Shown here: in pieces, positions 1-64,000 of the stretch
Position numbering within the stretch: the stretch's first letter is position 1
Layout: the number at the start of each line of letters is the position of its first letter
Origin: an uncultured Gammaproteobacteria bacterium
Lineage (GTDB): Bacteria; Patescibacteriota; Microgenomatia; Levybacterales; UBA12049
DNA: 64,000 nt
Assembly (NCBI GenBank): GCA_964491185.1
Contig: CAZBFH010000001.1
Location: 16,739-80,738 of the forward strand
Direction: 5' to 3'
Position numbers and translations under genes: made by a program
The notes under the pieces: model-generated
Seen by the model: only the letters and a program-made list of their open reading frames with translations
Databases searched by the model: none
Told to the model about the DNA's origin: nothing

Positions 1-1185
1 CTTTCTTGTTCTAATCGCAGTATCTACAACTTTGTATTCATCCCATGGTAAATCACGATTTCCATAAGTCATAGATTTTTCGTGAGCCTTCCCAGTTACA
101 ACAACTAAATCTCCTTTTCCTGCCATCTCAATTGCTGCATTAATCGCATCTTTTCTATCGGCTAATCTAAATACTTTTGCATCTTTTTTCTTAATCCCAC
201 TTGCAATCTCGTCAATAATTTTATCAACATCTTCGCTTCTTGGATCTTCAGCAGTTAATATTAAAATGTCAGCATGCTTTGAAGAGGTTTCTCCCATGAA
301 AGGCCTTTTTGCATGATCCCGCTCCCCAGCTGAACCAAAAACATGAATTATCCTACCACTTGTATGCTCACGTAATGAACCGAGCAATTGCTCGAACGCA
401 TTTGGCGTGTGTGCAAAATCAATTAGAACTGAAAAATCATCCTCATATACAAAGTCCACTCTTCCAAGTGGAAGCTTAAAGGTTTTAATGGCGCTTCTTA
501 TCTCTTCGTGAGTTAAACCTAATGTCTTAGCGACAGCTGCGCCAGCTAGAACATTATATTTATTAAAACTATCAATCATTACACGGGAATCGAACGGAAA
601 GTTATTAAGATTTACATCAGCGCTTTCGGAAAATCCATATGTAATCCAATTTTTATTTTCTTTACTGTTTTTTGCATCCGATAAAAGTGTATAACTCCCA
701 TCATCCCTATTAACTATTGCAATCTTCGCCATTTTTAGAAGCTTTTCTTTTGTATGTAAATAATTATCAAAAGTTTTGTGATAATCTAAATGCTCGCTTG
801 TAATATTTGTTAAAACACCCACCTTAAAAGGTATGCCCCAAGTCCTGTATTGGTCAAGCGCATGAGAGGTTACTTCCAAAACGAAATACTTACTTCCTGA
901 TTGAACAGCCTGTCTAAGAAATTTTTGAAGAGCAAAAGGATTTGGAGTAGTTACATGAAAACCAGTTTCATAATCTTTCTTGCCAACTGATGCACCAATA
1001 CTCGTAAGCATGGACACATTTCTACCACTTGATTTTAGAATGTGATAAATAAGATTTACTGTGGTTGTTTTTCCATCAGTTCCCGTAACTCCAATTACTG
1101 TAAGTTTTCTTCCTGGGAAAATATATGTTAGATTTGCAAAAAAAGCTACTACATGATGGTAAACATTTTTAATTTTTTGAAACAT
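1..1185 (-). CDS. murE: UDP-N-acetylmuramoyl-L-alanyl-D-glutamate--diaminopimelate/lysine ligase (MurE-like). N-terminal part only; the gene continues past the window start.
   Basis: Own translation from ATG at 1185, with an in-frame TAA just upstream. It gives MFQKIKNV...VIGVTGTDGKTTT (Mur ligase P-loop). Further on it gives LEVTSHALDQYR and LTNITSEHLDYH, matching the MurE DHLDYHG region. The gene sits in dcw-cluster context downstream of ftsI and the MurF-like gene. The P-loop is at about residue 32, so the canonical N-terminal domain is missing. Confidence 0.65.
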   Translation of the reverse strand, partial: MFQKIKNVYHHVVAFFANLTYIFPGRKLTVIGVTGTDGKTTTVNLIYHILKSSGRNVSMLTSIGASVGKKDYETGFHVTTPNPFALQKFLRQAVQSGSKYFVLEVTSHALDQYRTWGIPFKVGVLTNITSEHLDYHKTFDNYLHTKEKLLKMAKIAIVNRDDGSYTLLSDAKNSKENKNWITYGFSESADVNLNNFPFDSRVMIDSFNKYNVLAGAAVAKTLGLTHEEIRSAIKTFKLPLGRVDFVYEDDFSVLIDFAHTPNAFEQLLGSLREHTSGRIIHVFGSAGERDHAKRPFMGETSSKHADILILTAEDPRSEDVDKIIDEIASGIKKKDAKVFRLADRKDAINAAIEMAGKGDLVVVTGKAHEKSMTYGNRDLPWDEYKVVDTAIRTRK

Positions 1186-1203
1186 AGTTTAATTATACCC
1201 CAA

Positions 1204-2523
1204 CTACACTCGGCGCATCTTATTCCAAAAGCTTCCTCGTCTCGGTAAAAAATCTTCGTCTCCTTTATTCTTAAGAAGCATTTCCACTGCTCTTTCAAGA
1301 AAAAGCGTATTCTGCGAGCCTTTTACTAAAACTAAATCTCCTTTATGAATTTCTTCTCTAATTACATCCTTAGCCTCTCTGAAAGTTTCAAAACATTTAA
1401 ATTTAAAATTATTTTTTTCTAAAATTGGAGCGACGAATTCGCTCATTAGCGGGCCAATAAGAATTACGAAGTCTAAATTTTTAAGAATTACTTTTGCGAG
1501 ATCCGTATGCTGTATTCTACTTAAAGTTCCAAGCTCTCTCATATCTCCCAAAATTCCTACTGTTCTTCCTTTTTTAATTTCACCAATTATCTCAATTGCA
1601 CCTTTTGCTGCAGCTAAAGAGGAATTATACGAAGAATCTATGATTAGAGCATCCTTTACACCTTCAAATATTGAAAACCTTCCCGGAGGAAGAGAAAAAT
1701 TTTCCTCAATTAATCGTAGTGCTTCATTAATGCTGAATTTACAAATAAACGCTATAGCAACAACTTCCATAAGTGAGTAGGCAAAATACTTAGGCAGAGG
1801 CATTGGAATATTGAGACTATATCGATCTTTTAGAAAGATAAAATTAATTGTAAAATTTTTCTCAGACACCTGAATACTAGAAATATAAAAGTCTGCATTT
1901 TTATCATTTGCTGAAATCGTAACTGTTTTGGACTTTAGAGGAAGAAGGTTTCTTATCTGATTGTCATCAAGATTTACTACCGAAGTACCATTCGCATCAA
2001 TTGCCTTAAGGAGTCTTCCTTCTTCCTTAGCGGTAAGATTCAAAATTTGCTCTCTCCTTTTTATATCATCCTCTTCATTTATTAAGTTATCAAAGTTAAG
2101 ACTATGCTCGATATCTATATTTGTCAAAACTCCAACATTTGGCGTAACGATAGAAAGAAGATATTCCATATTTTTCGGAGGTTTTGGACTATCAATTCCC
2201 ATTTCTAAAACCAAAAACTCATATTTCCTGCTGTTTGTTAAAATTTTAAAAGGTGCAAAAAGTAAAACCTTAAACCATTCCTTGAGGGTATAATTTACAA
2301 CATCAATATCAAGAATATTTAATGGGATCCCTGTCTCGCTATTTTTCCCTTTTCCTTCTTTAATATTAAATTTCGATCCCAAAACTTTTCCAACTAAAAA
2401 AGCTGTTGAAGATTTTCCACTCGCTCCTCCAATCCCAATTACAACAGGATTTATTTTCTTAAGTTGAATCTTTGCAAAATACCGAATATAAGACAAATAA
2501 AATTTTATTAATAAATTCCTCAT
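1204..2523 (-). CDS. murF: Mur ligase, MurF-like (UDP-MurNAc-tripeptide--D-Ala-D-Ala ligase) with a short N-terminus
   Basis: 439 aa. P-loop VVIGIGGASGKSSTA at about residue 30. C-terminal GILGDMRELG...LVKGSQNTLFLERAVEML resembles MurF (vLGDMaELG...LVKGSRS..mEevV). In-frame TAA two codons upstream of the ATG bounds the start. Lies directly downstream of ftsI. Confidence 0.6.
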   Translation of the reverse strand: MRNLLIKFYLSYIRYFAKIQLKKINPVVIGIGGASGKSSTAFLVGKVLGSKFNIKEGKGKNSETGIPLNILDIDVVNYTLKEWFKVLLFAPFKILTNSRKYEFLVLEMGIDSPKPPKNMEYLLSIVTPNVGVLTNIDIEHSLNFDNLINEEDDIKRREQILNLTAKEEGRLLKAIDANGTSVVNLDDNQIRNLLPLKSKTVTISANDKNADFYISSIQVSEKNFTINFIFLKDRYSLNIPMPLPKYFAYSLMEVVAIAFICKFSINEALRLIEENFSLPPGRFSIFEGVKDALIIDSSYNSSLAAAKGAIEIIGEIKKGRTVGILGDMRELGTLSRIQHTDLAKVILKNLDFVILIGPLMSEFVAPILEKNNFKFKCFETFREAKDVIREEIHKGDLVLVKGSQNTLFLERAVEMLLKNKGDEDFLPRRGSFWNKMRRV

Positions 2524-2535
2524 ATCTTAGTTAAC

Positions 2536-4218
2536 CTATTCGTCGGGAGCTATTCCATAATAAGTAAAAAGTTCTTTTGCAATCCCAAAGAATATTGGTG
2601 CAGCTGTCTCTGCACCGTAGATTCTAGCAGTTGGCCTGTCTAAAATCACTAACATAATGAATTTAGGATCATTTGCAGGCGCAAATCCTATAAATGAAGC
2701 TATAGTTTTGTTTGGGTCATATTTTCCCTCAACTGGGATAGAGGCGGTTCCAGTTTTTCCTGCTACTTTATACCCATCTATTTTTGCCCATTTAGCTTCT
2801 CCTTTATCAACTGCATTCACTAAAACCTGCGTCATCACTTTTGCTGTAGCTGGGCTAATAGGTTTTCCAATTTCCTTAGGTGGAATTTTGGTTACCTCTC
2901 CATGAACATCAGTAACAGAAGAAACAATATGTGGCTCCATCATGATTCCATTATTAGCTATGGACGAAAAAGCTGTTAAAAGTTCAATTGGAGTAATCGA
3001 GATTCCTTGTCCAAAACCAGTAGTTGCAAGATCTACTGCATACCAATTCTCTTTAGCTTTAATATCAGAAACTACTTCTCCCTGCAAGTCAATCCCAGTA
3101 AGTTTTCCTATTCCAAAGCGATCTAAATATTTCAACATTCGATCCAGGCCTAACTTTTGAGCCGTATAGACCATTCCAGTATTATCGGAATGCTGAATTA
3201 CTTCAAGCATAGTCGCATTTTCATAATATTCATCATTCCATGTATGAAGATCGTATCCGCCTACTGAAACTGGACCCGAGCAGATCGGACATTTACTTTG
3301 AGGTGTTAATAGTTTTTCATTAAAAGCAGCTGACATAACAAGAGGCTTAAAGGTAGAGCCAGGCTCATATAGATTTGTGACAAATGTATTCTTATATAAA
3401 TCACTTGAATATTCGCCGTATTTTGCAGGATCATACGTAGGAAAATTTGCCATCGTAATTATAGCACCCGTCGCTGGATCCATAATTCCCACCATTCCAC
3501 CTGCTGCTCCATATCTTTCAATTCCCTCCTTAAGCTTTTTTTCTGCCAGAAATTGTATTGAGCGATTAATATGAAGGTTTAAACTGCTCCCGTCAGTTCC
3601 AAAGGATTTCTCATTATCTACTCTTGCTAAAATTGGCCTACCTATAGCGTCGTGTATTTGAATCGCAGATCCATTTTTTCCCCTTAAAAGCCTATCATAG
3701 TATCCTTCAATTCCAGAATAACCTTTACTGCTGCCATTATCATCTTTTCCAACAAAACCTAAAAGATTTGCTGCCATTGAAGCCTCAGGATAAAATCTTT
3801 CAAATTGTTTTTCAAACCCAAGACCTAATATTTTTTCTTTTTCTATCTGCGCCCGAACCTGAGGATCGATTCCATGGGCAATTGGCACCCAAAAAAGATC
3901 TTGATCCAGCTGTGCACTGATTGATGCTTCATCAATTCCTAAACTCTGGGATAAAAATCTTGAAACTTGAGTTTTATTTTTTACTTCTTTGGGATTTGCA
4001 TATAAAAGATAGGTAATTTTATTCGCTGCAATAGGAAATCCATCAGAAGTCATAATTTCACCCCTTACGGGTTCAATTTTTATAGATTGCCCATACTGGA
4101 TTTGACCTAACTCAGATAGAGCTTCAGCCTTAACAACTTGCCAGTAGAAAAGACGAAGCAAAATAACCCCGAAAATTAAAGTAAAGAAAAGTAGAACTGT
4201 ACGATATCTTAAAATCAT
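2536..4218 (-). CDS. ftsI: Penicillin-binding protein transpeptidase (FtsI/PBP2-class)
   Basis: 560 aa. N-terminal TM helix. SxxK motif in PGSTFKPL, SxN in HSDNTG, KTGT in AGKTGTA. Position ftsL-ftsI-mur in the dcw cluster. Confidence 0.88.
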   Translation of the reverse strand: MILRYRTVLLFFTLIFGVILLRLFYWQVVKAEALSELGQIQYGQSIKIEPVRGEIMTSDGFPIAANKITYLLYANPKEVKNKTQVSRFLSQSLGIDEASISAQLDQDLFWVPIAHGIDPQVRAQIEKEKILGLGFEKQFERFYPEASMAANLLGFVGKDDNGSSKGYSGIEGYYDRLLRGKNGSAIQIHDAIGRPILARVDNEKSFGTDGSSLNLHINRSIQFLAEKKLKEGIERYGAAGGMVGIMDPATGAIITMANFPTYDPAKYGEYSSDLYKNTFVTNLYEPGSTFKPLVMSAAFNEKLLTPQSKCPICSGPVSVGGYDLHTWNDEYYENATMLEVIQHSDNTGMVYTAQKLGLDRMLKYLDRFGIGKLTGIDLQGEVVSDIKAKENWYAVDLATTGFGQGISITPIELLTAFSSIANNGIMMEPHIVSSVTDVHGEVTKIPPKEIGKPISPATAKVMTQVLVNAVDKGEAKWAKIDGYKVAGKTGTASIPVEGKYDPNKTIASFIGFAPANDPKFIMLVILDRPTARIYGAETAAPIFFGIAKELFTYYGIAPDE

Positions 4219-4499
4219 CTAAGAGATGCGATTGGCTTAGCCTTTGTTAGGGCAAAATTTGACTTACTGTCAACAAAGCCGATTCGCGCAGCTTCTGAAG
4301 CAACATGAGTTAGGGAGCTTAAGGAATAAATTTTTTCTCTTAAAATAACATTCTCAGTCCTAACCCTCACTAGCTCATCTTGAGTTTTTCCAAGAGCAAC
4401 TCCTTTTGTTGAAATTTTATTAGAAATTGCAGTTCGAGTTATAAATAGTCCTACAATTACTAATATTAAAATGGCTAAAACAAATATTGGTTTTTTCAT
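4215..4499 (-). CDS. ftsL: Cell division protein FtsL-like (septum formation initiator)
   Basis: 94 aa, single N-terminal TM helix then a coiled-coil-like segment. Lies between rsmH and ftsI with 4-nt overlaps on both sides. Confidence 0.5.
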   Translation of the reverse strand: MKKPIFVLAILILVIVGLFITRTAISNKISTKGVALGKTQDELVRVRTENVILREKIYSLSSLTHVASEAARIGFVDSKSNFALTKAKPIASLR

Positions 4500-5374
4500 A
4501 ACTTTTCAAATATCCTAAGCTTTGCGCTTTTACTCCTGCCATTTTCTTTAATTTCCTCTTGTGTTGGTAATATCGGTTTATCTGTTAAAATTTTCCCAAG
4601 TTTTTTTGCTTGAAATTCCAGGAATGCTCTTTTCACTATCCTGTCTTCCAGGGAGTGAAATGTGATTATCGCAATTCTTCCCTCATTCTCAAGTAAATCT
4701 AATGCCTTAGGAAGTGCTTCTTTTAAGCTTCCTAATTCGTCGTTAACCGCTATTCTTAATGCTTGAAATACTCTTTTTCCTGATGTTGCTCTTGCAAAGT
4801 CATTTACTGTCTTGAATCCATAAGCTGTTGCTAAGGTTAACGTTAAGTCGTCTGTAGTTTTAAATGGCGCTATCTTTCTTCTCTTAATAATTAAATCCGA
4901 AACTCTATTTGCATTTGTTTCTTCACCAAAATTTTTAAATAATTCTATGAGCTCACTTTTACCTAAGGCATTTACTAGATCGCTAGCCTTAACAGTTAAA
5001 TCTTTATCCATCCTCATGTCTAAGGGTCCAGGTAAAATGTATGAAAATCCCCTCTCCGGCGTATCAATCTGGTGTGAAGAAATTCCTAAATCAAAAAGAA
5101 TTCCCCATACCTTCTCAAATCCGTGTGCCCGAGCTACTGTGTCAATATTCCTGAAATTTCCCTTAGCGAGAATCAAGTTTTTACTATCAAGTCTAGCTTT
5201 AACAAAAGAGAGTGCTTCATCGTCCTGATCAATTCCCAGAACTACTCCACCACGGTTTAATAACTCTTCAGTGTGTCCACCGCCACCAAGAGTCGCATCA
5301 ATATATTTTCGACCCTTAGCAACATTCAATGCATTAATACCTTCATTTAAAAGTACAGATTTATGATATTTCAT
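4496..5374 (-). CDS. rsmH: 16S rRNA (cytosine1402-N4)-methyltransferase RsmH (MraW)
   Basis: 292 aa. GGGGHTEELL SAM-binding motif, FDLGISSHQ, IAIITFHSLEDR. Follows mraZ. Confidence 0.9.
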   Translation of the reverse strand: MKYHKSVLLNEGINALNVAKGRKYIDATLGGGGHTEELLNRGGVVLGIDQDDEALSFVKARLDSKNLILAKGNFRNIDTVARAHGFEKVWGILFDLGISSHQIDTPERGFSYILPGPLDMRMDKDLTVKASDLVNALGKSELIELFKNFGEETNANRVSDLIIKRRKIAPFKTTDDLTLTLATAYGFKTVNDFARATSGKRVFQALRIAVNDELGSLKEALPKALDLLENEGRIAIITFHSLEDRIVKRAFLEFQAKKLGKILTDKPILPTQEEIKENGRSKSAKLRIFEKL

Positions 5375-5798
5375 TGTTTTTTGTTATTTTTTCAGTAATT
5401 GGTTCGATTTTTTTAATTAATTCTAAATTATGTTGTTCCCAACGCTTTTTGTCCCAAATTTGCACATATCTAATTACTCCCAAAATACTTACTTCATCAC
5501 TCAAGCTCGCATATTCTCTTAAATAGGCAGGAATTATAAACCTTCCCTTGTCATCTAGTCCAACTTCCGAAGCATTACCCAAAAGAAATCTTTCTATCTC
5601 TCGTGCGTTTTTATCAATAATTGGTTTTCCTCTTGTTCCTTCGAGAAGAAGTTCAAATTTACTAACCGATATAACTATCAAAGAGCCTTCAAATCCTTGA
5701 GTAACAATTAAATTGTCACCCAGTTCACGTCGAAATTTAGCTGGTAATATAATTCTGTTTTTCTCATCAATTTTAGTATCTTGCCTGCCTATCAACAT
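5361..5798 (-). CDS. mraZ: Transcriptional regulator MraZ
   Basis: 145 aa with two MraZ half-domains (DEKNRIILPAKFR and DDKGRFIIPAYLR). First gene of the dcw cluster. Confidence 0.85.
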   Translation of the reverse strand: MLIGRQDTKIDEKNRIILPAKFRRELGDNLIVTQGFEGSLIVISVSKFELLLEGTRGKPIIDKNAREIERFLLGNASEVGLDDKGRFIIPAYLREYASLSDEVSILGVIRYVQIWDKKRWEQHNLELIKKIEPITEKITKNNEIS

Positions 5799-5852
5799 AT
5801 TTACCCCGCAGTTGGCGCGGGCTGCCTGATTGGATCAATGTGGATCAATTGT

Positions 5853-5870
5853 CCCACTTTTTCCCACTTT
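5853..5870 (-). promoter_or_regulatory. Putative MraZ operator: two direct AAAGTGGG repeats at 10-bp spacing (minus-strand sense) upstream of mraZ
   Basis: Plus strand reads cccacttt at 5853-5860 and 5863-5870, 55-72 bp upstream of the mraZ ATG (5798). A third copy lies in opposite orientation at 5961-5968. A consensus -35 TTGACA (minus strand, plus coords 5907-5912) lies just upstream. Confidence 0.45.
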
Positions 5871-5992
5871 GAACCATAAACATATTGTGCTCAATTCCGT
5901 GAAAAGTGTCAAGAGGCATTTCACGAAAATAGTGTGATTTAACAATCAAAAACACTACATAAAGTGGGCTTATAAGAATTTACCAGGAAGCT

Positions 5993-6361
5993 CTAAAGAC
6001 CAGCTTCAGACGGAGGCAAAGGATTTGCTCTATTGTAAATTTCTTCAGCTTCTTCCAGCGTTAAGCCCCATTGCTGTCTACCAGGGCCTAAGTATTGACC
6101 TTGACTGTTTTCTAAGCCCCATAAACCTTCGCCTTGATAAACTAATGATGTATCTTTAGGAACCACAAAACAAATTACTCGACTTTCCTCTTCCATAGGT
6201 TTGCCGACTTGATAAGGCATAAACACAAGCTCACTTCCATCTCTCACTAAATTGTCGATTACACTTGGCCATCTTAAATCAGCAGGTGCGGCAATTTTAA
6301 TTTCTTCTGGACGATTTTCAACCATAACGAAACTTATATCACGGGTTTTCAAAAATGTCAA
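5993..6361 (-). CDS. Hypothetical protein (GC-richer than neighbours)
   Basis: 122-aa ORF with no recognisable motif. Separated by 16 nt from the upstream ORF, suggesting co-transcription. Confidence 0.4.
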   Translation of the reverse strand: MTFLKTRDISFVMVENRPEEIKIAAPADLRWPSVIDNLVRDGSELVFMPYQVGKPMEEESRVICFVVPKDTSLVYQGEGLWGLENSQGQYLGPGRQQWGLTLEEAEEIYNRANPLPPSEAGL

Positions 6362-6377
6362 ACTAAAACGAGGCTAA

Positions 6378-6854
6378 TTAAAGTTTTACGATTTTTTGGA
6401 CTTGGTACTCTTTTCCATCTTTCTTAGTGACTTTTAAGTTAATTGTGATATCTGAGGTTACATTATCATAACGGCATTTTCCAGCTGAACAAGTTCCAAA
6501 TTCTCTATAGTTGGTGTCTGTTCGTCCGTCTTTTCCGATTTCCATAATTCCGAAAATTCCTTCATTCGCAGTCTCACCCTCAACCTCTTTCTCATATTCA
6601 ATCGTATATTCAACTAATTCTATGTCCGAAGCTTTTGTGAGATCAAACATAAGAGCTTTATTGTCAGGCCTTATGGTTACTTCCATTCCTATATCTTCGG
6701 GGGTGAGAGTAGGCAAATCTGACTCTGTTATTTCATCAGATGGACGCTCCGAAGAAGAACCTTGCCTAGACCAGAGAAATACTCCTCCTACAACAGCAAG
6801 TATTAAAAATACAGCTACCGCTGCAATTAACTTTTTATTTTTTAATTGATTCAC
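6378..6854 (-). CDS. Hypothetical secreted/membrane-anchored protein
   Basis: 158 aa with an N-terminal hydrophobic helix (LIAAVAVFLILAVVGGVFLW). TTGACA -35 candidate at 6886-6891 (minus strand). Confidence 0.5.
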   Translation of the reverse strand: MNQLKNKKLIAAVAVFLILAVVGGVFLWSRQGSSSERPSDEITESDLPTLTPEDIGMEVTIRPDNKALMFDLTKASDIELVEYTIEYEKEVEGETANEGIFGIMEIGKDGRTDTNYREFGTCSAGKCRYDNVTSDITINLKVTKKDGKEYQVQKIVKL

Positions 6855-6903
6855 TAGATCTAGAATAAACGAAAAAACGACTTAATGTCAAGGATTCCTA
6901 ATC

Positions 6904-6936
6904 TTAGCCTCGCAAGGCCTGGCCTTGCGAGGCTAA
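6904..6936. repeat. Perfect 16-bp-arm palindrome (TTAGCCTCGCAAGGCC t GGCCTTGCGAGGCTAA). REP-like element and possible bidirectional terminator hairpin.
   Basis: Read directly: 6904-6919 is the exact reverse complement of 6921-6936. Lies in the 3' intergenic region after the gene ending at 6955. No U-tract immediately follows on either strand. Confidence 0.55.
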
Positions 6937-6954
6937 ATCCCAAACCATCTCTTG

Positions 6955-7398
6955 TTAAGCAATTTTAGCTACAGGAGGAAAAATGTCTGGAAATGCATTG
7001 GGAATTTCTCGAAGCGCTTCTTCTCCCCTAATTGGCTCATCTTTCCCTTCCATCATGAGCTCAATATCTGCAATCTTTATATCTGGATTTAATGTGGATC
7101 TAGAAATTTGCATAAATAAACTACTTGATCCTTCTTTAAGAGCAACAGCGTCAATTGGAATTATACCCGCGCGTTCGCGAATATCTCCAGAATAACCATA
7201 ACTTTTATTTTTGTGGTCAAAGAAAATTAAAGATGGATAAGGCTCACCTGTATTAACTCCATGCAAAGCATGTGCCGTGATTTGCCCTTGCGCTTCTGGA
7301 ATCATTTCAAGCCTGCTTCCTAATAACTCAATAGCCTCTTCTACCTTCTCAGGAAATGTTAATTGGGGTTTTTCTGCTACCGCAGTGCTTTCAGCCAT
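6955..7398 (-). CDS. Hypothetical protein
   Basis: 147-aa ORF. Its stop overlaps the glyS region, and the ORF starts where glyS ends (7398). Confidence 0.45.
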   Translation of the reverse strand: MAESTAVAEKPQLTFPEKVEEAIELLGSRLEMIPEAQGQITAHALHGVNTGEPYPSLIFFDHKNKSYGYSGDIRERAGIIPIDAVALKEGSSSLFMQISRSTLNPDIKIADIELMMEGKDEPIRGEEALREIPNAFPDIFPPVAKIA

Positions 7399-8780
7399 TA
7401 CTTTATTTTATCAACTATAAAATCATGAAGCTTACTTATTTCAATTCTTTCCTGAGTAGCGCTGTCACGGTCTCTGATGGTCACGGTATCATTTTCAAGG
7501 GTTTCAAAATCCACAGTTATACAATAAGGAGTTCCTGCTTCATCCTGAGAAAGATACCGCTTTCCGATATTTCCTCTATCATCCCAAGATACATTAAAGT
7601 CTTTCTTCAAACTATCATATACGCCACGAGCCTTCTCTACTAGCTCTGGCTTGTTTGCTAAAAGAGGAAATATCGCAGCCTTAAACGGAGCTATTTTTGG
7701 AGAAATTTTCAGTAAGGTTCTCCCGTCAATTTCAGAATATGAATCAACCAAAACCATAAGAAGAAGCCTATTTAAACCTACCGCAGGCTCGATAACATGG
7801 GGCATAATTTTTTCATTTGTATTTGGATCCATAATAGTTAGATCTTTTTTAGAAACATCTGAGTGCTTCGCAAGATCATAATCTGTTCTATAAGCTAAAC
7901 CCCACAACTCCTTAAATCCAAAAGGAAATTTATATTCCAAGTCTTCAGTTCTCTTGCTGTAAAAAGATCTTTCTTTCTCATCATGCTCTCTCCATCTAAG
8001 ATTTTCCTCTCGTATTCCTAAATCCTTAAGCACAAATTCAAATACTCTCTCTTTCCATTCATTAAAAAGTTCCTCCCAATTTGATCTATTAGGATCAAAG
8101 AAATATTCAATTTCACCTTGTTCGAATTCAATTGTTCTAAATATGGAGTTTCCTGGAGTTATTTCATTCCTAAAGCTTTTTCCGATCTGTCCAATTCCGA
8201 AAGGAAGTCTAACACGAGTGGAGTCGACAACATTCTTAAAGTTAATAAATATTCCTTGTGCTGTTTCTCCTCTTAAATATGCTTGCCCTTGTTCTCCTTC
8301 TACAATTCCAAGCTGGATAGGGAAAAGTAAATTAAAATTTCGAACAGCGGTCCAATCTCTTTTACCGCAAACAGGGCAAGAGATTTCATTTTCGTTAACT
8401 AAATGCGAATATTCAGGCGGAGTCAAACCCTCGACTGATTTCTTCTCACCTTTTTTCTCAAAATATCCCTCAATAAGATGATCCGCACGCATTCTAGCTT
8501 TACAATTCTTGCAATCTATCATAGCGTCAGCGAAGCTTGCCGTGTGCCCTGAAGCCTCCCAAACCTTATGATGAGAGATAATACTTGAGTCGAGCCCTAC
8601 CATGTCAGATTGGTTTTGAATGAAAAACTTCCACCAAAGATTTCTTAGATTTCTTAAAAGTTCTGTTCCAAGCGGACCGTAATCATAGCTATTTGCAAGA
8701 CCTCCATAAATTTCAGATCCTGGATAGATAAATCCACGTCTTTTAGAAAGCGAGATAACTTTTTCCATTAACCCATCCAT
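7398..8780 (-). CDS. glyS: Glycine--tRNA ligase, class II alpha2 (archaeal/eukaryote-like) type
   Basis: 460 aa. Motif-2 region FRNEITPGNSIFRTIEFEQGEIEYF and a C-terminal anticodon-binding region. Length and motifs fit GlyRS. Confidence 0.88.
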   Translation of the reverse strand: MDGLMEKVISLSKRRGFIYPGSEIYGGLANSYDYGPLGTELLRNLRNLWWKFFIQNQSDMVGLDSSIISHHKVWEASGHTASFADAMIDCKNCKARMRADHLIEGYFEKKGEKKSVEGLTPPEYSHLVNENEISCPVCGKRDWTAVRNFNLLFPIQLGIVEGEQGQAYLRGETAQGIFINFKNVVDSTRVRLPFGIGQIGKSFRNEITPGNSIFRTIEFEQGEIEYFFDPNRSNWEELFNEWKERVFEFVLKDLGIREENLRWREHDEKERSFYSKRTEDLEYKFPFGFKELWGLAYRTDYDLAKHSDVSKKDLTIMDPNTNEKIMPHVIEPAVGLNRLLLMVLVDSYSEIDGRTLLKISPKIAPFKAAIFPLLANKPELVEKARGVYDSLKKDFNVSWDDRGNIGKRYLSQDEAGTPYCITVDFETLENDTVTIRDRDSATQERIEISKLHDFIVDKIK

Positions 8781-8835
8781 AACGCAATGATAGCAAAATA
8801 GCTACAAATGAACAATGATTTAAAAAATAAGAAGA

Positions 8836-9369
8836 TTAACGATGCATTTCTTGCGCAGCTTTAATTCCCAGTAAATATCCTGAGGCTGCAGTTATCAATG
8901 CTCCCCGATTATTTCCACTAATAATAACCCTTGCAGAAGATGATTCGGGACGATTATCAAAGCCAACAAATAGTCGTCCGTCTCGGGTTGTTTGATGTGA
9001 TTTTACAACTGAACCAATTTGTGTAAGTTTTGGAGCCCCAACATCATCTAATTGAAAATTCTGAAGAGGTATTACTTTTAAGCTATCAATTTCCGTTCTA
9101 AGCAAGACGTGTTCATCTGGAATTGCAGACACGTATGAATCCGGTCTTACGCCTCGAGAATAATTACCATCTAAAAAGTGAGCGAGCATTTCCCGTCCGT
9201 AAGGATCTAATCGTAGACTTAAAGCGCCTGGATACAATTCACCTAAATGTTCCAACATCCTTTCTGTAAATTTGGCAGGATCTCCAACTTCTAGATTAAG
9301 AGTTGTTTCCTGCTTTCTTCTCACTTCCTCATCTGGCGTACCCACACCTGGTTGCCTCCTATCTGTCAT
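8836..9369 (-). CDS. Hypothetical protein (GC-richer)
   Basis: 177-aa ORF. Candidate promoter on the minus strand: TTGACA (plus 9403-9408), 17-nt spacer, TAATAT (plus 9380-9385), then only about 10 nt to the ATG. Confidence 0.45.
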   Translation of the reverse strand: MTDRRQPGVGTPDEEVRRKQETTLNLEVGDPAKFTERMLEHLGELYPGALSLRLDPYGREMLAHFLDGNYSRGVRPDSYVSAIPDEHVLLRTEIDSLKVIPLQNFQLDDVGAPKLTQIGSVVKSHQTTRDGRLFVGFDNRPESSSARVIISGNNRGALITAASGYLLGIKAAQEMHR

Positions 9370-9414
9370 AAGAAGATGAATATTAGCACTTTTTCTTAAT
9401 TTGTCAACAGCTTA

Positions 9415-9948
9415 TTAAAAATTATTGAAGATTCGACGGGTTTTTATTTTCCGCTCCATTATTCCCTCTATAAAACTTTCTGAATCTTCCAAGAAAATCT
9501 GCTCCCTTGGCCAAAAGCCCAGCAAAACAATTAGCTCTTCTTCAAATCTTTTTATTCTTTTTCTTGGATCAGGAGTTATTTCTAAATCATAAAAAACTTG
9601 CTGAAGAAGATTAAAAGCTGCGCGGTTCTCCTGATGCTCTGGGAGCAAACCATCAACCAATTCACAAATATAAAAAGCATATCCTGCTCTTTCAAGATCA
9701 GATTTTAATCCTGAATGATGATTTAGAGTTTCTATTTCTGTAAGGATTGGCATGCGACCATCATGAAGATTAAAAATGCTTAAGTTAAGAAGCTCTATAT
9801 GAGATGATCTGCGACTTGAAATTTTTCTAACTCCCTTAGCGATGACAGAAATTTTTCCTCTATTCTTTGTTAAAACTGTAAGAATTCTATCAGCCTCTCC
9901 GTAATTTTTTCTCTTTATGACAATTCCCTCGGTTTTAAAGGATCTCAT
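9415..9948 (-). CDS. recO: DNA repair protein RecO (short form)
   Basis: 177 aa. N-terminal OB-fold signature MRSFKTEGIVIKRKNYGEADRILTVLTKNRGKISVIAKGVRK. Confidence 0.7.
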   Translation of the reverse strand: MRSFKTEGIVIKRKNYGEADRILTVLTKNRGKISVIAKGVRKISSRRSSHIELLNLSIFNLHDGRMPILTEIETLNHHSGLKSDLERAGYAFYICELVDGLLPEHQENRAAFNLLQQVFYDLEITPDPRKRIKRFEEELIVLLGFWPREQIFLEDSESFIEGIMERKIKTRRIFNNF

Positions 9949-9949
9949 A

Positions 9950-11914
9950 TTACAAGCTTAGTTCAATTTCTTTATCCTGATCGAGTATAAACTTTTGTTT
10001 TTGTTTACCATTTACTTTAATCGTGTATTCATCCTCCGCAGTTCCTGGCTGTTTTTGAATCATAACTGGAAGAGGTGAGCCTTTTTCTACTTTAAATGGA
10101 AGAGTATATTCAAGTGTAAGTTTTCCAATACCAAGTGGCCTGACCGTCAAGAATCCTTCGAAAACAGTTTTTCCAAACTCTTCATATGTGGTCATTTTTA
10201 CTTCTGATCCGCTTGAATCTTTTAATTTACTTCCCTTTGGAACATAAACGCGGAACCAATTTCTCCATGGAGCATTAAGACAAAGGCTATTCTCAGCTTC
10301 TAGATTACAGTTTGAAGGCTTATGTGTATTTTTATAGTTAACAGTAACTTTTTTAGTAATTACTCCATTTCCTCCAACCGTATATTCTTGTTCTACATTT
10401 TGATCTACGAATAGATTTGATTTTGCCCCTCCGAAATTAGCTTCGTTAAGATGGAAATAATCACCCTCAAAGTCCCTAATTTGTCCTGTCGCGTTAACCG
10501 CAGAGAGTCCTTCCATAGCATCTTTATTTTCTAAGCTAAACAAAATATGCTTCTGGCCAATTTCAGAGAACATTGCTTGCATAAGAGGCCCCCAATACTG
10601 CTTAGGCGAGGACTGGAAAGCTTTATTCATAATCGCAAGCATAAGATCCCCTATGATACTTTTCCTATCAGATCTAATATATTGAACTCTGATTCCCGCA
10701 AACTCTTCTAATTCATAAATAACTTGTGGACAATCGCATCTCTCATCAATCTTAGTTGTGTAAGTTTGCCCATTTACCTGAATATCTCCTAAAACATTCA
10801 TCGCAGCGACCAGCGCATTGGTATCAATAGCAATAATTCCGTCTACATCTACGTAATTACCTGCATCTTTATAAATATCTCTAAATTCTTTCATGGACTC
10901 CTGGAAGTCTGGAGAAAGATTACTGTCACGAAGATTTAAGACTGGAACTTTTGGTAGATATTTTAATATTGGCTCTGGAGCTTTTTCCTTACCTGAAATA
11001 GTGTTATCTAGGGTATAAATATCTTCTGAAGTATCAACTTTAATTACGCCTTTATTAATTCTAAAAATCGCATAAGCCGTAAGAAATCCTCCTGTAGGAC
11101 GAAGCTCTTTATCATTCTGGAAAAGCACGAAATATTTCTTTTCTTCTTTCTCTCCTAGAAGCTGCGGGAGAACCTTGATAAATGGACTCGCATCTTCTAT
11201 GAATTTAGTTCCATCATCTGCCAGAGTTCTCATGGTTACCATTCCATTCCTGACTTTTCCTCCTGCTATAAACTTTGGATAATCATTTGGATTTACATAA
11301 GATATTTCTTTCTGGGCGAGCTTTAAAGATTTTGCAATATCATCAATCCTAGGAGTGACCTTTCCCATGGTTTGAACTGCTGTTTCAATCCTTTTTTCTG
11401 CACTTCCCCCGACAAAGCTTCCTTGCCCCTTAAGTCCTAAAACATCTGCATATGGCTCTACCGACTCAACGAACACATCAGCTGCATCTAAACCATAGAA
11501 ACCAGCATTTACCATATGCCTCGCATCGTTATAGTAAATATTAGGTCCAGGAATAAATCTCATAAGAAAAAGTAAATTTAGTTTTTTCTGAGTATCCTTT
11601 AGAGCTTCGCGGGTTTTCTTAAGCTCCTTGCCCGTAGCTTCTATATCCTGCTTCTTAAGTGCGTCCACAGTGGCGTTAACCTGAGCATATGTCTTTTTAG
11701 CTGAAAGGTATGTTAGGAAACCCGGAATGATAATTAAAAGCACTAAAATAACGAAAACCACAAGAAGCCCAAAACCCACTTTTTTATTCTTAAGTCTGCC
11801 AAGTTTTGAAAACCTAGAATTTGCTCTAGGGCTTGTTTGGATTTTTTCTGTTGGAGTATTTGTTGATTTTACGGGCGCTTCTGAGCTAAGCTCAATCTTT
11901 TCGAATCCATCCAT
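9950..11914 (-). CDS. DUF4012-like extracytoplasmic envelope protein with N-terminal TM anchor
   Basis: 654 aa. TM helix at about residues 45-70. FQNDKELRPTGGFLTAYA resembles the conserved LRPTGGF core of DUF4012 proteins, which are often next to polysaccharide loci. Confidence 0.55.
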   Translation of the reverse strand: MDGFEKIELSSEAPVKSTNTPTEKIQTSPRANSRFSKLGRLKNKKVGFGLLVVFVILVLLIIIPGFLTYLSAKKTYAQVNATVDALKKQDIEATGKELKKTREALKDTQKKLNLLFLMRFIPGPNIYYNDARHMVNAGFYGLDAADVFVESVEPYADVLGLKGQGSFVGGSAEKRIETAVQTMGKVTPRIDDIAKSLKLAQKEISYVNPNDYPKFIAGGKVRNGMVTMRTLADDGTKFIEDASPFIKVLPQLLGEKEEKKYFVLFQNDKELRPTGGFLTAYAIFRINKGVIKVDTSEDIYTLDNTISGKEKAPEPILKYLPKVPVLNLRDSNLSPDFQESMKEFRDIYKDAGNYVDVDGIIAIDTNALVAAMNVLGDIQVNGQTYTTKIDERCDCPQVIYELEEFAGIRVQYIRSDRKSIIGDLMLAIMNKAFQSSPKQYWGPLMQAMFSEIGQKHILFSLENKDAMEGLSAVNATGQIRDFEGDYFHLNEANFGGAKSNLFVDQNVEQEYTVGGNGVITKKVTVNYKNTHKPSNCNLEAENSLCLNAPWRNWFRVYVPKGSKLKDSSGSEVKMTTYEEFGKTVFEGFLTVRPLGIGKLTLEYTLPFKVEKGSPLPVMIQKQPGTAEDEYTIKVNGKQKQKFILDQDKEIELSL

Positions 11915-11920
11915 TAAGAT

Positions 11921-11950
11921 ATGATACTAGGTCACAAATGGTCGTGTCAA
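11921..11950 (-). promoter_or_regulatory. Sigma70-like promoter TTGACA-18-TATCAT ending 6 nt before the ATG (leaderless-type transcript)
   Basis: Minus-strand reading: TTGACA (plus 11945-11950), 18-nt spacer, TATCAT (plus 11921-11926), ATG at 11914. Confidence 0.35.
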
Positions 11951-12003
11951 ATTGACAAAATGTGAAAGAAGAAGATCACGCAGTTAGTAACTAGTCAATC
12001 TTT

Positions 12004-12027
12004 CAAGGCCTCCCTGCGAGGCTAAAG
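12004..12027. repeat. Second copy of the GC-rich motif GGCCT(CCC)TGCGAGGCTAAA with short hairpin potential, directly after the stop of the priming transferase
   Basis: caaggcctccctgcgaggctaaag aligns with 6921-6937 (ggccttgcgaggctaaa). The gcctc/gaggc pair can form a 5-bp stem. Confidence 0.45.
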
Positions 12028-12687
12028 GGCGCCTTTCCCTGAAATCATGGCACCTGGGGTTTTCATAATTATAGACATATCATATGCAATTGATCTTTTC
12101 TTAACATACTCAGCATCCATTTTTATTCTTTTATCAAAATTTATCTCAGATCTTCCAGAAACCTGCCAATATCCAGTCACCCCAGGACGTACTGAAAGTA
12201 CAATTTTTACAGGCTCCCGAGTCTCCGGATATCTAACCTGTTGATCCCTAAGCTCATCTGGATAATATGCGCGAGGCCCAACAAGACTCATGTCACCTTT
12301 TAAAATATTAAAAAACTGAGGAACTTCATCAAGAGAATGCTTTCTAATAAAATGCCCAACATTTGTAATCCTTGGATCATCTTTTAACTTATAACTTCCT
12401 TTCTTATAATCCCTATACAGTTCTGCAAATTTAGGATTTTCCCGCAAAAGCTCATGAGCATTTTCAATCATGGAGCGGAATTTATACATCTTAAATAGCT
12501 TGCCGTTTTTTCCAACTCTCTCAGGAGTATCCGCCAAAACAGGCCCTTTTGAGTCAAGCTTAATGGCTATTGCAACTAAAATAATTATTGGGGAAAAGAT
12601 AACAATAAGAACAAGAGACAAAACTATATCTAGTAGTCTCTTAAAAAACTCATACAAAACACTTTTTCTGACTTCGATAATAGGCAT
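12022..12687 (-). CDS. Monotopic polyprenyl-phosphate phosphoglycosyltransferase (PglC/WbaP-C-terminal-like 'bacterial sugar transferase'). Priming enzyme.
   Basis: 221 aa. Re-entrant N-terminal helix, KFRSM motif, VGPRAYYPDE and PGVTGYWQVSGRSEINF, the PF02397 signature. Confidence 0.85.
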   Translation of the reverse strand: MPIIEVRKSVLYEFFKRLLDIVLSLVLIVIFSPIIILVAIAIKLDSKGPVLADTPERVGKNGKLFKMYKFRSMIENAHELLRENPKFAELYRDYKKGSYKLKDDPRITNVGHFIRKHSLDEVPQFFNILKGDMSLVGPRAYYPDELRDQQVRYPETREPVKIVLSVRPGVTGYWQVSGRSEINFDKRIKMDAEYVKKRSIAYDMSIIMKTPGAMISGKGAL

Positions 12688-12688
12688 A

Positions 12689-13762
12689 TTACGTAAGGTG
12701 TTCGTTGGGAGTTCCTGCGAGACTCTCTACTAACTTTTTAATTTTAGGAACAGAAGACTTAGGGCAAACCAAAACTACATCCTCAGTATTAATTACAAGC
12801 ATTTCCGATAAATCAATTCCTACAGTTAACTGGTTTGTGTAATTAAATACGAGGCTATCCCTAGAATCTTCTATCATGACTTTTCCCTTAGTCACATTTT
12901 CATCAACTTTTTCACTAAGCGCTTCTTTTAGAGCCTCCCACGCTCCAATATCACTCCACCCAATATCTACTGAAATTACTGAAATCTTACTTGTTGTAAA
13001 TTTCTCAAGTATTGCGTCGTCAAAACTAATCTTCTCAAGCGTTGGATAAATTTCATCAAGTGATTTTTCAAAATCTGAAGAGTCAACGATTTTGATAAGA
13101 TCCTCATACATTTGAGGCACAAATCTTTCAAATTTCTCAATCAGATAAGAAGGGGTTGTAACAAAATATCCTAAGTTCCAAACATAGTGTTCATCCTGAA
13201 AAAAGTCTTCAGCCTGAGACAGTTTTGGCCTATATTTAAGTTTTTTAAATTCTAACGCTCGAAGACCTTCCTCAGTCCAAAGCTCATCACCGCAATAAAT
13301 CCACCCTACATTTTGGTTTGCGAATCTGGGCTTTTGACCTATGAAAACAAAGTCTGATTTTCCATCAAGAATAGATTTTTCAGCCATACGAAGAGCTTTT
13401 TGAAAAATCTTAATCTCTCTAACCATATGATCACTCCAGATAATCGCCATGGGTTCGTTTGGGAATTTTTTATTAATTATGGCCGTTGTAAGTCCAATTG
13501 CAGGCCCAACATCTCTCATTTCGGGCTCAAAAATAAAATTATCTTTTGGAATCTCAGGGAGCTGCGAAATAACTATATCTTTATATCTTTTTCCAGTAGC
13601 GACATAAATATCTTGCGGGCTAAACTCCGGCTGAAGTCTTGCAACCGCATCTTGAAGAGTTGATTTGTCACCTATTAATTTTCCAAATTGCTTTGGAGTA
13701 TTCTTCCTTGATAGTGGCCAAAGCCTTGTTCCTACTCCTCCTGCGAAAATAACTACTTTCAT
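12689..13762 (-). CDS. manC: Mannose-1-phosphate guanylyltransferase (GDP-mannose pyrophosphorylase, no PMI domain)
   Basis: 357 aa. MKVVIFAGGVGTRLWPLSRKNTPKQF N-terminal nucleotidyltransferase motif typical of ManC. Confidence 0.78.
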   Translation of the reverse strand: MKVVIFAGGVGTRLWPLSRKNTPKQFGKLIGDKSTLQDAVARLQPEFSPQDIYVATGKRYKDIVISQLPEIPKDNFIFEPEMRDVGPAIGLTTAIINKKFPNEPMAIIWSDHMVREIKIFQKALRMAEKSILDGKSDFVFIGQKPRFANQNVGWIYCGDELWTEEGLRALEFKKLKYRPKLSQAEDFFQDEHYVWNLGYFVTTPSYLIEKFERFVPQMYEDLIKIVDSSDFEKSLDEIYPTLEKISFDDAILEKFTTSKISVISVDIGWSDIGAWEALKEALSEKVDENVTKGKVMIEDSRDSLVFNYTNQLTVGIDLSEMLVINTEDVVLVCPKSSVPKIKKLVESLAGTPNEHLT

Positions 13763-14844
13763 AAATTTGTATTCTTTTCTATGAATTCTTCCAAATTTTT
13801 CTTAAAGTTTTTATAAGAAAATCTCTCTGAATTCCTTATTATGTCAGCCTTATTATATAGTCTTTCATCAAATCTTTCCAATACCCTATTTATCGATTCC
13901 GGGCTTTGTTCTTGAAAAAACTCACCAGTAATTCCTTTTTTAACTATGTCCAATGCTCCTCCGCTTTTAAATGCTATGACTGGTTTTCCAAAAGCCTGGG
14001 CCTCTGCCATTACTAATCCAAAGTCTTCATTTCCGGGAAAAATTAAAGCTTTGCAATTTTCATAGTAATACCTAAGCTTCTCATCTGTCAATTCTCCAAG
14101 AAACTGTATGTTTCTATTTGAGCGTTTTTTTAATGATGCCATCATAGGCCCTCCCCCAATTATTTTTAAAGGAAGTCCATTTTTATTAAATGCCTCAACT
14201 GCAAGATCTACTCTTTTGTAATTACTAAATCTAGACATACGTGACACTAGAAGAAAATAATCGTTTTTTCTTTTTTTAATATTTTTGGGAATATCAAGCA
14301 TAAGTGGGGGGAAAATTATTTCACTATTTCGATCGTAATATTTCTTAATTCTATTTTTTACTTCCGAAGAAATCGCAATCATATAATCTGGTCTTTGAGA
14401 AGCCACAAGATCCCATTTTCTTAAATATTTTATGGATCCTGTTGATAAAAATTTAATCAAAGGACTCCTGAAATATTCATCATGCCCACTCCATAAATAT
14501 CTCGTTGGCGTAAGACAATAGCAAACATGTATTGTTCCCGTATTTGTAATTATTCCTTTAGCCGCTTCACTTGTTACTGAGATTACAAGTTCATAGTCAT
14601 CAAATGAAAAGCGCTCAAAAGCAATTGGCATGAAAACTGCAAGAAGCTCATTATACTTTCGAAGAGCAGAAGCACTTTGAAGAAATGAAGTTTTTATTTC
14701 AAAATCATTTGCCCATTTACTCCCTTCAAAACTCCTAACAGATGTGAACAAAGGAGCATCTGGAAACATTTTGTGAAGCGCTAAAAGGACTCTTTCTGCT
14801 CCACCCCATTTATTTACCCGATCATATACTAGTGCGACTTTCAT
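13759..14844 (-). CDS. Glycosyltransferase family 4 (GT-B)
   Basis: 361 aa. C-terminal EDFGLVMAEAQAFGKPVIA (E-x7-E GT4 motif). Confidence 0.8.
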   Translation of the reverse strand: MKVALVYDRVNKWGGAERVLLALHKMFPDAPLFTSVRSFEGSKWANDFEIKTSFLQSASALRKYNELLAVFMPIAFERFSFDDYELVISVTSEAAKGIITNTGTIHVCYCLTPTRYLWSGHDEYFRSPLIKFLSTGSIKYLRKWDLVASQRPDYMIAISSEVKNRIKKYYDRNSEIIFPPLMLDIPKNIKKRKNDYFLLVSRMSRFSNYKRVDLAVEAFNKNGLPLKIIGGGPMMASLKKRSNRNIQFLGELTDEKLRYYYENCKALIFPGNEDFGLVMAEAQAFGKPVIAFKSGGALDIVKKGITGEFFQEQSPESINRVLERFDERLYNKADIIRNSERFSYKNFKKNLEEFIEKNTNL

Positions 14845-14880
14845 ATTATTTATTTAGGCAGAGGTGGCTTATGCCAAATT

Positions 14881-15987
14881 CTATGAGGTGCTACCTTCAT
14901 AAACCGTTAAAGTTTCTCTAGCTGTTTTTTCCCACGAATATTTTCCTGCTTGGTCGTGTCCCTTTTTAACTAATTTCTCTTTATCGGAAAGATTCAAACT
15001 TAAGACGTAGTTCATTTTCGAAAGTATATCATCTGTTTTGAATTGATCAAAGTAAATAATTGAATCCCCAAAAATCTCCCTATGAACAGGTATGTCGGAA
15101 GCCAAGACTAAACAATCATTTTCAAGCGCTTCCAAAGGCGGAAGACTGAACCCCTCCATTAAGCTTGTCCTAACCAACGCAGTTGCACCTTTATAAAGCT
15201 CTGACAATCTTTCGTCCGATACATTTTCCAGAAAGTGCACGCTTCCTTCCTTAAAATTTTTCCTAACATGATCTTTAAGTTTTTTGTATAAAAAATCATT
15301 ACTTCCAACAAAAACTAAACGAAGAGATGAATCTTTTCGTGAAAGAATCTTAAACGATTCAAGAAGAAGTCCTACATTTTTATGCGCAAAAACATTTCCT
15401 ACATAAAGAAAATAATTTTTTATTTTCTCTTCTTTTTTATTGGATTTTTTCATATCATCAGCTGCCTCATAAATAACATCAATTTTTGATTTATTAACTT
15501 TTAAAGTCTCGCTTATATCTTTTTTTGTAAAATCAGAAACAGCAATAATTTTTTTCGAAACTCTAACTGCATTTGCAACTACAACTCGATAAGCGATAAC
15601 TTTAAAACCCAAAAGCCAGAGAGGAAGAGTTGAAGAAGCACCACTTACGTAATGGTGAAAAATTAAATCATGAATCGTTACTACGTATGGACGCCTATAA
15701 AAAATGGGAACACTAAAATAAGGAAAATGCATTAAGTCTAATTTTTCTTTTTTTATAACTTTGGGAAAGAATAATTGCTCTTTAATTGAGTGCCATTTAT
15801 ATTCTGCATTTACTATTTTCCAATTTTTATTTTTTATTTTTTCTTCAATTTCTTTTTTATCAGACTTTAAAACAAACAAAACATAAGAATTTTTATTATC
15901 TATCTCAGATAAATTTATAGTTAGATTTCTAATATATCTACCAACTCCTGTTTGACTCCAAAGGCGACAATCAACTCCTATTTTCAT
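14881..15987 (-). CDS. Glycosyltransferase family 4 (GT-B)
   Basis: 368 aa. EGFSLPPLEALENDCLVLASD motif. Confidence 0.8.
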   Translation of the reverse strand: MKIGVDCRLWSQTGVGRYIRNLTINLSEIDNKNSYVLFVLKSDKKEIEEKIKNKNWKIVNAEYKWHSIKEQLFFPKVIKKEKLDLMHFPYFSVPIFYRRPYVVTIHDLIFHHYVSGASSTLPLWLLGFKVIAYRVVVANAVRVSKKIIAVSDFTKKDISETLKVNKSKIDVIYEAADDMKKSNKKEEKIKNYFLYVGNVFAHKNVGLLLESFKILSRKDSSLRLVFVGSNDFLYKKLKDHVRKNFKEGSVHFLENVSDERLSELYKGATALVRTSLMEGFSLPPLEALENDCLVLASDIPVHREIFGDSIIYFDQFKTDDILSKMNYVLSLNLSDKEKLVKKGHDQAGKYSWEKTARETLTVYEGSTS

Positions 15988-16856
15988 ACTATTTTTTTTC
16001 TTCGGGTTAAAAATAATCTAATATCAATCCCAAGATATACTAACCAATTTAAAAAGAATGGATACTTTTTTGCATAATGTTTTTTGTAAAATATTTTCAT
16101 TGTCATATAAAAATATCCAAGTGATTTATTTTTTGTAGAATTATCTGCACCAGAATTCCTTTGACTATGTTTTTTAATGCCAGAAGACACTCCTTTGACA
16201 TGCAGAATTTTTACCTCTGGAACATACATAACTTTAAATCCTGCTTTTTTTACTCTAAAGCATAGATCAATATCCTCGCCGTAAAGAAAATAATCCTCGT
16301 CAAAATATCCAGTCTTTTCAAGTACTGATTTTCTTATAAACATAAACGCACCAACAACAGAATCCACCTCGTGAGTTTTTGACATATCTCTATTTGTTAA
16401 ATGATAAAGCCTATCGTTCTTTAAAAAGAAGTATAAAAACGAAGCGAATGGAGTCGGAAAACCTCTATGAGAAGCCGCATCAATTGAACCATCTTCTTTC
16501 TCGACTCGAGAAGAAGCAATTCCAACATCTAAATTCGTATCCATGTAATCAGATACAAACTTTAATGTACCTGGTGGAACTTCACTATCTGGATTAAGGG
16601 TTAATAAATATGGAGTATTAGCTTTTTTTAAAACTAAATTATGTGCTTTACCAAATCCTAAATTTTCTTTATTAAAAATAAAATTAAATTGGGGAAATTT
16701 TTCTTTAGCTTTTTCTTGACTTCCATCAGACGAATTATTATCAACTATGAAAACGTCAAATTCTAATTCATTCTCAATTTTTTTCAAAGATTCCAAACAT
16801 TTAATTAGATAGTCTCCAGCATTAAAATTAACGATAGAGATTGTTAGTTTTTTCAT
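15984..16856 (-). CDS. Glycosyltransferase family 2 (GT-A)
   Basis: 290 aa. N-terminal ISIVNFNAGDYL, D-x-D region, rhamnosyltransferase-like. Confidence 0.8.
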   Translation of the reverse strand: MKKLTISIVNFNAGDYLIKCLESLKKIENELEFDVFIVDNNSSDGSQEKAKEKFPQFNFIFNKENLGFGKAHNLVLKKANTPYLLTLNPDSEVPPGTLKFVSDYMDTNLDVGIASSRVEKEDGSIDAASHRGFPTPFASFLYFFLKNDRLYHLTNRDMSKTHEVDSVVGAFMFIRKSVLEKTGYFDEDYFLYGEDIDLCFRVKKAGFKVMYVPEVKILHVKGVSSGIKKHSQRNSGADNSTKNKSLGYFYMTMKIFYKKHYAKKYPFFLNWLVYLGIDIRLFLTRRKKIV

Positions 16857-18023
16857 TTAATTTAAACTTTCGTAAACTTTATCCAATTTTTCAGAAATAT
16901 TTTTCCAGTCAAAGTTTTTTTCTATGAATTTTCTACTATTTCTTGAAATCTTTTCATATAAATATTCATCGGAAAGAAGAAGTGACGCTTTATTGGAAAA
17001 TTCTTCTGGTTTATCGCAAATAATTATTTCCTCATTTTCCGTAGCCTTAATTCCCTCATTCCCAAGTGCAGTAGTGATCACAGGAGTACCGGTAGACATA
17101 GCTTCTAATATTTTAAAATTTGTTCCCCCACCCACCCTAATTGGAGCAAGTAAAATATCAGCCTCTTGAAAAATATTTTCCGTTTTATTCGAAGCATTCT
17201 CATCAAAAACAACAGAGAGGTCCCCAATTGCTTTAATAGAATCTGGAATTTTTTTCCCTACTACCCAAAGAGAAGTATTGGGATTATTCTTCAAAATTTT
17301 AGGCCAGATATTTTTTATAATATAAACTATTGAGTCTCTATTTTGAATCCATTTAAAATCTCCAATAAATAAAACCTTTTTGTGTGTTTTATCTTTTATA
17401 ATTTTTTTCATTTTAAATTTCTGAGTATCAACACCATTTGGAATTATATCTACATCCCTTTTCATCTCTTCTGCCTCTACTTTCGAGACTGCAATTAACT
17501 TAGTAGCTTTTTTCCAATATGCTTTTTCTGCTCTTTTCAGTTTTAAAATATCAAGATATAAAAGAGGACGCCCAATAATTAAACTTTTCTTAACAAACTT
17601 CTCATAAACTTTGTACTCTATATTATGCTCTGCTAAAACAACGGGTAAATTAGTCCTGGGTAAATTTTGCATCACGTAAAAGGTCTCTACGTGAATAAGG
17701 TCAAACACCTCTTCATTTATCAGTTTTGAAATAATTTTTTTCATTTCAAGATTTCTATGTCCTGTTATTAAAAAAGGATCTAAGGAAAATCCTGTTCTTA
17801 AAATGTTTTTCGGGGTCCATTGTTTTTTTCGGTCAACCGTATAAACCTCATCACAAATTTTGGAAACCTCCCCTATGTCTTTCGTAGTCTGATAATCTCT
17901 TTTTTCACAAACCAACGTTATTGAATGTTTTTCCGATAAATTTTTAATAAGATTATAAAGACGAATCTGTCCACCTGAAAAGAGTGGGTAGGGAAGATAT
18001 GATGAAACTATTAATATTTTCAT
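16857..18023 (-). CDS. Glycosyltransferase family 4 (GT-B)
   Basis: 388 aa. MKILIVSSYLPYPLFSGGQIRLYNL N-terminus, C-terminal GT-B nucleotide-binding domain. Confidence 0.8.
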   Translation of the reverse strand: MKILIVSSYLPYPLFSGGQIRLYNLIKNLSEKHSITLVCEKRDYQTTKDIGEVSKICDEVYTVDRKKQWTPKNILRTGFSLDPFLITGHRNLEMKKIISKLINEEVFDLIHVETFYVMQNLPRTNLPVVLAEHNIEYKVYEKFVKKSLIIGRPLLYLDILKLKRAEKAYWKKATKLIAVSKVEAEEMKRDVDIIPNGVDTQKFKMKKIIKDKTHKKVLFIGDFKWIQNRDSIVYIIKNIWPKILKNNPNTSLWVVGKKIPDSIKAIGDLSVVFDENASNKTENIFQEADILLAPIRVGGGTNFKILEAMSTGTPVITTALGNEGIKATENEEIIICDKPEEFSNKASLLLSDEYLYEKISRNSRKFIEKNFDWKNISEKLDKVYESLN

Positions 18024-19459
18024 AGGCTTTTTCTTAAATCAAAAATAATATACTGCTGAGTTTCTTCTAAAACAGCATAATTTTTTCTGAAATAATCATC
18101 GTTGGGTTTAGGGTTAGCAATTACTAGATATTGAGCTCCTAAATCTTTTACCATCACGCTTAAATCATTTTGATAACTTGCCCATCCCTTTCTTCTAGTT
18201 TGATATAAAAAGGATGTATCACCTTCGTAATTTGCAATAACTAATGCATCTTTTGGAGTTAGTCTGTCAACTGCATTTCCACCTGCGATTATCGCATCAT
18301 TTATATCATAGTAATCTCTTACGAAAAACCAACTAAACATACAGGAAAAGACAATAATACCAATAAGGATTATTGGCGTAAGATATTTATTTGCTAAGTT
18401 TTTTCCTAAGTTAAGTAAAAAATCCCCGCCCACTCCAGAAAGTAAACAAAGAGTAGGTAGAATCAATATTTGGTAATAATCATGTTGAATATTTCCCCTT
18501 GCTATTACAATTAAGTAAAGAAGTGAGGAGGCTAGAAAAGAATAGAAAAATAGATAACTTGATTTAGTTTTAGCAACTAATCCAAAAACCACTAAAACTA
18601 ATCCCCAGTAACCAAGTATTAGCTTGGCAATTCTTTCTGCAAAAATCCAATTAAAAAAAGCTCCCTTAAAACGCATGCCACCTTTATTAAAAAGCCATTG
18701 CGACATCGGTATTCCTTCAGGAAATTGTGTCATCCACTGCCTCCATCCAAGCATAGGAAGGAGTGATGTTATAGCAAATACCCAAAGATATGGATTAAGA
18801 ATCATTTTTAATCCAAATGAATTGTATGCTAGATAAACCATAGGAAGAGTAAAAAATACTGCAAAGGGTTTTAGCAAAAATGAAATCGCACTAAATAATA
18901 TTGCCAATAAATAATAAGTAAACTTTTTGTGCTTCGATTTTTCCAAAAGCCATAAATCGAAAAAATAAATTCCCGCTAAAATAGCTGCCGCGGTTGATGT
19001 ATCAGGCAAAATTGTTCTCCCATAATAAACACTAAATGGAAGGATTGCAAAAAAAAATGCACCAATTATTCCTGCTCTTTCATTCTGATGTCTTTTGAGT
19101 AATAAAAAAATTAACAATGCGGTAGAGAGAGATGCGAAAATAGTAACTAGTCTTCCCCATTCTTCCAGGGTAAAAACTGGAAATAATCTATATAACCCTC
19201 CCTGAAATAAATTGTAAATTGGAAACTCTACAAAACGATATCCATTTGGATTATTTAACCCTGAAGGAACATTTGATAAATCATGATACTTTGGATGAAG
19301 CAGATCAAATCCATTTTCTACAAAAAGTCTTGAAACGGATGATGTATCAGCTTGACGCCAGCTATGCCAGTCAGCAACTGGACCATTAAATTTATAAAGT
19401 CTTAGAATAAGTCCAAGGAGTAATACACCAATAAGAAGCCCCAAGTGAATTCTTTTCAT
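18020..19459 (-). CDS. Polytopic GT-C-type glycosyltransferase (ArnT/PMT/GT39-83-like)
   Basis: 479 aa with about 12 predicted TM helices. First loop motif WRQADTSS and the overall architecture resemble ArnT-like lipid-linked sugar transferases. Confidence 0.5.
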   Translation of the reverse strand: MKRIHLGLLIGVLLLGLILRLYKFNGPVADWHSWRQADTSSVSRLFVENGFDLLHPKYHDLSNVPSGLNNPNGYRFVEFPIYNLFQGGLYRLFPVFTLEEWGRLVTIFASLSTALLIFLLLKRHQNERAGIIGAFFFAILPFSVYYGRTILPDTSTAAAILAGIYFFDLWLLEKSKHKKFTYYLLAILFSAISFLLKPFAVFFTLPMVYLAYNSFGLKMILNPYLWVFAITSLLPMLGWRQWMTQFPEGIPMSQWLFNKGGMRFKGAFFNWIFAERIAKLILGYWGLVLVVFGLVAKTKSSYLFFYSFLASSLLYLIVIARGNIQHDYYQILILPTLCLLSGVGGDFLLNLGKNLANKYLTPIILIGIIVFSCMFSWFFVRDYYDINDAIIAGGNAVDRLTPKDALVIANYEGDTSFLYQTRRKGWASYQNDLSVMVKDLGAQYLVIANPKPNDDYFRKNYAVLEETQQYIIFDLRKSL

Positions 19460-19480
19460 TAAGTTTATTTTAATTTATCC

Positions 19481-22400
19481 CTAGGGCATTATCAAATCTG
19501 AAGTAGGTTTTATTTTTCGATCAACTTCCTCTACATTTCCCCCATCCGTAAATCTAAATACAGGATGCGCTAACGAAGTGCCTGCTGCTTCAATGGCACT
19601 CTTTTCATCTGAGTGAATAAATATTTTCGCATCGTCATTTTTAAATGCGAACCAAACTGCATCAGGAAGTCCAACTGGAAATACCCATGCCTGACCATCT
19701 TTAGTTGGCACATTTACAAAATGGAACTCTGTGTCCACCTGCGACCAATAACTTGTATAAAGTGACTCCATAGAAATAAAGAATCTCTTTGTTTTATTTC
19801 CTGCCTCATGCCAATTAAAGAAAGTGCTTTGATTTTGAATTAAATGAAAAAGGGCAAATACAATTATTACGACGGTTGAAGCCCCCAATGCAATTTCCCG
19901 TCCGCTGTTAAGCAAATATTGATGTAGCTTTTTGAATAGAATTGTAAAAATAAAGACCAACCCCATTGTTGATAGATAACTGTATCTTGAAGTCATATTT
20001 CCCAGACCTAAAAATGGAAGAAGAGATATTACAAAAAACATAAGACCAAATGCCATGATCTTTTTTTCACTCGCTTCAAATAGCTTTGAAAATACTTTAT
20101 AAGCAAAAAATCCTACTAAAACTACCAAAGGAATAATAATTACAAAAATTATTAAATTTTCTCTGGCAAATATTCTCACAGAATTGTAAAAAGATAATGA
20201 CATTGGGCCTATCAAGCCAAGCGAGAAATATCCAAATATGTTTCCGATTATATTGAAAGGTAAATTAAGCGGATCATAACTATAGTCACCGCTAAACCAA
20301 TGACTCTTCGAAACAACTCTAAGAAGCAAATATCCCGCAACTGGAATAAATATCAGGTAGTTCTCAAATTGCTTTGGCAATGTTTTCAGCGATGCTGTGA
20401 ATCCGCTTTTATAAATCTTGTATGCGATCATTAAGGCTGGCGCTACTACTCCTAATTCATGAAACATTAAGGCAAAACAAACACTTAAAATGGCGCCTAC
20501 TAAATAATATATTTTTCTTTTTTCATCCCAAAAAATAAACAGAAGTAATGCTAGAAGCGAGAATACGCCGTTAAAAAGATGTCCAATTGAAGAAATCCAG
20601 AAAATATTTTCAAGTGGTCCACTTAAAACTAGGAATGTGAATGCAGAAAATGCTGCTAGTTTTATATCTTTGAAAATTTTTCTTGCAATGATAAAGAAAA
20701 GGGCAATAGCAGTAAAGTGAAGCATTAAGGAAGACAAATGATAAACAACCTGATTTAGCCAGAAAATTTGATACATAAAGTAGAAATAAATTTTCATTCC
20801 AGGTCTATAGAAAAAACCATCAGAATTTAGAAAATAATTCGTAAATAAATGCACCTGTGAACAATTCGTGCAATCTGCTGCCCAGCGAAGCCAAGTAAAG
20901 TCATCAGCAACAAAATAGTTATTAAGCATTGGTGAAAATAGAACTACGGATGTTATAAAAAGATAAAGAACAATTGCATAACTACTTCCCAACGCTTTCT
21001 TAACTTCATTACTTAAAGTGAAACTATGAACCTGATAAAGCCTGAGAATTCCGAATACAATACCGACTAAAATCCAAAGTAAAAATGCTATCTTTGAAGC
21101 TTCAAATACGTCTATTAATACAGCATTTAAAGACAGTCCTATAACACCCGCTACAAAACCAAGGACGAAACTCTTCGCGAGAGGTGAGTCAATATCAGGA
21201 TATATTTTTTTAACATAAATTCCTAAAATCAGAAATAGAAGAAAGAATGCTAAGAATCCCAAAATTCCAACCTCTCCAAGAATTCTAAGAAAATTATTGT
21301 CTACTGCCAGACTAACAGAACCATAACCACTTCCTATTAAAAGGTTCTTTTTAAATGCTTCAATTGCCCTCGGCCATTCCCCCTGAAATCTAGTTGTAAA
21401 CGAAAGATCGTAAGCAGAGGCTCTCTTAACAATAAAATTTCCCTTTAATATAAGCGCCTGTCCAGACGAACTTGATTGAAGATTCTGAGGAATTTCTATA
21501 AAAAAACTATCTGCTCTTTTAATGACTGGGGAAAGATATAAGTTCGTATATCCAGTTCCCTGCGGCAAATTCTCACCTGTTGAAATATTTACAGCTGTAA
21601 GAATTGGCACTTCTCCGGGTATAAGTCTATAGGGGAGTATTATTGCGTCATCAGGGTCAATAGATTCTTTTTGACTCTCCTTAATGGCATTTGCTAGCTC
21701 TTCTTGATCCCTGACTGTTCTTTGAAGAACTATCTTATCTTTAAAGTACTCCTTAGGGACGAATCTTACATGCCCAACTGATTCACCTGTTGCTGCGTCA
21801 ACCAAAACATCAGCTTCCGAAACGGTACTCTTAAATCTATCAAAAAGCGAAGATTGAAAAGTGACGAAGAAAGTTCCTCCAATTAAAATAACCGGGATTA
21901 GTGCAATAACAAGCTTTCTTTTTTGGAAAAAAAGCAAAAATCCAAGTGAAACAAATAGTACAAAAAAAGAAACACGAGAAACTGTCATTAAAAGAAGCAT
22001 CACTCCCGCAAATGAAATACATGCCAAAATTATTCTGATAATCAAATTTTTCAAACCTAGCGAAAGACTTACCAGGATAGGAATTATTAAAACTAAATAG
22101 GCCGCTAAGTCATAATGACCTGCAAATGTTGAAGGCACACGCGACAATGCTGAAAGAGTAATTGGAGTACCCTTCGCAAACTCTTCATTCATTGTAAGAA
22201 ACGCTGGGAATCCGAGATATTTCTGACCAAAACCATATGCTATTACGCCTATTAATGTAATAACAACCACAGAAACTATAACTGGCATGTGCTTTTTATT
22301 CTTCATGCCTTGATAACCAATGAAAAACAAACTTAGGTACTCTATGTGACGAATTAAACTAAGGAAAGCAACATTTGGATATGCATTTGAAATAGTTGGA

Positions 22401-22753
22401 AAAATAAGAAGAATACCATGAATCGTAGCTACCCCTCCAATTATCCAGAAAGCTAAAATTGGTAAAGTAAGAGGAGTTTTAAGTGTAATTTTCTTTCTGA
22501 CAAGTAACGTTAGCCAAGAAAGAATAACAAATAAAATAACGAAATCCTCGACTCTTATATAAACCCACGTATTCTGTATATCAAGAAGTGGAAGCTTAGG
22601 ATAGAGAGGAATAAATAAAAGCAGGAAAAGACTTTCAAGAAACAAAATGTTTTCCCAAATCCAAGTTAAAGCTTTTCCTGGTTTAGTTTTTAAGAAGCTT
22701 GAGAGCTTGACCATAAGTATTTGTATAATAACTATTATTAGATATCTTACCAA
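19481..22753 (-). CDS. Very large polytopic membrane protein: O-antigen ligase/polymerase (Wzy_C)-like N-terminal half fused to a second multi-TM module
   Basis: 1090 aa. TVSRVSFFVLFV segment resembles the Wzy_C (T.SRg) core. A soluble middle domain is followed by a second TM bundle (about residues 600-1000). The start overlaps the upstream GT2 by about 70 nt. Confidence 0.45.
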   Translation of the reverse strand: MVRYLIIVIIQILMVKLSSFLKTKPGKALTWIWENILFLESLFLLLFIPLYPKLPLLDIQNTWVYIRVEDFVILFVILSWLTLLVRKKITLKTPLTLPILAFWIIGGVATIHGILLIFPTISNAYPNVAFLSLIRHIEYLSLFFIGYQGMKNKKHMPVIVSVVVITLIGVIAYGFGQKYLGFPAFLTMNEEFAKGTPITLSALSRVPSTFAGHYDLAAYLVLIIPILVSLSLGLKNLIIRIILACISFAGVMLLLMTVSRVSFFVLFVSLGFLLFFQKRKLVIALIPVILIGGTFFVTFQSSLFDRFKSTVSEADVLVDAATGESVGHVRFVPKEYFKDKIVLQRTVRDQEELANAIKESQKESIDPDDAIILPYRLIPGEVPILTAVNISTGENLPQGTGYTNLYLSPVIKRADSFFIEIPQNLQSSSSGQALILKGNFIVKRASAYDLSFTTRFQGEWPRAIEAFKKNLLIGSGYGSVSLAVDNNFLRILGEVGILGFLAFFLLFLILGIYVKKIYPDIDSPLAKSFVLGFVAGVIGLSLNAVLIDVFEASKIAFLLWILVGIVFGILRLYQVHSFTLSNEVKKALGSSYAIVLYLFITSVVLFSPMLNNYFVADDFTWLRWAADCTNCSQVHLFTNYFLNSDGFFYRPGMKIYFYFMYQIFWLNQVVYHLSSLMLHFTAIALFFIIARKIFKDIKLAAFSAFTFLVLSGPLENIFWISSIGHLFNGVFSLLALLLFIFWDEKRKIYYLVGAILSVCFALMFHELGVVAPALMIAYKIYKSGFTASLKTLPKQFENYLIFIPVAGYLLLRVVSKSHWFSGDYSYDPLNLPFNIIGNIFGYFSLGLIGPMSLSFYNSVRIFARENLIIFVIIIPLVVLVGFFAYKVFSKLFEASEKKIMAFGLMFFVISLLPFLGLGNMTSRYSYLSTMGLVFIFTILFKKLHQYLLNSGREIALGASTVVIIVFALFHLIQNQSTFFNWHEAGNKTKRFFISMESLYTSYWSQVDTEFHFVNVPTKDGQAWVFPVGLPDAVWFAFKNDDAKIFIHSDEKSAIEAAGTSLAHPVFRFTDGGNVEEVDRKIKPTSDLIMP

Positions 22754-23564
22754 ATAAGTAAACCATCCCAGCTTTTATAAAAAGAGTAAGTCTCACAATC
22801 TGATAACTTAAACCACCTTGGTGTTTTTTATAAAAATATAAAACTCCTTTATAGATATTTATGATTGCAAAACCTTTATTACTACTACCCTGCTCTAGGT
22901 GAATAGTAGAAACATCTGGGAAAAAATACGTTTTATATCCTTTTTTCTTTGCTCTAAAAGAGAGCTCCATATCCTCAACATACATAAAAATATTCCTATC
23001 AAATCCTTCAATTTCGTTAAATAATTTTTTATTAACCATTAGACTTGCTCCAGCCACCCAGTCAACTTTACAAATTTTATCCGGACTAGATTTTAACAGA
23101 CCAAACCTTTCTCCACCAAAAATCATAATGAAAAAATTTAAAAGTGTATAGAATTTTCCTACAGAAACCTGAGGCGACCCGTCAGAATTAGTAAGCTTTC
23201 CCCCTAGAATCACCACATCATTATGTTCTTTAAGAAAATCTGCCATTTTAAGATAACCCTTATCCTTGGTCTCTGTATCAGAATTTAAGAATAAAACATA
23301 ATCGCCTTTTGAGCTTTCAGCTCCAAGATTACATCCTTTTCCAAAGCCTAAATTTTCCAAACTTTTTATTAGTTTTATTTTTTTATGAGAATTAGTAAAA
23401 TTCTCAACTTCTTTAAGATTTTTTTCACTTGATGCATTATCGACAATAATTATTTCAATTTTTTCGTTTTTTATTTCTTGATCAAATTGAAGAATCAATG
23501 AATCTATGCATTTCTTGATTAACTGAGGCGTGTTATAGCTTAAAATTACAATTGATAACGTCAT
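22683..23564 (-). CDS. Glycosyltransferase family 2
   Basis: 293 aa. LSIVILSYNTPQLIKKCIDSL, D-x-D and ED motifs. Confidence 0.75.
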   Translation of the reverse strand: MTLSIVILSYNTPQLIKKCIDSLILQFDQEIKNEKIEIIIVDNASSEKNLKEVENFTNSHKKIKLIKSLENLGFGKGCNLGAESSKGDYVLFLNSDTETKDKGYLKMADFLKEHNDVVILGGKLTNSDGSPQVSVGKFYTLLNFFIMIFGGERFGLLKSSPDKICKVDWVAGASLMVNKKLFNEIEGFDRNIFMYVEDMELSFRAKKKGYKTYFFPDVSTIHLEQGSSNKGFAIINIYKGVLYFYKKHQGGLSYQIVRLTLFIKAGMVYLFGKISNNSYYTNTYGQALKLLKN

Positions 23565-24118
23565 TATCTAAACCAAGCAGCTCTACCTAATTTATATTGG
23601 AGGTCTTTATTGGATCTTTCTCCTATTTCTTTTGCTGGAACTCCACCTACGATTTTGAATTCAGAAACATTTTTGGTGACTACTGCTCCTGCTGCTACCA
23701 CGGCACCTTTACCTATGCTTACACCTGGTAAAATTATTGCTCGAGGGCCTATGAACACATAATCCTCGATTTCAACAGGCGCAGTAACAGCTTTGAAATT
23801 TTCATCTTTTATATCGTGTTCTGAGTTATAAATCATTACCCCCGTTGCGATATCTACGTGGTTACCAATCCGGAGCTTGTCTCTTCCATCTAAAACTGCC
23901 CATTCGCCGACTATAGTATCATTCCCAATCTCAATTCCACCTGGCTTATAGGTGGAAAGAGCCATGTGAATAGTGGAGCCTCTCCCAATCTTCATTCCAA
24001 AAACTCTATAGGAAAAGCGCCTTAAATGATGACTCGGAACAAACCCAATTATCCAAATGAGAAATCCATTTATGAATTCTAAAATTATTGCATTCATTCT
24101 TCTGTTTATCTTACCCAC
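23564..24118 (-). CDS. Hexapeptide-repeat (LbH) sugar O-acetyltransferase with N-terminal hydrophobic helix
   Basis: 184 aa. Repeated [LIV]G-x4 hexapeptides (IGNHVDIATGVMI..IGPRAIILPGVSIGKGAVVAAGAVV). WcaF/NodL-like. Confidence 0.72.
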   Translation of the reverse strand: MGKINRRMNAIILEFINGFLIWIIGFVPSHHLRRFSYRVFGMKIGRGSTIHMALSTYKPGGIEIGNDTIVGEWAVLDGRDKLRIGNHVDIATGVMIYNSEHDIKDENFKAVTAPVEIEDYVFIGPRAIILPGVSIGKGAVVAAGAVVTKNVSEFKIVGGVPAKEIGERSNKDLQYKLGRAAWFR

Positions 24119-25244
24119 GACCTACCCCCTCTAGTACTTCTAAAGTCTGTCTTGCTGATTTTTCCCAGGAGAATTTTTCTACTTGTTTTTTACCCTTTTC
24201 GATCAGCTGCTTCTTAAGATTATTATCTCCTAATAATTTTTTCATTTTATTAGCTATGTCATCTGCGTCATTTGGATCCACATAAAGAGCAGCGTCTCCT
24301 CCTACCTCAGGTAGACTTGATACGTTACTCGTTATGACAGGTGTTTCATAACTCATAGCTTCAAGAACCGGAATACCAAAACCTTCATAAAGACTTGGAA
24401 GAATAAAAAATTCCGCATTCCTGTAAATTGCTGGCAAATCCTCATCTGAAACATTTTCTAAAAACAAAACTTTGTCTTTTACGTTATATTTTTCAGGAGC
24501 ATTTAATATCTCTTCAAATTGCCAGCCGCGTCTTCCGACGATCACCAAACTAACATCAGTCTCAATCTTAGAATATGCTTCGATAAGACGCTCTATATTT
24601 TTTCTTGGCTGAAGAGTACCTACAAAAAGAATATATTTATTTTTTATTCCAAATTTTTTTTCTAAATCTTCCATTTTCAGCTTATTGTTAACAGGCAAAC
24701 TAGTATTGATTCCTGGGTAAATTACCTCTATTTTATTACCTGAAACACCGTATTCTTTGATTATATCACTCTTACTCGACTCACTAATTGTCAGAATCTT
24801 CTCGGATTTTCTAGCTGAATATTTCGTCCATTTTTTAAGCTGAATTAAATCTTTTTTCTTAAAAAGCTGTGGAAAATAAATATATGAAACGTCTAGGATG
24901 GAGACTACAGATTTTTTAGGTGAGAATATTGGTAAATAGTGAGTTGGGGTGAAAAAAACATCAAGCGATCTATTTTTCAATAAATTTAATGATAAAGATG
25001 TAATAGTCCACATTTTTCTAGAGGGTAACACGGTATACCTCCATTTATCAGTTGCTTTGGGAAGATCATTTGTCGGACTTTGGGGCATATAGATTTCGTA
25101 GTTATTTTCTTTATCAAGTTTTGCAAGATTTGTTAAAAGCTCAAAGCAATAAACACTACTTCCTACTCTATTTGGTAGACCAGTGTCTTTGTTATAACCA
25201 AACCTTGGAACCACTGCTTCGTAACCATTAATACCTATTTTCAT
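24111..25244 (-). CDS. Glycosyltransferase family 4
   Basis: 377 aa. EGFGIPVLEAMSYETPVITSNVSSLPEVGGDAALYVDP. Confidence 0.8.
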   Translation of the reverse strand: MKIGINGYEAVVPRFGYNKDTGLPNRVGSSVYCFELLTNLAKLDKENNYEIYMPQSPTNDLPKATDKWRYTVLPSRKMWTITSLSLNLLKNRSLDVFFTPTHYLPIFSPKKSVVSILDVSYIYFPQLFKKKDLIQLKKWTKYSARKSEKILTISESSKSDIIKEYGVSGNKIEVIYPGINTSLPVNNKLKMEDLEKKFGIKNKYILFVGTLQPRKNIERLIEAYSKIETDVSLVIVGRRGWQFEEILNAPEKYNVKDKVLFLENVSDEDLPAIYRNAEFFILPSLYEGFGIPVLEAMSYETPVITSNVSSLPEVGGDAALYVDPNDADDIANKMKKLLGDNNLKKQLIEKGKKQVEKFSWEKSARQTLEVLEGVGRG

Positions 25245-25245
25245 A

Positions 25246-25818
25246 TTAGATCGAGGGATAAATTACTTTTATTTTTTCTTTATCAATTTTTAGAATTTCC
25301 TCTATGTCTTTCTTGCTCGATTCTGAAATCGTAAAAACAATACTAGATTCTTTTTTAAGCCACTTAAGTTTTCTTTTTTGAGATGCAACAATATTTGGAG
25401 AGATCAATAGCCTCAAAGGACTAAATTCTGTTTTACTGTGTGTTTCTTCTGGGTATTTGTAAACAATTAAATCATATATAACTGTCGCTTTTTTTGCGCT
25501 TCTTGTAGGCGGTTCTGTCCAGTCAGATGTAATAAATATATCTACATCTCCAATCAACCACTCAATTGGAAGAATATGTAGCCTATTCCAAATAAAATCT
25601 AAAGCAAGAGGTGGAAACTTAAAAGTTTTTATAGTAACCCTTGGACTTTCCTGAACATTAAATAAAGAAAGATCTAAATCTCGTCTTAAAGATGAGAAAA
25701 ATAAAACATATTCATTTTTCGTATCCAGTTTTAGTAGATTCTCAACAAGATTAGCGAGATAATTCGCTACTCCAGTTTTTGAATACACAACTTGGCTAAC
25801 ATCAATTCCTATTTTCAT
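25246..25818 (-). CDS. GT4 N-terminal-domain-only fragment (190 aa). Truncated paralog or gene remnant, possibly a split GT.
   Basis: MKIGIDVSQVVYSKTGVANYLANLVENL resembles the N-terminus of the GT4 at 14881-15987. The ORF ends at IKVIYPSI, exactly where the C-terminal GT-B domain would begin. Its stop TAA is 1 nt before the ATG of the complete GT4 downstream. Confidence 0.45.
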   Translation of the reverse strand: MKIGIDVSQVVYSKTGVANYLANLVENLLKLDTKNEYVLFFSSLRRDLDLSLFNVQESPRVTIKTFKFPPLALDFIWNRLHILPIEWLIGDVDIFITSDWTEPPTRSAKKATVIYDLIVYKYPEETHSKTEFSPLRLLISPNIVASQKRKLKWLKKESSIVFTISESSKKDIEEILKIDKEKIKVIYPSI

Positions 25819-26046
25819 CTAATTATTATGACGAAGTTTAGCTAAATTTAAAATGACCGCAAATGAAAACAGCAAGAAAGAGAACCAAACTAATTTTTGT
25901 GCTGTAAAAAATACCCATTGGCTAAAAAGAGGAATTGAAACGATCAAGCAAGAGAGTCCCACGATAGCAAACATTTTTGGATCTCTTTTTATAAAGAGCA
26001 ACAGAAAGACTGCTATAAATAGTGTGTCCTGTGGTTTAAGATCCAT
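25819..26046 (-). CDS. Small 2-TM membrane protein directly downstream of the CsbB/GtrB-like GT2
   Basis: 75 aa with two hydrophobic helices. Position suggests an accessory role (flippase or partner) for the polyprenyl-P-sugar synthase. Confidence 0.35.
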   Translation of the reverse strand: MDLKPQDTLFIAVFLLLFIKRDPKMFAIVGLSCLIVSIPLFSQWVFFTAQKLVWFSFLLFSFAVILNLAKLRHNN

Positions 26047-26051
26047 TTGAA

Positions 26052-27032
26052 TTAACTGGAATATTTTAAGAGAACCTTTGATTCGCTTTCGTTCTTACTG
26101 TTTATATTTAAAACCAAGTCAGCAATGAGCCCTGTAAATCCAGCCTGAAGACCAGAAATAATTAAAAGCATACCTAAAAATAAAAGCGGTCTTCTTCCTA
26201 TGGATTCTCCCTGAAAATGAATAAAAGAAAGATAAAGAAGGATTACGAGACCTAGAAAAACTAACAACCCACCAAAAAATCCAAAAAAATGAAGCGGACG
26301 CTTACTATATTTACTTAAAAATACCATTGTCATCATGTCAGGCATTTGAGTAAGAACTTTTATAGCTCCGTATTTAGATTTTCCCCAGCGTCTTTCATCA
26401 TGAACCACTGGAACCTCAGTTACCCTAAATCCTTCTTGTGCAACCAGAAGCGGGATAAATCTATGCATTCCTCCATATAGATTTACTGACTTTGCAGCTT
26501 CACTTATGTATAGTTTCAATCCACAATTATAATCATGAAGTTTTACTCCCCAGAATGTGGACGCCACCAGATTAAAGACCTTTGAAAAAATAATTTTAGT
26601 AATTGAATCTTTTCTCTCTTTTCTCCAGCCAGAAACCATATCATAACCCTCTTTATGCTTTTCTATTAGCTTGTGGACCTCTGATGGCTTATCTTGAAGA
26701 TCTGCATCCATCGTGACTATCAAATCCCCTTTTGCTTTTTGAAAACCAAATGTCAAAGCTTCTGCTTTTCCATGATTTCGTCTAAATGAATAAATACTAA
26801 TATTTGAATCTTTCTTCTCAAGGTCTTTAATCAAACTCAATGTCGTGTCATTTGAACCATCATCTATAAAAACAATTTCGTATTCTTTAGACAGAATCTT
26901 TGCGTGTTTTGTGAGCTCTTCGTAGAAATGAAGAATACTTTCCTCTTCGTTAAAAACTGGAATAACGTAACTAATCATAATTGCGGATCTAAACCTAATT
27001 TTATCATTTCTGAAGCTTTTATCAAAATGCAC
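26052..27032 (-). CDS. Polyprenyl-phosphate sugar synthase (GtrB/CsbB/DPM1-like GT2 with C-terminal TM hairpin)
   Basis: 326 aa. ISYVIPVFNEEESI..IVFIDDGSNDTT GT2 core plus two C-terminal TM helices (HFFGFFGGLLVFLGLV..LLFLGMLLIISGLQAGFTGLIADLV). The true start may be the internal MISYVIPV. Confidence 0.78.
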   Translation of the reverse strand: MHFDKSFRNDKIRFRSAIMISYVIPVFNEEESILHFYEELTKHAKILSKEYEIVFIDDGSNDTTLSLIKDLEKKDSNISIYSFRRNHGKAEALTFGFQKAKGDLIVTMDADLQDKPSEVHKLIEKHKEGYDMVSGWRKERKDSITKIIFSKVFNLVASTFWGVKLHDYNCGLKLYISEAAKSVNLYGGMHRFIPLLVAQEGFRVTEVPVVHDERRWGKSKYGAIKVLTQMPDMMTMVFLSKYSKRPLHFFGFFGGLLVFLGLVILLYLSFIHFQGESIGRRPLLFLGMLLIISGLQAGFTGLIADLVLNINSKNESESKVLLKYSS

Positions 27033-27043
27033 TAGTTATTTTA

Positions 27044-27071
27044 TTGACAATCTAATAAAAGTATATATAAT
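27044..27071 (+). promoter_or_regulatory. Perfect consensus sigma70 promoter TTGACA-16-TATAAT, 11 nt upstream of the 27083 ATG
   Basis: ttgaca at 27044-27049 and tataat at 27066-27071, read directly. There is no SD sequence before the ATG. Confidence 0.5.
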
Positions 27072-27082
27072 ACTGCTCGAGT

Positions 27083-27619
27083 ATGATAACAGAAGCTGTT
27101 CCGGGCTTAAGACCCTTACACGAAACGCCAATACCAGAAAGAGATAGAATTGAACCTTTACTCCTGGCACTAGGAGTTACAAATGTTATACTTGACTATC
27201 CTTTTCCAAAATCTCCTACAGGAGTGAGCTGGGCATCACCAGGTCATTTAGACGAAAGGGTAAGAACAGCGGGCACTGATGGAATTGAACTAAGAAGATC
27301 TACCAAAAGGATGGGACCCACTCTTAAATACGCCACATACCCAGGCGTCTTTACATCAGCTACGCCTCACTGGGTCGAGCAGGAATTTGGAGAAATTGAA
27401 CATCCATCATATCAAGGAGACGATGCTACTTATACTTTTACAAGAGCAACATTTTCTGAAGGACAATATAGGATCCATACTCTTGTTGAAAGAACAGAAG
27501 GAGACGGCGTAGAAGCAGATTTTTCCGTTAAAGACTTGAGATATTTACTCCGTCCCCCAATAGAAACTGCAAAACAAACGCCTGCATCAAGACTTTCTTG
27601 GGCTGTAAGACAAAGCTAA
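27083..27619 (+). CDS. Orphan hypothetical protein. The only plus-strand gene in the window, with GC markedly higher than its flanks.
   Basis: 178-aa ORF with a non-repetitive, globular-looking sequence. Consensus promoter upstream. Its 3' end overlaps the stop of the convergent 27587-29560 gene by 33 nt. Confidence 0.45.
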   Translation: MITEAVPGLRPLHETPIPERDRIEPLLLALGVTNVILDYPFPKSPTGVSWASPGHLDERVRTAGTDGIELRRSTKRMGPTLKYATYPGVFTSATPHWVEQEFGEIEHPSYQGDDATYTFTRATFSEGQYRIHTLVERTEGDGVEADFSVKDLRYLLRPPIETAKQTPASRLSWAVRQS

Positions 27620-29560
27620 ATTCTTAATTAGGATAGAAATCAAACTTATTAAAACTACAGCACTTATCACTAATCCAATATTTACAAATTCCTGAGGTTT
27701 GTAATAAATTTCGAGGCCATAATTCCCATCTTTTGGCAATCTAAAACTGTTAAGATTTTTCTGATATGCTTCACTTCTTACCTCGAAATCCTCCCCTCTT
27801 GCTACCCAACCACTATCAAATCCTTGAGAAAAAACTAGCAAATCTCCTTTTTTAGCATTTTCTAATTTTAATTTATAAAGCGTAGGATTCTTAAATTCCC
27901 AGGAAATAATTAAGCTTCTATCTAAGTCATCCAAGAGAAGTGGTGCTGAAAAGAGATCTGTCTGGGAATACGTCAGATAAGTTTTAATACCTTCGTCAAT
28001 GCTTGTTCTTTGAAGATAATCAATTTTTTCAATTTTATTTATTACCTTTCTTCTTTCAACTTCACTATATTTTCGATCTTTCAAAAAAATTTCTTCATCT
28101 GGATCGGTTGGAATTATGATAAGTCCTACTGAATACCTAGCTAATTCTTCTTCACTGATTTTTTCTATATTTCTCCCCTTGAATAAAACTTCAGAATCGG
28201 ATGACGGAATTGATGGATCAAAATATCCATACTTTTGTCTCTTTGGGACCCAAAGAACTCTTGAAAAAGAATATTGCGAGGAATTATTCTTAAAATTTTT
28301 CAATTCAGAATTTAACTGAACATAGTCCACTGGAATTTCTTTTGGTTTAAAAATCCCGATTAGGTCACCGCTCCAAAATGGCTTGAGAATTAGGAAAAGA
28401 AAAATAACAAATGCGCCCACAATAAGATATCTAAATTTCTCAAATTTATCAGAAATAGAATTAAGGAAATACGGAATAAGAATGCTAAATGAAATTGCAA
28501 TTAATAAATAAAATTTTGTAGAATCCCTAAACAAAGAAAATCCCGGTAATTTTTCAAATAAAAAAATATAAATATCTCCAAAGGGATCACTTGCTCCCTT
28601 TCCTAAAAAAATGCCCACCAAACCGACAACTACAAAAAATAAAATTTCTTTTTTTGCCTTAAACATTAATGACCCAAAGGCTAAAATTGGAAGAACTAAA
28701 AATTCAGGTCTTTGAAAATAAATTTTCCCAAAAATATTTTCAGGCCAGTTGGGATGAAGAAAAGAAATTGTATTTTCTATTGTCGCAAAGCTTAAAAATT
28801 TTACCCCCGCTACAGACGAATAAGAACCCACGAATTGAGCACTTGACCCTAATATAAATGACATAATAGCTGGTAAAATCCAGTATGAATTTATTGCACC
28901 AGCGATCAAAAAGTTTATTAAAATAAAACTTATTTTTTTTAAGTTTATTTTTTTAATAAAAAACGTGAAGTACAAAAATGCGATTAGAAAAGTGAGCACT
29001 GCTACTCTTGGATCAAGCGCAATAACAAACCCCGATATCAAACAAGAAACAAACAAATTTTTATATGTCGTTTCATCAAATAAATTAATTATTCTTAGTA
29101 AAACTAATGGCGCTAATGCATATGCAAATGCGATTCCAAATTGTCCACCTCCAACTATTAAAAGGATATACGTATTAAATGTGAAAATTATTGAAGACAA
29201 ACTTCTAAACAAATCGTTTTTAATAAAAGGTTTTGAAAATTTAAAAGAAGAAAAGATTGATAAGGCAATAAAAGGCAAAAGCCAAAATATCCTTTGAGAA
29301 AACCACCAAGGAATATCTAACGAATTGGAAATAAAGTAAACAAAATTTGCATATAGATCAATCCACATCGTCTTTAAGGCTGATCCTCCAATTCCTCCAT
29401 TTCCCATGTAATCCCAAGATAAAGACCAGAAAGGAAAATAATCACGAGATTCTCTAAAGAGCAGGGGCCAATCATGAGCCACAATTACATATTTTGAAAG
29501 AAACGGCAAACAAAAAATAATTACAAATACAAGAAGCGGTGTGAGCTTAACTATCCTCAT
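27587..29560 (-). CDS. YfhO-like polytopic GT-C glycosyltransferase with large extracytoplasmic domain and C-terminal TM anchor
   Basis: 657 aa. N-terminal AHDWPLLFRESRDYF loop motif and multi-TM core with GASDPFGDIYIFLFEKLPGFSLFRD. C-terminal SQGFDSGWVARGEDFEV...LEIYYKPQEF followed by a final TM helix. Paralog of 29878-33318 and 59872-61524. Confidence 0.55.
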   Translation of the reverse strand: MRIVKLTPLLVFVIIFCLPFLSKYVIVAHDWPLLFRESRDYFPFWSLSWDYMGNGGIGGSALKTMWIDLYANFVYFISNSLDIPWWFSQRIFWLLPFIALSIFSSFKFSKPFIKNDLFRSLSSIIFTFNTYILLIVGGGQFGIAFAYALAPLVLLRIINLFDETTYKNLFVSCLISGFVIALDPRVAVLTFLIAFLYFTFFIKKINLKKISFILINFLIAGAINSYWILPAIMSFILGSSAQFVGSYSSVAGVKFLSFATIENTISFLHPNWPENIFGKIYFQRPEFLVLPILAFGSLMFKAKKEILFFVVVGLVGIFLGKGASDPFGDIYIFLFEKLPGFSLFRDSTKFYLLIAISFSILIPYFLNSISDKFEKFRYLIVGAFVIFLFLILKPFWSGDLIGIFKPKEIPVDYVQLNSELKNFKNNSSQYSFSRVLWVPKRQKYGYFDPSIPSSDSEVLFKGRNIEKISEEELARYSVGLIIIPTDPDEEIFLKDRKYSEVERRKVINKIEKIDYLQRTSIDEGIKTYLTYSQTDLFSAPLLLDDLDRSLIISWEFKNPTLYKLKLENAKKGDLLVFSQGFDSGWVARGEDFEVRSEAYQKNLNSFRLPKDGNYGLEIYYKPQEFVNIGLVISAVVLISLISILIKNLALSYSPRKS

Positions 29561-29891
29561 TTTTTTTAAAAATATAAATATAAATTCCCTGAAATACTCC
29601 CAGAAAAATAGCTACCATACCATAGAATGCTAACTTTTCAGCGATTAAATCCTGTCCTTTTATTAAAAGGAGTTGACATAAAATTATTAGAACTATCGAA
29701 ATTATATAAACGTATCTATACGGAAATCCTAAAATTGAAATCACTATTACTATACTAAATAAAAAAATTACTTGCGAGTCTAAGAAAATATTAAAGTATG
29801 GTAGGGTCGATAAAAAAACAAAAACAATAGAAAGTCCAAGTAAGAGAATCTTCATATTTTTTGGAGTAATATTATTTTTAATTCTTCCCAT
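29547..29891 (-). CDS. Small 4-TM membrane protein (GtrA-like size and topology)
   Basis: 114 aa, four hydrophobic segments. Lies between two YfhO-like genes. Confidence 0.35.
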   Translation of the reverse strand: MGRIKNNITPKNMKILLLGLSIVFVFLSTLPYFNIFLDSQVIFLFSIVIVISILGFPYRYVYIISIVLIILCQLLLIKGQDLIAEKLAFYGMVAIFLGVFQGIYIYIFKKNEDS

Positions 29892-32800
29892 GTTTTAATT
29901 TTAGCAAGATTAATACAAATACAAATAATGTCACTATGCTTATAATTATTCCTATGTAAAATGCTTTCTGAGGTTCGTAAAAGATTGCTATTTCAAAATC
30001 TCCTGTACCGTCAACATACCATGCATTTGAAAATCCGTTTGACTTAATATGATTAACTTCTGGTATTGGGTTAGTTGTAAATACAGGCACTAAACTTCTA
30101 TCAAATACTCTATCTTCTGATTTTAACTCTTTAATTTCTCCGTTAAAATATTCTCTTTTTACTTCATCTTCACTATCCCTGCGATTAAAGACATATGCCT
30201 TCCATCCCGTACTAAAGCTATTTCCAAAATTAAGAAAAAATGGACCTCTTGCATTAGTCACATTGACAACATAATGCGTGGGATTAATCTTTTTAAATGA
30301 GATATTAGGAATATTTTGATCCTCATTTTTTATATTTCTAAATAGATAAATTTTTGGTGAAAGCTTCCTGGTCAGTTTTAGATTCCTAATTGAAATATTG
30401 TTTTTATTTTTAGAAATATTTTTAACAATTAAATTTATGCCATTTGGACTTATACTATTATTTTTTAACTCCTGAGAAACAAGTTCCCAATCAGAATTTT
30501 CATATACATTAAACCTTGAATTTACAGACATGTCATGATCTGTTAAAGTTTCAATTATGGCCTCAGAAGATGTTTTATATTCAAATGTTAATAGATATTT
30601 ATCGTACTCACCAATGTCTTTTAAATTTAGTCTAATACTGTGGCCATTAGCTAAAGAGAACTCATCCAGTCTCTGATCCAAGACTTCACTAGATTCATCA
30701 TTAAGATTAACCCTTAACCTATGCTCACCTTTATCAAGAGTGATCGGACTTTCTAGTTCTATTTCTTTTTCATCCAGCAACATCGATGTAATATTTAATT
30801 TGTCGAAATTCTTAAGCTCATAACTATCCTTTTCCTCAATATTAAAAACTAGATTTTTCTCTTTCAGTGATCTAGGACGCCAAACATCTTTCTCAATCAA
30901 GGAAATATTTGCGTTAACAAATTCCGTTAGGCTAGATACCACTGATCTCAAGCCGTTATCATCTGTATAAAGTGTTTCTAGTAATTCTTTCTGTGAATAC
31001 AGATAAGCGGCTAATTTATATTTATATTTATCATTTTGAAGTCCTTCTAACTGATTAGATCCTTTAAGCGCATTTCCGATCAACTCTTTGTATTCCTGAC
31101 TCAAGACCTGAAGCTTTAATTCATTTTTCTTAGAGCTTACTTGAGACTGATAAAAAATGCCTTCAAATTCAGAAATTCTTGCATGTGAAAACGCTAGATT
31201 TAGATCAATTTTCTGTGCGGGGTCAGTAACTTGAGATCTCAACTTATTTTCCTTACTTATCTTGAATCGATAGAAAATAGATCCAGGCAAAACATTAGCT
31301 TTGGGTACTAATAGATTTATCCTCATTGACTCGTACTCCCGGTCAGAACATAAGATACACTCTGGCTTATTATAAATTTGATTACTAATTTTGTTAATTA
31401 TTCCCTGCTTGCCAGCATTTTCCACATCCTCATTAATCGATAATATTCTTTCCTGTTTTTCATTAGAAATTAGATCTAAGCTACTGTCTAATTCAAGATT
31501 AGAGCTAATTATTTTAAGCGGAGAGTAAAAAAGCGGAAGATAATAAGAAGAATTTACATTTAAAATTTCCCATTCACCAAATATTTTATCTGATTTTATT
31601 TCTTTGTTTTCTAATAATTCTTTTTTTTCTGATTGAATTATATTATCTCTATTTGATTTATTACTATAGATGATATCGTTTCTGACTAAGATTTTATTTA
31701 TTCCGGTTCTACCTAAGAGTTTCGTAAAGGATTCTGAATTGTTTTTTTCAGTTGCTTTATAGATTTGATTAACAATCTCGGGAGCCACTGTATCATTGGA
31801 AACTACTGAATTGTTCAGCGAAAGAAACGATAATGGCTCAAGACTCCAAAATCCCCAACCATAACTATCTACTTTATAGAGTGGGTCCAATTTCGGAATA
31901 AGGATTAACCTATTACTTGAGTCCAAACTATTCAAATATGTGTTTGAATCGTAAACATAATTTGGTACTGAAACTTTTGTTACAAACGGTTTATTGAATT
32001 GAAAAAAGTTAGAATTAAAAAATGGAAAATGGTAAACAAGAAGTATTAATATGACAAAAAATCCAACCATATTAAACATAATTTTATTCCGGATAAACTT
32101 ATTGAGAATTAAATTTAAATAAAAACTTGAAAGAAGAATTAATGAAAACCAAACCGCAGGACCAAATTTATAAATAGCGGATCTAAAAATAGCAAATCCC
32201 GGAATATGTTCAACTAAAAAAATATAAATAAACCCAAAAGGAGGATGTGATCCACCCGCAAACACGATCCCAACAAATAAAACGATAAAAAGTAAATGTA
32301 TTAAATCCTGCTGTTTTTTTATCATATCTTTTCTGTTTTGAAAAAATAATCCAAAAAGTATTAACAGTATTGGAACAAAACTCAAAACAATTAGAGCTGG
32401 ATTATTTATGAAATGATATGAGAATGAGTGACTTGGGTTATCATACCAATCAGGAATTCCCTGAAGCCTAATTAGATTTAGTACACTCGCATACTTATTT
32501 ATGGCGTTCTCCCATGCAAGTATTCCAGATATTCCTCCAATTGAAGAAAGTACACCCGAGTAACCATTTAATGCAGTGTAAATCTGAGGCAAAATAAAGT
32601 AAGCATTAATTGATAAAAATCCTAAGGCGAATAGAGCCACTGTTTTAAATGTATGAACTATTGCTTTAAATCCCGATTCTCTAATATTTAAAATTGTTAC
32701 GAAAACGAACGTTAATCCGTAAACAAGAATTAAAGATCCATAAAGCGGGGGTGAACCCCCACCATTCAAAAAAAATGAAAGAATAGAAAAGAGAATTGTT

Positions 32801-33318
32801 CCTTTTACCAATGAGTACTGCTTATTTAATGTTTTATAAATTATAAGAAGTCCCAAGGGAAGTGCTGCAAATAAAGAAAACTTTGCTCTCTCCGCGATAA
32901 ACCATGCCTGTAAAATAAAGAAATTGTACATGTGGAAAATGCTGCCAAAAATTCTCATAATCCAAAATTCTTTTTGAGGGAAAAAATTTCGTATGAATAT
33001 ATACATAGAAATTCCCATCACAAAAAACCAGAAAACGAAAGCCGCTTTTTGTCCCATAGCTAACGAGCCTAAAATAACGCTAAAGAAAGTTTCCGGGAAC
33101 TGAATAACAAGAAAGCCTTTAAGTATCCCCCAGTCAGTTCCGAAGTTGTGAAGAAAGTTCCATGAGTAAAATAAATTTATTAAATGATTGAGATAATTAA
33201 GCCTGAATCCTGAATCATGGCCTATTATTGCTTCTCCGTTTCGAAGCCACCACAACGGAGTGAGACTTGCCAAAAAAACCAGTAAAATTTCCTTGTGTTT
33301 CTTAAAATTTTTAATCAT
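29878..33318 (-). CDS. Giant YfhO-like GT-C membrane protein (1146 aa) with expanded Asn/Ser/Lys-rich extracytoplasmic region and C-terminal TM anchor
   Basis: N-terminal GHDSGFRLNYLNHL and GGSHPPFGFIYIFLVEHIPGFAIFRS align with the 657-aa paralog. C-terminal FGNSFSTGWKAYV...FEIAIFYEPQKAFYIGIIISIVTLFVFVLILL. Confidence 0.55.
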   Translation of the reverse strand: MIKNFKKHKEILLVFLASLTPLWWLRNGEAIIGHDSGFRLNYLNHLINLFYSWNFLHNFGTDWGILKGFLVIQFPETFFSVILGSLAMGQKAAFVFWFFVMGISMYIFIRNFFPQKEFWIMRIFGSIFHMYNFFILQAWFIAERAKFSLFAALPLGLLIIYKTLNKQYSLVKGTILFSILSFFLNGGGSPPLYGSLILVYGLTFVFVTILNIRESGFKAIVHTFKTVALFALGFLSINAYFILPQIYTALNGYSGVLSSIGGISGILAWENAINKYASVLNLIRLQGIPDWYDNPSHSFSYHFINNPALIVLSFVPILLILFGLFFQNRKDMIKKQQDLIHLLFIVLFVGIVFAGGSHPPFGFIYIFLVEHIPGFAIFRSAIYKFGPAVWFSLILLSSFYLNLILNKFIRNKIMFNMVGFFVILILLVYHFPFFNSNFFQFNKPFVTKVSVPNYVYDSNTYLNSLDSSNRLILIPKLDPLYKVDSYGWGFWSLEPLSFLSLNNSVVSNDTVAPEIVNQIYKATEKNNSESFTKLLGRTGINKILVRNDIIYSNKSNRDNIIQSEKKELLENKEIKSDKIFGEWEILNVNSSYYLPLFYSPLKIISSNLELDSSLDLISNEKQERILSINEDVENAGKQGIINKISNQIYNKPECILCSDREYESMRINLLVPKANVLPGSIFYRFKISKENKLRSQVTDPAQKIDLNLAFSHARISEFEGIFYQSQVSSKKNELKLQVLSQEYKELIGNALKGSNQLEGLQNDKYKYKLAAYLYSQKELLETLYTDDNGLRSVVSSLTEFVNANISLIEKDVWRPRSLKEKNLVFNIEEKDSYELKNFDKLNITSMLLDEKEIELESPITLDKGEHRLRVNLNDESSEVLDQRLDEFSLANGHSIRLNLKDIGEYDKYLLTFEYKTSSEAIIETLTDHDMSVNSRFNVYENSDWELVSQELKNNSISPNGINLIVKNISKNKNNISIRNLKLTRKLSPKIYLFRNIKNEDQNIPNISFKKINPTHYVVNVTNARGPFFLNFGNSFSTGWKAYVFNRRDSEDEVKREYFNGEIKELKSEDRVFDRSLVPVFTTNPIPEVNHIKSNGFSNAWYVDGTGDFEIAIFYEPQKAFYIGIIISIVTLFVFVLILLKLKHGKN

Positions 33319-34972
33319 TTTTTTGACTACTAATACTTGCTACTCTTTCTCTTGTCTCATCTGTGATATCTATAACTTTTTGATTACTACTATCGATAAA
33401 AAAACCGTGAACCATTTCAGTTTCCAATTTTTTTTCTTTTATTTCGCTGATCATCTTATCAATATCTTGATAATAACCAAAACTAAGTGCGCCTTTTGCC
33501 TTGTATCCTTCAGCACCCAAATCCCAAAGATAATTTTCTTCTAAAAAGGCTTTCGGAATTTTTCCTGAATCAAAATACCATACCTCTAAAACATAACCTA
33601 AGCCATTTTGAAATGGATTAGTGATATTTCCATAATAGTTTTTATCGCTTATTACGTAAAAAATAGAATTATTATCTGGTGTAGGATAAATTTTCTTAAT
33701 TCCATTTAAAACTTTTACCCTCTCTGATCCAATTTTCTCCTGATAATTAATTTCATTTTTTATTACCTCTGCATGATGAAAGAAAAAGAATACCGTAATT
33801 GGAATTATCAAAAATTTCGCAAATCTATTTAAGCTAGATAAGTGATAAGCCACAAAACCAAATAATATAGAAGCTGTTACTGCTCCAACATAAAAATATC
33901 TTGATGAAAGATATGAACTGTCCCTATGAACAACCATGTAGGGAAGGAAGCTTAGAAAGAAAAAAGCAAGACAAAAAATAATATTTCTCTTAGTATTCCT
34001 ATCTTTTAACCTAAGAATAATTATTAGGATTATCCCCAAAATCGAAAAAGATCCAATTACTGAAACCATATCTGCAGCTAGACTTTGCGCAACTAAATCT
34101 CTTGCTGGAGAATCTATAAGAAATTTATACTGAGTTTTAATAATTTCAGGAGTCAAATTGTAGAGATCCGTAGGTGGAACAAAAATCTGAAACAGAGAAG
34201 TAAGCGGATATAAAACTACGTGAACAAGTGCAGACTTAATGGGACTTTGCCCTGCATTTACAAAGCCCACAGCATTATCGGTCCTGAAGAATAAACCAAG
34301 ATATCTAAAAAAACCAATGAGAGAGCCATAAATTAGCAAAGGTAAATGAACAATGAACGCTTCTCTTATTTTTATTTTTTCTTTAAAAGTAAAATAAGTT
34401 AAAGGATATAAAATAAATAAAAACAAAGCACTCTCCTTAAAAAGGAGAGAGATGAGTCCCAATAGATAACTTAGGTATAAAGTTTTTCTTTTCTCTGATT
34501 TTAAAAATTCTATGAAAAAAATTACCGAAAGAATTAGAAATGTTGTTGCGGGTAATCCACCCACAGCGGCAGCCCATGTCACAGCCTGGGAAGAAACGCT
34601 GGAAACTAAAAAGAACAATGATGCACTAAAAGAAATCCATGTTTTGTTAAAAAGTTTTTTCGCTAATATATAAACCAAAAGCGCGTTAATAACATGAATG
34701 GAAACAGCGAATGCGGCAATGGGTAAAATTTCAAATCTAAAATAATTGAGCAAAATTAAGTTAAGTGCGCGACTTAATGGTCTCCCACCCCCCAGCAAAA
34801 GCTGCTCCGGAGTTGTGTAATGAACAATATTACCGACTCCCTGAACTAAATTATGACCAATAGCTTGCCACTCATCTTGTTGATAAAAAGTTTTTGGGAG
34901 ATCCCAAAAGATAAATAAAGCCAATATTATTATTACCGGTAAATAAAAGTATTTTTTAATTATTTCGAGCAT
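33311..34972 (-). CDS. Polytopic GT-C-like membrane protein (PMT_2/GT39-like) with C-terminal soluble domain
   Basis: 553 aa. First extracytoplasmic loop YQQDEWQAIGHN with acidic DE motif, then about 11 TM helices. Confidence 0.45.
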   Translation of the reverse strand: MLEIIKKYFYLPVIIILALFIFWDLPKTFYQQDEWQAIGHNLVQGVGNIVHYTTPEQLLLGGGRPLSRALNLILLNYFRFEILPIAAFAVSIHVINALLVYILAKKLFNKTWISFSASLFFLVSSVSSQAVTWAAAVGGLPATTFLILSVIFFIEFLKSEKRKTLYLSYLLGLISLLFKESALFLFILYPLTYFTFKEKIKIREAFIVHLPLLIYGSLIGFFRYLGLFFRTDNAVGFVNAGQSPIKSALVHVVLYPLTSLFQIFVPPTDLYNLTPEIIKTQYKFLIDSPARDLVAQSLAADMVSVIGSFSILGIILIIILRLKDRNTKRNIIFCLAFFFLSFLPYMVVHRDSSYLSSRYFYVGAVTASILFGFVAYHLSSLNRFAKFLIIPITVFFFFHHAEVIKNEINYQEKIGSERVKVLNGIKKIYPTPDNNSIFYVISDKNYYGNITNPFQNGLGYVLEVWYFDSGKIPKAFLEENYLWDLGAEGYKAKGALSFGYYQDIDKMISEIKEKKLETEMVHGFFIDSSNQKVIDITDETRERVASISSQKND

Positions 34973-35948
34973 TTTGAGAATCTCTATACCATTCTATAGT
35001 TTTTTTTAAACCTTCGTCCAACATCACTTTAGGTTCATAGCCTATTTCTTTCCTAGCTTTCGTATTGTCACTATTCCTTCTCGGACTACCATTTGGCTTT
35101 GAAGTATCAAGCTCTATTTCATATTTCTTACCTGAGATTTTTAATATTTTTTCTACCAACTCTCTTACTGAAACCTCTTCATCGGTACCCAAATTAATTG
35201 GATCAGGCACAGGATATTTTTCTATAGCATGAATCATTAACTCAGCAAGGTCTGTGACATACAGGAAGGCCCGAGTTTGTTTTCCATCTCCCCAAACTAT
35301 TACAGGATTCTCTCCTTCAGTTATTCTTTTAATAAGTGCGGGAATTACATGAGAAGTTTGCGTGTCAAAATGGTCTCGGGGTCCATAACAGTTATAAGGC
35401 CTCACAATTCCAACCTTCATTCCAAACTCTTGTGCGTAATAATAACCTGACTTCTCATTTATTCTTTTTGCCCACCCATATCCTCCATTCGTAGGTTCGG
35501 GTTCATCTAAAAATCCTTCTGACTCAGGCGTCGGCACACTACAATTTCTTGGATAAACACATGCAGAGGAAATAATCAAAAACCTTTCTACTCCAGCTTT
35601 TCTGGCAGATTCAATCATTACAGAACCTATAAGTAAATTATCCCGAAGCATAGTCGCTTGGTGTTTTCTGTTATAGTCTATGCCTCCTACTCTAGCGGCA
35701 AGATTCATAACAATGCTTTGCCCCTGACAGGCTTTTTCTGAAATACTAGAATCAGTGCAGTCACCTTGAATAAATTGGAATTTCCCAGCATACGCTTCTA
35801 AATTCTTTATGCTTCCATTCTGAAGATTATCTAAAACTGTCACAACTGCTCCTCTTTCAATTAATTTTTCTACAACGTGACTCCCTATAAAACCTGCCCC
35901 ACCAGTAACTAATACTTTTTTATTTTTCCAAAACTGTGAGGTTTTCAT
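34956..35948 (-). CDS. NAD-dependent NDP-sugar epimerase/reductase (extended SDR)
   Basis: 330 aa. VLVTGGAGFIGSHVVEKL Rossmann motif, VLDNLQNGS, catalytic YGWAK (YxxxK), GKQTRAFLYVTDLAE. The SSACVYP segment lacks the Asp-Glu dyad of 4,6-dehydratases. Confidence 0.65.
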   Translation of the reverse strand: MKTSQFWKNKKVLVTGGAGFIGSHVVEKLIERGAVVTVLDNLQNGSIKNLEAYAGKFQFIQGDCTDSSISEKACQGQSIVMNLAARVGGIDYNRKHQATMLRDNLLIGSVMIESARKAGVERFLIISSACVYPRNCSVPTPESEGFLDEPEPTNGGYGWAKRINEKSGYYYAQEFGMKVGIVRPYNCYGPRDHFDTQTSHVIPALIKRITEGENPVIVWGDGKQTRAFLYVTDLAELMIHAIEKYPVPDPINLGTDEEVSVRELVEKILKISGKKYEIELDTSKPNGSPRRNSDNTKARKEIGYEPKVMLDEGLKKTIEWYRDSQNARNN

Positions 35949-36886
35949 TTTTTGGCTAAAATGTATAGACCTGGCCAGAATAAATCTGTACTTGAGGCAA
36001 CAAATCTGGCAATTTTTCTAAGAATATCAAATTTAAAATATTCAAAAAGTAATGGCACTTCTAATCGATTTACATCAATGTTTGATTTTTTAAATCCTGA
36101 CTCTTTAAATATTTTTCGAAGTTGTCTCTTCGTAAATGAATATTCATATCCATAAATCATACGTCTACTTTTAAATATTTTTATATGCACAAATTCAGCA
36201 ATTTGTTTTAAGACCGGAGCATTTGGGATGTTTCCCCAGACCTGCCTATATGTTAAAGATCCTAGGTTAAGATAAGGCACAGTATTGAATGCTACTCCGC
36301 CTGCTTTCAAGACCCTGTAATTCTCTTTTACAACTCCTACTGTGTCTTTAAAATGCTCAATTACTCCTCCACCATATAAAAGATCAAACGTGTTTTCTTT
36401 AAATGGCATCTTAGAAATATCACCACAGACTAATAGGTAATTCTTTATCTTTTCCTCATCTAAATAAAATTTAGCAAGCCTAAGCGCATTAACAGAGTAA
36501 TCAATTCCGACCACAAACGATCCCATTTTAGCTAGTTCTTGCCCTACAAAAAAAGGTCCACATCCAATCTCTAAATATTTCTTGTTTTTCAATGATGCAA
36601 AATTTCTCTTTATATATTTCATATTAGAATCAAGATAAGTATTTTGAAAACCTCTCTTTAAGCCCATGAGCTCTTTCTTATTTACCGTTTTTTTATATTC
36701 GTCATCCCATTTCTCAAGAGATAGCTTTACATCTTTCGCCATTGAGGAAGGTAGAAGAACTGGAACGTTATTTACGATGGGATAGTCTAGTTGACACTTA
36801 ACGCATTTTAGTTTTTTATTTTTCAAAACCAGATTTCCCCTACACTCAGGGCAACACAGAAACTTTACGTATTCTTCTTTAAACAT
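35945..36886 (-). CDS. SAM-dependent methyltransferase with N-terminal Trm112-like zinc ribbon
   Basis: 313 aa. CCPEC..CVKC four-Cys ribbon followed by class I MTase motif YLEIGCGPFFVGQELAKMGSFVVGIDYS. Confidence 0.65.
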   Translation of the reverse strand: MFKEEYVKFLCCPECRGNLVLKNKKLKCVKCQLDYPIVNNVPVLLPSSMAKDVKLSLEKWDDEYKKTVNKKELMGLKRGFQNTYLDSNMKYIKRNFASLKNKKYLEIGCGPFFVGQELAKMGSFVVGIDYSVNALRLAKFYLDEEKIKNYLLVCGDISKMPFKENTFDLLYGGGVIEHFKDTVGVVKENYRVLKAGGVAFNTVPYLNLGSLTYRQVWGNIPNAPVLKQIAEFVHIKIFKSRRMIYGYEYSFTKRQLRKIFKESGFKKSNIDVNRLEVPLLFEYFKFDILRKIARFVASSTDLFWPGLYILAKK

Positions 36887-38033
36887 AATTGATATGGTTC
36901 AATTTTTTAAATGCACTGTCAAACACATTATCCCATGAATATTCTCTTGAAAGCTTAATTGAATTTTCCCTCATCACCTCAAGTTGTTTTTTATTAGATA
37001 AGGATTCGATAATTGAAGATGACAAATCTGAAATATTATCCGAAGTTAATACACCTGCATTTCTATTTTTTATAACATCCGCTATGTGTGAAATATTTGT
37101 CATAACTATTGGCAGACCTGCTCCCAGGTAAGTTTTTATTTTACCAGGGTCTGTGAAGTATTTAAAGCTCTTTTTTGTTATTAGATATGGGGCAATTCCA
37201 AGTTGCGACTGAGAAAGGATTTTATCCACATCCCTATTTTCTTTAACAAACCCCAAAAACTCGACATTCTTTTCAACTTTTAGCTTCCTAGCCATCGCGG
37301 TTAACAAATCAAGCTCTTCACCCGAACCAATGATGGTAAGTTTTGTTGTGGGAATTTTTTTTACAATCATAGGCATGCTCTCAATCAAAAGATTAATGCC
37401 TTGGTCTTTAGATAAAATTCCTAAATAAACTATTGAGTTCTCTTTTTTATTATTTTTTATTTTCGTAGGATTACAACCCACAGGCACTGTTATTTGTTTT
37501 TTTAAATATTTATCTTTTAGCCCATTATTACATCTGGCTACTGCCATTTGATCTGATAAGTTCCACGTCTGATCTGAGTATTTAACACAAAACAAATCTA
37601 TGTAGTTATAAATTTTATTTAGAATTGGATTCTTAAATCTATAAGGCACATAATCGATTACGTAATAAATAACTTTATCAACCTTTCCCAATTTTTTTAG
37701 AATAATTCCAGTTAAAGCATTTAAATTATCAACGCCAAAATAAATATTTGTTTTTTCATTTCTTAAAAAATAAATTAAATTAAAAAATACATCTTTTATA
37801 AAAAATAAAAACTCTGGTCCAAAACCTGAAACACTTTCCGTTTCACTTTTTAATTCTCCGCTCTTATAAAGCTTAATATTAGATTTTAACGAAACACTAT
37901 CTCTTGCCCCCTTAAATGGATGAGTTATATAAACAATTTTGTTTGATTTTTTTAAAAGATAAAAAAGTAATTCCTCTTCAACTAGAGATGTAATCGTATA
38001 CGTATGATGAATAATTGCTATTTTTGAATACAT
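36879..38033 (-). CDS. GT4-like glycosyltransferase (paralog of 50120-51268)
   Basis: 384 aa. GIILKKLGKVDKVIYYVIDYVPYRFKNPILNKIYNYID aligns with GLILKKTGKVNKLISFTVDYSPKRFSNSVLNNLYHFID in the 50120 gene. Confidence 0.65.
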   Translation of the reverse strand: MYSKIAIIHHTYTITSLVEEELLFYLLKKSNKIVYITHPFKGARDSVSLKSNIKLYKSGELKSETESVSGFGPEFLFFIKDVFFNLIYFLRNEKTNIYFGVDNLNALTGIILKKLGKVDKVIYYVIDYVPYRFKNPILNKIYNYIDLFCVKYSDQTWNLSDQMAVARCNNGLKDKYLKKQITVPVGCNPTKIKNNKKENSIVYLGILSKDQGINLLIESMPMIVKKIPTTKLTIIGSGEELDLLTAMARKLKVEKNVEFLGFVKENRDVDKILSQSQLGIAPYLITKKSFKYFTDPGKIKTYLGAGLPIVMTNISHIADVIKNRNAGVLTSDNISDLSSSIIESLSNKKQLEVMRENSIKLSREYSWDNVFDSAFKKLNHINYV

Positions 38034-39010
38034 TATTTTAATATTTTATTTTTAGTAAAAACATATGCATAAAGCGCAGGAACAGTAACACAAAAAATAG
38101 GATGCAGAAACCATGCTATATCAGGCTTCTTTAAAAAGTTTTTTATACTAATAAATAATGGGTATATTACCGTAACCATTAAAATTAGAGTTATAAAAAA
38201 GTGAGCGGAATTTACTCCATAATCATATTTCCTGAACTTTCTGTATTTCAAAAATAGGATCAAATTTCTGTATAGTTTTTTATGGAAATCAAAAAATGTA
38301 GAAACATACTTGTGCTCTACGGAAAATTTCATAAGCAGAAATTGATCATTTCCTTTTTCAACCAGCTCATAAATTGAATCTAAATGAAATAAATATGGTT
38401 CCCATGAAGAATTATCAACAATTAGTTTTCTCCGGGAGATATACCCCTGCGAACCCATTGTCGGCAAATTGTCTTTGTTAAATTTAGCAACAAAATATTT
38501 ATCGTTCTCATTTATAATATTTTCTTTCCTGATCCACTTTTTCTCTACAGGAGACAAAACTCCTCTTTTCCCTAGCATGTATACAAATGGATCATTTATC
38601 CCATATAGCTCACAATATCTATCATAAATATTATGGCTCTTACTATATTTCCAGTAAATTGCTTGTGCTCCAACCGCCTTTGGATTCTCAATAAGTGAAT
38701 ATATAAAATCTTTAATCCAGGATTTAGAAGTAAGTCTTAGATCAGCATCCATAAAAAGAACAAACTCCCCAGTTGCTTTTGAAATACCGATACTTTTTGA
38801 TTTTTCAATATGCTTAAATCCACTTACAAATACTTTTGCACCAAGTGATCTAGCAATTTCTACTGTGCCGTCTGTAGAATTATCGTCAATAACAATTATC
38901 TCAATTAGCTTTCGGGGGTAATCCTGAAGATATATAGATTCGATACAGGCTTTTATATTTTTCTCTTCATTAAATGTGGGGGTTATCACACTAATCCTTG
39001 GCAAACTCAT
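38033..39010 (-). CDS. GT2 glycosyltransferase with C-terminal TM segment (paralog of 53350-54360)
   Basis: 325 aa. ISVITPTFNEEKNI..IIVIDDNSTDGT. C-terminal PDIAWFLHPIFCV matches RDIAWFLHPFVCF of the 53350 gene. Confidence 0.75.
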   Translation of the reverse strand: MSLPRISVITPTFNEEKNIKACIESIYLQDYPRKLIEIIVIDDNSTDGTVEIARSLGAKVFVSGFKHIEKSKSIGISKATGEFVLFMDADLRLTSKSWIKDFIYSLIENPKAVGAQAIYWKYSKSHNIYDRYCELYGINDPFVYMLGKRGVLSPVEKKWIRKENIINENDKYFVAKFNKDNLPTMGSQGYISRRKLIVDNSSWEPYLFHLDSIYELVEKGNDQFLLMKFSVEHKYVSTFFDFHKKLYRNLILFLKYRKFRKYDYGVNSAHFFITLILMVTVIYPLFISIKNFLKKPDIAWFLHPIFCVTVPALYAYVFTKNKILK

Positions 39011-39876
39011 AAACTACTGAATAAGTAAGCTATATATTTACTTAATCCATCTTCCCATTTTGGCATAATAACTCCTATTTTTTTAGCCTTTACATTTTTA
39101 AGCACTCCATATTCTGGAACCGGAACATCATTATAATTTCCCCCTCTTTTAACAGGAATTATTTTCAAATCTAGCTTTGCGCTCCTGACAATTTCCTTAG
39201 CGAAATCCGCCCAAGAAGCTGACCCTTCATTCACCAAGTGGAATACTCCACTCGCTTTTTTATTTTCGGCAAGTTTTAACGTAGCAATTGCAAGATCATT
39301 TGCGTTTGCAAAACAGGCCTCATAGTCTGATGCTATTTCAAGTTCCTTTTTTATTTTTGCTTGATTTAAAATGTAAAGAACAAAATTTCCTCCTTTTATC
39401 CTACTCCCCTTATGTCCCCCAAATATTCCACAAGTTCTTATTACAATTGAATCATTATTATAATTTAATGACACCAATTCCCGCCCTAAACACGCAAGCC
39501 CATACATTTGCAGGGGATTTGCCAAATCTGTTTCAACATAAGGTTTTCTCTTTTTTCCATCAAATACCTTATCACTACTATAGTCTATATACCTTGCCCC
39601 AAGATCCTTGCAAACCTTCGCCATATTTTTCGTTGCAAAAACATTTATTTTGAAAAGCTTTTCTGGGTATTTCTCACAATCTACTAGCACATGATATGAG
39701 GCTGTATTTATTACAACATCAGGTTTTTTGGACACAATTTTTTTCCTTACTAACTCATGGTCAGTAATATCTAAATCTTTACTCTCATAAGCAAAGATTG
39801 TGTGACCACGCTTTTTACTTTCAATTAAAATTTCACTTCCTAGTTGCCCTTTCTTACCAATCAAAAAAATCTTCAT
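39007..39876 (-). CDS. RmlD-like NDP-4-keto-6-deoxyhexose 4-reductase (dTDP-4-dehydrorhamnose reductase family)
   Basis: Probable start is MKIFLIGKKGQLG (ORF-track start 39936 would overlap the RmlC-like gene by 60 nt). SSDKVFDG..PY.E.D..NPLQMYGLACLGRE matches the RmlD STDYVFDG/YGxSK pattern. Confidence 0.65.
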   Translation of the reverse strand: MKIFLIGKKGQLGSEILIESKKRGHTIFAYESKDLDITDHELVRKKIVSKKPDVVINTASYHVLVDCEKYPEKLFKINVFATKNMAKVCKDLGARYIDYSSDKVFDGKKRKPYVETDLANPLQMYGLACLGRELVSLNYNNDSIVIRTCGIFGGHKGSRIKGGNFVLYILNQAKIKKELEIASDYEACFANANDLAIATLKLAENKKASGVFHLVNEGSASWADFAKEIVRSAKLDLKIIPVKRGGNYNDVPVPEYGVLKNVKAKKIGVIMPKWEDGLSKYIAYLFSSL

Positions 39877-40394
39877 AATTTTATATCCGGCCATTTCGCA
39901 TCTTTTTCTGAAAGAATAGACTTTCCAATAGGCCACTTAATTTTTATTTTAGGATCATTCCATCTAACTCCATTTTCATATTCGGGTGAATAATATTGTG
40001 AAACAAAATACTCTACTGTTGTGTCATTTTCTAATGCTTGGAAACCATGGGCAAATCCTTTCGGCACTAGAATCATTTTATTATTTTTACTTGTTAGCTT
40101 TACCCCAAACCATCTTCCGTAAGTTTTTGAATCCTTACGTAAATCAATAGCGACATCATAAATCGATCCGCTTAAACAATGAACTAATTTATCTTCCTGT
40201 CTAGGTTTTTTTTGGTAATGCATTCCTCTTATCATCCCAGAATTTTTCGTGTAGGATTTATTAATCTGAACAATTTTAAATTTTCCTGGAAACAACTTAT
40301 CGTCAAAAACTCTTGTAAAAAACCCCCTTTCGTCTTCTCTCAATTCTAAATCTACGACCAATAAATCTTTTATTTTTGTTTTAATAAATTTCAT
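39873..40394 (-). CDS. RmlC-like NDP-4-keto-6-deoxyhexose 3,5-epimerase (cupin)
   Basis: 173 aa. MIRGMHYQKKPRQEDKLVHCLSGSIYDVAIDLR and GFAHGFQALENDTTVEYFVSQYY, the RmlC family signature. Confidence 0.75.
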   Translation of the reverse strand: MKFIKTKIKDLLVVDLELREDERGFFTRVFDDKLFPGKFKIVQINKSYTKNSGMIRGMHYQKKPRQEDKLVHCLSGSIYDVAIDLRKDSKTYGRWFGVKLTSKNNKMILVPKGFAHGFQALENDTTVEYFVSQYYSPEYENGVRWNDPKIKIKWPIGKSILSEKDAKWPDIKL

Positions 40395-40395
40395 A

Positions 40396-41424
40396 CTAAT
40401 TCCAATAAAGATTGTTATTTATTTTTTTCTCCTGTTGAAGCTTCTTTAAAACAGCAAGACGCGTGTATGTACCTGTCATTAAATCTCGCTTCGTGTAATG
40501 ATGCTCAAGATTTTTAATTAAATCTTTTACAGATTTATCCATATTCCATTTTTTCTTAAAAGATGGAAAAGTTTTTGAAAATTTATCAAAATCCACCCTG
40601 TAACTTCTCGAATCTTTTACTGTCTTATTTGCCAATTCAACATCACAATTCTTCAAATATTTTTTAACAATTTCCAAAACTTCTCTAATTTGATAATTCC
40701 CGTCATTAAATCCAACATTAAAAATTTCACCGTTTATTTTTTCTACATCAACTAATAAGAATTCTAAAAAAGCCTGACTTAAATCTCTGACATCAATAAG
40801 TGGTCTCCAGGGAGTTCCGTCACTCAATAATACAATTTTTCCTGTTGCTAATCCATTAACAATAAAATTATTAACAACTAAGTCATCACGAAATTTTGGG
40901 GAATATCCATAAACAGTAGAGTTTCTCATTATACCTACACAAAAATCATTGTCTGATATTTTTTTTAGATAATTTTCTGACAGAAGCTTTGTTTTGGCAT
41001 ATTCCGTTAGAGGATTTATCTTAGATTCTTCGCTTACTTTTTCTTCCTTTGTTTTTCCGTAAATACTACAACTTGAAGAAAAAATAAACCTCCTAATGCC
41101 AGCCTTTTTTGCTAGCATTGCTAAATTTGCAGTAGATTTAAAATTTATATCCTGAGTGAGCTTTGGATTAAGTTCGCCAATCGGATCGTTTGATAAAGCA
41201 GCTAAATGAATTACTGAATCAAAACCCTGTAGGTCAGTTTGGGAAATATCCCTAATATCTTTATTTATTGATTTATATTTCTTACTTTTAATATCAGTGG
41301 AAAGTCTTTTTTTATAAAAATTAGTATCTAGCCCTGTAACATCGTAGCCTTTTGATAAAAGTAAATCCGTTAATACTGCGCCAATATATCCTTTGTCTCC
41401 TGTAACCAAAACCTTTCTTGACAT
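40396..41424 (-). CDS. NAD-dependent NDP-sugar epimerase (extended SDR; not a 4,6-dehydratase)
   Basis: Probable start MSRKVLVTGDKGYIGAVL (ORF-track start 41520 overlaps the rfbF-like gene by 95 nt). SSSCSIYG...YAKTK catalytic region without the D-E dehydratase dyad. Confidence 0.55.
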   Translation of the reverse strand: MSRKVLVTGDKGYIGAVLTDLLLSKGYDVTGLDTNFYKKRLSTDIKSKKYKSINKDIRDISQTDLQGFDSVIHLAALSNDPIGELNPKLTQDINFKSTANLAMLAKKAGIRRFIFSSSCSIYGKTKEEKVSEESKINPLTEYAKTKLLSENYLKKISDNDFCVGIMRNSTVYGYSPKFRDDLVVNNFIVNGLATGKIVLLSDGTPWRPLIDVRDLSQAFLEFLLVDVEKINGEIFNVGFNDGNYQIREVLEIVKKYLKNCDVELANKTVKDSRSYRVDFDKFSKTFPSFKKKWNMDKSVKDLIKNLEHHYTKRDLMTGTYTRLAVLKKLQQEKKINNNLYWN

Positions 41425-41425
41425 A

Positions 41426-42133
41426 TTATTTCCAAATTTTCCATTTAGGATTTTTCTTCCACATCCTATTAAACTCTTCCATATCCTGATATGTATCCAT
41501 CGCATGCCAGAATTTATCATGATTATAAACCGCTAACTGCTTCTTCTTGGTAAGACGCAAAAATGCATCCTCAATCATTTCTCCTTTTCTTAAGTATGAA
41601 AGAAAACTCTTATTGAAAATCATAAATCCACCATTCACGTATTCCTTAAGGATTGGTTTTTGCCTAAAAGAAATAATTAAATTATTTTCGTCAGAATTAA
41701 TTAAACCCCACTTAGATGTTGGATGGACTCCCGTTATGGTACCGATTACATTTTTCTTTTTATGATATTTTATGAGGTCATTCACGTCGACATCTCCGAC
41801 ACCATCTCCATATGTAACCATAAACTTGTCTGTTTTAATATACTTTCTTAACTTTAAAATTCTTTCCCCAGTTAAAGTTTCTTGACCGGTATCAACTGCT
41901 GTTATGTTAAATTTTTCTTTATTATTTTTTGAAAAATAATCAGCAATCATTTCTCCCTTATAACCAAGTGCGAATATAAAATTATTAAATCCAAGATGCT
42001 TATACACCTTCATTATATGCCAGATGATTGGCTTTTCACCTACTGCAATCATTGACTTAGGCTTAAATTCAGTTTCTTCTCTAAGCCTACTACCTAAACC
42101 ACCACATAAAATAATAACTGGAATATTCTTCAT
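41426..42133 (-). CDS. rfbF: Glucose-1-phosphate cytidylyltransferase (CDP-glucose pyrophosphorylase, RfbF/DdhA-like)
   Basis: 235 aa. ILCGGLGSRLREETEFKPKSMIAVGEKPIIWHIMKVYKHLGFNNFIFALGYKGEMIADYF closely follows the RfbF consensus (GGLGTRL..KPKPMVEIGGKPILWHIMK..GYKGY.IKEYF). Confidence 0.78.
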   Translation of the reverse strand: MKNIPVIILCGGLGSRLREETEFKPKSMIAVGEKPIIWHIMKVYKHLGFNNFIFALGYKGEMIADYFSKNNKEKFNITAVDTGQETLTGERILKLRKYIKTDKFMVTYGDGVGDVDVNDLIKYHKKKNVIGTITGVHPTSKWGLINSDENNLIISFRQKPILKEYVNGGFMIFNKSFLSYLRKGEMIEDAFLRLTKKKQLAVYNHDKFWHAMDTYQDMEEFNRMWKKNPKWKIWK

Positions 42134-43125
42134 TTTGTTAAATTTTTAGTTAGAAGCCCTTTGATAAAATATGCTCCATAAGCAACATGTGTTAGTGGAA
42201 TTGCAAAAGAGACGATTACCGCACCAATTGGGTCAGTTCTTGTGACAGTAGTCATAAAATATGTATAAAGCATAAGTCCAAATATAGCAAGAACTGGAAT
42301 TAAGATAGATGGGAAAAGTATTACAGAAATCAGAGTTATAATAAGCCCAATGGTAAACAAAGAAGGAAGAAAATATATGATTTCTCTTGATGTGTCCGGA
42401 TATTTTTTCGCAAAATAACCACGATGAAGACCAATATTAGAAATTTGCTTAAGATGAGGAATAAAAAGAGATCTTCTATGATGATAGACAACCGAATTAG
42501 GTTCATACAATATTTTTTTTCCTGTTTTTATAATAGATAGGCATAATTTCGTATCTTCTCCACACCACAATGTAGTTTTAAATCCTCCTATTTTTTTGTA
42601 TAGATCTTTTCTAACTAAAAAATTATATGTTGGATGATCTTCAACAAAACTCTTTGTTCCCGGTACAAATCTTATCCTCGTAGACCCACTACAAAATTCT
42701 GAAGAAAGAGTAAGCCCTCCCAGCTTTTGGAAATATGAATCCTCCTGAGGTGTTACACCCGGACCGCAAACAGCACCTATCATTGGGTCATCAAAATGCT
42801 TTACGGCTTCTTTTAACCAATATCTATCGGGGTATGCATCGTCATCAATAAATGCAATGATTTCTCCTTTTGCAAAATTAATCGCATAATCTCTTTTCTC
42901 GCCAGGTCCCGTAATTTTCTTACCTGTATTAATAAATCTGGTTTTAGGAAGCTTAATTTCAGAAATTTTTTTATCTGAAACAATTATAATCTCGTAATCT
43001 GGGTAATCAATATTTAAATGATTCTGGAAGTCATTATAAAAAGATTTGGAGTTTAAGTTAAGAACTCGATGAAAAGTGGTAACAATAGAAACCTTAGGAA
43101 CCGATTCCTGCCGACTATATTTCAT
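42130..43125 (-). CDS. GT2 glycosyltransferase with C-terminal TM helices
   Basis: 331 aa. VSIVTTFHR..IIIVSD..GAVCGPGV, then two C-terminal TM segments. Confidence 0.7.
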   Translation of the reverse strand: MKYSRQESVPKVSIVTTFHRVLNLNSKSFYNDFQNHLNIDYPDYEIIIVSDKKISEIKLPKTRFINTGKKITGPGEKRDYAINFAKGEIIAFIDDDAYPDRYWLKEAVKHFDDPMIGAVCGPGVTPQEDSYFQKLGGLTLSSEFCSGSTRIRFVPGTKSFVEDHPTYNFLVRKDLYKKIGGFKTTLWCGEDTKLCLSIIKTGKKILYEPNSVVYHHRRSLFIPHLKQISNIGLHRGYFAKKYPDTSREIIYFLPSLFTIGLIITLISVILFPSILIPVLAIFGLMLYTYFMTTVTRTDPIGAVIVSFAIPLTHVAYGAYFIKGLLTKNLTK

Positions 43126-43153
43126 ATAACAACTGCTTGATTATACAGTCCGT

Positions 43154-43714
43154 TTAGGTAATTATCAAACGATTTTCTTTTATCTTTTTAATCACTTTTG
43201 CTGGATTACCTGCAGCCAAGGAATTCGCTGGAATATCTTTTGTTACAACACTCCCTGCTCCAATTACACAATTATCTCCTATCGTAACTCCTGGTAAAAT
43301 TATACATCTTGAAGTGATCCATACATTTTTACCAATCATAACGGGTTCTGCGATAATTCTTTGATAATCTTTTGGATCGTGAGTCGCTGTAATAATCATG
43401 TTTTCAAATGAAAAAGCTGACCCCTCTCCAATATACACAGGTGCATAGTCCATAATGAAAGTGTCATTAAGGTATACATTTTCAGCAAATATTTTTCCAT
43501 AAAAAAATCTAAAACCTGGTCCAAAATGAATATTGCGACAATCCTTTAAATAAAATTTAATAAAAAATTTAAATGGAGAAAGTAAAAGCAGAAACTTACT
43601 AAAAAGAACCATCATTAGAATAAAGTTTTTAGGCGGAATCGGTTTATAAACAATTGTTTCTTTTTTCATAGAAATTTTATTTCTCGTAATTATACAATGT
43701 TTTACGTAATCCAT
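43154..43714 (-). CDS. Hexapeptide-repeat sugar O-acetyltransferase (paralog of 23564-24118)
   Basis: 186 aa. IGKNVWITSRCIILPGVTIGDNCVIGAGSVV hexapeptide repeats and an N-terminal hydrophobic segment. Start may be the internal MKKETIV. Confidence 0.7.
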   Translation of the reverse strand: MDYVKHCIITRNKISMKKETIVYKPIPPKNFILMMVLFSKFLLLLSPFKFFIKFYLKDCRNIHFGPGFRFFYGKIFAENVYLNDTFIMDYAPVYIGEGSAFSFENMIITATHDPKDYQRIIAEPVMIGKNVWITSRCIILPGVTIGDNCVIGAGSVVTKDIPANSLAAGNPAKVIKKIKENRLIIT

Positions 43715-45143
43715 CCTTGTCGTAATAAAAAGTATATATATTGTAATTTGCGCTATTTTTCAGTTTCTTTTCCAAATCTTTTTTATTTAGAATTATACTT
43801 ATTTTTTCAAAAGGAACTTTATAGTGTACTGAGAAGCTTGCTCGAGGATCCATAAATGCTACCTGGATTGATGAATCAAATCGCACAATCATTGTACTTT
43901 CTTGAAAAACATCAAAGTAAAAAACACTCATTTTATATGGATCAACCCTGGGAACAAATTGCTTAAGATCAGAAAATAATTTTTCTGCATGAACACTTCT
44001 GTCTCTAACAAAATTCTCTTGATGATTAAAACTTAAATTCATTAATATGATCGTATAGGAAACTAAAAAAACGCAAAGAACCATTACTAATCTTTCTTTT
44101 GATAATCTTAAACAAAGTAAAGACAATAAAATTGGTGGAATCATTGAAAACCCTACGAAAGATAACGACAGATATCTATTTAATTCCGCATTTGCATCAA
44201 AACTCGGCAATAAAATAAAAAACCCTAAAAATCCACCGATTAAAAAAATCAAAGACAAGAGTAGGGATTTCGATAAAAGGATATTTTTTCTAAAAAATAC
44301 TACAAATGAAATAATGATGATGGTAAAACAGATACCCACTAAGTCTTTAGGTGCATCAGAGTTAATTGACTTAGGCAAAACCATATTCCCAATCACTGAG
44401 AAAAATAAACTGAAGTTTTCAAAGGAGAATGATTTAATAAACTTACCAAGCATTCCACCTCCATATAAAGCGACTCCTGAAATGAAGTACAAAAAAACAA
44501 ATACCAAATTTCTCATTATAAAAAACCTTACCCACGATTTTGTTGTTTTCAATTTTTTAGTACTTAATGAGATAACTAAATCCATTAAAATTAAAAAAAA
44601 TAACATTTGAAATGCTCTAAATGGAAACAGAACTAATCCTAAGGAAAATATCCCCAATGAAATAAAATAATAAATTTTACTTCTTGTTTCTAGATAATAT
44701 ATATTCGAAATTAACAATAGCATCGTTAAAAATACATTCAGATTATCAACTGATGCAGTATTCATTTGGGAGAAAGATTCAATGCCTATATAACCAGTTG
44801 CAAAAATTAGTGAAGAAAAGAAAGCAATAATTTTATTTTTTGTAAATTTTTCTACAAATAGATAGACCGACATGGATGCAAAAACATGAGTTATTATTCC
44901 AAATAGGAAAAATGGCTTAGGATTTAGTCCAAAAATATCGTAAATCCATCCATAAAACTTAGGAACAAATGTATAGAAAGGCGGATAATATTTTAAATCA
45001 TTAATGTGATGATATAAAACTGCATAATCATCTGAATAAAAATAAAAATCTAAAGTATTTTTAAGCGACAAATAGCTAACTAAGATTATTACCAGCAATA
45101 CAAATAATGAACTAATTCCTAGGTTTCGTCTTGTGATTTTCAT
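43677..45143 (-). CDS. Polytopic GT-C-like membrane protein with C-terminal soluble domain
   Basis: 488 aa. First loop FYSDDYAVLYHH (DD motif), about 11 TM helices, C-terminal 130-aa soluble region. Immediately downstream of the DPM-synthase-like GT2. Confidence 0.4.
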   Translation of the reverse strand: MKITRRNLGISSLFVLLVIILVSYLSLKNTLDFYFYSDDYAVLYHHINDLKYYPPFYTFVPKFYGWIYDIFGLNPKPFFLFGIITHVFASMSVYLFVEKFTKNKIIAFFSSLIFATGYIGIESFSQMNTASVDNLNVFLTMLLLISNIYYLETRSKIYYFISLGIFSLGLVLFPFRAFQMLFFLILMDLVISLSTKKLKTTKSWVRFFIMRNLVFVFLYFISGVALYGGGMLGKFIKSFSFENFSLFFSVIGNMVLPKSINSDAPKDLVGICFTIIIISFVVFFRKNILLSKSLLLSLIFLIGGFLGFFILLPSFDANAELNRYLSLSFVGFSMIPPILLSLLCLRLSKERLVMVLCVFLVSYTIILMNLSFNHQENFVRDRSVHAEKLFSDLKQFVPRVDPYKMSVFYFDVFQESTMIVRFDSSIQVAFMDPRASFSVHYKVPFEKISIILNKKDLEKKLKNSANYNIYTFYYDKDGLRKTLYNYEK

Positions 45144-45184
45144 TTAAATAATCTGGGGATAATACCACATTTCTATTGTAGTCC

Positions 45185-45877
45185 TTATTTACTTTGAAAA
45201 TAAAGCTGATTAAGCAGCGAGAGAATAAATTTGAGCCCAGTTATTGTTTTTAACTTTGACCTTCCCCATCCCCGTGCTCTCTCCCTACTTGGAATCTCCT
45301 TGATCTCATAACCCTTTTTAAGAACTGAAACTACCATCTCTTGTTCAACGCCAAAATCATCTGATTTTAATTTCAAACTCTGCGCAGTAGATTTCCTAAT
45401 CGCTCTAAAGCTGTATAGAATATCAGTAAGATTGGTCTTAAATTTTTGATTTACTAATGCAACAAGCACATCACAACCTGCAGCCCTAATTATTCCTATT
45501 AAATCGATGGTCACATCTGCACTTCCTCCTGTCCTTCTAGAGCCTATTACAAGATCTGCTTCATTTTTTAAAATGGGCTCTACGAAATCTGGGATATCAT
45601 TTTCGTCGTGTGATCCATCTGCATCAAAAAAAAGAATTATGCTTTTTTTTGCATTTTTAATTCCTATTTTTAAAGCATCTCCTCTTCCCTTTCTGTGATC
45701 CAAGAAGAATCTTGCGCCAAATTTTTCAGCTATCTCTCGCGTTCCGTCATTCGAATGACCATCAACTACTATTATGTCTGAGGAATATTTCTTAACTGAC
45801 TCGAGGATTTTCTTAATTCCTTCACCTTCGTTTTTACAGGCAATTACTATACTTACCTTGGATTTGTCGTAAGACAT
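45185..45877 (-). CDS. Soluble DPM-synthase/Ppm1-like GT2 (polyprenyl-phosphate sugar synthase candidate)
   Basis: 230 aa. VSIVIACKNEGEGIKKI..IIVVDGHSNDGTREIAE..FFDADGSH. Confidence 0.68.
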   Translation of the reverse strand: MSYDKSKVSIVIACKNEGEGIKKILESVKKYSSDIIVVDGHSNDGTREIAEKFGARFFLDHRKGRGDALKIGIKNAKKSIILFFDADGSHDENDIPDFVEPILKNEADLVIGSRRTGGSADVTIDLIGIIRAAGCDVLVALVNQKFKTNLTDILYSFRAIRKSTAQSLKLKSDDFGVEQEMVVSVLKKGYEIKEIPSRERARGWGRSKLKTITGLKFILSLLNQLYFQSK

Positions 45878-45878
45878 T

Positions 45879-46544
45879 TTATTTAGACTTCTTTACTCTA
45901 ACCACACAGTAAAGAGAAAGATCTAGAGGCATAAATGGAAAATAGTGAATTCTCTTATCTATCTTAACTTCTTCATTGATAGCCTTAAGAATCTGTTTGT
46001 GACCCGATGGATGAATATCATTTGGATCGAAACTTAAAAAGTGATCAATAATAAAATCTGTCATAGGATTTTTTACTGGAAATCCCATAACCAATGTCCC
46101 ACCCGGCTTCAAAACTCTATACATTTCACTAACCGCTTTATTGAGCTCTTTTCCCTTGAAGTGCTCGAGCACACTTATACAAACTGCAGCATCAAAAAAA
46201 TTATCTTTATATGGAGATTTAAAGATTGAACCCACAATTAACTCCGCATTTACCCCTTCTTTCTTTAGAATTTGCTTCACTAATTTCATTTGTTTTTCTG
46301 GAATCGTGTCAATTCCGTAGATTTTTTTGCCTAGCTTTGCAAGCATAGGAACAAATGTTCCACCCCCATATCCCACATCTAGAATTCTGTCGTATTTTTT
46401 ACGTCCTAACATTGAAAATGCCAACTCTAATCTTTTTCTCATGAAATATCCCTGGAAAGGTCGATAGTACTGATCAATCGTATAGTCGATGTACGTGTAT
46501 TTTAAAGGGATGAGGTTTTCTTTCTTAGGAATTTTTAATTTCAT
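45879..46544 (-). CDS. SAM-dependent methyltransferase (class I, Methyltransf_11/25-like)
   Basis: 221 aa. ILDVGYGGGTFVPMLAKLGKKIYGIDT and LKPGGTLVMGF. Confidence 0.7.
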   Translation of the reverse strand: MKLKIPKKENLIPLKYTYIDYTIDQYYRPFQGYFMRKRLELAFSMLGRKKYDRILDVGYGGGTFVPMLAKLGKKIYGIDTIPEKQMKLVKQILKKEGVNAELIVGSIFKSPYKDNFFDAAVCISVLEHFKGKELNKAVSEMYRVLKPGGTLVMGFPVKNPMTDFIIDHFLSFDPNDIHPSGHKQILKAINEEVKIDKRIHYFPFMPLDLSLYCVVRVKKSK

Positions 46545-46561
46545 TATTTGTTAATTTATTG

Positions 46562-46589
46562 ATTTTAGCATGTATTTTTTGATTTTCAA
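46562..46589 (-). promoter_or_regulatory. Candidate internal promoter TTGAAA-16-TAAAAT, 13 nt upstream of the methyltransferase ATG
   Basis: Minus-strand reading of plus 46584-46589 (tttcaa) and 46562-46567 (atttta). Lies in a 59-nt intergenic gap. Confidence 0.3.
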
Positions 46590-46603
46590 ATAGCAGTTTA
46601 TGC

Positions 46604-49096
46604 CTAAAGCTTTATGCGAGGCTTTAAAGTAACTGAATTTATTAAAATCTCAAACGGCCCGTCACCAAAGTCTAATGAGACATTTGTAAAATATTTTTTT
46701 AGATAATCACCACTTCCAGAATAAATTTCCCCTTCCGGTATTTCAGCATTTATTTTTTGATTTGCCAAACTAAATTTAAATGGAAAATATAAGTATTGAT
46801 AGTTCTGAACAGATCCTGTTTTATTCGTTTCCCACGTTAATTTTGCCCAAAAAGTATCAAGTCCGATTTTATGCAAATATTCTAGGTCTTGATGTCCATT
46901 CATAAAATCAAACATATTTACCATATCCTTGAATAATCTACTCCTATCACTATAAAGACCGACTATATCATTTGAAGAAGAATTGATAACTTCGAATTCA
47001 TCAATAGCTACAAAATCTCCTCCTGAAGTTGTATGAATCTCCATTTTTACGTATCTCGCAATAACAGGATCGAAGGAATCAATTTTTTCAAAAACAGTAG
47101 AATTTTTTACATCTATAACTTTTTTCCAATTCTTGTTGTCCCTAGAAACTGAAACTGAATATGTTGCAGGAATTCTCGTAGATTTCTCTAATGATCCCCA
47201 TGACACTGCAGAAATTTCCTTCTCCATTCCCAAATCCACCTGTATCCAAGGCACGAATGAGTCTGCAATCCACATGGATCTCTTACCCGGATTCCCATCA
47301 ATTAAATTTTTAGGCAAAACGTGAAAGAAGGGTTCTCCCTCTCTTTGAGACATTGTGTATGCTGTTTTTACTTTCACAGTTTTAAGATACTCATTTCTCT
47401 GAAGAGAGTAATTTGCTAATGCTCTAAACTTCTGGCTGTCTGGATTTCTTCCAATAACACTCAAAACCTCAAAAGCACTTAAATCCATATCCAAATTATA
47501 TGGCAAATCGACAACTGGACCCTGGAAATTAGAACTCTTGTAAACATTGTCAAATTTATTAATACTGATTTGATAATTTTTTTGGTTTAAGAGTAATTTT
47601 TTTGTTCTTTCAGTTTCATTAATTAATCCATTACTCAAACTGTGATCTAAAAAAACGACATCATTAATATTCACCTTGCCATTTTTTACTTTTGAAAGAA
47701 CCGCAATAAGCTGAGATTCAACTCTAAAAGGCTCATCTTCAAGATTTGAGTACTTTTTATCTTTAATCGTAAACCACTCCAAAAGATAATCTCCTAAAGC
47801 AGGAGCATGCGGATATAAATAAAAAGTAGTATTGTCAGAAAGTTTTGGAAAATATGAATTAAATTTTGTATAAAAACCTTTGGCTGGCTTGTAAAAATCT
47901 ACATACACTTCCCTTTCAATTTTCCATATTAAAATAAGATTAACAACCACAACTACTGCAACGAATAATTTTAATAGCTTTAAATTCGTAAAATAATTGA
48001 TTAAAATTATTCCCAAGAGAACACTGGTTCCTAAGAATGCAAAATACCTATAACGCATTGTGTTGTATTCATATGCTCGCGATAAAACCTCCGGAGTACT
48101 AGGAACAGCAAGTGAAACAAATACTGAGAACAGCCCTAACCAAATTAAGAAAAATAAAAATATTCTAAAATATGCTTTAGATTTTTTCAGTTTTAGCCAA
48201 ATCAATCCAAATAATCCAACGGTCATCCATCCAACAGCTGGAAAAAAGTATTTATTCATTGTTTCGTAATAAACAAACTTCGAACCTTGTTCCCTTAAAT
48301 AGTTCATAAGATCATATGGAATAATTTGCGGTGGAATTAGTTTTCCAATCGTGAGAAATGCAGCCTTAGCATACTCAAAATACAATCCATCACTCATAAA
48401 CCTCATTTGGAGCTTTACATTCCCATCAGCTGTATCTCCCGGAGTACCCCCATATAAGGATCTAATTAAAAAGAATCCCAGGATTATTAACGCGAATGGA
48501 ATTTGTCTTTTTACAATTCCCAAGATTTCTTTTTGTGAAAAAATATTTTTTGTAAAAATGACATCCATTGCAAAAATTAGAGGAATTAATACAATTCCTG
48601 TCTCTCTGACAAAAAATCCCAAAAAAGCTGAAAGAAGAGAAAGAACAAGCATTCTTTTATCATTTTTTTCTTTATATTTAAAAAATGCAGTTAAGCTTAT
48701 AAGTAAACAGATTAGGAGTAATGGATAATAAGAATTAAAGCTTCCCCAAGTGAGAACGTCGTTATAACAAGTGGTGACAGTGAAAATTAACGAGGAAATA
48801 AATGCAAGTTGTCTCTTTTTCGAAATCGTATATATAAATTTATAGAATAGAAGATAGGCAATTACTTGAACAATTAAAGCTGTTAAATACCATCCCCAAG
48901 GATTCCAACCAAATATTTTCCAGTCCAGAAAATATAAAAATCCATGACCTTTGATTAAATTTACTACCGTGTATGGAGCAATACCCGTTAACCACGTAGC
49001 TTCATACGCCTTAAAAAACCAAAAATTTAGTGTTGGGAACCAAGCTAGTACTCCAAGAAACGCAATAATTAAGTAATTCCTTTTATCTGGATTCAT
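46604..49096 (-). CDS. Polytopic membrane protein (GT-C-like) with C-terminal extracytoplasmic F5/8 type C (discoidin) carbohydrate-binding domain
   Basis: 830 aa. About 13 N-terminal TM helices. C-terminal NLIDGNPGKRSMWIADSFVPWIQVDLGMEKEISAVSWGS matches the discoidin signature (W..........WIQVDLG....I..V). Confidence 0.5.
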   Translation of the reverse strand: MNPDKRNYLIIAFLGVLAWFPTLNFWFFKAYEATWLTGIAPYTVVNLIKGHGFLYFLDWKIFGWNPWGWYLTALIVQVIAYLLFYKFIYTISKKRQLAFISSLIFTVTTCYNDVLTWGSFNSYYPLLLICLLISLTAFFKYKEKNDKRMLVLSLLSAFLGFFVRETGIVLIPLIFAMDVIFTKNIFSQKEILGIVKRQIPFALIILGFFLIRSLYGGTPGDTADGNVKLQMRFMSDGLYFEYAKAAFLTIGKLIPPQIIPYDLMNYLREQGSKFVYYETMNKYFFPAVGWMTVGLFGLIWLKLKKSKAYFRIFLFFLIWLGLFSVFVSLAVPSTPEVLSRAYEYNTMRYRYFAFLGTSVLLGIILINYFTNLKLLKLFVAVVVVVNLILIWKIEREVYVDFYKPAKGFYTKFNSYFPKLSDNTTFYLYPHAPALGDYLLEWFTIKDKKYSNLEDEPFRVESQLIAVLSKVKNGKVNINDVVFLDHSLSNGLINETERTKKLLLNQKNYQISINKFDNVYKSSNFQGPVVDLPYNLDMDLSAFEVLSVIGRNPDSQKFRALANYSLQRNEYLKTVKVKTAYTMSQREGEPFFHVLPKNLIDGNPGKRSMWIADSFVPWIQVDLGMEKEISAVSWGSLEKSTRIPATYSVSVSRDNKNWKKVIDVKNSTVFEKIDSFDPVIARYVKMEIHTTSGGDFVAIDEFEVINSSSNDIVGLYSDRSRLFKDMVNMFDFMNGHQDLEYLHKIGLDTFWAKLTWETNKTGSVQNYQYLYFPFKFSLANQKINAEIPEGEIYSGSGDYLKKYFTNVSLDFGDGPFEILINSVTLKPRIKL

Positions 49097-50123
49097 CTTT
49101 ATAATTTTCTAAATTCCCACTACTTAAAAAATAGTAATACTTAATATTAACTTTCCTCGTTAAAATATTTACAAAACTGTCATCATTTACTTTTCTGATA
49201 TTCTTTTGTACTTTCCCTCTTTCCTTTAACATTCTTGAAAAATTGAACATGTTCCAGAATATTGCTTTTTGAATTGCTACCGCATAACCTGGTTTTCCAA
49301 TCAACAGATAGAGAACGGTTGAAACTTCACAAATAATTAAATGCGGAATTAAAATTGAAATAATATTTTTTATTTCAAAATTTTTTAAATATGTGTAAAG
49401 TCTATTTTTAAAAGAATGGTATTGAATAAATGCGCTTGGAAGCTTCTCTGAGGTCTTTCCCCCTTTATGATAAATTATTGGCTTTGTGAGAATTTTAATC
49501 TTGTGGCCATTTAACCAAACTCTATGTGAGAAGTCAGTTTCTTCGAAATAAGCGAAATAGCTTTCGTCGAAAAGTCCAATTTCCTCAACTAGATTTCTCC
49601 TAACTAAAAAGCAGGCTCCATATGCTGTAAAGATTTCATATGACTCTTTATAATTTGAAGGTTTAAATGTTTTCCCGTAATCAAGGTGGTATAAGAATCC
49701 GCTTTTTAAGATAAAACTCCCAACTGAATTAATTTTTTCATGCATTGAAGTATTAGGTCTATGAAAAAGAATAGTCGGCTGAATAACAGCGAGACTTTTG
49801 TCTTTTTCTATAAACTCCACTAATTCATCAAGGAAATTTTTTGTGACAATCGTGTCATTGTTTAGAAATAATATATATTTTCCTCGACAATATTTAAGTC
49901 CAAAATTATTGCCACCAGCAAATCCTAAGTTTTTTTTAGATTTTATTATTTTGACCTTTGGATAATATTTTTCGGTAAATTCTACAGAATTATCTACTGA
50001 GCCGTTGTCCACCATTATGACCTCAAAATTCGAATAGGAAATTTTAAATAATGACTCAAAACAATCTTTCAAATGTTCCTTAGAATTCCAATTTACGATA
50101 AGAATTGATACTAATGGTTTCAT
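49083..50123 (-). CDS. GT2 glycosyltransferase
   Basis: 346 aa. VSILIVNWNSKEHLKDCFESL, IMVDNGSVDNS, D-x-D. Confidence 0.75.
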   Translation of the reverse strand: MKPLVSILIVNWNSKEHLKDCFESLFKISYSNFEVIMVDNGSVDNSVEFTEKYYPKVKIIKSKKNLGFAGGNNFGLKYCRGKYILFLNNDTIVTKNFLDELVEFIEKDKSLAVIQPTILFHRPNTSMHEKINSVGSFILKSGFLYHLDYGKTFKPSNYKESYEIFTAYGACFLVRRNLVEEIGLFDESYFAYFEETDFSHRVWLNGHKIKILTKPIIYHKGGKTSEKLPSAFIQYHSFKNRLYTYLKNFEIKNIISILIPHLIICEVSTVLYLLIGKPGYAVAIQKAIFWNMFNFSRMLKERGKVQKNIRKVNDDSFVNILTRKVNIKYYYFLSSGNLENYKDESR

Positions 50124-51268
50124 ATCAAATCTCCTTTTTTAAATGCATTGTCTAATGTTTTTTCAATATCGGTATCCTCTGACATTCTCAATGCATTTTC
50201 TCTAAGCGACATATAAAATTTTCTATCCAAAATAAGTTTTTCAATTGCTTGCGCTAGTTCTTTTTTGTCTTTTTTTATGTATATCCCTGCATTATTTGTT
50301 TTAATTTCTTCTGCTGTTCCAATATTTCCTGATATAACAACTGGAAGACCTAGAGCTAAATAGTCTCTCGCTTTCATCGAATCGCTGTAATAAGACCAAG
50401 GAGCATTATCAGTATAAATTGCAATTCCGATCCCTTGCGTAGCTAGAATCTCAAATACTTCTTTATGAGTTTTTAAACCCGCTAAAATTATATTTTTCGA
50501 AAGCTTTCTTAGCTCAATATCTTTTTTTAGATCATTCATTCCTTCACCCTGTCCGATAATAGTGAGTTTTAACTGGGGATGTTTTTTAACTAAAGTCTGC
50601 ATTGCATCAATAATTAATCCAAAATCAAGAGCTTTTGAAATTGTACCAATTGTAATTAGGTTTTGGGAATTTGGACTCTTACTAATTAGCTTTTTAATCT
50701 CTCTTACAGCGGGGGCATTGGGGACTAAGAATAAATTTTCTTTTTTCTTACCCTGAATTATCCGCAAATCAAAAATTCTGGATGAAACCACCCATGCCTG
50801 ATCTGATAATTTTAATGTGATTTTATCGATAAAATGATAAAGATTATTTAACACAGAATTACTAAACCTTTTAGGAGAGTAGTCAACCGTAAATGAAATA
50901 AGCTTATTCACTTTTCCAGTCTTCTTTAAAATTAACCCCCAAAGACTATTTAGAGGATCGATTCCAATGTAAGCCACCTTTTTACTCTCTATATATTTAT
51001 TCACAATTCTAATTGTCTGAATTCCTTCAATAACTCTATTCAATGGCTCAAAAAGACTTATATTGGAATCAATTTCAAACTCCTTAGATTTACCATCTTT
51101 TTTTAAATGAATTAATGTTTTGTCTCCTTTAAAAAGTGAGTGCCTAATGAAGAGATAATCCTCACCTTTTTTATCCAGATAAGAGACAATATTGTGTGCG
51201 GGTCCCGCTACGTCTTTTGTATCAGAGAGGACTGCATGAGTTACTACTATAAATTTATTTTTCATCAC
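50120..51268 (-). CDS. GT4-like glycosyltransferase (paralog of 36879-38033)
   Basis: 382 aa. See the alignment under 36879-38033. C-terminal GT-B domain ...GLPVVISGNIGTAEEI. Confidence 0.65.
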   Translation of the reverse strand: MMKNKFIVVTHAVLSDTKDVAGPAHNIVSYLDKKGEDYLFIRHSLFKGDKTLIHLKKDGKSKEFEIDSNISLFEPLNRVIEGIQTIRIVNKYIESKKVAYIGIDPLNSLWGLILKKTGKVNKLISFTVDYSPKRFSNSVLNNLYHFIDKITLKLSDQAWVVSSRIFDLRIIQGKKKENLFLVPNAPAVREIKKLISKSPNSQNLITIGTISKALDFGLIIDAMQTLVKKHPQLKLTIIGQGEGMNDLKKDIELRKLSKNIILAGLKTHKEVFEILATQGIGIAIYTDNAPWSYYSDSMKARDYLALGLPVVISGNIGTAEEIKTNNAGIYIKKDKKELAQAIEKLILDRKFYMSLRENALRMSEDTDIEKTLDNAFKKGDLI

Positions 51269-52139
51269 TCATTTTCTTTAGCCCTTCGATTATTTTAAGC
51301 GGCTTAATATTTAATTGTTTTTCAATTTTTAATGTGACAAAAGTTGTGTCCTTTGGCCTTGGGACAATATTTTTAAAAAAATCACTCGTTACTGAATTAA
51401 TAAGACTTGTGTCTAATCCAAAAACCTTCGCAGTCATTATGGCAAGATCGTATCTATTTATGGATTCTGCTCCACCCACATTATATGTCTCGTTAATCTT
51501 ATTCTTTTTTATAATTTCCCAAATTACATCTACTGCCTGACCTACATAGAGGTGGTTGTTGTACACATCATTTACTACATTAATTGTATTTTTTTTCTTA
51601 AGCTCTTCGATAACCCATCCAACAGGATTATTTCTTCCTCCTTTTGGCGCCCAGCCATACATTGTCATAAGCCTAATTATGGAATACTGCACTCCACTTT
51701 TTTTTATTATTTCTTCACCTTTCTCCTTAGTATATCCATAATAATCCAGTGGATGAATCTTCGAATCCTCAACATATGGAGGTTTTTTCCCATCAAAAAT
51801 TGCATTAGATGAAGTAAATATTACAAATGATCCGAACTCACTTGATGCATCAACAATATTTCTTGTCCCACCAACATTTATATTTTCCGCCTCATTCTTA
51901 TGAGTCTCACAATAGTCAACGTTCCCAATTGCAGCTGCATGCACAATATAATTTGGTTTTATTTTTCTTACTAAGTCAAACACCTCATCTCTATTTGAAA
52001 CATCAAGTGGATAGAAGTTTTTTTTCTTTAAATTACTATTTCTGTTAAATGTTCCAAAAAGTTCGAAGTCCTTATGAGAAGAGTCAAAAAAATATTTACC
52101 AAGAAGTCCTGTAGCTCCAGTAAATAAAACTTTTTTCAT
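51255..52139 (-). CDS. RmlD-fold NDP-sugar 4-reductase (CDP-abequose/paratose synthase-like)
   Basis: 294 aa. LFTGATGLLGKYF Rossmann motif. TSSNAIFDGKKPPYVEDSKIHPLDYYGYTKEKGE (YxxxK). Confidence 0.6.
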   Translation of the reverse strand: MKKVLFTGATGLLGKYFFDSSHKDFELFGTFNRNSNLKKKNFYPLDVSNRDEVFDLVRKIKPNYIVHAAAIGNVDYCETHKNEAENINVGGTRNIVDASSEFGSFVIFTSSNAIFDGKKPPYVEDSKIHPLDYYGYTKEKGEEIIKKSGVQYSIIRLMTMYGWAPKGGRNNPVGWVIEELKKKNTINVVNDVYNNHLYVGQAVDVIWEIIKKNKINETYNVGGAESINRYDLAIMTAKVFGLDTSLINSVTSDFFKNIVPRPKDTTFVTLKIEKQLNIKPLKIIEGLKKMSDEK

Positions 52140-53324
52140 TTATTTTTTACTCCTGAAGTATTTGTGGAATTTTTTAATCATATAATCTAATTCTTTTTGT
52201 GTTATTCCCATATGGCACCCTATGTAGAACGCATTACTATTAAGTTTTTTTGATACTGGGTACTTATATTCTATATCACCAAATAATTTTTTGTATACTG
52301 GTTGATTTACTAATGGTAGTAAGTATCTTGTCTCTACTAGATTCTTTTCTAAATAATTAACTAAGTCATTTCTGCTGTAGGGATCTTTAACAACAATCGG
52401 ATAGAACATGAAAGCGTGCTCAGTGTCTTTTCTTACTTTTGGTAGTTGTAAATATTCCTGTAAAGATTCCAGACCTTTTGATAAATATGCTGCATTTTTT
52501 TGTCTTTTTTTAATCATTTGCTTGTGTCTCTTTATCTGGCCGTAACCAATCGCTGCTTCAAGCTCAGTTGCTCTATATGAATAACCTATGTGTTCAAACG
52601 AAAATCTCTTGCTTACTATATTGAATAATTTTTTATTGTCTTTTACTTTATCATCGTCCATCGAAAGATATATACTATCTCTTCCATGATTAAATAGGCT
52701 TTTAATTAGAATCGCCAATTCAGGATCATTAGTTGTAGCAAATCCCCCTACTCCAGTTATTAAAATATGGGCAACGTAGGTTGAAAAACATGATACCTCA
52801 CCCCAGGAACCGGCAGGATTACCTTTATATTTTGCAAACATAGTCTCACATGAATCCTCCAGAATCTTAAGCCTATGTTTTTTAGCGATCTTTAGAATTG
52901 GATCCATATCGCAGGGATGCCCACCGATATGCACAGGAATGATAGCTCGAGTTTTTTTTGTTATAACTTTTTCAATTTTCGTAGGATCAATTTCAAAATA
53001 ATCAGGCTCCACATCTACAAACACAGGTTTTAATTTATTTTGAAGAATAATATTAACTGTAGCTACAAATGTTAGGGCAGGAACTATAACCTCGTCGTTA
53101 TCCTTCCAATTGTATTTGATTTTTAAAGCATGAAGTCCTGCTTGAAGAGCACTAGTTCCACTGTTACAGAACATTGCGAATTTCCTATCATGAGCTTTCC
53201 TAAATTCGTACTCGAACTTTTGATGATATTTTCCATATGACAGTCTTTCTTTAGTAAGGGCATCTAAGACATACTTTCTCTCAAGCTTTCCGATGGAGGC
53301 GTCTCCAACGCCAATTTGTCTCAT
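52140..53324 (-). CDS. DegT/DnrJ/EryC1-family PLP/PMP enzyme with His replacing the Schiff-base Lys: NDP-4-keto-6-deoxyhexose 3-dehydrase-like (E1/DdhC or ColD type)
   Basis: 394 aa. GEVSCFSTYVAHILITGVGGFATTND aligns with the family consensus GD.GCFSFH.TKN.TTGEGGAV.TND, with H at the lysine position. Confidence 0.55.
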   Translation of the reverse strand: MRQIGVGDASIGKLERKYVLDALTKERLSYGKYHQKFEYEFRKAHDRKFAMFCNSGTSALQAGLHALKIKYNWKDNDEVIVPALTFVATVNIILQNKLKPVFVDVEPDYFEIDPTKIEKVITKKTRAIIPVHIGGHPCDMDPILKIAKKHRLKILEDSCETMFAKYKGNPAGSWGEVSCFSTYVAHILITGVGGFATTNDPELAILIKSLFNHGRDSIYLSMDDDKVKDNKKLFNIVSKRFSFEHIGYSYRATELEAAIGYGQIKRHKQMIKKRQKNAAYLSKGLESLQEYLQLPKVRKDTEHAFMFYPIVVKDPYSRNDLVNYLEKNLVETRYLLPLVNQPVYKKLFGDIEYKYPVSKKLNSNAFYIGCHMGITQKELDYMIKKFHKYFRSKK

Positions 53325-53349
53325 AATCTTAGGAATTATAACATATGTC

Positions 53350-54360
53350 TTATTTTCTATTTAGCGATTTATTTACAACAGCCGCTCCATAAACTAATAG
53401 AAATGCAAAACAAACAAAAGGATGCAAAAACCATGCAATATCCCTGACTTTTAGATATCCCCTAACACTATCCATAAATGGCTTTATGAATGTTGCGGAA
53501 TAAATAACAAATTTAATAAGTCCTACGCGATCTGTCGAACTTACATATACCGCATATCTTCTTTTTTTCAAACTTTCAAAGTATTGTTTTTCCATTATTT
53601 TCCTGCGTCTTGCCATAAATCTTATAAACCAAAGTATTTTGGTTTTTTTGTAATGAATTATGTCATCCTTAACAAAGGCATACGTGTTATACCCCTTTTT
53701 GATTAAGTCATAATTTATATCAATATGGAAAAAATTCTCAGGTCCTTGAACAGTGTGTCTTAAGAGATCTCGTCTAATCATTGCGCCATTTGCCCCTAAT
53801 GTTGGAATTTTGGGTGGAGAAAACTTAACTAAAAAATATTTACCCATGTCTTGGCTTTCACCTAAAAGGTTATAGCTATCAAATGCCCAAGAAAGCCTTG
53901 CATCTTTTCCAAGATAGTATGGAACGGGATCAACTCCTCCAATTAATGCGAAGTATCTATCCAGGATATTATCATTTTTATTGTGATTAAAACGAAGAAC
54001 CTCAACTCCTGTTATCTCGCTGTTCTCAACTAGTGGCGCAACCATATTCTTAAGCCAATTTTTGTGCGGCAAGATATTATCGTGATCAATTAAAAGAATA
54101 ATTTCATTTTTTGCATGTGAAACAGCAACGCCTTTGTTGTACTCAGCTTCTTGTTTTTCCGGTGGAATTTTAAACAATTTATGAGGATAATTTTTTAAAA
54201 TCTCTAAAGTTTTGTCCTTGGATCCACCATCCGCAATTAATAACTCGATCTTTTCTTTGGGATAATCCTGAGAGAAAAGACTATCTAAAGAAAGCTTTAA
54301 GGAAAACTCAGAATTATATGTTGCCATTGCTACTGAAATGGATGGAAGTTTATTTATCAT
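53350..54360 (-). CDS. GT2 glycosyltransferase with C-terminal TM segment (paralog of 38033-39010)
   Basis: 336 aa. ISVAMATYNSEFSL..LLIADGGSKDKT. C-terminal RDIAWFLHPFVCFAFLLVYGAAVV. Confidence 0.72.
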   Translation of the reverse strand: MINKLPSISVAMATYNSEFSLKLSLDSLFSQDYPKEKIELLIADGGSKDKTLEILKNYPHKLFKIPPEKQEAEYNKGVAVSHAKNEIILLIDHDNILPHKNWLKNMVAPLVENSEITGVEVLRFNHNKNDNILDRYFALIGGVDPVPYYLGKDARLSWAFDSYNLLGESQDMGKYFLVKFSPPKIPTLGANGAMIRRDLLRHTVQGPENFFHIDINYDLIKKGYNTYAFVKDDIIHYKKTKILWFIRFMARRRKIMEKQYFESLKKRRYAVYVSSTDRVGLIKFVIYSATFIKPFMDSVRGYLKVRDIAWFLHPFVCFAFLLVYGAAVVNKSLNRK

Positions 54361-55469
54361 TGGTTTGCAAATTCTAAAAATTTATCAGTCGTATTTTCCC
54401 AAGTATGTTTTTTTCTCTCATCAATTGCTCCCTTTTGAAGTTTTAAGTACAAATCATCGCTAGTTAAAATTTTCTGGATGTTTTCAGAGAGATTTTCAGG
54501 GTTATTTTGACTACAAATTATTCCATTAATATTTTCCTTAACAATATCCCTAAGTCCAGGAACATTATAAACGACAGCTGGAGTCGCTCTAGCGCCCGCT
54601 TCGTGCACCGTAAGTCCCCATCCTTCTTTTACTGAGGGGGCGATCAATAAATGAGCTCTTGTTAAAAGTTCTTCCTTCTTTTCTTCACTCACAAAGTCTA
54701 AAAATTTAACATTTTCTAAAAGATCTAAATCCTTAACTAATTTTTTAAGCTCATTGACAAAATAATCTTCTCCGCGCCCTATTATCCAAAGTTTGATTTC
54801 TGGAATATTTTCTTTAATCAGTCCTACAGCCTTAATTGCATCTATTACTCCCTTTGTTCTAGAAAGCCGCGAAACAAAAATGATAGTTTTGTCTTTTTCT
54901 TTCCTAGGAAGTGCTGTTACCACATTTGAGTTTGATCCCATCGGAATAACTTTCACCTGTGATTTCGAAAATCCATTCTTTTCAATTTCTATTTTTGAAG
55001 ACTGCGAAATCGTAATAATAGGTATATTTTTATAAAAAATTGGGTAAATTTTTTCAATTATTTTTCCTAAAATATTGAAAGGGAATCCAACAGCAATATT
55101 CCAAAGATCTCCAGCTATTTCACAAATTAAGGCGACTTTTCTCTCCCGAACATAAAGAGTGGTAAAGAAAGGTATTCCATGCACTTCATCAATTACTAAA
55201 TCAACTTTCCCTTGAAAATCTTTTTTATAAAGCTTAAAGGCGAGGAAATGAACTGATTTAAAAAGTCTTCTCGCATCTGGATCACCAGTTCTAATTATCC
55301 TAACGCCATCTATCATCTCCTCTTCTTTTGCATCAGGAAACTTCGCGCTAATTTGCGTTACTGTATGTCCTTTCTTTACGAAACCAGCCGCCAACTCTTG
55401 TGTCAGTATTTCCGCTCCACCTGATAAAGGATTTTTAATATCTCTCCAGTTTAAAATTAATATTTTCAT
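54357..55469 (-). CDS. Glycosyltransferase family 4
   Basis: 370 aa. MKILILNWRDIKNPLSGGAEI N-terminus. C-terminal EGWGLTVHEAGARATPAVV. Confidence 0.8.
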   Translation of the reverse strand: MKILILNWRDIKNPLSGGAEILTQELAAGFVKKGHTVTQISAKFPDAKEEEMIDGVRIIRTGDPDARRLFKSVHFLAFKLYKKDFQGKVDLVIDEVHGIPFFTTLYVRERKVALICEIAGDLWNIAVGFPFNILGKIIEKIYPIFYKNIPIITISQSSKIEIEKNGFSKSQVKVIPMGSNSNVVTALPRKEKDKTIIFVSRLSRTKGVIDAIKAVGLIKENIPEIKLWIIGRGEDYFVNELKKLVKDLDLLENVKFLDFVSEEKKEELLTRAHLLIAPSVKEGWGLTVHEAGARATPAVVYNVPGLRDIVKENINGIICSQNNPENLSENIQKILTSDDLYLKLQKGAIDERKKHTWENTTDKFLEFANQ

Positions 55470-56800
55470 ATATCTGTATAAAGAATTATCGCCAGAAAAC
55501 TTAGCGAAAATATTCCAATTAAAAATAAGTAATTCAAAACAGGGATATAATTCTTAATTTTTTTATTTTGGAAAAATAGAGGCAACAAGCTCAAACTTGA
55601 TAAAAATAGATATGATCTAAAAACAATGAATGAAAATCCGAACATCTTAGTCCATGTTAGTTCTAAAAGTGAAAGTCCTATAAATAAAATAAACATAAAT
55701 GTAAGAAGAATATTTTTATTAAAATAATCTTTTATAAAAACAGCTAATGAAATTGCAAGAAATGGATAGAAGGGATACCTATACCATCCATGCCCTGGTT
55801 CGTTTGGAATTGCAAAAATAAATACCCCAAGATAAGCAAGGAGTCCTAGAACTGGAATTAAATTTTTTCTAAAATCTTTCAATAAAAGCAAGAAAAACGA
55901 TATCCACCCGAAATAAATCCATCCATCGATTAAATGTCTATCTGCCAAAAAGGGATCCTTAAAAATCGCGTACACGCTATTAAAAGTAAGATCGTATCTT
56001 TGAAGCTGCAACTTCCATAGACTAACGAAAAGATTCCAATCGTAATAATATCCATAAGCTAAGTAACCTAAGAAAAATAATAAGACAGTCGAGAATACAA
56101 TTAGACTTTCTTTATATTTTTTAAAATATATTAAAATTGAAATAACTGCTAAGCTCGCGGCTATCCATGGAATTTTTGAAATAATTAGTAATCCACAAAT
56201 AAGAGAAGCGATAATAATAAAAAACTTATTATTGGTTTTTATATACTTAACAGTTAGTAAAAGTGCCGTAAGAAAACCTGGAATAAAAAAATTCTCATTT
56301 TGAACAAGCCTTGAACCAATTGCAACAGTTGGAATTACTGCATAAATTAAACTTGTTAAAAGGGCAGTTTCTCGATCATAAACTTCTTTTACTAAAAGAA
56401 AAAGCACTCCAATCGAAATCACACCAAGAATGATTGCAAGTGGACGAATCCTCCCAACGTCAATGTCATACATGTTATCTGCTCCATTTAAAATAGCGAA
56501 TGATCCAGCAACAATTCCAAAAAAAGGTGGATGCTCTAGATAAGGATTAACTATCCAGAACGCGGCTCCTTTATAAATAAGGTGATCTCTCTCAGAATTA
56601 ATATATTGTGGATGAGATGACCAAGATTTCGGTACTCCTTCTTGAAAAAGATTTACTCCAAGCCATGTCCAAGCAAACTCATCCATTGTTGCGCCAAATC
56701 TAGGTGCAGTTTGATAATGATGGAACCTTAAAACAAATCCTATTAGAAGAATGGGAATTAAAATAATGAGAGTTTTACTCTTAAAAAGACTTACAATCAT
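55466..56800 (-). CDS. GT-C glycosyltransferase of the PMT/ArnT (GT39/GT83) type
   Basis: 444 aa. First loop MDEFAWTW...EGVPKSW with the DE motif, then YLEHPPFFGIVAGS (cf. the eKPPL motif of ArnT/PMT). About 11 TM helices. Confidence 0.55.
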   Translation of the reverse strand: MIVSLFKSKTLIILIPILLIGFVLRFHHYQTAPRFGATMDEFAWTWLGVNLFQEGVPKSWSSHPQYINSERDHLIYKGAAFWIVNPYLEHPPFFGIVAGSFAILNGADNMYDIDVGRIRPLAIILGVISIGVLFLLVKEVYDRETALLTSLIYAVIPTVAIGSRLVQNENFFIPGFLTALLLTVKYIKTNNKFFIIIASLICGLLIISKIPWIAASLAVISILIYFKKYKESLIVFSTVLLFFLGYLAYGYYYDWNLFVSLWKLQLQRYDLTFNSVYAIFKDPFLADRHLIDGWIYFGWISFFLLLLKDFRKNLIPVLGLLAYLGVFIFAIPNEPGHGWYRYPFYPFLAISLAVFIKDYFNKNILLTFMFILFIGLSLLELTWTKMFGFSFIVFRSYLFLSSLSLLPLFFQNKKIKNYIPVLNYLFLIGIFSLSFLAIILYTDI

Positions 56801-57528
56801 TTGTAATAGTTAAGGATCCTTATTCTATAAAAAACTGCCAAAGTATCAACCATCGTCCAAAAAGATATTTTCCAAAAATTCTTACTAGTTACACTCCCTT
56901 GCTTAAAGCTTAATTTTATAGGCGCTTCAATAATTCTTGTATATCCAAGTAACCTAGCTACAGCTAAAACTTCTACATCAAAAGCAAAAGCTTTTACGAT
57001 TATTTTTGGGAAAACCTCCTTAGCCGTTTTTTTTCTAAAAAACTTAAGCCCAACCTGCGTATCTCTAACATTTAGCCTAAAAAGTATTTTAATAAGCGTC
57101 CTATATCCCCAAGACAATATTTTCCGACTCAATGGATACTCTATTATCGAGTCTGGGTGTAGCTTACTACCAATTACAATATCAGCTCGCGACAATTCCA
57201 TCATATTAAGCATTATTGATATTTCAGAAGGATTTAGATCCATTCCTGCATCAATAAATCCAATAATATCCCCTCTCGCTTTCTCTACTCCAAGCTTTAT
57301 CGCAAACCCTTTTCCCTTATTTTCTCCATATCCAATTAGAATTACTTTATTATTTTTAATATCTTTTAATTTTTCATAAGTTTTATCTAAGAATCCATCA
57401 ACCACAACTATGATCTCGTATTCTGTGGATAATGAACCCAAAACAAAATCAAGACTTTTAATATCTTCAATTATAGTTTTTTCTTGTTTGTAAGCAGGAA
57501 CTATTAAAGAAATGAAATTAGCGGCCAT
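56797..57528 (-). CDS. Soluble DPM-synthase/GtrB-like GT2 (polyprenyl-phosphate sugar synthase candidate)
   Basis: 243 aa. ISLIVPAYKQEKTI, IIVVVDGFLDKT, FIDAGMD. 4-nt overlap with the downstream PMT-like gene. Confidence 0.68.
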   Translation of the reverse strand: MAANFISLIVPAYKQEKTIIEDIKSLDFVLGSLSTEYEIIVVVDGFLDKTYEKLKDIKNNKVILIGYGENKGKGFAIKLGVEKARGDIIGFIDAGMDLNPSEISIMLNMMELSRADIVIGSKLHPDSIIEYPLSRKILSWGYRTLIKILFRLNVRDTQVGLKFFRKKTAKEVFPKIIVKAFAFDVEVLAVARLLGYTRIIEAPIKLSFKQGSVTSKNFWKISFWTMVDTLAVFYRIRILNYYK

Positions 57529-57533
57529 AGTAA

Positions 57534-58817
57534 TTATTTGTAAGAATATTTGAACTCATTTATCTTTAAATAATACATGACAAGTGAAATCATAAGCAAC
57601 AATGATGAAAAAATAGATACGTATATAATTTGACCAAAATTAGAATGATATATCCACATTAAGATTATCTGAAGTGCTGCGAATAAAAGAGCAATCATAA
57701 ATACTCTTGTTTTTTTAATCGAAAGAAAAAAGCTGACAAAAACATTGTTAACGCTATAAATTGTTAAAAATATTCCAAAAAGACCAAGGTATGGAGCGAC
57801 TGATAAATACTCCCCTCCTCCTAAGAAAATTGAGACAGTGAAATTGGAAAAAAGAAAATAAAATCCAGTCATTAATATTGATGGGATAAGAACTAAAGAT
57901 AATGCGATATAGAAAAGATTATTATAATTTTCTTTATTAGTATGACGTTTAACGATTAACGGAAACATAGCTATTGGAATTGGTCCCGTAAAGTAAAAAA
58001 TAACTTTGCCAATTAGAGATAGGCCCCCGTAAAACCCGGCATCCTGTGAATTAAAAAAATGTTTAACAACTAACACATCTGTTGATATGAAGGAGGATAA
58101 AGAAAAAATGGCAATCGTCGTTGGTATAGCATAAGATAGAATGTCGTTCCTCCCAATATTGATTTTCTTACTTGCATTTAAAATCACAGATTTTAACGGT
58201 ATAAAACCAAAAACAAAATCAAGAAGAGAAAAAATTATTACAGCAGCTAATGCACCATAAACCTTAAAACCCATCATAATAAGAATTATTCCGCTTATCA
58301 GCTTTCCAACTCCCGCTATTAGATACAAAGACCCGAGTAACTTAAACTTAAGCATACTTTGGATAAATGCCATATTTAAAGTAGCTAAGTAAAAAATTGA
58401 TATAGAAAATCCAACCATAATTACAAGACCAATATCGTTAATCTTTAGGAATGAAAGTATTAAAGGTGAAAGCGTGATAATTCCAATATTTAAAATCACG
58501 CTGAACAATAGTAAATATTTGAAAGATTTTATATAAAACGCACCTGCTCTTTGAGTTTCATTTTTTGAAAAAAACTGGGCCGCGTATCTAACAATAATCG
58601 ATGATAATGAGCTTGCAGGAATTATCACAAGAGTAATTAAAGACATTAAGCTTGCAAATGTTCCATAATCTGAATATGTCAAATTCCTTGCGAAGTAAAC
58701 ATTTAAAATAAATGCTAGAAAACTTGATGCAGTAGTTCCAACTAAAACAAAAAAGCTCCCAGATATTAAATCATGCTTTATGCTATTTATTATGATTTTC
58801 CTTATTTTTTCGATCAT
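57534..58817 (-). CDS. Wzx-type polysaccharide/oligosaccharide flippase (MOP superfamily)
   Basis: 427 aa with 12-14 TM helices. N-terminus ...SGSFFVLVGTTASSFLAFILNVYFARNLTYSDYGTFASLMSL is typical of Polysacc_synt (PF01943/PF13440) proteins. Confidence 0.68.
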   Translation of the reverse strand: MIEKIRKIIINSIKHDLISGSFFVLVGTTASSFLAFILNVYFARNLTYSDYGTFASLMSLITLVIIPASSLSSIIVRYAAQFFSKNETQRAGAFYIKSFKYLLLFSVILNIGIITLSPLILSFLKINDIGLVIMVGFSISIFYLATLNMAFIQSMLKFKLLGSLYLIAGVGKLISGIILIMMGFKVYGALAAVIIFSLLDFVFGFIPLKSVILNASKKINIGRNDILSYAIPTTIAIFSLSSFISTDVLVVKHFFNSQDAGFYGGLSLIGKVIFYFTGPIPIAMFPLIVKRHTNKENYNNLFYIALSLVLIPSILMTGFYFLFSNFTVSIFLGGGEYLSVAPYLGLFGIFLTIYSVNNVFVSFFLSIKKTRVFMIALLFAALQIILMWIYHSNFGQIIYVSIFSSLLLMISLVMYYLKINEFKYSYK

Positions 58818-59875
58818 TTTTTATTGAAAATTTCAACATATGCATCATATGTTTCTTTAGCAGTCTTTTCCCATGAGAATTTTTTTACATTTTCAAATCC
58901 TTGCTTTATTAAATTCTCTCTAAATTTTTCATCTTCAATAACCCCACTTAACCCTGCTTTAATTGAATCAGTGCTTAATGGATCAACATAACACGCCCCA
59001 TCTCCTGCCACCTCCGCAAGTGACCCTAATTTTGAAGTTATAACAGGACAACCCGACTGCATCGCTTCAAGAATTGGCAAACCAAAGCCCTCATAAAGTG
59101 AAGGCATCACGAGAACAGTTGCAACGTTATATATCGCTACCAAATCCTCATCGTCAACAAAACCCAAAGAAATAACTTTATTATTTTTTGACGCAAGTTC
59201 TTGTGCTTTCTTTAAATCCTTATTCCAGAGATTATCAGCATCATATTGAGTATTTTTAAACGCCTGTCCAACGATCACCAATGAATAATTAGTATTATTT
59301 ATTGCCTCAATAAGTCTTGGAAGATTTTTATTTGGAGTAACATCTCCTACATATAGAGCAAACTTATCAGGTAAACTAAATTTTCTAACCACTTCTTTCT
59401 TTTTTTCTTCAGTAATTTGCCTAAAGTGCTTGGCTGCCGCAAGATAAATTACTTTAATTCCCGATGTTTCGTAACCAACGATTTTCGCTATATCTTTTTT
59501 TGATGATTCTGAATCTGTAATAATTAGATCTGAATTTTTAAGTATTTTTTTTTGTATTTGCCATTTAAATGCCCCTTTTATACCAACTGGGAAATCATTC
59601 CTGAAAACTAACGGGGTGAGATCATGAACCGTTATTATTGTTTTTACAGTCTTTATGATGGGAAGTGTTATAAAAAATGGTTCAAAATATGGGTAATGGA
59701 TTAGATCAGTTGAGTGAGAGATTTTATCACCTCTCTTAATCAAAACGAAATCCTCTGGGCCATATTTTTCTATTAAGGCCTCCTTGAGATTATTTAAGTA
59801 AAATCCAGTACCTCTTACTCTATGCTGAAGATAATGGCCGGAAGTTATGGGAGAAACATCAATTGCTACCTTCAT
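58814..59875 (-). CDS. Glycosyltransferase family 4
   Basis: 353 aa. EGFGLPILEAMQSGCPVITSKLGSLAEVAGDGACYVDP. Confidence 0.8.
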   Translation of the reverse strand: MKVAIDVSPITSGHYLQHRVRGTGFYLNNLKEALIEKYGPEDFVLIKRGDKISHSTDLIHYPYFEPFFITLPIIKTVKTIITVHDLTPLVFRNDFPVGIKGAFKWQIQKKILKNSDLIITDSESSKKDIAKIVGYETSGIKVIYLAAAKHFRQITEEKKKEVVRKFSLPDKFALYVGDVTPNKNLPRLIEAINNTNYSLVIVGQAFKNTQYDADNLWNKDLKKAQELASKNNKVISLGFVDDEDLVAIYNVATVLVMPSLYEGFGLPILEAMQSGCPVITSKLGSLAEVAGDGACYVDPLSTDSIKAGLSGVIEDEKFRENLIKQGFENVKKFSWEKTAKETYDAYVEIFNKK

Positions 59876-61524
59876 TTCTTAATTTTAATGTATTTCTCCC
59901 TCATAAACAAACAAAATAACGAAAACGTTGAAAATATTGTAATAATCAAAGAAATGATTTGAAGCTTGGTACTTTTTAGAATTATCTCCAGACTATGCTG
60001 ACCCCTAGGTACACTTACTTCAAATATCCCATCCTTGGTAGTTTTTATAGGTATCTGATTACCATCAAGCTTTACAGTCCAACCTGGAAAATACGCGATA
60101 TTAATTCTAATTTTACCCTCAGTTTCACCTGAAATAAAAACATTTTCACCTGTGACATTACTAGAGATAGTTTTTATCTTGATTTCTTTTGATGAAATTC
60201 TTTCATTTACTGGCTCAAGCTTTGCATTGAAATTAAGTGTATTGAAAACATTCCCTGGACTGTTTGTTCCATTGGTAAAATTATCCCTAGAAAGATAATA
60301 CTCATCGTCTCTTAAGTGATGATAAGGAGCCTTAATGTAATTAAACGAAAATCCAATTGAGAGCGCTATTAACACTAAAGAAAGAATGATTCGAATCTTT
60401 TCTTTTTTTATCAAAGTTTCTGAAACAATAAAACCGGCAAGAAATGATGATGCCAAGATAAGTACACTTAAGAGTCTCCATGGAAATTGAATATAAGACA
60501 CTAAGGGAACATTTTGCCAAATAAATTTAGAAAAGGGCGTTATCAGAAAAAGTGTAAAGATGAATATAAACAAGAATAAACCTACGATTCCAATTCTTTT
60601 CTTAAATATAAAAATTGCCGAACATATTAGTATTACCAAAAGATTTACGATTCCTATTTGAAATGACATTTGATCAGGCATATTAACTCCTGAAAACCCA
60701 TATCCCCATGATGAATAAATTAGTTTATAAATTACGGGGAAATGCTCGGTCGGATCGAAAATCTGAAGTCCTCTTACATATTTTGTTTCAAGAATGGCAG
60801 GTAGCCAAAAAATTGCCGAAAGTCCAATTCCAAAAAAAGAAATAAAAATCGAAGAGCTAAATTCTTTTAATTTAATTATGATATTTTGTTTTTTTGAAAA
60901 AGATGAAAAAAATGCATACACTAAAAAGAGGGAGAAGAAAACAACCGCAAGGATATTATGAGCTAAAACTATTAACGCTAGGATAAATGATGTTAATACA
61001 AAATATTTTATCTTCTTAGAATCCATATATGATTGATAACCCCACAATAATCCTGGGGCTAGTCCCAAGCTCCATACTTCTCCAACTGAACCTCTCACAT
61101 AAATATCAAGCAAATGATACGGTGAGTAGGCGTAGAAAACGGAACTCACTAAAGCACCCCAGTTTCCCCAAAACCTTCTGGACCATAGGTAAGTAAAAAT
61201 TGAACCAATAATAGTCGCAAAAATCATATTCAACTTTAATGAATCAATAAAACTAAATCCTACTAGATGCGTGAATGATGCTACATAGTTTGGAAGAGGA
61301 TAAACATAATTGAATAGTGGTATTCCATATCCATTATTAAAATCTTCAGCCCATCTTGGATAAAGAGTTCCTTCATTTATGGATTTGAAGAATTGCTGAA
61401 ATCTTAGAACATGAAACTCTCCATCATGTGTTGGTGGAAGACCAGGTTTTAAAAGAGAAATTACAGATAAAAACGAGATGGCGACTCCTGCAATCAATAA
61501 TTTATAATTTTTAGCTTTCTTCAT
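59872..61524 (-). CDS. YfhO-like polytopic GT-C glycosyltransferase with C-terminal TM anchor
   Basis: 550 aa. N-terminal loop PTHDGEFHVLRFQQF...LYPRWAEDFNNGYGIPLFNYVYPLP. C-terminal IAYFPGWTVKLDGNQIP...LEIILKS followed by a TM helix. Paralog of 27587 and 29878. Confidence 0.5.
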   Translation of the reverse strand: MKKAKNYKLLIAGVAISFLSVISLLKPGLPPTHDGEFHVLRFQQFFKSINEGTLYPRWAEDFNNGYGIPLFNYVYPLPNYVASFTHLVGFSFIDSLKLNMIFATIIGSIFTYLWSRRFWGNWGALVSSVFYAYSPYHLLDIYVRGSVGEVWSLGLAPGLLWGYQSYMDSKKIKYFVLTSFILALIVLAHNILAVVFFSLFLVYAFFSSFSKKQNIIIKLKEFSSSIFISFFGIGLSAIFWLPAILETKYVRGLQIFDPTEHFPVIYKLIYSSWGYGFSGVNMPDQMSFQIGIVNLLVILICSAIFIFKKRIGIVGLFLFIFIFTLFLITPFSKFIWQNVPLVSYIQFPWRLLSVLILASSFLAGFIVSETLIKKEKIRIILSLVLIALSIGFSFNYIKAPYHHLRDDEYYLSRDNFTNGTNSPGNVFNTLNFNAKLEPVNERISSKEIKIKTISSNVTGENVFISGETEGKIRINIAYFPGWTVKLDGNQIPIKTTKDGIFEVSVPRGQHSLEIILKSTKLQIISLIITIFSTFSLFCLFMREKYIKIKK

Positions 61525-62636
61525 TTGAAGACATTTTTCAATGCGGCCTTAATATCATTTAAGGAGAAAAATAGTAATCCAATTATCGGAGTATATGTGA
61601 CGATTATTTTAATTAAAGGAGTTATTCCAAAATGCGTTCCTAAATACATATAAGGAATATATCTAAGCATTAATCCGAATGACAAAGTAAATCCTAATAT
61701 TTTTAATTTTTTATTTTCTGAAAGTGATATAAAAGCTAAAAACCAAATTCCATACCAAGGGTAAATTTCCTCTCTGATTGGAGACAAAAGAAATATCACA
61801 AACATTAACGCGAAGGAATAAGTGTAAATCTTTTCCCAATCGATTTTTCTTTTTTTTATTCTGAGAAACAAATAATAAATGAAAACCGGTACAAGAAGAA
61901 TAGTGGCATATTTTATTAAAATCGAAAATACAAGAAATATAATAGCTAGAATAATCTTTTCTTTTTTTAAAAGATAAAATGAAAGAAATGCAAAAAATAT
62001 CATCGAAACGTCATTATGCCCCGAAACAAATGTTTCGATTAAAACTAGGGGACTTAAAGCAAAATATGCGACATTTCCAATATTCTTAGTGAATTTGTAA
62101 ATCAGATAAATGATCCCGAAATAGAAAATCATTACAAAGAGCTTAAAGTTAAACAACGTCAGAAGGAAATTATTAAATCCGAGAAAATGTGGAAGACTTG
62201 TAATCCCAATCCAAGATGGACCATAAAGAGCGACTTTATTTGCTGCATGCGTGAATCCTAAGTATGGGTCTCCTAAGAACTCAATTGGCATAATTATAAA
62301 GGGATTCTCGTGATATAAATATAAAATTTTAGCAGTAAAAATATAATTAAATATGTCATATGAAAGAATTGCCGGATAAGAAAAAAATAAGAGAACAGCA
62401 GAAAGAACAACAACATTCATTAATATTTTTTCTGTAATCCTCCTGAGAAAGAAAAAATAAAATAGGAAAAATAAAGAAATAAAAATTAAGTAAATAAGAG
62501 CAACCAATTCTCTATTAAGAGTTGCAAAGGCTGTATAAAGACTCGTCATGTAAGTCAGATTTTGATCTACAAATAAATATGAGAAAAATGTGAACGCCAG
62601 AAGAAATAAACCATAACCTAAAATCAAAAGCTTCAT
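61521..62636 (-). CDS. Polytopic membrane protein (GT87/DUF2029-like glycosyltransferase candidate)
   Basis: 371 aa with about 11 TM helices. SGHNDVSMIFFAFLSFYLL segment. No soluble domain. Confidence 0.4.
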   Translation of the reverse strand: MKLLILGYGLFLLAFTFFSYLFVDQNLTYMTSLYTAFATLNRELVALIYLIFISLFFLFYFFFLRRITEKILMNVVVLSAVLLFFSYPAILSYDIFNYIFTAKILYLYHENPFIIMPIEFLGDPYLGFTHAANKVALYGPSWIGITSLPHFLGFNNFLLTLFNFKLFVMIFYFGIIYLIYKFTKNIGNVAYFALSPLVLIETFVSGHNDVSMIFFAFLSFYLLKKEKIILAIIFLVFSILIKYATILLVPVFIYYLFLRIKKRKIDWEKIYTYSFALMFVIFLLSPIREEIYPWYGIWFLAFISLSENKKLKILGFTLSFGLMLRYIPYMYLGTHFGITPLIKIIVTYTPIIGLLFFSLNDIKAALKNVFK

Positions 62637-63157
62637 AAAACACTATTTCTAATATTTATTGAATCATCAATTAATCCCTTTAAATTTAAATTTGTTGAAG
62701 GAGATTTTTCCGGACTCCAATTAACCTCTTCTGGCAATTGACCCGCCAAACCCCCTAGAAGATCCATATGTCTCCGTGAGGCTTCCCTAAGCAACTCTTC
62801 TCTTTCAGAAATGTCTTTTCCATTTCTCTGAGCGTTTTCAAGATTAGGATAAATTTCCATAAAATATTCATCTGATTTCTTAAGAGCTTTTGTAGCTAAT
62901 AAATATTGCTTATAATCAAACAACGTCTTAGCCTCGACTAAATAATGGTCAGATTCTTTAAGATTGTAATCAAATTTACCAAAATCACCGAAATAAATAT
63001 ATTTACTTATTTTTGAAACAATAAGTCTTGGTTTATATAAAATATTTCCTGGCATATATGAAGGGTAAGGGAGAACATAAGTAGATTCAGCGCTAACATT
63101 TCCCGGCAAAAATAGGAATAGACTAAAACAGAAAATTAGGAAAATCTTCTTAGACAT
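62633..63157 (-). CDS. Secreted hypothetical protein (cleavable signal peptide)
   Basis: 174 aa. MSKKIFLIFCFSLFLFLPGNVSA-ESTY signal peptide with an AXA-like cleavage site. Confidence 0.45.
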   Translation of the reverse strand: MSKKIFLIFCFSLFLFLPGNVSAESTYVLPYPSYMPGNILYKPRLIVSKISKYIYFGDFGKFDYNLKESDHYLVEAKTLFDYKQYLLATKALKKSDEYFMEIYPNLENAQRNGKDISEREELLREASRRHMDLLGGLAGQLPEEVNWSPEKSPSTNLNLKGLIDDSINIRNSVL

Positions 63158-64000
63158 TTTTTGTATGCCACTGCCAGGCGGTTTTTACAATTGTTTCTAT
63201 GTCTGAATACTTTGGTGCAAATCCCAAGCCCTCTCTGGCCTTAGTGTTATCTGCATATATCATTGCAGGATCACCAGATCTTCTGGGCTTTATGTCTACT
63301 GGAAAATCTACTCCACTTACTTTTTTTATTTCTTCAAGAATTTGAAGATTTGAATATCCTATTCCTGCGCCTAAATTAAAATAATCACTCTCCCCTTTTT
63401 CTACAAGTAAATTCAGAGCTTGAAGATGCGCAATTGCTAAATCCTCTACGTGTATGTAGTCTCTCACGCAAGTTCCATCTTTTGTTTCGTAATCATTCCC
63501 AAACAAAGAGAAGGAAGCATTAGATATGGCTGCTTGAATGGCAATTGGAATAATGTGAGTTTCTGGATCATGATTTTCACCAATTGAACCATCCAGAGCA
63601 GCTCCAGCCGCATTAAAATATCGTAAATTAACATGCTTTATTCCATATACCTTCTCATACCAATCTAGAATATTTTCAAACATCAGCTTTGAGTCACCAT
63701 AAACGCTTTCTGGTTTTTTTGACTCATTCTCTGATACAGGTAAATTCTTAGGGGTTCCGTAAATTGCACATGTTGAGGAGAAAATTATCTTCTTAATCCC
63801 TTTTTCTTTCATAAATTCAAGGAGATTCAAACCACCTTGAATATTATTGTTGAAATATTTATAAGGATCTTTCATCGATTCACCTGCAAGAGCAGATGCA
63901 GCAAAATGTATTACCCCGTCAAATTCATATTTACCAAGATTCTCAAATAGAAAGTCTTTATTCTTAAGATCTCCGATAATTAAATTTCCACTAACCGCTT
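63150..64000 (-). CDS. galE: UDP-glucose 4-epimerase GalE (5' end lies beyond the window)
   Basis: ORF track begins at M63875, but own translation of 63876-64000 continues in frame without stops (…VSGNLIIGDLKNKDFLFENLGKYEFDGVIHFAASALAGES-MKDPYKYF). This matches the GalE vIHFAA..VGES region. Downstream: NLRYFNAAGA..DGTCVRDYIHVEDLAIAH. Confidence 0.8.
   Translation of the reverse strand, partial: AVSGNLIIGDLKNKDFLFENLGKYEFDGVIHFAASALAGESMKDPYKYFNNNIQGGLNLLEFMKEKGIKKIIFSSTCAIYGTPKNLPVSENESKKPESVYGDSKLMFENILDWYEKVYGIKHVNLRYFNAAGAALDGSIGENHDPETHIIPIAIQAAISNASFSLFGNDYETKDGTCVRDYIHVEDLAIAHLQALNLLVEKGESDYFNLGAGIGYSNLQILEEIKKVSGVDFPVDIKPRRSGDPAMIYADNTKAREGLGFAPKYSDIETIVKTAWQWHTKNV

What the first reader, a model, noticed from the sequence alone, without database searches (positions are those of the whole stretch)
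25819..29560. CsbB/GtrB-like synthase with small membrane partner next to a YfhO-like GT-C, reminiscent of the Bacillus CsbB/YfhO pair
26052-27032 has the GtrB/CsbB architecture (GT2 core plus two C-terminal TM helices). 27587-29560 has YfhO-like features (N-terminal HD loop, many TMs, large outside domain, conserved GW.A..G..F..Y.P C-terminal motif and a terminal TM anchor). In Firmicutes CsbB makes C55-P-GlcNAc that YfhO uses to glycosylate lipoteichoic acid. Finding the pair here, with a 75-aa 2-TM protein (25819-26046) and a 114-aa 4-TM protein (29547-29891) nearby as candidate flippases, suggests an analogous lipid-carrier-dependent decoration of an envelope polymer.
Basis: partly seen in the sequence, partly recalled or inferred. 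Interest (0 to 1): 0.5.

Follow-up and report, generated by a model that had tools for sequence, protein, structure and literature searches.

The report
Lipid-sugar synthase plus GT-C transferase
In an uncultured Microgenomates (candidate phyla radiation) bacterium, an enzyme that loads a sugar onto a membrane lipid carrier sits next to a large membrane enzyme that probably moves that sugar onto a surface polymer outside the cell; this is a familiar kind of system built from uncharacterised protein families, not a true copy of the Bacillus CsbB/YfhO pair.

Summary
The four ORFs exist as described, with one correction: the GT2 gene starts at 26978 (308 aa), not 27032.

- **GT2 (308 aa):** a clear polyprenyl-phosphate glycosyltransferase. 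It aligns full length with ArnC (5e-43) and GtrB (1e-30), including the C-terminal TM hairpin.
- **Small proteins (75 and 114 aa):** both belong to conserved families, but neither is GtrA or DUF2304.
- **Synteny:** in 59 species-level loci, the GT2 lies downstream of the GT-C in 33 (56%). The 75-aa protein (54/59) and a GT4N–GT4–acetyltransferase–GT2–1090-aa block are more constant partners.
- **Context:** the pair sits inside a glycan island of more than 50 kb with at least 8 GT-C-like proteins.
a 178-aa gene on the opposite strand, inserted between the two genes, from a CPR-only family of unknown function.

Verdict: a new member of a known kind, of modest interest.

The parts
26052..26978 (-). 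GT2_308: polyprenyl-phosphate glycosyltransferase of the ArnC/GtrB/CsbB type, with a GT-A domain and a C-terminal two-helix membrane hairpin
   Evidence: PF00535 at 2.3e-32. NCBIfam ArnC model PRK10714 matched at 170 bits over positions 7-293 of 316, which is below the equivalog cut-off; PgfS matched at 152 bits. PDB ArnC 5e-43 and GtrB sll0501 1e-30, both full length with DAD conserved. TM helices at 235-253 and 267-285. The 308-aa start is confirmed by relatives and by the source record.
27587..29560 (-). GTC657: GT-C fold membrane glycosyltransferase of an uncharacterised family found mainly in Microgenomates. It has about 13 TM helices, an extracytoplasmic beta-rich domain and a terminal TM anchor.
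29547..29891 (-). sm114: small membrane protein with about 4 TM helices. Its gene overlaps both GT-C genes by 14 nt at each end, which suggests translational coupling.
   Evidence: Coordinates. The family (107-177 aa, motifs LPYFNI and AEK) lies between the 1146-like and 657-like genes in Roizmanbacteria, Levybacteria and Gottesmanbacteria loci. No GtrA hit in 12 members.
29878..33318 (-). GTC1146: paralogous GT-C with a longer extracytoplasmic region and the same C-terminal motif and TM anchor
   Evidence: PF11847 GT-C_AftD at 33.1 bits, above the gathering score of 26. BLASTP against GTC657: 7e-17 over the core (208-391 vs 225-428) and 2e-6 over the C-terminus.
25819..26046 (-). sm75: highly conserved membrane micro-protein with 2-3 TM helices (invariant K4, Q6, D7, G30, P39, F41, F46, F47, T48). 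It is the most constant neighbour of the GT-C.
   Evidence: Present downstream of the GT-C in 54 of 59 loci. Directly next to the GT-C in 28 of 68 loci and directly before GT4N190 in 25 of 57. Alignment A2. No GtrA or DUF2304 hit; 9 of 32 members weakly hit Lycopene_cyc PF18916. This exact sequence is not in the protein collection.
27083..27619 (+). ORF178: inserted accessory gene on the opposite strand, encoding a soluble protein of a CPR-only uncharacterised family. It overlaps the GT-C 3' end by 33 nt.
   Evidence: Two homologues of about 70% identity at the same site. dN/dS 0.16-0.19 and GC3 0.25. Absent from L001, L002, L007 and L052, where the GT-C/GT2 gap is 20-28 bp. Distant relatives found.
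27044..27071 (+). Consensus sigma-70-type promoter (TTGACA-16-TATAAT) of ORF178, 11 nt upstream of the ATG
   Evidence: 12/12 consensus match. The same hexamers and spacing occur in L003 and L005.
19481..25818 (-). Conserved downstream block that travels with the GT-C: GT4 N-terminal half (25246-25818), GT4 (24111-25244), hexapeptide acyltransferase (23564-24118), GT2 (22683-23564), and a 1090-aa polytopic membrane protein (19481-22753)
   Evidence: Pfam assignments. Present in 51, 48, 45, 40 and 38 of 59 loci respectively, in the same order.

Best explanation
This is a multi-component transmembrane glycosylation module inside a large surface-glycan island of a Roizmanbacteria-like (Microgenomates, CPR) bacterium. 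The proposed mechanism has three steps.

1. **Donor synthesis (strongly supported by homology).** GT2_308 sits on the cytoplasmic face of the membrane. It transfers one sugar from a nucleotide sugar to polyprenyl phosphate.
2. **Flipping (inferred).** The lipid-linked sugar crosses the membrane. The flippase is unidentified. Candidates are sm75, sm114 and a Wzx-like protein at 57534-58817.
3. **Transfer (the fold is shown; the activity, donor and acceptor are inferred).** GTC657, and probably its paralogue GTC1146, transfer the sugar to an extracytoplasmic acceptor. The invariant Asp30 in the first outside loop is the likely catalytic residue. The beta-rich C-terminal domain is the likely acceptor-binding part. 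The acceptor is probably the glycan built by the co-conserved GT4/GT2/acetyltransferase/1090-aa block, or a surface protein.

The GT-C appears to be the variable, specificity-determining part, while the GT2 is the conserved donor synthase. This matches the pattern in gtr serotype-conversion clusters.
For: - **GT2.** Full-length homology to ArnC and GtrB, including the TM hairpin and DAD motif.
- **GT-C fold.** A confident model whose best structural matches are all lipid-phosphate-sugar or lipid-diphosphate-glycan dependent GT-C enzymes.
- **Catalytic candidate.** D30 is invariant in the loop after TM1. It is the counterpart by position of the essential K39/D41 of AftD (bioRxiv 10.1101/2019.12.22.885152).
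- **Linkage.** Loci were chosen through the GT-C alone. The GT2 lies downstream on the same strand in 33 of 59, and within 60 nt in 17 of 41. One to three such genes in a genome of about 1 Mb would give a few percent by chance (inference).
- **Conserved order.** The gene order is the same in L001, L002 and L003.
- **Variable GT-C.** L052 keeps the GT2 at 93% identity and the downstream genes at 66-86%, but has a GT-C only 34% identical. Nucleotide homology begins exactly at the GT-C/GT2 junction.
- **Known system type.** This kind of system, and its variants with extra small membrane proteins and non-GtrA flippases, is described in PMC8035078 and PMC11127046.
Against: - 26 of 59 loci have no close GT2_308 homologue within about 8 kb downstream. 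Meanwhile sm75, GT4N, GT4 and the acetyltransferase are present in 45-54. The GT-C may therefore depend primarily on that block.
- No recognised flippase family was found next to the pair.
- The island has at least 7 other GT-C-like proteins that could equally use the GT2 product.
- At least one other membrane-anchored GT2 is present, at 42130-43125.
- The sugar, donor and acceptor are all unknown.
- In this genome the two genes are separated by an inserted convergent gene.
Confidence: 0.6

Rival explanations
It acts on the polyprenyl-diphosphate-linked oligosaccharide made by the co-conserved cytoplasmic enzymes (GT4N/GT4, acetyltransferase, GT2_293, started by the Bac_transf enzyme at 12022-12687). 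In that case it works as an oligosaccharyltransferase, ligase or polymerase-type GT-C. GT2_308 instead feeds the PMT_2-type GT-Cs of the island.
Against: The best structural match is AftD, followed by AftA, and both are monosaccharide transferases that use polyprenyl-monophosphate donors. Direct adjacency to a GtrB-type GT2 in 17 loci is hard to explain otherwise. No WWDxG-like motif appears among the invariant positions of the family.
Confidence: 0.25
2. The pair is a true orthologue of Firmicutes CsbB/YfhO and glycosylates a lipoteichoic-acid-like polyglycerol-phosphate polymer.
For: Same overall architecture (GT-A with TM hairpin; GT-C with a terminal outside domain and TM anchor). A relative matches the C-terminal end of the YfhO profile at 1.1e-6.
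Against: The window protein has no PF09586 hit, and 55 of 57 relatives have none. The TM core resembles AftD rather than YfhO. The GT2 is closest to ArnC and PgfS. No teichoic-acid or GtrA/GtcA genes were seen among the window proteins scanned. The neighbours are typical polysaccharide-repeat-unit enzymes.
Confidence: 0.05
3. GTC657 is a non-catalytic GT-C-like membrane protein. It would act as a scaffold or lipid/glycolipid delivery protein, like MmpA of Corynebacterineae.
For: A weak NCBIfam hit to the MmpA trehalose-lipid delivery family: 34 bits, residues 288-422.
Against: The hit is far below the cut-off of 210 bits. The family keeps an invariant acidic residue in the first outside loop and a set of invariant charged residues (D183/R185, E274, K279, R345/D346/K349), as expected for an active GT-C.
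Confidence: 0.05

Closest known systems
Multi-component transmembrane glycosylation systems of Gram-positive bacteria (CsbB/GtcA/YfhO, GtlA/GtcA/GtlB, GacI-GacJ/GacK/GacL; review PMC8035078)
   Same: A membrane-associated GT-A that makes a polyprenyl-P-sugar is encoded with a polytopic GT-C. The GT-C's nearest solved structures are AftD, STT3 and PglB. Extra small membrane proteins occur in the cluster. The system sits inside or next to a cell-wall polysaccharide locus.
   Different: The GT-C fails the YfhO profile. No GtrA-type flippase and no DUF2304/GacJ-type partner is present. Two paralogous GT-Cs are separated by a coupled 4-TM protein. There is no evidence for a teichoic acid acceptor. 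The host is a CPR bacterium.
Mycobacterial arabinofuranosyltransferase AftD (PDB 6W98; PF11847)
   Different: It is half the size (657 vs about 1400 aa). It has no triple CBM array and no C-terminal ACP-binding helical bundle. Sequence identity is about 14%. No decaprenyl-phospho-arabinose pathway genes were seen in the window.
ArnC/ArnT and GtrA/GtrB/GtrC (Gram-negative lipid A and O-antigen modification)
   Same: GT2_308 aligns full length with ArnC and GtrB. The logic of a conserved donor synthase paired with a divergent, specificity-determining GT-C matches the L052-versus-window comparison.
Three-component pentofuranose systems (GT136; PMC11127046)
   Same: Post-polymerisation extracytoplasmic glycosylation by a GT-C that carries a C-terminal carbohydrate-binding module. 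The flippase is not of the GtrA family.
   Different: In those systems the donor synthase is a phosphoribosyl-type enzyme rather than a GT2, and the flippase is a MATE protein. No such genes lie next to the pair here.

Membership tests
Polyprenyl-phosphate glycosyltransferase (GtrB/ArnC/CsbB/DPM1-type GT2) | GT-A (GT2) catalytic domain with a DxD motif | tested here: met
   PF00535 at 2.3e-32. DAD aligned with the ArnC DAD.
Polyprenyl-phosphate glycosyltransferase (GtrB/ArnC/CsbB/DPM1-type GT2) | C-terminal pair of TM helices after the catalytic domain, with full-length homology to characterised members | tested here: met
   TM helices at 235-253 and 267-285. Alignment of residues 2-288 of 308 to ArnC (5e-43) and GtrB sll0501 (1e-30).
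Polyprenyl-phosphate glycosyltransferase (GtrB/ArnC/CsbB/DPM1-type GT2) | Orthology to one named enzyme (ArnC or PgfS; CsbB could not be tested) | tested here: not met
   ArnC 170 bits against a cut-off of 529, and PgfS 152 against 500. No CsbB model was available. The sugar specificity is unknown.
Polyprenyl-phosphate glycosyltransferase (GtrB/ArnC/CsbB/DPM1-type GT2) | Formation of polyprenyl-P-sugar from a nucleotide sugar | not testable with these tools
   Needs a biochemical assay.
YfhO (PF09586) | Match to the family profile at or above the gathering score (28.5 bits) | tested here: not met
   The window protein has no hit. Two of 57 relatives hit, best 27.8 bits, covering only profile positions 775-829.
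YfhO (PF09586) | Architecture: GT-C fold, outside domain near the C-terminus, terminal TM helix | tested here: met
   AF2 model. Fold matches.
YfhO (PF09586) | Glycosylation of lipoteichoic or wall teichoic acid | not testable with these tools
   No teichoic acid genes were seen among the scanned window proteins. The rest of the genome was not available.
AftD-type GT-C (PF11847) | Match to the profile at or above the gathering score (26 bits) | tested here: not met
   Window protein 16.1 bits. 14 of 57 relatives hit weakly, one at 27.2 bits. The paralogue GTC1146 does pass, at 33.1 bits.
AftD-type GT-C (PF11847) | Closest solved structure is AftD | tested here: met
AftD-type GT-C (PF11847) | Three CBMs and an ACP-binding C-terminal helical bundle | tested here: not met
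   The protein is 657 aa, with one beta-rich domain and a single terminal helix.
GtrA-type flippase (PF04138) | Profile match for the 75-aa or the 114-aa protein | tested here: not met
   No hit for the window proteins, for 32 sm75 relatives or for 12 sm114 relatives, at E up to 1.
DUF2304 / GacJ-type GT-A partner (PF10066) | Profile match for the 75-aa protein | tested here: not met
   No hit in 32 family members at E up to 1.
Multi-component transmembrane glycosylation system | Genes for the donor synthase and the GT-C are linked across species | tested here: met
   33 of 59 loci, and 17 of 41 within 60 nt. The linkage is not universal.
Multi-component transmembrane glycosylation system | A dedicated flippase | tested here: inconclusive
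   No known flippase family lies next to the pair. There is a weak Wzx-type hit at 57534-58817. sm75 and sm114 are untested candidates.

The most novel reading that the evidence does not exclude
In Microgenomates the GtrA flippase role is taken by a new family of micro-proteins. The candidates are sm75, which is nearly universal next to these GT-Cs and weakly resembles the isoprenoid-binding lycopene-cyclase 3-TM domain, and sm114, which is translationally coupled between the two GT-C paralogues. In addition, the exchangeable GT-C cassette next to a conserved donor synthase would work as a serotype-switching module. That module would vary the surface glycan of these presumed episymbionts, and the inserted antisense gene ORF178 would modulate it.
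Probability: 0.15. Interest if true: 0.55.

Novelty: new member of a known kind. Interest (0 to 1): 0.3.

Why it matters
Almost nothing is known experimentally about the cell envelope glycans of CPR/Patescibacteria, although their surface is what contacts host cells and phages.

This analysis gives a concrete, conserved gene set for that surface chemistry: a donor synthase, two GT-C paralogues, two conserved micro-proteins, and a GT4/acetyltransferase/GT2/1090-aa block. It identifies a GT-C family that current profile libraries do not capture. It also points to the GT-C as the part exchanged between related lineages.

The system type itself is well known, so the value lies in annotation and target selection rather than in a new principle.

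Tried and rejected
- **Structured RNA in the gap.** The GC-rich 608-bp stretch between the two genes (GC up to 0.49 against 0.32) looked like a structured RNA. Rfam gave nothing at gathering or E-value thresholds, and there is no tRNA or tmRNA. Codon-position substitutions, dN/dS 0.16-0.19 and GC3 0.25 show it is a protein gene whose GC comes from its amino-acid composition.
- **Mobile element.** No terminal inverted or direct repeats were found at the borders of the insertion.
- **ORF178 function.** Pfam, NCBIfam, PHROGs and PDB sequence or profile searches gave no significant hit. The AF2 model had pLDDT 50.7, so no fold search was run on it. The genomic contexts of three distant relatives had nothing in common.
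- **Sequence-level PDB searches.** The GT-C family profile and the N-terminal part of GTC1146 both found nothing. Only structure comparison worked.
- **afdb50 fold library.** It was not available, so a direct structural comparison with predicted YfhO models could not be made.
- **GtrA elsewhere.** None was found among ten other small window proteins.
- **Literature.** No paper was found on GT-C enzymes of Patescibacteria.


Full report
**Observation**

All genes of the window lie on the minus strand, in a genome of about 32% GC. The four ORFs named in the finding are present at the stated coordinates.

Homologues of the 657-aa protein come from Roizmanbacteria, Levybacteria, Gottesmanbacteria and other Patescibacteria assemblies. 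The GT2 falls in a 90%-identity cluster that contains a Candidatus Roizmanbacteria protein. The organism is therefore a Microgenomates-group CPR bacterium.

One coordinate needs correcting. Relatives, and the source record itself, call the GT2 as 308 aa starting at MISYVIPV, which is window 26978. The GTG at 27032 lies inside a lineage-specific insertion.

**The GT2**

- It carries PF00535 (2.3e-32).
- It matches the NCBIfam ArnC model over 287 of 316 positions (170 bits) and PgfS (152 bits). Both are far below the equivalog cut-offs.
- It aligns from residue 2 to 285-288 with solved ArnC (5e-43) and cyanobacterial GtrB (1e-30). The alignment includes the DAD motif and the C-terminal membrane hairpin.
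- Hydropathy places two helices at 235-253 and 267-285.

Membership in the polyprenyl-phosphate glycosyltransferase class is well supported. Orthology to a particular enzyme is not, so the sugar is unknown.

**The 657-aa protein**

The window protein has no YfhO hit. It has only a sub-threshold hit to the AftD N-terminal GT-C model (16 bits against a gathering score of 26; residues 75-233) and a weak MmpA hit.

Among 57 diverse homologues (alignment A1), the profile results were as follows.

| Pfam model | Members hitting | Region matched |
|---|---|---|
| AftD GT-C (PF11847) | 14 of 57, weakly | TM core |
| YfhO (PF09586) | 2 of 57; best 27.8 bits against 28.5 | last ~55 residues (profile 775-829) |

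A family profile finds nothing in the PDB by sequence.

The AF2 model is confident (pLDDT 87.8, pTM 0.88). It shows about 13 TM helices, a flexible loop carrying the invariant HPNWPEN motif, a beta-rich outside domain at about residues 400-620, and a terminal TM helix at 622-652.

| Search | Best matches |
|---|---|
| Foldseek | AftD (6e-8), then STT3 and PglB |

The protein is therefore a GT-C enzyme of a family that no current profile captures. According to PMC8035078, YfhO-type enzymes give the same solved structural neighbours. 'YfhO-like' is thus fair as a description of architecture, but not as a family assignment.

D30 is invariant and lies in the loop after TM1. In AftD, K39 and D41 in the corresponding region are essential. 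This equivalence is inferred from position, not from a residue-level alignment.

The adjacent 1146-aa protein is a paralogue. BLASTP gives 7e-17 over the core and 2e-6 over the C-terminal motif plus anchor, and it passes the AftD model threshold at 33.1 bits.

**The small proteins**

*sm114.* Its gene overlaps both GT-C genes by 14 nt. The family (107-177 aa, motifs LPYFNI and AEK) lies between the two GT-C paralogues in distant loci too.

*sm75.* It is strikingly conserved, with invariant K4, Q6, D7, G30, P39, F41, F46, F47 and T48 in 32 sequences. Even so, this exact sequence is missing from the protein collection, and in L001 the gene caller chose the opposite strand.

Neither family matches GtrA or DUF2304. 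Nine of 32 sm75 relatives weakly hit the 3-TM lycopene-cyclase domain (best E-value 6e-4). I treat that as a hint only.

**Synteny**

Eighty species-representative loci were fetched through the GT-C alone and screened by tblastn with the window proteins. Fifty-nine of them have at least 7.5 kb of downstream sequence.

| Downstream gene (same strand as the GT-C) | Loci of 59 |
|---|---|
| sm75 | 54 |
| GT4 N-terminal half (GT4N190) | 51 |
| GT4 | 48 |
| Hexapeptide acyltransferase | 45 |
| GT2_293 | 40 |
| 1090-aa membrane protein | 38 |
| GT2_308 | 33 |

- The commonest gene orders are GT-C, GT2_308, sm75, GT4N and so on (16 loci), and the same order without GT2_308 (14 loci).
- GT2_308 starts within 60 nt of the GT-C stop in 17 of 41 loci.
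- This linkage is far above what one to three such genes per genome of about 1 Mb would give by chance (inference).
- It is not universal, and the GT-C keeps other partners more faithfully.

**Wider context**

The window from about 9950 to its end is one glycan island. It contains:

- a phosphoglycosyl transferase (12022-12687);
- nucleotide-sugar genes, including rml genes;
- many GT4 and GT2 enzymes, methyltransferases and acetyltransferases;
- at least eight GT-C-like membrane proteins.

One of those GT-C-like proteins, at 59872-61524, does pass the YfhO threshold (45.6 bits) together with PTPS_related.

**Mosaicism**

L052 shares the GT2 at 93% identity and the downstream genes at 66-86%, but its GT-C is only 34% identical. 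Nucleotide homology with the window starts exactly at the GT-C/GT2 junction.

Other genes also give discordant similarity. The 1090-aa protein is 86% identical to L003 and 76% to L001, whereas the GT-C is 77% identical to L001 and 69% to L003.

A conserved donor synthase beside an exchangeable GT-C is the pattern known from gtr clusters (established knowledge). It fits the idea that the GT-C sets acceptor or linkage specificity.

**The overlooked gene**

In L001, L002, L007 and L052 the GT-C stop and the GT2 start are 20-28 bp apart. In the window and in L003/L006 they are about 610 bp apart.

- The extra DNA begins a few codons before the old GT-C stop. A relic of that stop (AAATGATAAAAT) is still visible after the insertion, and the last residues of the GT-C are changed.
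- The insertion carries one ORF on the + strand (27083-27619, 178 aa). Upstream is a perfect TTGACA-16-TATAAT promoter, 11 nt before the ATG. The promoter is conserved in L003 and L005.
- The ORF is a real gene. It has two homologues of about 70% identity at the same site. Substitutions concentrate at third codon positions, dN/dS is 0.16-0.19, and GC3 is 0.25, like the rest of the genome.
- A full HMMER scan and a profile search found a wider family of 48 proteins. It includes a 350-aa two-domain form in Parcubacteria lineages (Kaiserbacteria, Niyogibacteria, Moraniibacteria).
- No Pfam, PHROG or PDB match was found, and the family has no common genomic context. The structure prediction failed, with pLDDT 50.7.
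- Its function is unknown. Its transcription would run antisense into the GT-C gene (inference).

**Interpretation**

The best reading (confidence about 0.6) is a multi-component transmembrane glycosylation module.

1. GT2_308 makes a polyprenyl-P-monosaccharide.
2. An unidentified flippase moves it outward.
3. GTC657, and probably GTC1146, add the sugar to a surface glycan or protein.

The main rival (about 0.25) is that GTC657 works on the polyprenyl-PP-oligosaccharide made by the more tightly co-conserved cytoplasmic enzymes. True CsbB/YfhO orthology with a teichoic acid acceptor is unlikely (about 0.05), as is a non-catalytic role (about 0.05).

**Verdict**

The system is a new member of a known kind, built from uncharacterised CPR protein families. 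Interest is modest (0.3).

Noticed in passing
window 27083-27619 (+), promoter 27044-27071: A 178-aa gene is the only + strand gene of the window. It lies on an insertion of about 590 bp that replaced the last codons of the GT-C gene, and it has a conserved perfect sigma-70 consensus promoter and an almost leaderless start. It is under purifying selection (dN/dS 0.16-0.19). It belongs to a CPR-only family of unknown function, of which 48 proteins were found, including a 350-aa two-domain form in Parcubacteria.
   Followed up: yes
L052 7971-10036 versus window 26978-29560: A related genome keeps the GT2 (93% identity) and the downstream genes (66-86%), but carries a GT-C only 34% identical and different upstream genes. 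Nucleotide homology starts exactly at the GT-C/GT2 junction. Other genes of the island also show discordant similarity between relatives, which points to frequent recombination.
   Followed up: partly
window 25819-26046 (-): The 75-aa micro-protein is conserved in 54 of 59 species-level loci and has nine invariant residues. Its exact sequence is nevertheless absent from the protein collection, and in L001 the gene caller annotated the opposite strand. It is therefore a systematically missed gene. Nine of 32 relatives weakly hit the lycopene-cyclase 3-TM domain.
   Followed up: partly
window 25246-25818 (-): A 190-aa protein consists only of the N-terminal half of a GT4 (GT-B) enzyme and is followed directly by a full-length GT4. 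This half-enzyme is conserved in 51 of 59 loci, so it is not a pseudogene fragment.
   Followed up: no
window 59872-61524 (-): A 550-aa membrane protein passes the YfhO threshold (45.6 bits, over the C-terminal part of the profile) and the PTPS_related threshold (50.3 bits). It is the protein in the window with the best claim to the YfhO name.
   Followed up: no
window 45185-45877 (-) and 46604-49096 (-): A 230-aa GT2 lies near an 830-aa PMT_2-type GT-C that carries an F5/8 type C (discoidin) domain, with a methyltransferase gene between them. The GT2 shows no C-terminal TM hairpin; its single hydrophobic stretch is at residues 124-142. This may be a second donor-synthase and GT-C pair in the same island.
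   Followed up: no
window 19481-22753 (-): A 1090-aa polytopic membrane protein has a weak O-antigen ligase/polymerase (Wzy_C) hit in the middle and a second long polytopic region. It is conserved with the GT-C in 38 of 59 loci.
   Followed up: no
window 26998-27025 (-): A TTGATA-16-TAAAAT site with an extended -10 TG lies upstream of the GT2 gene. Its -10 overlaps the relic of the old GT-C stop codon, and its -35 is supplied by the inserted DNA. The insertion may therefore have given the GT2 and the downstream genes a new promoter.
   Followed up: no

Follow-up and report, generated by a model that had tools for sequence, protein, structure and literature searches.

The window (the whole stretch of DNA analysed, 64,000 nucleotides, positions 1–64000) has an overall GC content of 33%, and all of its 56 substantial genes other than the one examined here lie on one strand. 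About 50 kb of it is an envelope-glycosylation array, in which giant GT-C/PMT_2/YfhO-like membrane proteins of 553–1146 aa, one of them carrying an F5/8 type C domain, are encoded together with GT2, GT4, hexapeptide transferase and Polysacc_synt genes, and cell-wall genes (for PBP and Mur ligase) are found at one end. The organism is a CPR (Patescibacteria) bacterium, its one named relative being a Candidatus Roizmanbacteria MAG. The glycosylation gene cluster of a related locus, L001/L010 (GCA_964565795.1, CAZMGC010000010.1), is syntenic with those of loci whose GT2 cluster contains a Candidatus Roizmanbacteria protein, and its GT2 is 92–97% identical to theirs; its label, 'uncultured Gammaproteobacteria bacterium', is probably wrong.

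The gene of interest is an ORF for 178 aa on the plus strand, between a GT2 and a GT-C gene (Table 1). It is the sole plus-strand ORF of at least 100 aa in the window that is not nested in a minus-strand gene and, with this size limit, the first-pass annotation was right to single it out in an otherwise minus-strand window. Among 5.8 billion proteins searched, the product had only two close homologues (69% and 72% identity). Both are encoded at the same junction, GT2(−)/ORF(+)/GT-C(−), in the loci L001 and L005. Samples SRR16481182 and SRR31051132 contain sequence identical to the window.

Table 1. Coordinates of the ORF, its signals and its neighbours in the window
Feature	Coordinates	Strand	Evidence
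Coding sequence, 178 aa, C-terminal-domain short form of the CPR family	27083..27619	+	ORF call, codon usage, dN/dS, profile matches
Exact sigma-70 consensus promoter of the ORF, TTGACA-16-TATAAT	27044..27071	+	12/12 match, kept in L001 and L005
Stretch from −10 hexamer to ATG, 11 nt	27072..27082	+	read from sequence
Segment without counterpart in ORF-less relatives, about 590–600 nt	27010..27613	.	junction sequences and alignments
GT2 polyprenyl-phosphate glycosyltransferase-like gene, 308 aa from ATG 26978; downstream neighbour	26052..26978	−	PF00535, 2.3e-32
GT2 promoter-like site, TTGATA-16-(TG)a-TAAAAT	26998..27025	−	10/12 with TG
GT-C-like membrane glycosyltransferase gene, 657 aa; upstream neighbour	27587..29560	−	weak GT-C_AftD match
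Convergent overlap of ORF and GT-C gene, 33 nt	27587..27619	.	ORF calls; also 33 nt in L001 and L005

Flanking genes and promoter

The GT2 product matched the ArnC model at 4.5e-50 and the PgfS model at 1.9e-44, in both cases under the equivalog cut-off, and belongs to a cluster (at least 90% identity) that includes a Candidatus Roizmanbacteria protein. The longest ORF for this gene begins at a GTG at 27032 and encodes 326 aa. As most of the 15 listed members of the cluster are called as 308 aa, the GTG start is probably over-extended and the true start is likely to be the ATG at 26978. The placement of the ORF between GT2 and GT-C, made at first reading, was correct, though the GT2 start used there was probably not. 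The extra 18 codons of the longer call (26979–27032) overlap the promoter-like region.

The two flanking genes correspond to the known extracytoplasmic glycosylation pairs of a GT2 (GtrB/CsbB/ArnC-like polyprenyl-phosphate sugar synthase) and a GT-C (YfhO/GtrC/AftD-like) gene, and in relatives they are directly adjacent. The ORF is not a component of such systems, and most relatives lack it. Such systems usually have the GtrA flippase, a small polytopic membrane protein, as their third component; the ORF product (20.0 kDa), by contrast, is predicted to be soluble and acidic (pI about 5.75, GRAVY −0.51), with no transmembrane (TM) segment (Kyte-Doolittle maximum of 1.31 for a 19-residue window); neither multiple TM helices nor a GtrA Pfam domain were found in it.

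On the other side of GT2, a 75-aa hydrophobic ORF (25819–26046, minus strand) lies directly downstream and is called in L011 and L096, and a 65-aa ORF on the opposite strand (25853–26050) is called at the same place in L012, L013 and L095. The 75-aa membrane peptide looks like the real gene.

The overlap of the ORF with the convergent GT-C gene, described originally as YfhO-like, was found as reported and encodes the C-termini of both proteins, which end in SRLSWAVRQS (ORF) and LALSYSPRKS (GT-C). Window and L001 are identical at 32 of its 33 positions.

The exact promoter upstream of the ORF had also been read correctly. It is the only exact match to TTGACA-N16-TATAAT in the 64 kb, where 0.03 would be expected by chance, and in L001 and L005 both hexamers and the 16-nt spacing are identical with a spacer of different sequence. 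Consensus hexamers, a spacing within 16–18 nt and retention in orthologues, as looked for in a sigma-70 promoter, were thus all found. The −10 hexamer is 11, 11 and 13 nt from the ATG in the three lineages that carry the ORF, and with the usual distance of 6–8 nt from the −10 hexamer to the transcription start, a leader of about 3–6 nt from a putative start site is predicted. Leaderless or short-leader mRNAs are a known class of transcripts, which the ORF resembles in the position of its ATG in all three lineages and in having no Shine–Dalgarno (SD) motif, though the predicted leader of 3–6 nt differs from a true 5′-AUG.

The absence of an SD motif, also pointed out in the first-pass annotation, is normal here because only 8 of the 56 window genes have an SD-like motif at −20 to −3, and by this count the genome appears to be mostly SD-independent in initiation. 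One study (PMC9297842) reports loss of the anti-SD motif for a Parcubacteria subgroup only, and the statement for this genome is therefore based on our own count in the window. It is likely that the ORF is transcribed alone from its own promoter as a near-leaderless mRNA, which would be translated without an SD motif, as would most genes of this genome.

Coding signal and protein family

The ORF has the highest GC content of any gene in the window (42.6%, against 33.0 ± 3.3% in the other 56 genes), and the initial impression of a GC-richer gene was accurate. However, when codon usage was compared, as had been suggested, GC3 and codon usage were found to be native. The excess is confined to codon positions 1 and 2 (GC1 0.536, GC2 0.497), GC3 is 0.246 against a genome mean of 0.252 ± 0.027, and the codon-usage log-likelihood of the frame is 0.245 against 0.233 ± 0.044 for native genes, with negative values in the other five frames. 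The product is enriched 2.1–2.5-fold in T, P, R and H, and N, K, I and F are down to 0.1–0.5-fold. As GC3 is native while GC1 and GC2 are raised, the GC excess stems from the amino acid composition of the product, and thus gives no sign of foreign DNA.

Comparison of the ORF with its two orthologues gave pairwise dN/dS values of 0.16–0.19 with dS > 1. Substitutions at the three codon positions numbered 35/30/84, 33/22/78 and 37/33/84, and no indel breaks the frame. The ORF products of the window and L001 are 72% identical, in line with the 70% of the adjacent GT-C. Judged by these patterns, the ORF is shown to be a real, selected and old protein-coding gene and, as the protein is under purifying selection, it is not a mere by-product of transcription. 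The first-pass annotation had held that such conservation, in an ordinary core gene of the lineage, would argue against its view of the ORF; conservation under purifying selection was indeed found at homologous loci, but the gene is accessory and not core.

A mis-called structured RNA gene, GC-rich, promoter-driven and without an SD motif, had been another suggestion, and the local GC excess in an AT-rich genome, the strong promoter and the missing SD motif would all agree with it. However, no Rfam match was found in the whole window at gathering thresholds, and none that was credible locally at E values up to 10. ARAGORN found no tRNA or tmRNA, and single-sequence folding of the ORF region was no better than that of shuffled sequence (z = −0.52). 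The native GC3 with raised GC1 and GC2, the codon usage, the dN/dS values, the frame-preserving indels, the accumulation of substitutions at third positions and the distant protein homologues described below also stand against an RNA gene, and this reading was rejected as, for practical purposes, refuted.

No match to Pfam, NCBIfam, PHROGs or PADLOC was obtained with the ORF product, the PADLOC models of anti-phage defence proteins also gave none for three long-form relatives (see below), and PDB sequence-profile searches returned nothing under E = 0.1. The proposal that the product has no recognisable family is therefore upheld for curated libraries. However, the homology search that the first-pass annotation had recommended did yield distant relatives from CPR bacteria when a three-sequence profile was used against 1.84 billion representatives, with 12 matches at E values of 1.5e-6 to 3e-4. 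A second search, with an alignment of the relatives, extended the family to about 50 members, which overall are 21–33% identical to the window protein. The profile of the family matched the three short forms, themselves part of the alignment behind it, at 1e-51 to 1e-56. Pfam has no model covering this family, and a Pfam search with 53 members gave nothing meaningful, kleA_kleC alone recurring, in 9 of 53 with a best E value of 0.0067 and not in the window ORF.

Most family members are about 350 aa long and have two domains, with the domain that resembles the ORF product at the C-terminus, and every one is annotated as a hypothetical protein. Where the organism is named, it belongs to Niyogibacteria, Kaiserbacteria or Moraniibacteria, which are all CPR (Parcubacteria); examples are HY446_00980 (Candidatus Niyogibacteria MAG), KC906_02290 (Candidatus Kaiserbacteria MAG) and ACWGHO_05580 (Candidatus Moraniibacteriota MAG). 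Conserved motifs of the family are LG(I/V)TN, (R/H)(S/T)T, FGEIExP, YTFxxAxF and LR, and the residues N34, G103, E106, P108, T118, F119 and R153 are invariant or nearly so in the alignments. In the window protein, about 15 residues precede the C-terminal domain, neither the N-terminal domain nor the charged linker is present, and SWAS takes the place of the family DWGH motif. As the N-terminal domain is missing and DWGH is replaced, the window protein is a truncated, divergent short form, and without this domain and motif its activity may differ from that of the long form.

The long forms share with the window gene the homologous C-terminal domain, the motifs and a monocistronic arrangement with its own near-consensus promoter. 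However, they have a 65–80 nt leader and a canonical SD motif, whereas the window gene is almost leaderless and has no SD motif, and they are found in unrelated Parcubacteria neighbourhoods, whereas the window gene is part of a glycosylation cluster in a Roizmanbacteria-like genome. The distant members are stand-alone genes with no recurrent partner in their unrelated neighbourhoods.

An AlphaFold model from 3 sequences was too poor (pLDDT 54) but one from 53 sequences was usable (pLDDT 78), and for the latter no fold match was found among solved or viral structures.

Two unusual members were seen. In P0007 (406 aa), a distant match, the C-terminal beta-meander motif of the family occurs as tandem repeats (..CFTFSETTFLEGAIRVETLVKE..) with five matched stretches, which suggests that the beta-meander unit can be duplicated alone. 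At L008 5551–6630 (GCA_964574655.1), a long-form member is called as two ORFs of 148 and 209 aa; a single tblastn HSP of a full-length relative spans both, with an in-frame TAA (GCA TAA GGC GTG), which could reflect a pseudogene, an assembly error or stop-codon recoding.

Presence, absence and recombination at the junction

The same junction was examined in related genomes, as the first-pass annotation had advised. L011, L012/L013, L014 and L096 have a syntenic cluster, in which only about 28 nt, without any gene, separate the GT-C stop from the GT2 start, and the junction sequence of L015 is of the identical ORF-less type. In L095, GT2 is instead preceded by a DUF218 gene. In the close clade, three lineages (window, L001 and L005, about 70% identical to each other) thus carry the ORF and six do not. 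The ORF-less genomes include the MAGs GCA_020049755.1 and GCA_016215545.1 and the assemblies of SRR22077680, SRR19905787 and SRR22387974. A GT2-anchored scan of metagenome contigs retrieved 80 loci with 58–94% identity, of which 50 were informative in that the sequence continued upstream of GT2 for at least 650 nt. The ORF had no homologue in any of the 50, and a homologue of the 657-aa GT-C abuts GT2 in at least 15 of them. A DNA-pattern scan of metagenome contigs for the junction gave no match. As no informative locus carries the ORF and GT-C abuts GT2 in at least 15, direct GT-C/GT2 adjacency appears to be the ancestral and is by far the commoner state and the ORF-bearing haplotype a derived insertion, the polarity (insertion or loss) being based on these outgroup loci.

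At the junctions seen in L011, L012, L013, L014, L015 and L096, about 12 nt (AAAAAGAGTGGG) are found in place of the inserted segment (Table 1), whose GT2-side end could be placed only to within about 13 nt (27010–27023). The insert holds the ORF, the exact promoter, a replacement GT-C tail, which ends in LALSYSPRKS as opposed to NLAKRVGK in ORF-less loci, and the −35 element of the GT2 promoter-like site. This site is also present in L001, and the ORF-less L012 has TTAGCA-18-TG-TAAAAT at the homologous place. The extended −10 element (TGaTAAAAT) is therefore common to ORF-bearing and ORF-less haplotypes and the TTGATA −35 element lies within the haplotype-specific segment. As both haplotypes have a GT2 promoter-like site, the insert probably lies at a pre-existing transcription-unit boundary. 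An operon boundary of this kind, with GT2 served by its own extended −10 promoter-like site, would explain why the insert is tolerated.

The presence of the ORF is not in step with overall similarity. L001, which carries it, is nearest to L011 and L096, which do not, and the window is nearest to the ORF-less L012. Along the GT-C gene, identity of L001 to L011 and L096 is 0.80–0.97 in the first ~1400 nt and 0.61–0.70 in the last ~600 nt, and then 0.85–0.92 in GT2, whereas L011 and L096 keep a mutual identity of 0.89–0.96 in the GT-C 3′ region and through most of GT2. The last ~600 nt of the window GT-C gene (about 27587–28175) correspond to the part that in L001 forms one divergent haplotype block with the insert. 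In addition, a C-terminal GT-C fragment in L005 is 81% and 73% identical to those of the other ORF-bearing loci against 48–68% for ORF-less loci, and no deletion from the ORF-bearing haplotype could restore the junction sequence of ORF-less loci. Together, the mismatch with similarity, the drop in identity, the grouping of L005 and a junction not derivable by deletion indicate two old haplotypes that were probably exchanged via homologous recombination. The divergent tract in L001, with its sharp changes in identity, argues for movement by homologous recombination and not by transposition. The ORF-bearing haplotype itself appears old, as the three lineages that carry it have diverged to about 70% identity and its codon usage is entirely native.

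Across 22683–29560 of the cluster, the nearest relatives differ from gene to gene among L001, L011, L012 and L014, indicating a mosaic history. In the 293-aa GT2, the window falls with L001 and L011 (76%) and L012 with L014 (89%), and in the 657-aa GT-C and a 377-aa GT4 the window falls with L012.

Exchange of haplotypes by homologous recombination is typical of surface-polysaccharide loci. The locus resembles the accessory-gene indel polymorphisms of O-antigen and capsule clusters in its gene-dependent nearest neighbours, sharply bounded tract and coexisting alleles with and without the ORF. It differs in that the insert encodes an orphan soluble protein antiparallel to the cluster, and no glycosyltransferase or sugar-modifying enzyme.

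A recently acquired gene had been one of the initial proposals. It was correct in that the ORF is an insertion relative to the GT-C/GT2 adjacency, but the insertion is not recent. The polymorphism among close relatives would agree with recent horizontal acquisition or with cargo of a mobile element, phage or plasmid, as would the taxonomy, with Parcubacteria as the named family members but a Roizmanbacteria (Microgenomates) MAG as the one relative of this genome that has a name. However, GC3 and codon usage are native, and the orthologues at the identical site have dS > 1 and are about 70% identical. Only short chance-level matches were found when a target-site duplication or terminal inverted repeat was looked for around the insert, and there is no flanking direct repeat and no recombinase. 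No relatives of the ORF were found in phage or plasmid records (tblastn) or in IMG/VR, viral scans that used either the three close sequences or a long-form member as query gave no match, and PHROGs and PADLOC were likewise negative. No second copy of the promoter motif is present in the window, and the insert lacks the hallmarks of an IS, MITE, integron cassette or prophage remnant. Recent foreign import was therefore rejected as very improbable.

Possible roles of the ORF

The first-pass annotation had also raised an antisense or regulatory module controlling the glycosylation operon. In such a module the insert would act mainly through transcription, with the strong convergent promoter driving antisense RNA into the GT-C operon, and read-through of the operon being antisense to the ORF. 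Haplotypes with and without the ORF would then differ in the expression of surface-glycosylation genes. No terminator-like site was found on either strand in 26500–28200 and, as none separates the convergent genes with their 33-nt overlap, mutual antisense transcription is geometrically possible and may be a secondary effect. A small perfect palindrome, CAAGA-CTT-TCTTG, was seen by eye in the overlap (27587–27600; weaker in L005) but is too short and AT-rich to count as a terminator. The promoter, the sole exact consensus match in the window, is conserved, and expression variants could be selected in a recombining glycan cluster. However, the ORF is under purifying selection and its family consists of stand-alone genes elsewhere, suggesting that the protein itself is what is selected, and the GT2 promoter-like site in both haplotypes suggests that the downstream unit is independent of read-through. 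Nothing was found that speaks directly for regulation, and a regulatory module is considered unlikely.

That the ORF is linked to a GT-C gene with a divergent 3′ end could point to a functional connection with glycosylation. The product might be an accessory factor for the GT-C C-terminal variant to which the ORF is linked, for instance by partnering it in the cytoplasm or by contributing to the specificity or assembly of the GT2/GT-C pathway. Three lineages keep the ORF between GT2 and GT-C, the last ~600 nt of GT-C and the ORF make up a single divergent block in L001, and the GT-C C-terminus of L005 groups with those of ORF-bearing loci. However, physical linkage alone would be expected to give the same pattern, distant members are not located beside GT-C or GT2 genes, and most relatives have a working GT-C/GT2 pair but no ORF. 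The product also has no membrane segment and no glycosyltransferase-related domain, thus this role too is doubtful, though conceivable.

More speculative, and rather improbable, is that the ORF-bearing block, with its strong convergent promoter, an orphan protein whose fold may be new and a linked variant of the GT-C C-terminal region, is a long-lived glycan-variation haplotype of CPR bacteria, shuffled by recombination, in which either the protein or convergent transcription reprogrammes the activity or expression of the GT-C/GT2 pathway, perhaps under phage or host pressure.

The preferred reading, with a probability of roughly 0.7, is that the ORF is a real, selected protein gene of a CPR family that came in as an old, promoter-bearing insertion and belongs to an accessory haplotype moved by recombination, with a role that is not specific to glycosylation. 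The predicted product would be soluble and act in the cytoplasm. As the distant members are stand-alone genes in unrelated neighbourhoods, its role is probably not glycosylation-specific. The ORF is thus an ordinary accessory ORFan of a CPR-specific, uncharacterised family.

Neither the family nor the haplotype changes current understanding. The apparent anomaly at this locus is settled, as there are ordinary reasons for the GC excess, the missing SD motif and the opposite strand, and a structured RNA need no longer be considered. The junction shows clearly how an old haplotype, present in some lineages and absent from others, can be carried in a recombination tract of a CPR surface-glycosylation cluster. 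In addition, a small CPR-restricted family without a Pfam model or a detectable fold relative in the libraries searched is documented, of which the window gene is a naturally truncated single-domain form, and the family of ~350-aa proteins is a reasonable target for structural genomics.

Follow-up and report, generated by a model that had tools for sequence, protein, structure and literature searches.

An AftD-like GT-C protein with a multidomain ectodomain, its shorter relative and a small conserved neighbour in a Microgenomates glycan cluster

Closest described systems

GT-C enzymes with a C-terminal carbohydrate-binding module (CBM) have a precedent (PMC11127046), as do transmembrane glycosylation systems built from several components (PMC8035078). 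AftD (arabinofuranosyltransferase D) of the Mycobacteriales (PF11847 GT-C_AftD, formerly DUF3367; PDB 6W98/6WBX/6WBY), whose homologs were earlier reported from Actinobacteria only, offers a precedent for both architecture and CBMs; beyond its TM12 comes a distinct bundle of four helices, TM13-16, of which TM13 lines the putative donor groove (10.1101/2019.12.22.885152). In the window (the whole stretch of DNA that was analysed, 64,000 nucleotides) we found an AftD-type (PF11847) protein, B, encoded beside a shorter relative, A, and a small membrane protein, S, with a third GT-C protein, C, farther away (Table 1). The host of A and B is a Microgenomates (Patescibacteria/CPR) bacterium, without arabinogalactan.

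We regard B as the counterpart of mycobacterial AftD. It matches PF11847 with 33.1 bits (cut-off 26; E 2.1e-8) over residues 287-582, 11 of the 41 members of its family match the model at E up to 0.01, and AftD is its top structural match and the nearest solved fold. Identity is only 8-13% in structural alignments, and the sequence likeness is too low for phmmer or a family profile to find the solved AftD in the PDB. Compared by place in the sequence only, the invariant D35, E270, R379, K384 and D484 of B, candidate catalytic residues, occur at positions similar to those of the essential K39, D41, E251, K361 and D474 of AftD. The AftD ectodomain carries three CBMs and a structural beta-sandwich, whereas the periplasmic part of B comprises alpha/beta structure that includes a CxxC subdomain, a five-helix DUF5667-like bundle, one CBM-like domain and one C-terminal sandwich. 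AftD ends in TM12 and TM13-16 with an ACP-binding region; B has one C-terminal TM, lacks the ACP-binding region, and is followed by the separate 4-TM partner gene S. AftD uses decaprenyl-phosphate-arabinofuranose as donor and arabinan as acceptor; the putative donor synthase beside A is ArnC/GtrB-like.

MmpA (NCgl2761/Rv0226c; NF053599), the nearest relative of A that has a name, is annotated as a lipid-delivery factor (PMC8698533) and is not known to be a glycosyltransferase. It resembles A in its approximately 10-11 TM segments, extracytoplasmic domain and last TM, in a model match that takes in a loop and TM segments (A residues ~288-422), and in being a core-only AftD relative whose gene shares a locus with aftD, as that of A does with B. 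The MmpA model is matched by all 54 A-family members (best E 8.4e-12; A itself 34.3 bits, E 1e-8) and by 2 of 41 giants, at scores (about 34 bits for A) far under the equivalog cut-off of 210 bits, so that A is a distant relative and no equivalog. Against PF11847, A scores 16.1 bits, under the cut-off of 26, and 15 of the 54 family members match at E up to 0.01; A is both MmpA-like and AftD-core-like. It differs from MmpA in an extra YfhO-type GW beta-sandwich, and MmpA acts in the export of trehalose mycolates, for which we know of no pathway in CPR bacteria.

EmbA/B/C and the GT136 enzyme ORF12 of Citrobacter youngae likewise combine a GT-C core for lipid-linked sugars, as predicted for B, with an extracytoplasmic CBM that binds the polymer under modification. 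They belong to other GT-C subfamilies, and the CBM-like domain of B has a putative helix-bundle stalk on one side and, on the other, a further beta-sandwich that leads to a TM anchor.

YfhO/PTPS_related GT-C proteins take part in three-component (CsbB-GtcA-YfhO) teichoic-acid glycosylation. The initial annotation called A, B and C YfhO-like, a label that suits C in the strict Pfam sense (PF09586, 45.6 bits, cut-off 28.5, E 4.7e-12; PF10131, 50.3 bits, cut-off 26.4, E 1.7e-13) and does not suit A and B, neither of which matches PF09586 at E up to 0.1; 2 of the 54 A-family members do so at E up to 0.01. Further likenesses to these systems are the end-to-end alignment of the A-family profile with the C family, and the GtrB/CsbB-like GT2 that adjoins A. 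As differences, no GtrA/GtcA-family flippase was detected, and teichoic acid cannot be assumed as the acceptor in CPR bacteria.

Table 1. Position of genes and protein regions in the window.
Feature	Coordinates	Strand	Evidence or remark
GT2, two C-terminal TM segments, ArnC/GtrB/PgfS-like	26052..27032	-	PF00535
A, short paralog, 657 aa	27587..29560	-	ORF call
S, small 4-TM protein, 114 aa	29547..29891	-	between A and B
B, giant, 1146 aa, AftD-like GT-C, multidomain ectodomain, C-terminal TM anchor	29878..33318	-	ORF call
B 1-435, GT-C transmembrane core	32014..33318	-	helices, invariant residues
B 33-39, GHDSGFR loop	33202..33222	-	
B 360-379, PFGFIYIFLVEHIPGFAIFR loop	32182..32241	-	
B 436-548, first alpha/beta extracytoplasmic subdomain, common to A	31675..32013	-	hhalign, secondary structure
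B 549-660, second alpha/beta subdomain, invariant C654-x-x-C657	31339..31674	-	
B 683-811, five-helix antiparallel bundle, DUF5667-like	30886..31272	-	
B 820-1000, beta-sandwich, carbohydrate-binding-module type	30319..30861	-	
B 1005-1114, C-terminal beta-sandwich with invariant GW (W1039), common to A and C	29977..30306	-	
B 1116-1144, single C-terminal TM anchor	29887..29973	-	hydropathy and predicted helix
PMT_2-like GT-C, 553 aa	33311..34972	-	PF13231 E 9.8e-4, under cut-off
Wzx-like protein	57534..58817		Polysacc_synt E 8.4e-5, under cut-off
C, 550 aa, YfhO/PTPS_related GT-C	59872..61524	-	PF10131 and PF09586

Gene order and kinship of A, B and C

The 657-, 1146- and 550-aa reading frames were all found where they had been annotated, on the minus strand. 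By ORF coordinates, S overlaps the stop of B and the start of A by 14 nt each. The order PMT_2-like gene, giant, small gene, short paralog, GT2 synthase, GT4N, GT4, hexapeptide transferase, GT2 and 1090-aa protein is kept across Gottesman-, Levy-, Roizman- and Woesebacteria. In roughly half of the related loci the gene directly upstream of the giant is PMT_2-like, and the GT2 synthase directly follows the short paralog in 14 of 49 (L001 being additional, on the same contig as L008) and occurs elsewhere in the fetched locus in 13 more. In the window this GT2 matches PF00535 (2.3e-32) and, among NCBIfam models, the ArnC-type PRK10714 (4.5e-50) and PgfS (1.9e-44), both under their equivalog cut-offs, with TM-like segments beginning at residues 245 and 282. 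A putative membrane-anchored GT-A polyprenyl-phosphate-sugar synthase is accordingly encoded next to a GT-C protein, which is the arrangement expected of three-component systems. No recognised flippase family was found in the module. The module sits inside a glycan cluster of approximately 60 kb that holds rhamnose-pathway genes, an aminotransferase, methyl- and acetyltransferases, many GT2/GT4 genes and several more GT-C genes; Wzx-like and Wzy-like matches in the cluster are weak.

S, previously seen as a mere separator of A and B, is a conserved partner of the long giants: an ORF of 99-177 aa with 3-5 TM adjoins 29 of the 33 giants of at least 1075 aa, as against none of 13 shorter forms. 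Such an ORF is also present beside giants at loci without the short paralog, and at the tandem-giant locus L046 each of the two copies has its own. The family conserves two motifs, (L/I)PY(L/F)N, which follows TM1, and AE..G...Y, which precedes TM4. In size and topology S is like GtrA; it matches nothing in Pfam, GtrA included, its family shows no similarity to PDB chains up to E 10, and it has no similarity to GT-C TM regions.

The likeness of A and B is far above chance. BLASTP aligns them over 213 aa at 33% identity (E 7e-17), spanning PFGxIYIFLxExxPGFxxFR, and again in the C-terminal module (A 552-646 and B 1006-1140; 26% over 135 aa, E 2e-6), while hhalign joins the two families over 488 columns (99.9%, E 5e-35). 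The earlier reading of A and B as diverged duplicates is thereby borne out, and the two are true, ancient paralogs, each with a separate set of orthologs at 31-77% identity. The duplication was not a recent local one, as had been supposed: the order of A and B is fixed across many Microgenomates lineages, and their split is older than the divergence of several of these.

C stands farther apart. BLASTP gave nothing significant between C and A or C and B (best E 0.054 and 8.3), and hhalign of C against the A family is positive over 488 columns end to end (98%, E 1.4e-13), a remote alignment that lines up the loop motif, the GW module and the anchor and spans the counterpart of the C-terminal sandwich of B. 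Against B, hhalign covers only the N-terminal 126 columns (89%, E 2.2e-6). The proposed family of three paralogs stands for A and B; C is related at the superfamily level only, as a distant relative and no close paralog. All three families keep the HD loop, with D30 invariant and H29 outside the conserved columns in A, D35 invariant and H34 nearly so in B, and both H33 and D34 invariant in C. The C-terminal GW motif is likewise common to all (its invariant Trp is W585, W1039 and W482 in A, B and C) and precedes a final hydrophobic anchor (627-645, 1121-1139 and 523-541, respectively). The literal PFG.IYIFL.E.PGF..FR motif that had been ascribed to all three is absent from C, which has PFSKFIWQNVPLVSYIQFPWR instead. 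A, B and C form one superfamily of GT-C membrane proteins. They have in common the Asp of an N-terminal, putatively catalytic loop, a conserved motif in a periplasmic loop and, ahead of the TM anchor, a C-terminal beta-sandwich.

Domain architecture and the insert of the giant

A and B have Lys-rich termini and a predicted N-terminal block of TM helices, followed by an ectodomain and a final TM; in A these are the GT-C core, an alpha/beta subdomain, the GW beta-sandwich and the anchor. The core is the best-conserved region of B, with a mean identity of 53% across the family and G33, D35, G37, E270, P360, G362, R379 and K384 invariant in the alignment; the corresponding list for the A family is D30, H269, P270, P273, E274, N275, R345, D346 and K349. 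By hhalign, A 1-486 aligns with B 1-548. The first alpha/beta subdomain has a mean identity of 44%, with D484 and D548 invariant, and the second one of only 21%. W1039, N1098 and W1100 are invariant in the C-terminal sandwich, and hydropathy in the anchor peaks at 3.01 (residues 1121-1139). The giants examined have exactly one C-terminal TM-like segment, or none at the threshold used.

In both BLASTP and hhalign alignments, B 549-1005 stands opposite A 487-551. A large extracytoplasmic expansion does set B apart from A, as had been noticed; its size is about 410 and not about 500 residues (B ~595-1005, a boundary read from consensus sequences and not computed). The description of this insert as coiled and of low complexity does not hold, for its entropy (3.2-3.9 bits in 40-residue windows) equals that of the rest of B, and its richness in N, S, K, E and L is the normal composition of soluble domains in a genome of 33% GC. 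It is a confidently folded (pLDDT 85.8), family-conserved multidomain module. Its first part is the alpha/beta subdomain with the invariant CxxC, inside which the giant-specific expansion starts by the same reading of the consensus; the DUF5667-like bundle of five helices and a beta-sandwich of CBM4/6/35/36-like type complete it. The bundle may be a stalk or spacer. In the predicted structure, the beta-jelly-roll of B matches solved CBMs of the CBM4/9 and CBM6/35/36 types, so that we class it as a sugar-binding-type domain, a putative glycan binder. At the sequence level, B gave nothing significant against CBM Pfam models, 3 of 41 B homologs match PF02018 CBM_4_9 (best 3.5e-5), and the B family profile reaches E 0.26 with a CBM4 laminarinase. 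A helix bundle together with a CBM-like sandwich agrees with what was first guessed, a spacer or binding domain. Identity in the insert is 18-22%, as against 53% in the core, a divergence 2-3 times faster than that of the catalytic core.

Proposed role and alternative readings

Building on the homology, fold, domain architecture, conservation and synteny described above, we infer a donor, an acceptor, catalysis and roles for the ectodomain and S. A and B would be ancient paralogous GT-C glycosyltransferases on the outer face of the cytoplasmic membrane, using lipid-linked sugars, with the B ectodomain holding the acceptor; we give this reading a probability of roughly 0.7. The adjacent membrane-anchored GT2 would charge polyprenyl phosphate with the sugar of a nucleotide sugar, and the lipid-linked sugar would then be flipped, with S or the Wzx-like protein as flippase candidates. 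The GT-C cores of A and B would pass the sugar to a cell-surface glycopolymer made by the cluster, by means of the Asp in the first loop (A D30, B D35) together with the PFG...PGF..FR loop; the candidate catalytic residues are conserved in both families. The rigid ectodomain of B, with its CxxC subdomain, five-helix stalk and CBM-type sandwich, may hold or measure a polymeric acceptor, after the model of the CBMs of AftD, the Emb proteins and the GT136 enzymes, and we propose that its fast divergence reflects changing acceptor glycans.

The single TM at the end of B lends itself to another reading, a doubtful one, in which S (N-in, 4 TM, C-in) replaces TM13-16 of AftD and completes the lipid-donor groove, the enzyme being a B-S heteromer. 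Where AftD has TM12 and then a four-helix bundle with TM13 at the putative donor groove (10.1101/2019.12.22.885152), B closes with one TM, and four helices are encoded by the translationally overlapped gene behind it; the close association of S with long giants, its independence of the short paralog, its doubling at L046 and the PY(L/F)N at the outer end of its TM1 agree with this. On the other hand, no PDB chain, AftD included, resembles the S family at E up to 10, giant and S are fused in none of the 49 giants examined, and no such partner accompanies the short paralog, YfhO-type enzymes or the 13 giants of lesser length. A flippase like GtrA or an accessory protein like GacJ (PMC8035078) would also suit the size and topology of S. 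Glycosylation of proteins by A and B (pilins, S-layer or other surface proteins), in the manner of PMT, STT3 or PglB, is unlikely, given that the best match, AftD, extends polysaccharides, that the ectodomain has a CBM-type fold and that the cluster, with its rhamnose genes, GT2/GT4 genes and weak Wzx-/Wzy-like matches, resembles a polysaccharide assembly locus.

It is quite unlikely that A, B or both are non-catalytic scaffolds or lipid/glycolipid delivery factors with an ectodomain that docks proteins and not glycans. Both families keep the invariant first-loop Asp and charged residues of the kind usual in the loops of GT-C active sites, a polyprenyl-phosphate sugar synthase is a conserved neighbour, the beta-sandwich of the ectodomain matches CBMs and not protein-interaction folds, and the mycolate pathway is, to our knowledge, absent from CPR bacteria. 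The authors of a 2026 preprint remark, too, on a Foldseek resemblance of MmpA to glycosyltransferases (10.64898/2026.07.31.741767). In favour of such a role, the whole A family is MmpA-like, MmpA being annotated as a trehalose-lipid delivery protein and suggested as the membrane anchor of a complex (PMC8698533), the tight pairing of giant and S makes complexes plausible, and the AftD-TmaT interaction is non-enzymatic (same preprint). Least probable, and very unlikely, is the reading of three YfhO-family paralogs that arose by local duplication, the giant with a low-complexity spacer. In its favour, all three have the HD loop, similar motifs in a periplasmic loop and the GW module plus anchor, C is a bona fide YfhO/PTPS_related protein, and two A-family members touch the YfhO model. 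However, A and B do not match that model, B passes the AftD-type one and has AftD as its best structural match, BLASTP does not link C to A or B, the insert is normal in entropy, confidently folded and conserved family-wide, and the A/B split is older than the divergence of several Microgenomates lineages. This reading is largely refuted by these results.

Under the preferred reading of A and B as glycosyltransferases, C would be a separate YfhO/PTPS_related GT-C for another step. Its homologs in Patescibacteria have 45-78% identity, and some carry the NCBI name "6-pyruvoyl-tetrahydropterin synthase-related".

Relationship of the three GT-C-like proteins

The reading frames of the giant protein B, its short paralog A, the small protein S encoded between them and the more distant C were all confirmed where the initial annotation had placed them (see table). 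The genes around this locus lie on the minus strand, and the single plus-strand gene in the window is a 178-aa ORF. S overlaps both the B stop and the A start by 14 nt, which suggests that B, S and A are translationally coupled. According to crude hydropathy and to the AF2 model, A, B and C share a single layout: after a Lys-rich N-terminus come TM helices grouped in a block, then a soluble region, a last TM helix and a short basic tail. Judging from the positive-inside rule and from solved GT-C enzymes, the soluble region is probably extracytoplasmic. The proteins of the window are singletons, coming from a single NCBI contig.

Features of the glycan cluster (window positions) and predicted domains of B (residues)
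Feature	Position	Strand	Mean identity to window protein	Remarks
1090-aa membrane protein	19481..22753	-		weak Wzy_C/O-antigen-ligase match (0.0053)
Complete GT4, 377 aa	24111..25244	-		directly after the GT4 N-domain ORF
190-aa ORF	25246..25818	-		GT4 N-terminal domain only; immediately upstream of the complete GT4
GT2 synthase	26052..27032	-		
178-aa ORF	27083..27619	+		fills the gap between A and the GT2 synthase
A, 657 aa	27587..29560	-		
S, 114 aa	29547..29891	-		four hydrophobic segments
B, 1146 aa	29878..33318	-		
C654-x-x-C657 of B	31348..31359	-		
830-aa protein	46604..49096	-		PMT_2-type GT-C core (3.6e-6), F5/8 type C domain (1.7e-16)
444-aa PMT_2-type GT-C	55466..56800	-		follows the 243-aa GT2
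243-aa GT2	56797..57528	-		related to polyprenyl-phosphate sugar synthase (phmmer 2e-16)
C, 550 aa	59872..61524	-		
TM core (AF2)	B 1-435		53%	
Two alpha/beta subdomains (AF2)	B 436-660		44% (first), 21% (second)	
Five-helix bundle (AF2)	B 683-811		22%	
CBM-like beta-sandwich (AF2)	B 820-1000		18%	
C-terminal beta-sandwich (AF2)	B 1005-1114		37%	
TM helix (AF2)	B 1116-1144			

Sequence comparison argues clearly that A and B are homologous and true paralogs. BLASTP aligned them with 33% identity over 213 residues (E 7e-17), spanning DPFGDIYIFLFEKLPGFSLFRD / PPFGFIYIFLVEHIPGFAIFRS, and again over the C-terminal GW module and anchor (26% identity, 135 residues, E 2e-6), while profiles of the two families (54 A-type and 67 B-type homologs) aligned A 1-486 with B 1-548 over 488 columns (probability 99.9%, E 5e-35). 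The relationship of C is more distant: its best BLASTP match to A has an E-value of 0.054, and BLASTP gave no match to B. Compared as profiles, the C and A families can be aligned over their whole length (98%, E 1.4e-13, 488 columns), a stretch that takes in the loop motif (PFSKFIWQNVPLVSYIQFPWR in C) as well as the YFPGW beta-module and the TM anchor that follows it; for the C and B families the alignment is limited to the N-terminal 126 columns, which include the HD loop (89%, E 2.2e-6). Because these alignments cover the HD loop, the loop motif and the GW module, the three motifs on which the initial annotation had founded a single family are real signatures of a superfamily. The pairwise alignments that it proposed nevertheless divide that family, since A and B are joined clearly by BLASTP and by profiles, whereas C is joined to either at the profile level only and is a distant cousin.

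The name YfhO-like, given to all three, holds for C but not for A and B. C is a YfhO/PTPS_related GT-C by its Pfam matches (PTPS_related 1.7e-13, YfhO 4.7e-12, each above cut-off). Its homologs (C itself at 59872..61524, minus strand) are named '6-pyruvoyl-tetrahydropterin synthase-related protein' by NCBI, after Pfam PF10131; this name is misleading, as C is a polytopic GT-C-like membrane protein. B matches PF11847 GT-C_AftD above cut-off (2.1e-8) and no YfhO model in Pfam, and A matches PF11847 weakly (0.0028). At E <=0.01 this family was matched by 15/54 A members and 11/41 B members, YfhO by two of the 54 A members. All 54 matched the NCBIfam model NF053599 ('MmpA family trehalose lipid delivery protein'; best E 8.4e-12, window A 1e-8), with scores that are all far below the 210-bit equivalog cut-off, as against only 2 of the 41 giants in which Pfam and NCBIfam matches were counted (the B alignment and profile comprise 67). 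A is thus a distant MmpA-like, AftD-core-like protein. The observation made in the initial annotation is in this sense partly confirmed, and its interpretation partly supported.

The giant protein and its ectodomain

The AF2 model of B, computed from the 67-sequence alignment, is confident (pLDDT 86.6, pTM 0.82). Its closest solved structures are three AftD entries (Foldseek E 1.4e-13 to 1.3e-12, whole-chain TM-score 0.46). Among comparisons with the PDB, this link came from fold searches only: no GT-C match was found among PDB sequences by phmmer of A, B and C or with profiles of the B and S families. A resemblance of B to Cry/Vip3 toxins gave TM-scores of 0.07-0.13 in Foldseek and was set aside as a generic combination of helix bundle and beta-sandwich. 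AftD has 11 TM helices of the GT-C fold, an alpha/beta periplasmic domain, three CBMs, shown to bind long branched arabinans, and a structural beta-sandwich, followed by TM12 and a separate ACP-binding TM13-16 bundle (10.1101/2019.12.22.885152). Set beside this list of domains, the model of B has the general plan of AftD but not its details: the two agree in Pfam match and fold, and differ in architecture, B being without the three CBMs, TM13-16 and ACP binding. B probably works like AftD. MmpA, a membrane protein of 474-543 residues in Corynebacterineae, has about 10-11 TM helices, an extracytoplasmic domain and a last TM helix; the first 668 residues of AftD are homologous to it, mmpA is encoded near aftD, and according to the literature MmpA has no homologs outside Corynebacterineae (PMC8698533; 10.64898/2026.07.31.741767).

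In BLASTP and profile alignments B 549-1005 stands opposite A 487-551, and from consensus sequences read by eye the expansion proper probably covers about residues 595-1005, roughly 410 residues. This insert had been described as low-complexity and coiled, and neither description survives. Its Shannon entropy is the same as that of the rest of B, its fold in the AF2 model is confident, and it is conserved family-wide, being found along the full length of homologs with 31-50% overall identity. Modelled alone, as had been suggested, B 545-1005 again folds confidently (pLDDT 85.8). Sequence evidence agrees weakly with the predicted domains: PF18915 DUF5667, on which no papers were found in the literature, was matched at the helix bundle by 28 of 41 giant homologs, PF02018 CBM_4_9 by three (best 3.5e-5), and the best PDB match of the family profile is a CBM4 at a weak E of 0.26. 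C654 and C657, in an extracytoplasmic alpha/beta subdomain, are the sole invariant cysteines of the giant family; they might be joined in a disulfide, act as a redox motif or bind a metal.

As the identities in the table show, sequence change in the insert is much faster than in the catalytic part of B. A phmmer search of B 660-1005 against 1.84 billion representatives retrieved 29 proteins, all of them the same giants at the same position or short fragments, and no occurrence outside the giant family; the module is therefore specific to that family. In the representative search, matches to shorter giant homologs were confined to the half of the query that holds the helix bundle, which suggests that these sub-giants are without the CBM-like domain.

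The small protein and gene order in related loci

A scan for giants in other genomes, another of the checks proposed in the initial annotation, recovered 49 loci with one genome taken per species. Those informatively named belong to Gottesman-, Levy-, Roizman-, Woese- and Dojkabacteria and 'Microgenomatus', and named homologs of the window proteins come from Patescibacteria, Microgenomates, Levybacteria and Roizmanbacteria. Many third-party (TPA) MAG records among L002-L048 titled 'uncultured Gammaproteobacteria' or 'Pseudomonadales' carry the Microgenomates-type locus. Their GC is low where checked (L018, 0.32); the labels are doubtful and look like placeholders or errors.

Profile HMMs run over all ORFs of these loci found the short paralog directly downstream of the giant in 29 of them. 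The fullest conserved order, corresponding to window 34972 down to 19481, reads PMT_2-like GT-C, giant, small, short, GT2 synthase, GT4 N-domain ORF, GT4, hexapeptide acyltransferase, GT2 and 1090-aa membrane protein. Given this conservation, the A/B duplication is old and the arrangement fixed, so that a recent local tandem duplication is not upheld. Tandem pairs of full-length giants occur in L032, L035 and L046. The pair formed by the GT4 N-domain ORF and the complete GT4 recurs in many related loci and thus looks like a conserved two-gene arrangement, not a pseudogene. In several Microgenomates loci the syntenic block closes, on its downstream side, with the 1090-aa protein, which may be a polymerase or a ligase bearing a large ectodomain.

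S goes with the giant and not with A. Among giants of at least 1075 aa with downstream sequence available, 29 of 33 have behind them an ORF of 90-200 aa that contains three or more TM segments and nearly always (28/29) bears a P[YF]xN-type motif, as against none of 13 shorter giants (893-1055 aa). S-type ORFs are present in loci without A, and each tandem giant of L046 has its own small 4-TM gene. The family conserves (L/I)PY(L/F)N after TM1 and AE..G...Y before TM4. It found no Pfam family (24 members scanned), no PDB chain in a profile search and no GT-C TM region by hhalign against the B and C families, and a single weak YfhO match (E 0.0024) was not reproduced in other members. Identification of S as GtrA, an SMR-type protein, AftD TM13-16 or a detached piece of a GT-C core found no support in these searches. 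Fusion of giant and S, which would have served as Rosetta-stone evidence, occurs in none of 49 giants examined. In L017, L019-L023, L025-L030 and L044 sub-giants abut the short paralog directly, with no small 4-TM gene.

The GC-richer gap at 27033..27586 was searched for an RNA gene, but neither Rfam, at gathering and at E-value thresholds, nor ARAGORN found one; it holds instead the conserved 178-aa plus-strand ORF (GC 0.43 vs 0.33 for the window). Its counterpart in L018 (6904..7443) has the same place and the same opposite orientation, with 72% amino acid identity, and substitutions by codon position of 35/30/84 indicate purifying selection on the frame. The ORF is absent from the other loci fetched in the scan and has no Pfam, NCBIfam or Rfam match.

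A proposed glycosylation module and its surroundings

The 554-nt gap separates A from its direct downstream neighbour, a GT2 with a pair of TM segments in its C-terminal part. [quoted passage not shown] In the best-supported model, of which we infer every catalytic and binding step, the GT2 synthase would make a polyprenyl-phosphate sugar, the lipid-linked sugar would be flipped, and A and B, acting outside the membrane, would add the sugar to a surface glycopolymer that the cluster makes and that the stalk and CBM-like head of B may grip as the CBMs of AftD do.

The AftD-like giant/short pair reveals no new principle; GT-C enzymes that use lipid-sugar donors and carry CBM ectodomains are already known. 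The giant described here is AftD-like but specific to CPR bacteria; its ectodomain is distinct, it has a small partner of its own, and it is paired with an MmpA-like paralog. The AftD/MmpA pair is thought to be tied to the mycobacterial envelope. Relatives of both were placed in Actinobacteria by the literature (10.1101/2019.12.22.885152; PMC8698533), a range that our results extend. A wider reading, to which we give about one chance in five, is that the AftD/MmpA pair represents one case of an older GT-C module of two enzymes, fixed in CPR Microgenomates as well, that the CPR giant is a heteromer with a dedicated 4-TM subunit in place of AftD TM13-16, and that the adjacent GT2 feeds the short MmpA-like paralog, itself an active polyprenyl-phosphate-sugar transferase. 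If so, a biochemical function would be assigned to the enigmatic, essential MmpA family, and Microgenomates would make a branched wall polysaccharide whose late-stage extension, outside the cytoplasm, is AftD-like; genomic context does hint that MmpA-type proteins are glycosyltransferases.

CPR/Patescibacteria envelopes are, to our knowledge, almost uncharacterised, and a literature search for GT-C enzymes or YfhO in CPR bacteria found no paper. The conserved module of about 12 genes, all of whose proteins are annotated 'hypothetical', places an AftD-like giant and an MmpA-like short paralog beside a lipid-sugar synthase, and offers a concrete, testable model of surface glycopolymer decoration or extension in Microgenomates. 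The ectodomain of helix bundle and CBM, which evolves fast, is a candidate determinant of glycan specificity; as these Microgenomates are episymbionts, it may have a part in contacts between cells or with a host as well.

Elsewhere in the window there are genes for rhamnose-pathway-like enzymes, a DegT aminotransferase, methyl- and acetyltransferases and many GT2 and GT4 proteins, and some products match Wzx-type (Polysacc_synt) and Wzy-type models weakly, below threshold. At least four further PMT_2-type GT-C genes are present, one fused to an F5/8 type C lectin-like domain; this 830-aa protein (discoidin, galactose-binding-like domain) is the cluster's second GT-C with a lectin-like ectodomain. 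With the 243-aa GT2 and the 444-aa GT-C forming a second GT-A/GT-C pair, the cluster seems to hold several lipid-sugar-dependent glycosylation steps.
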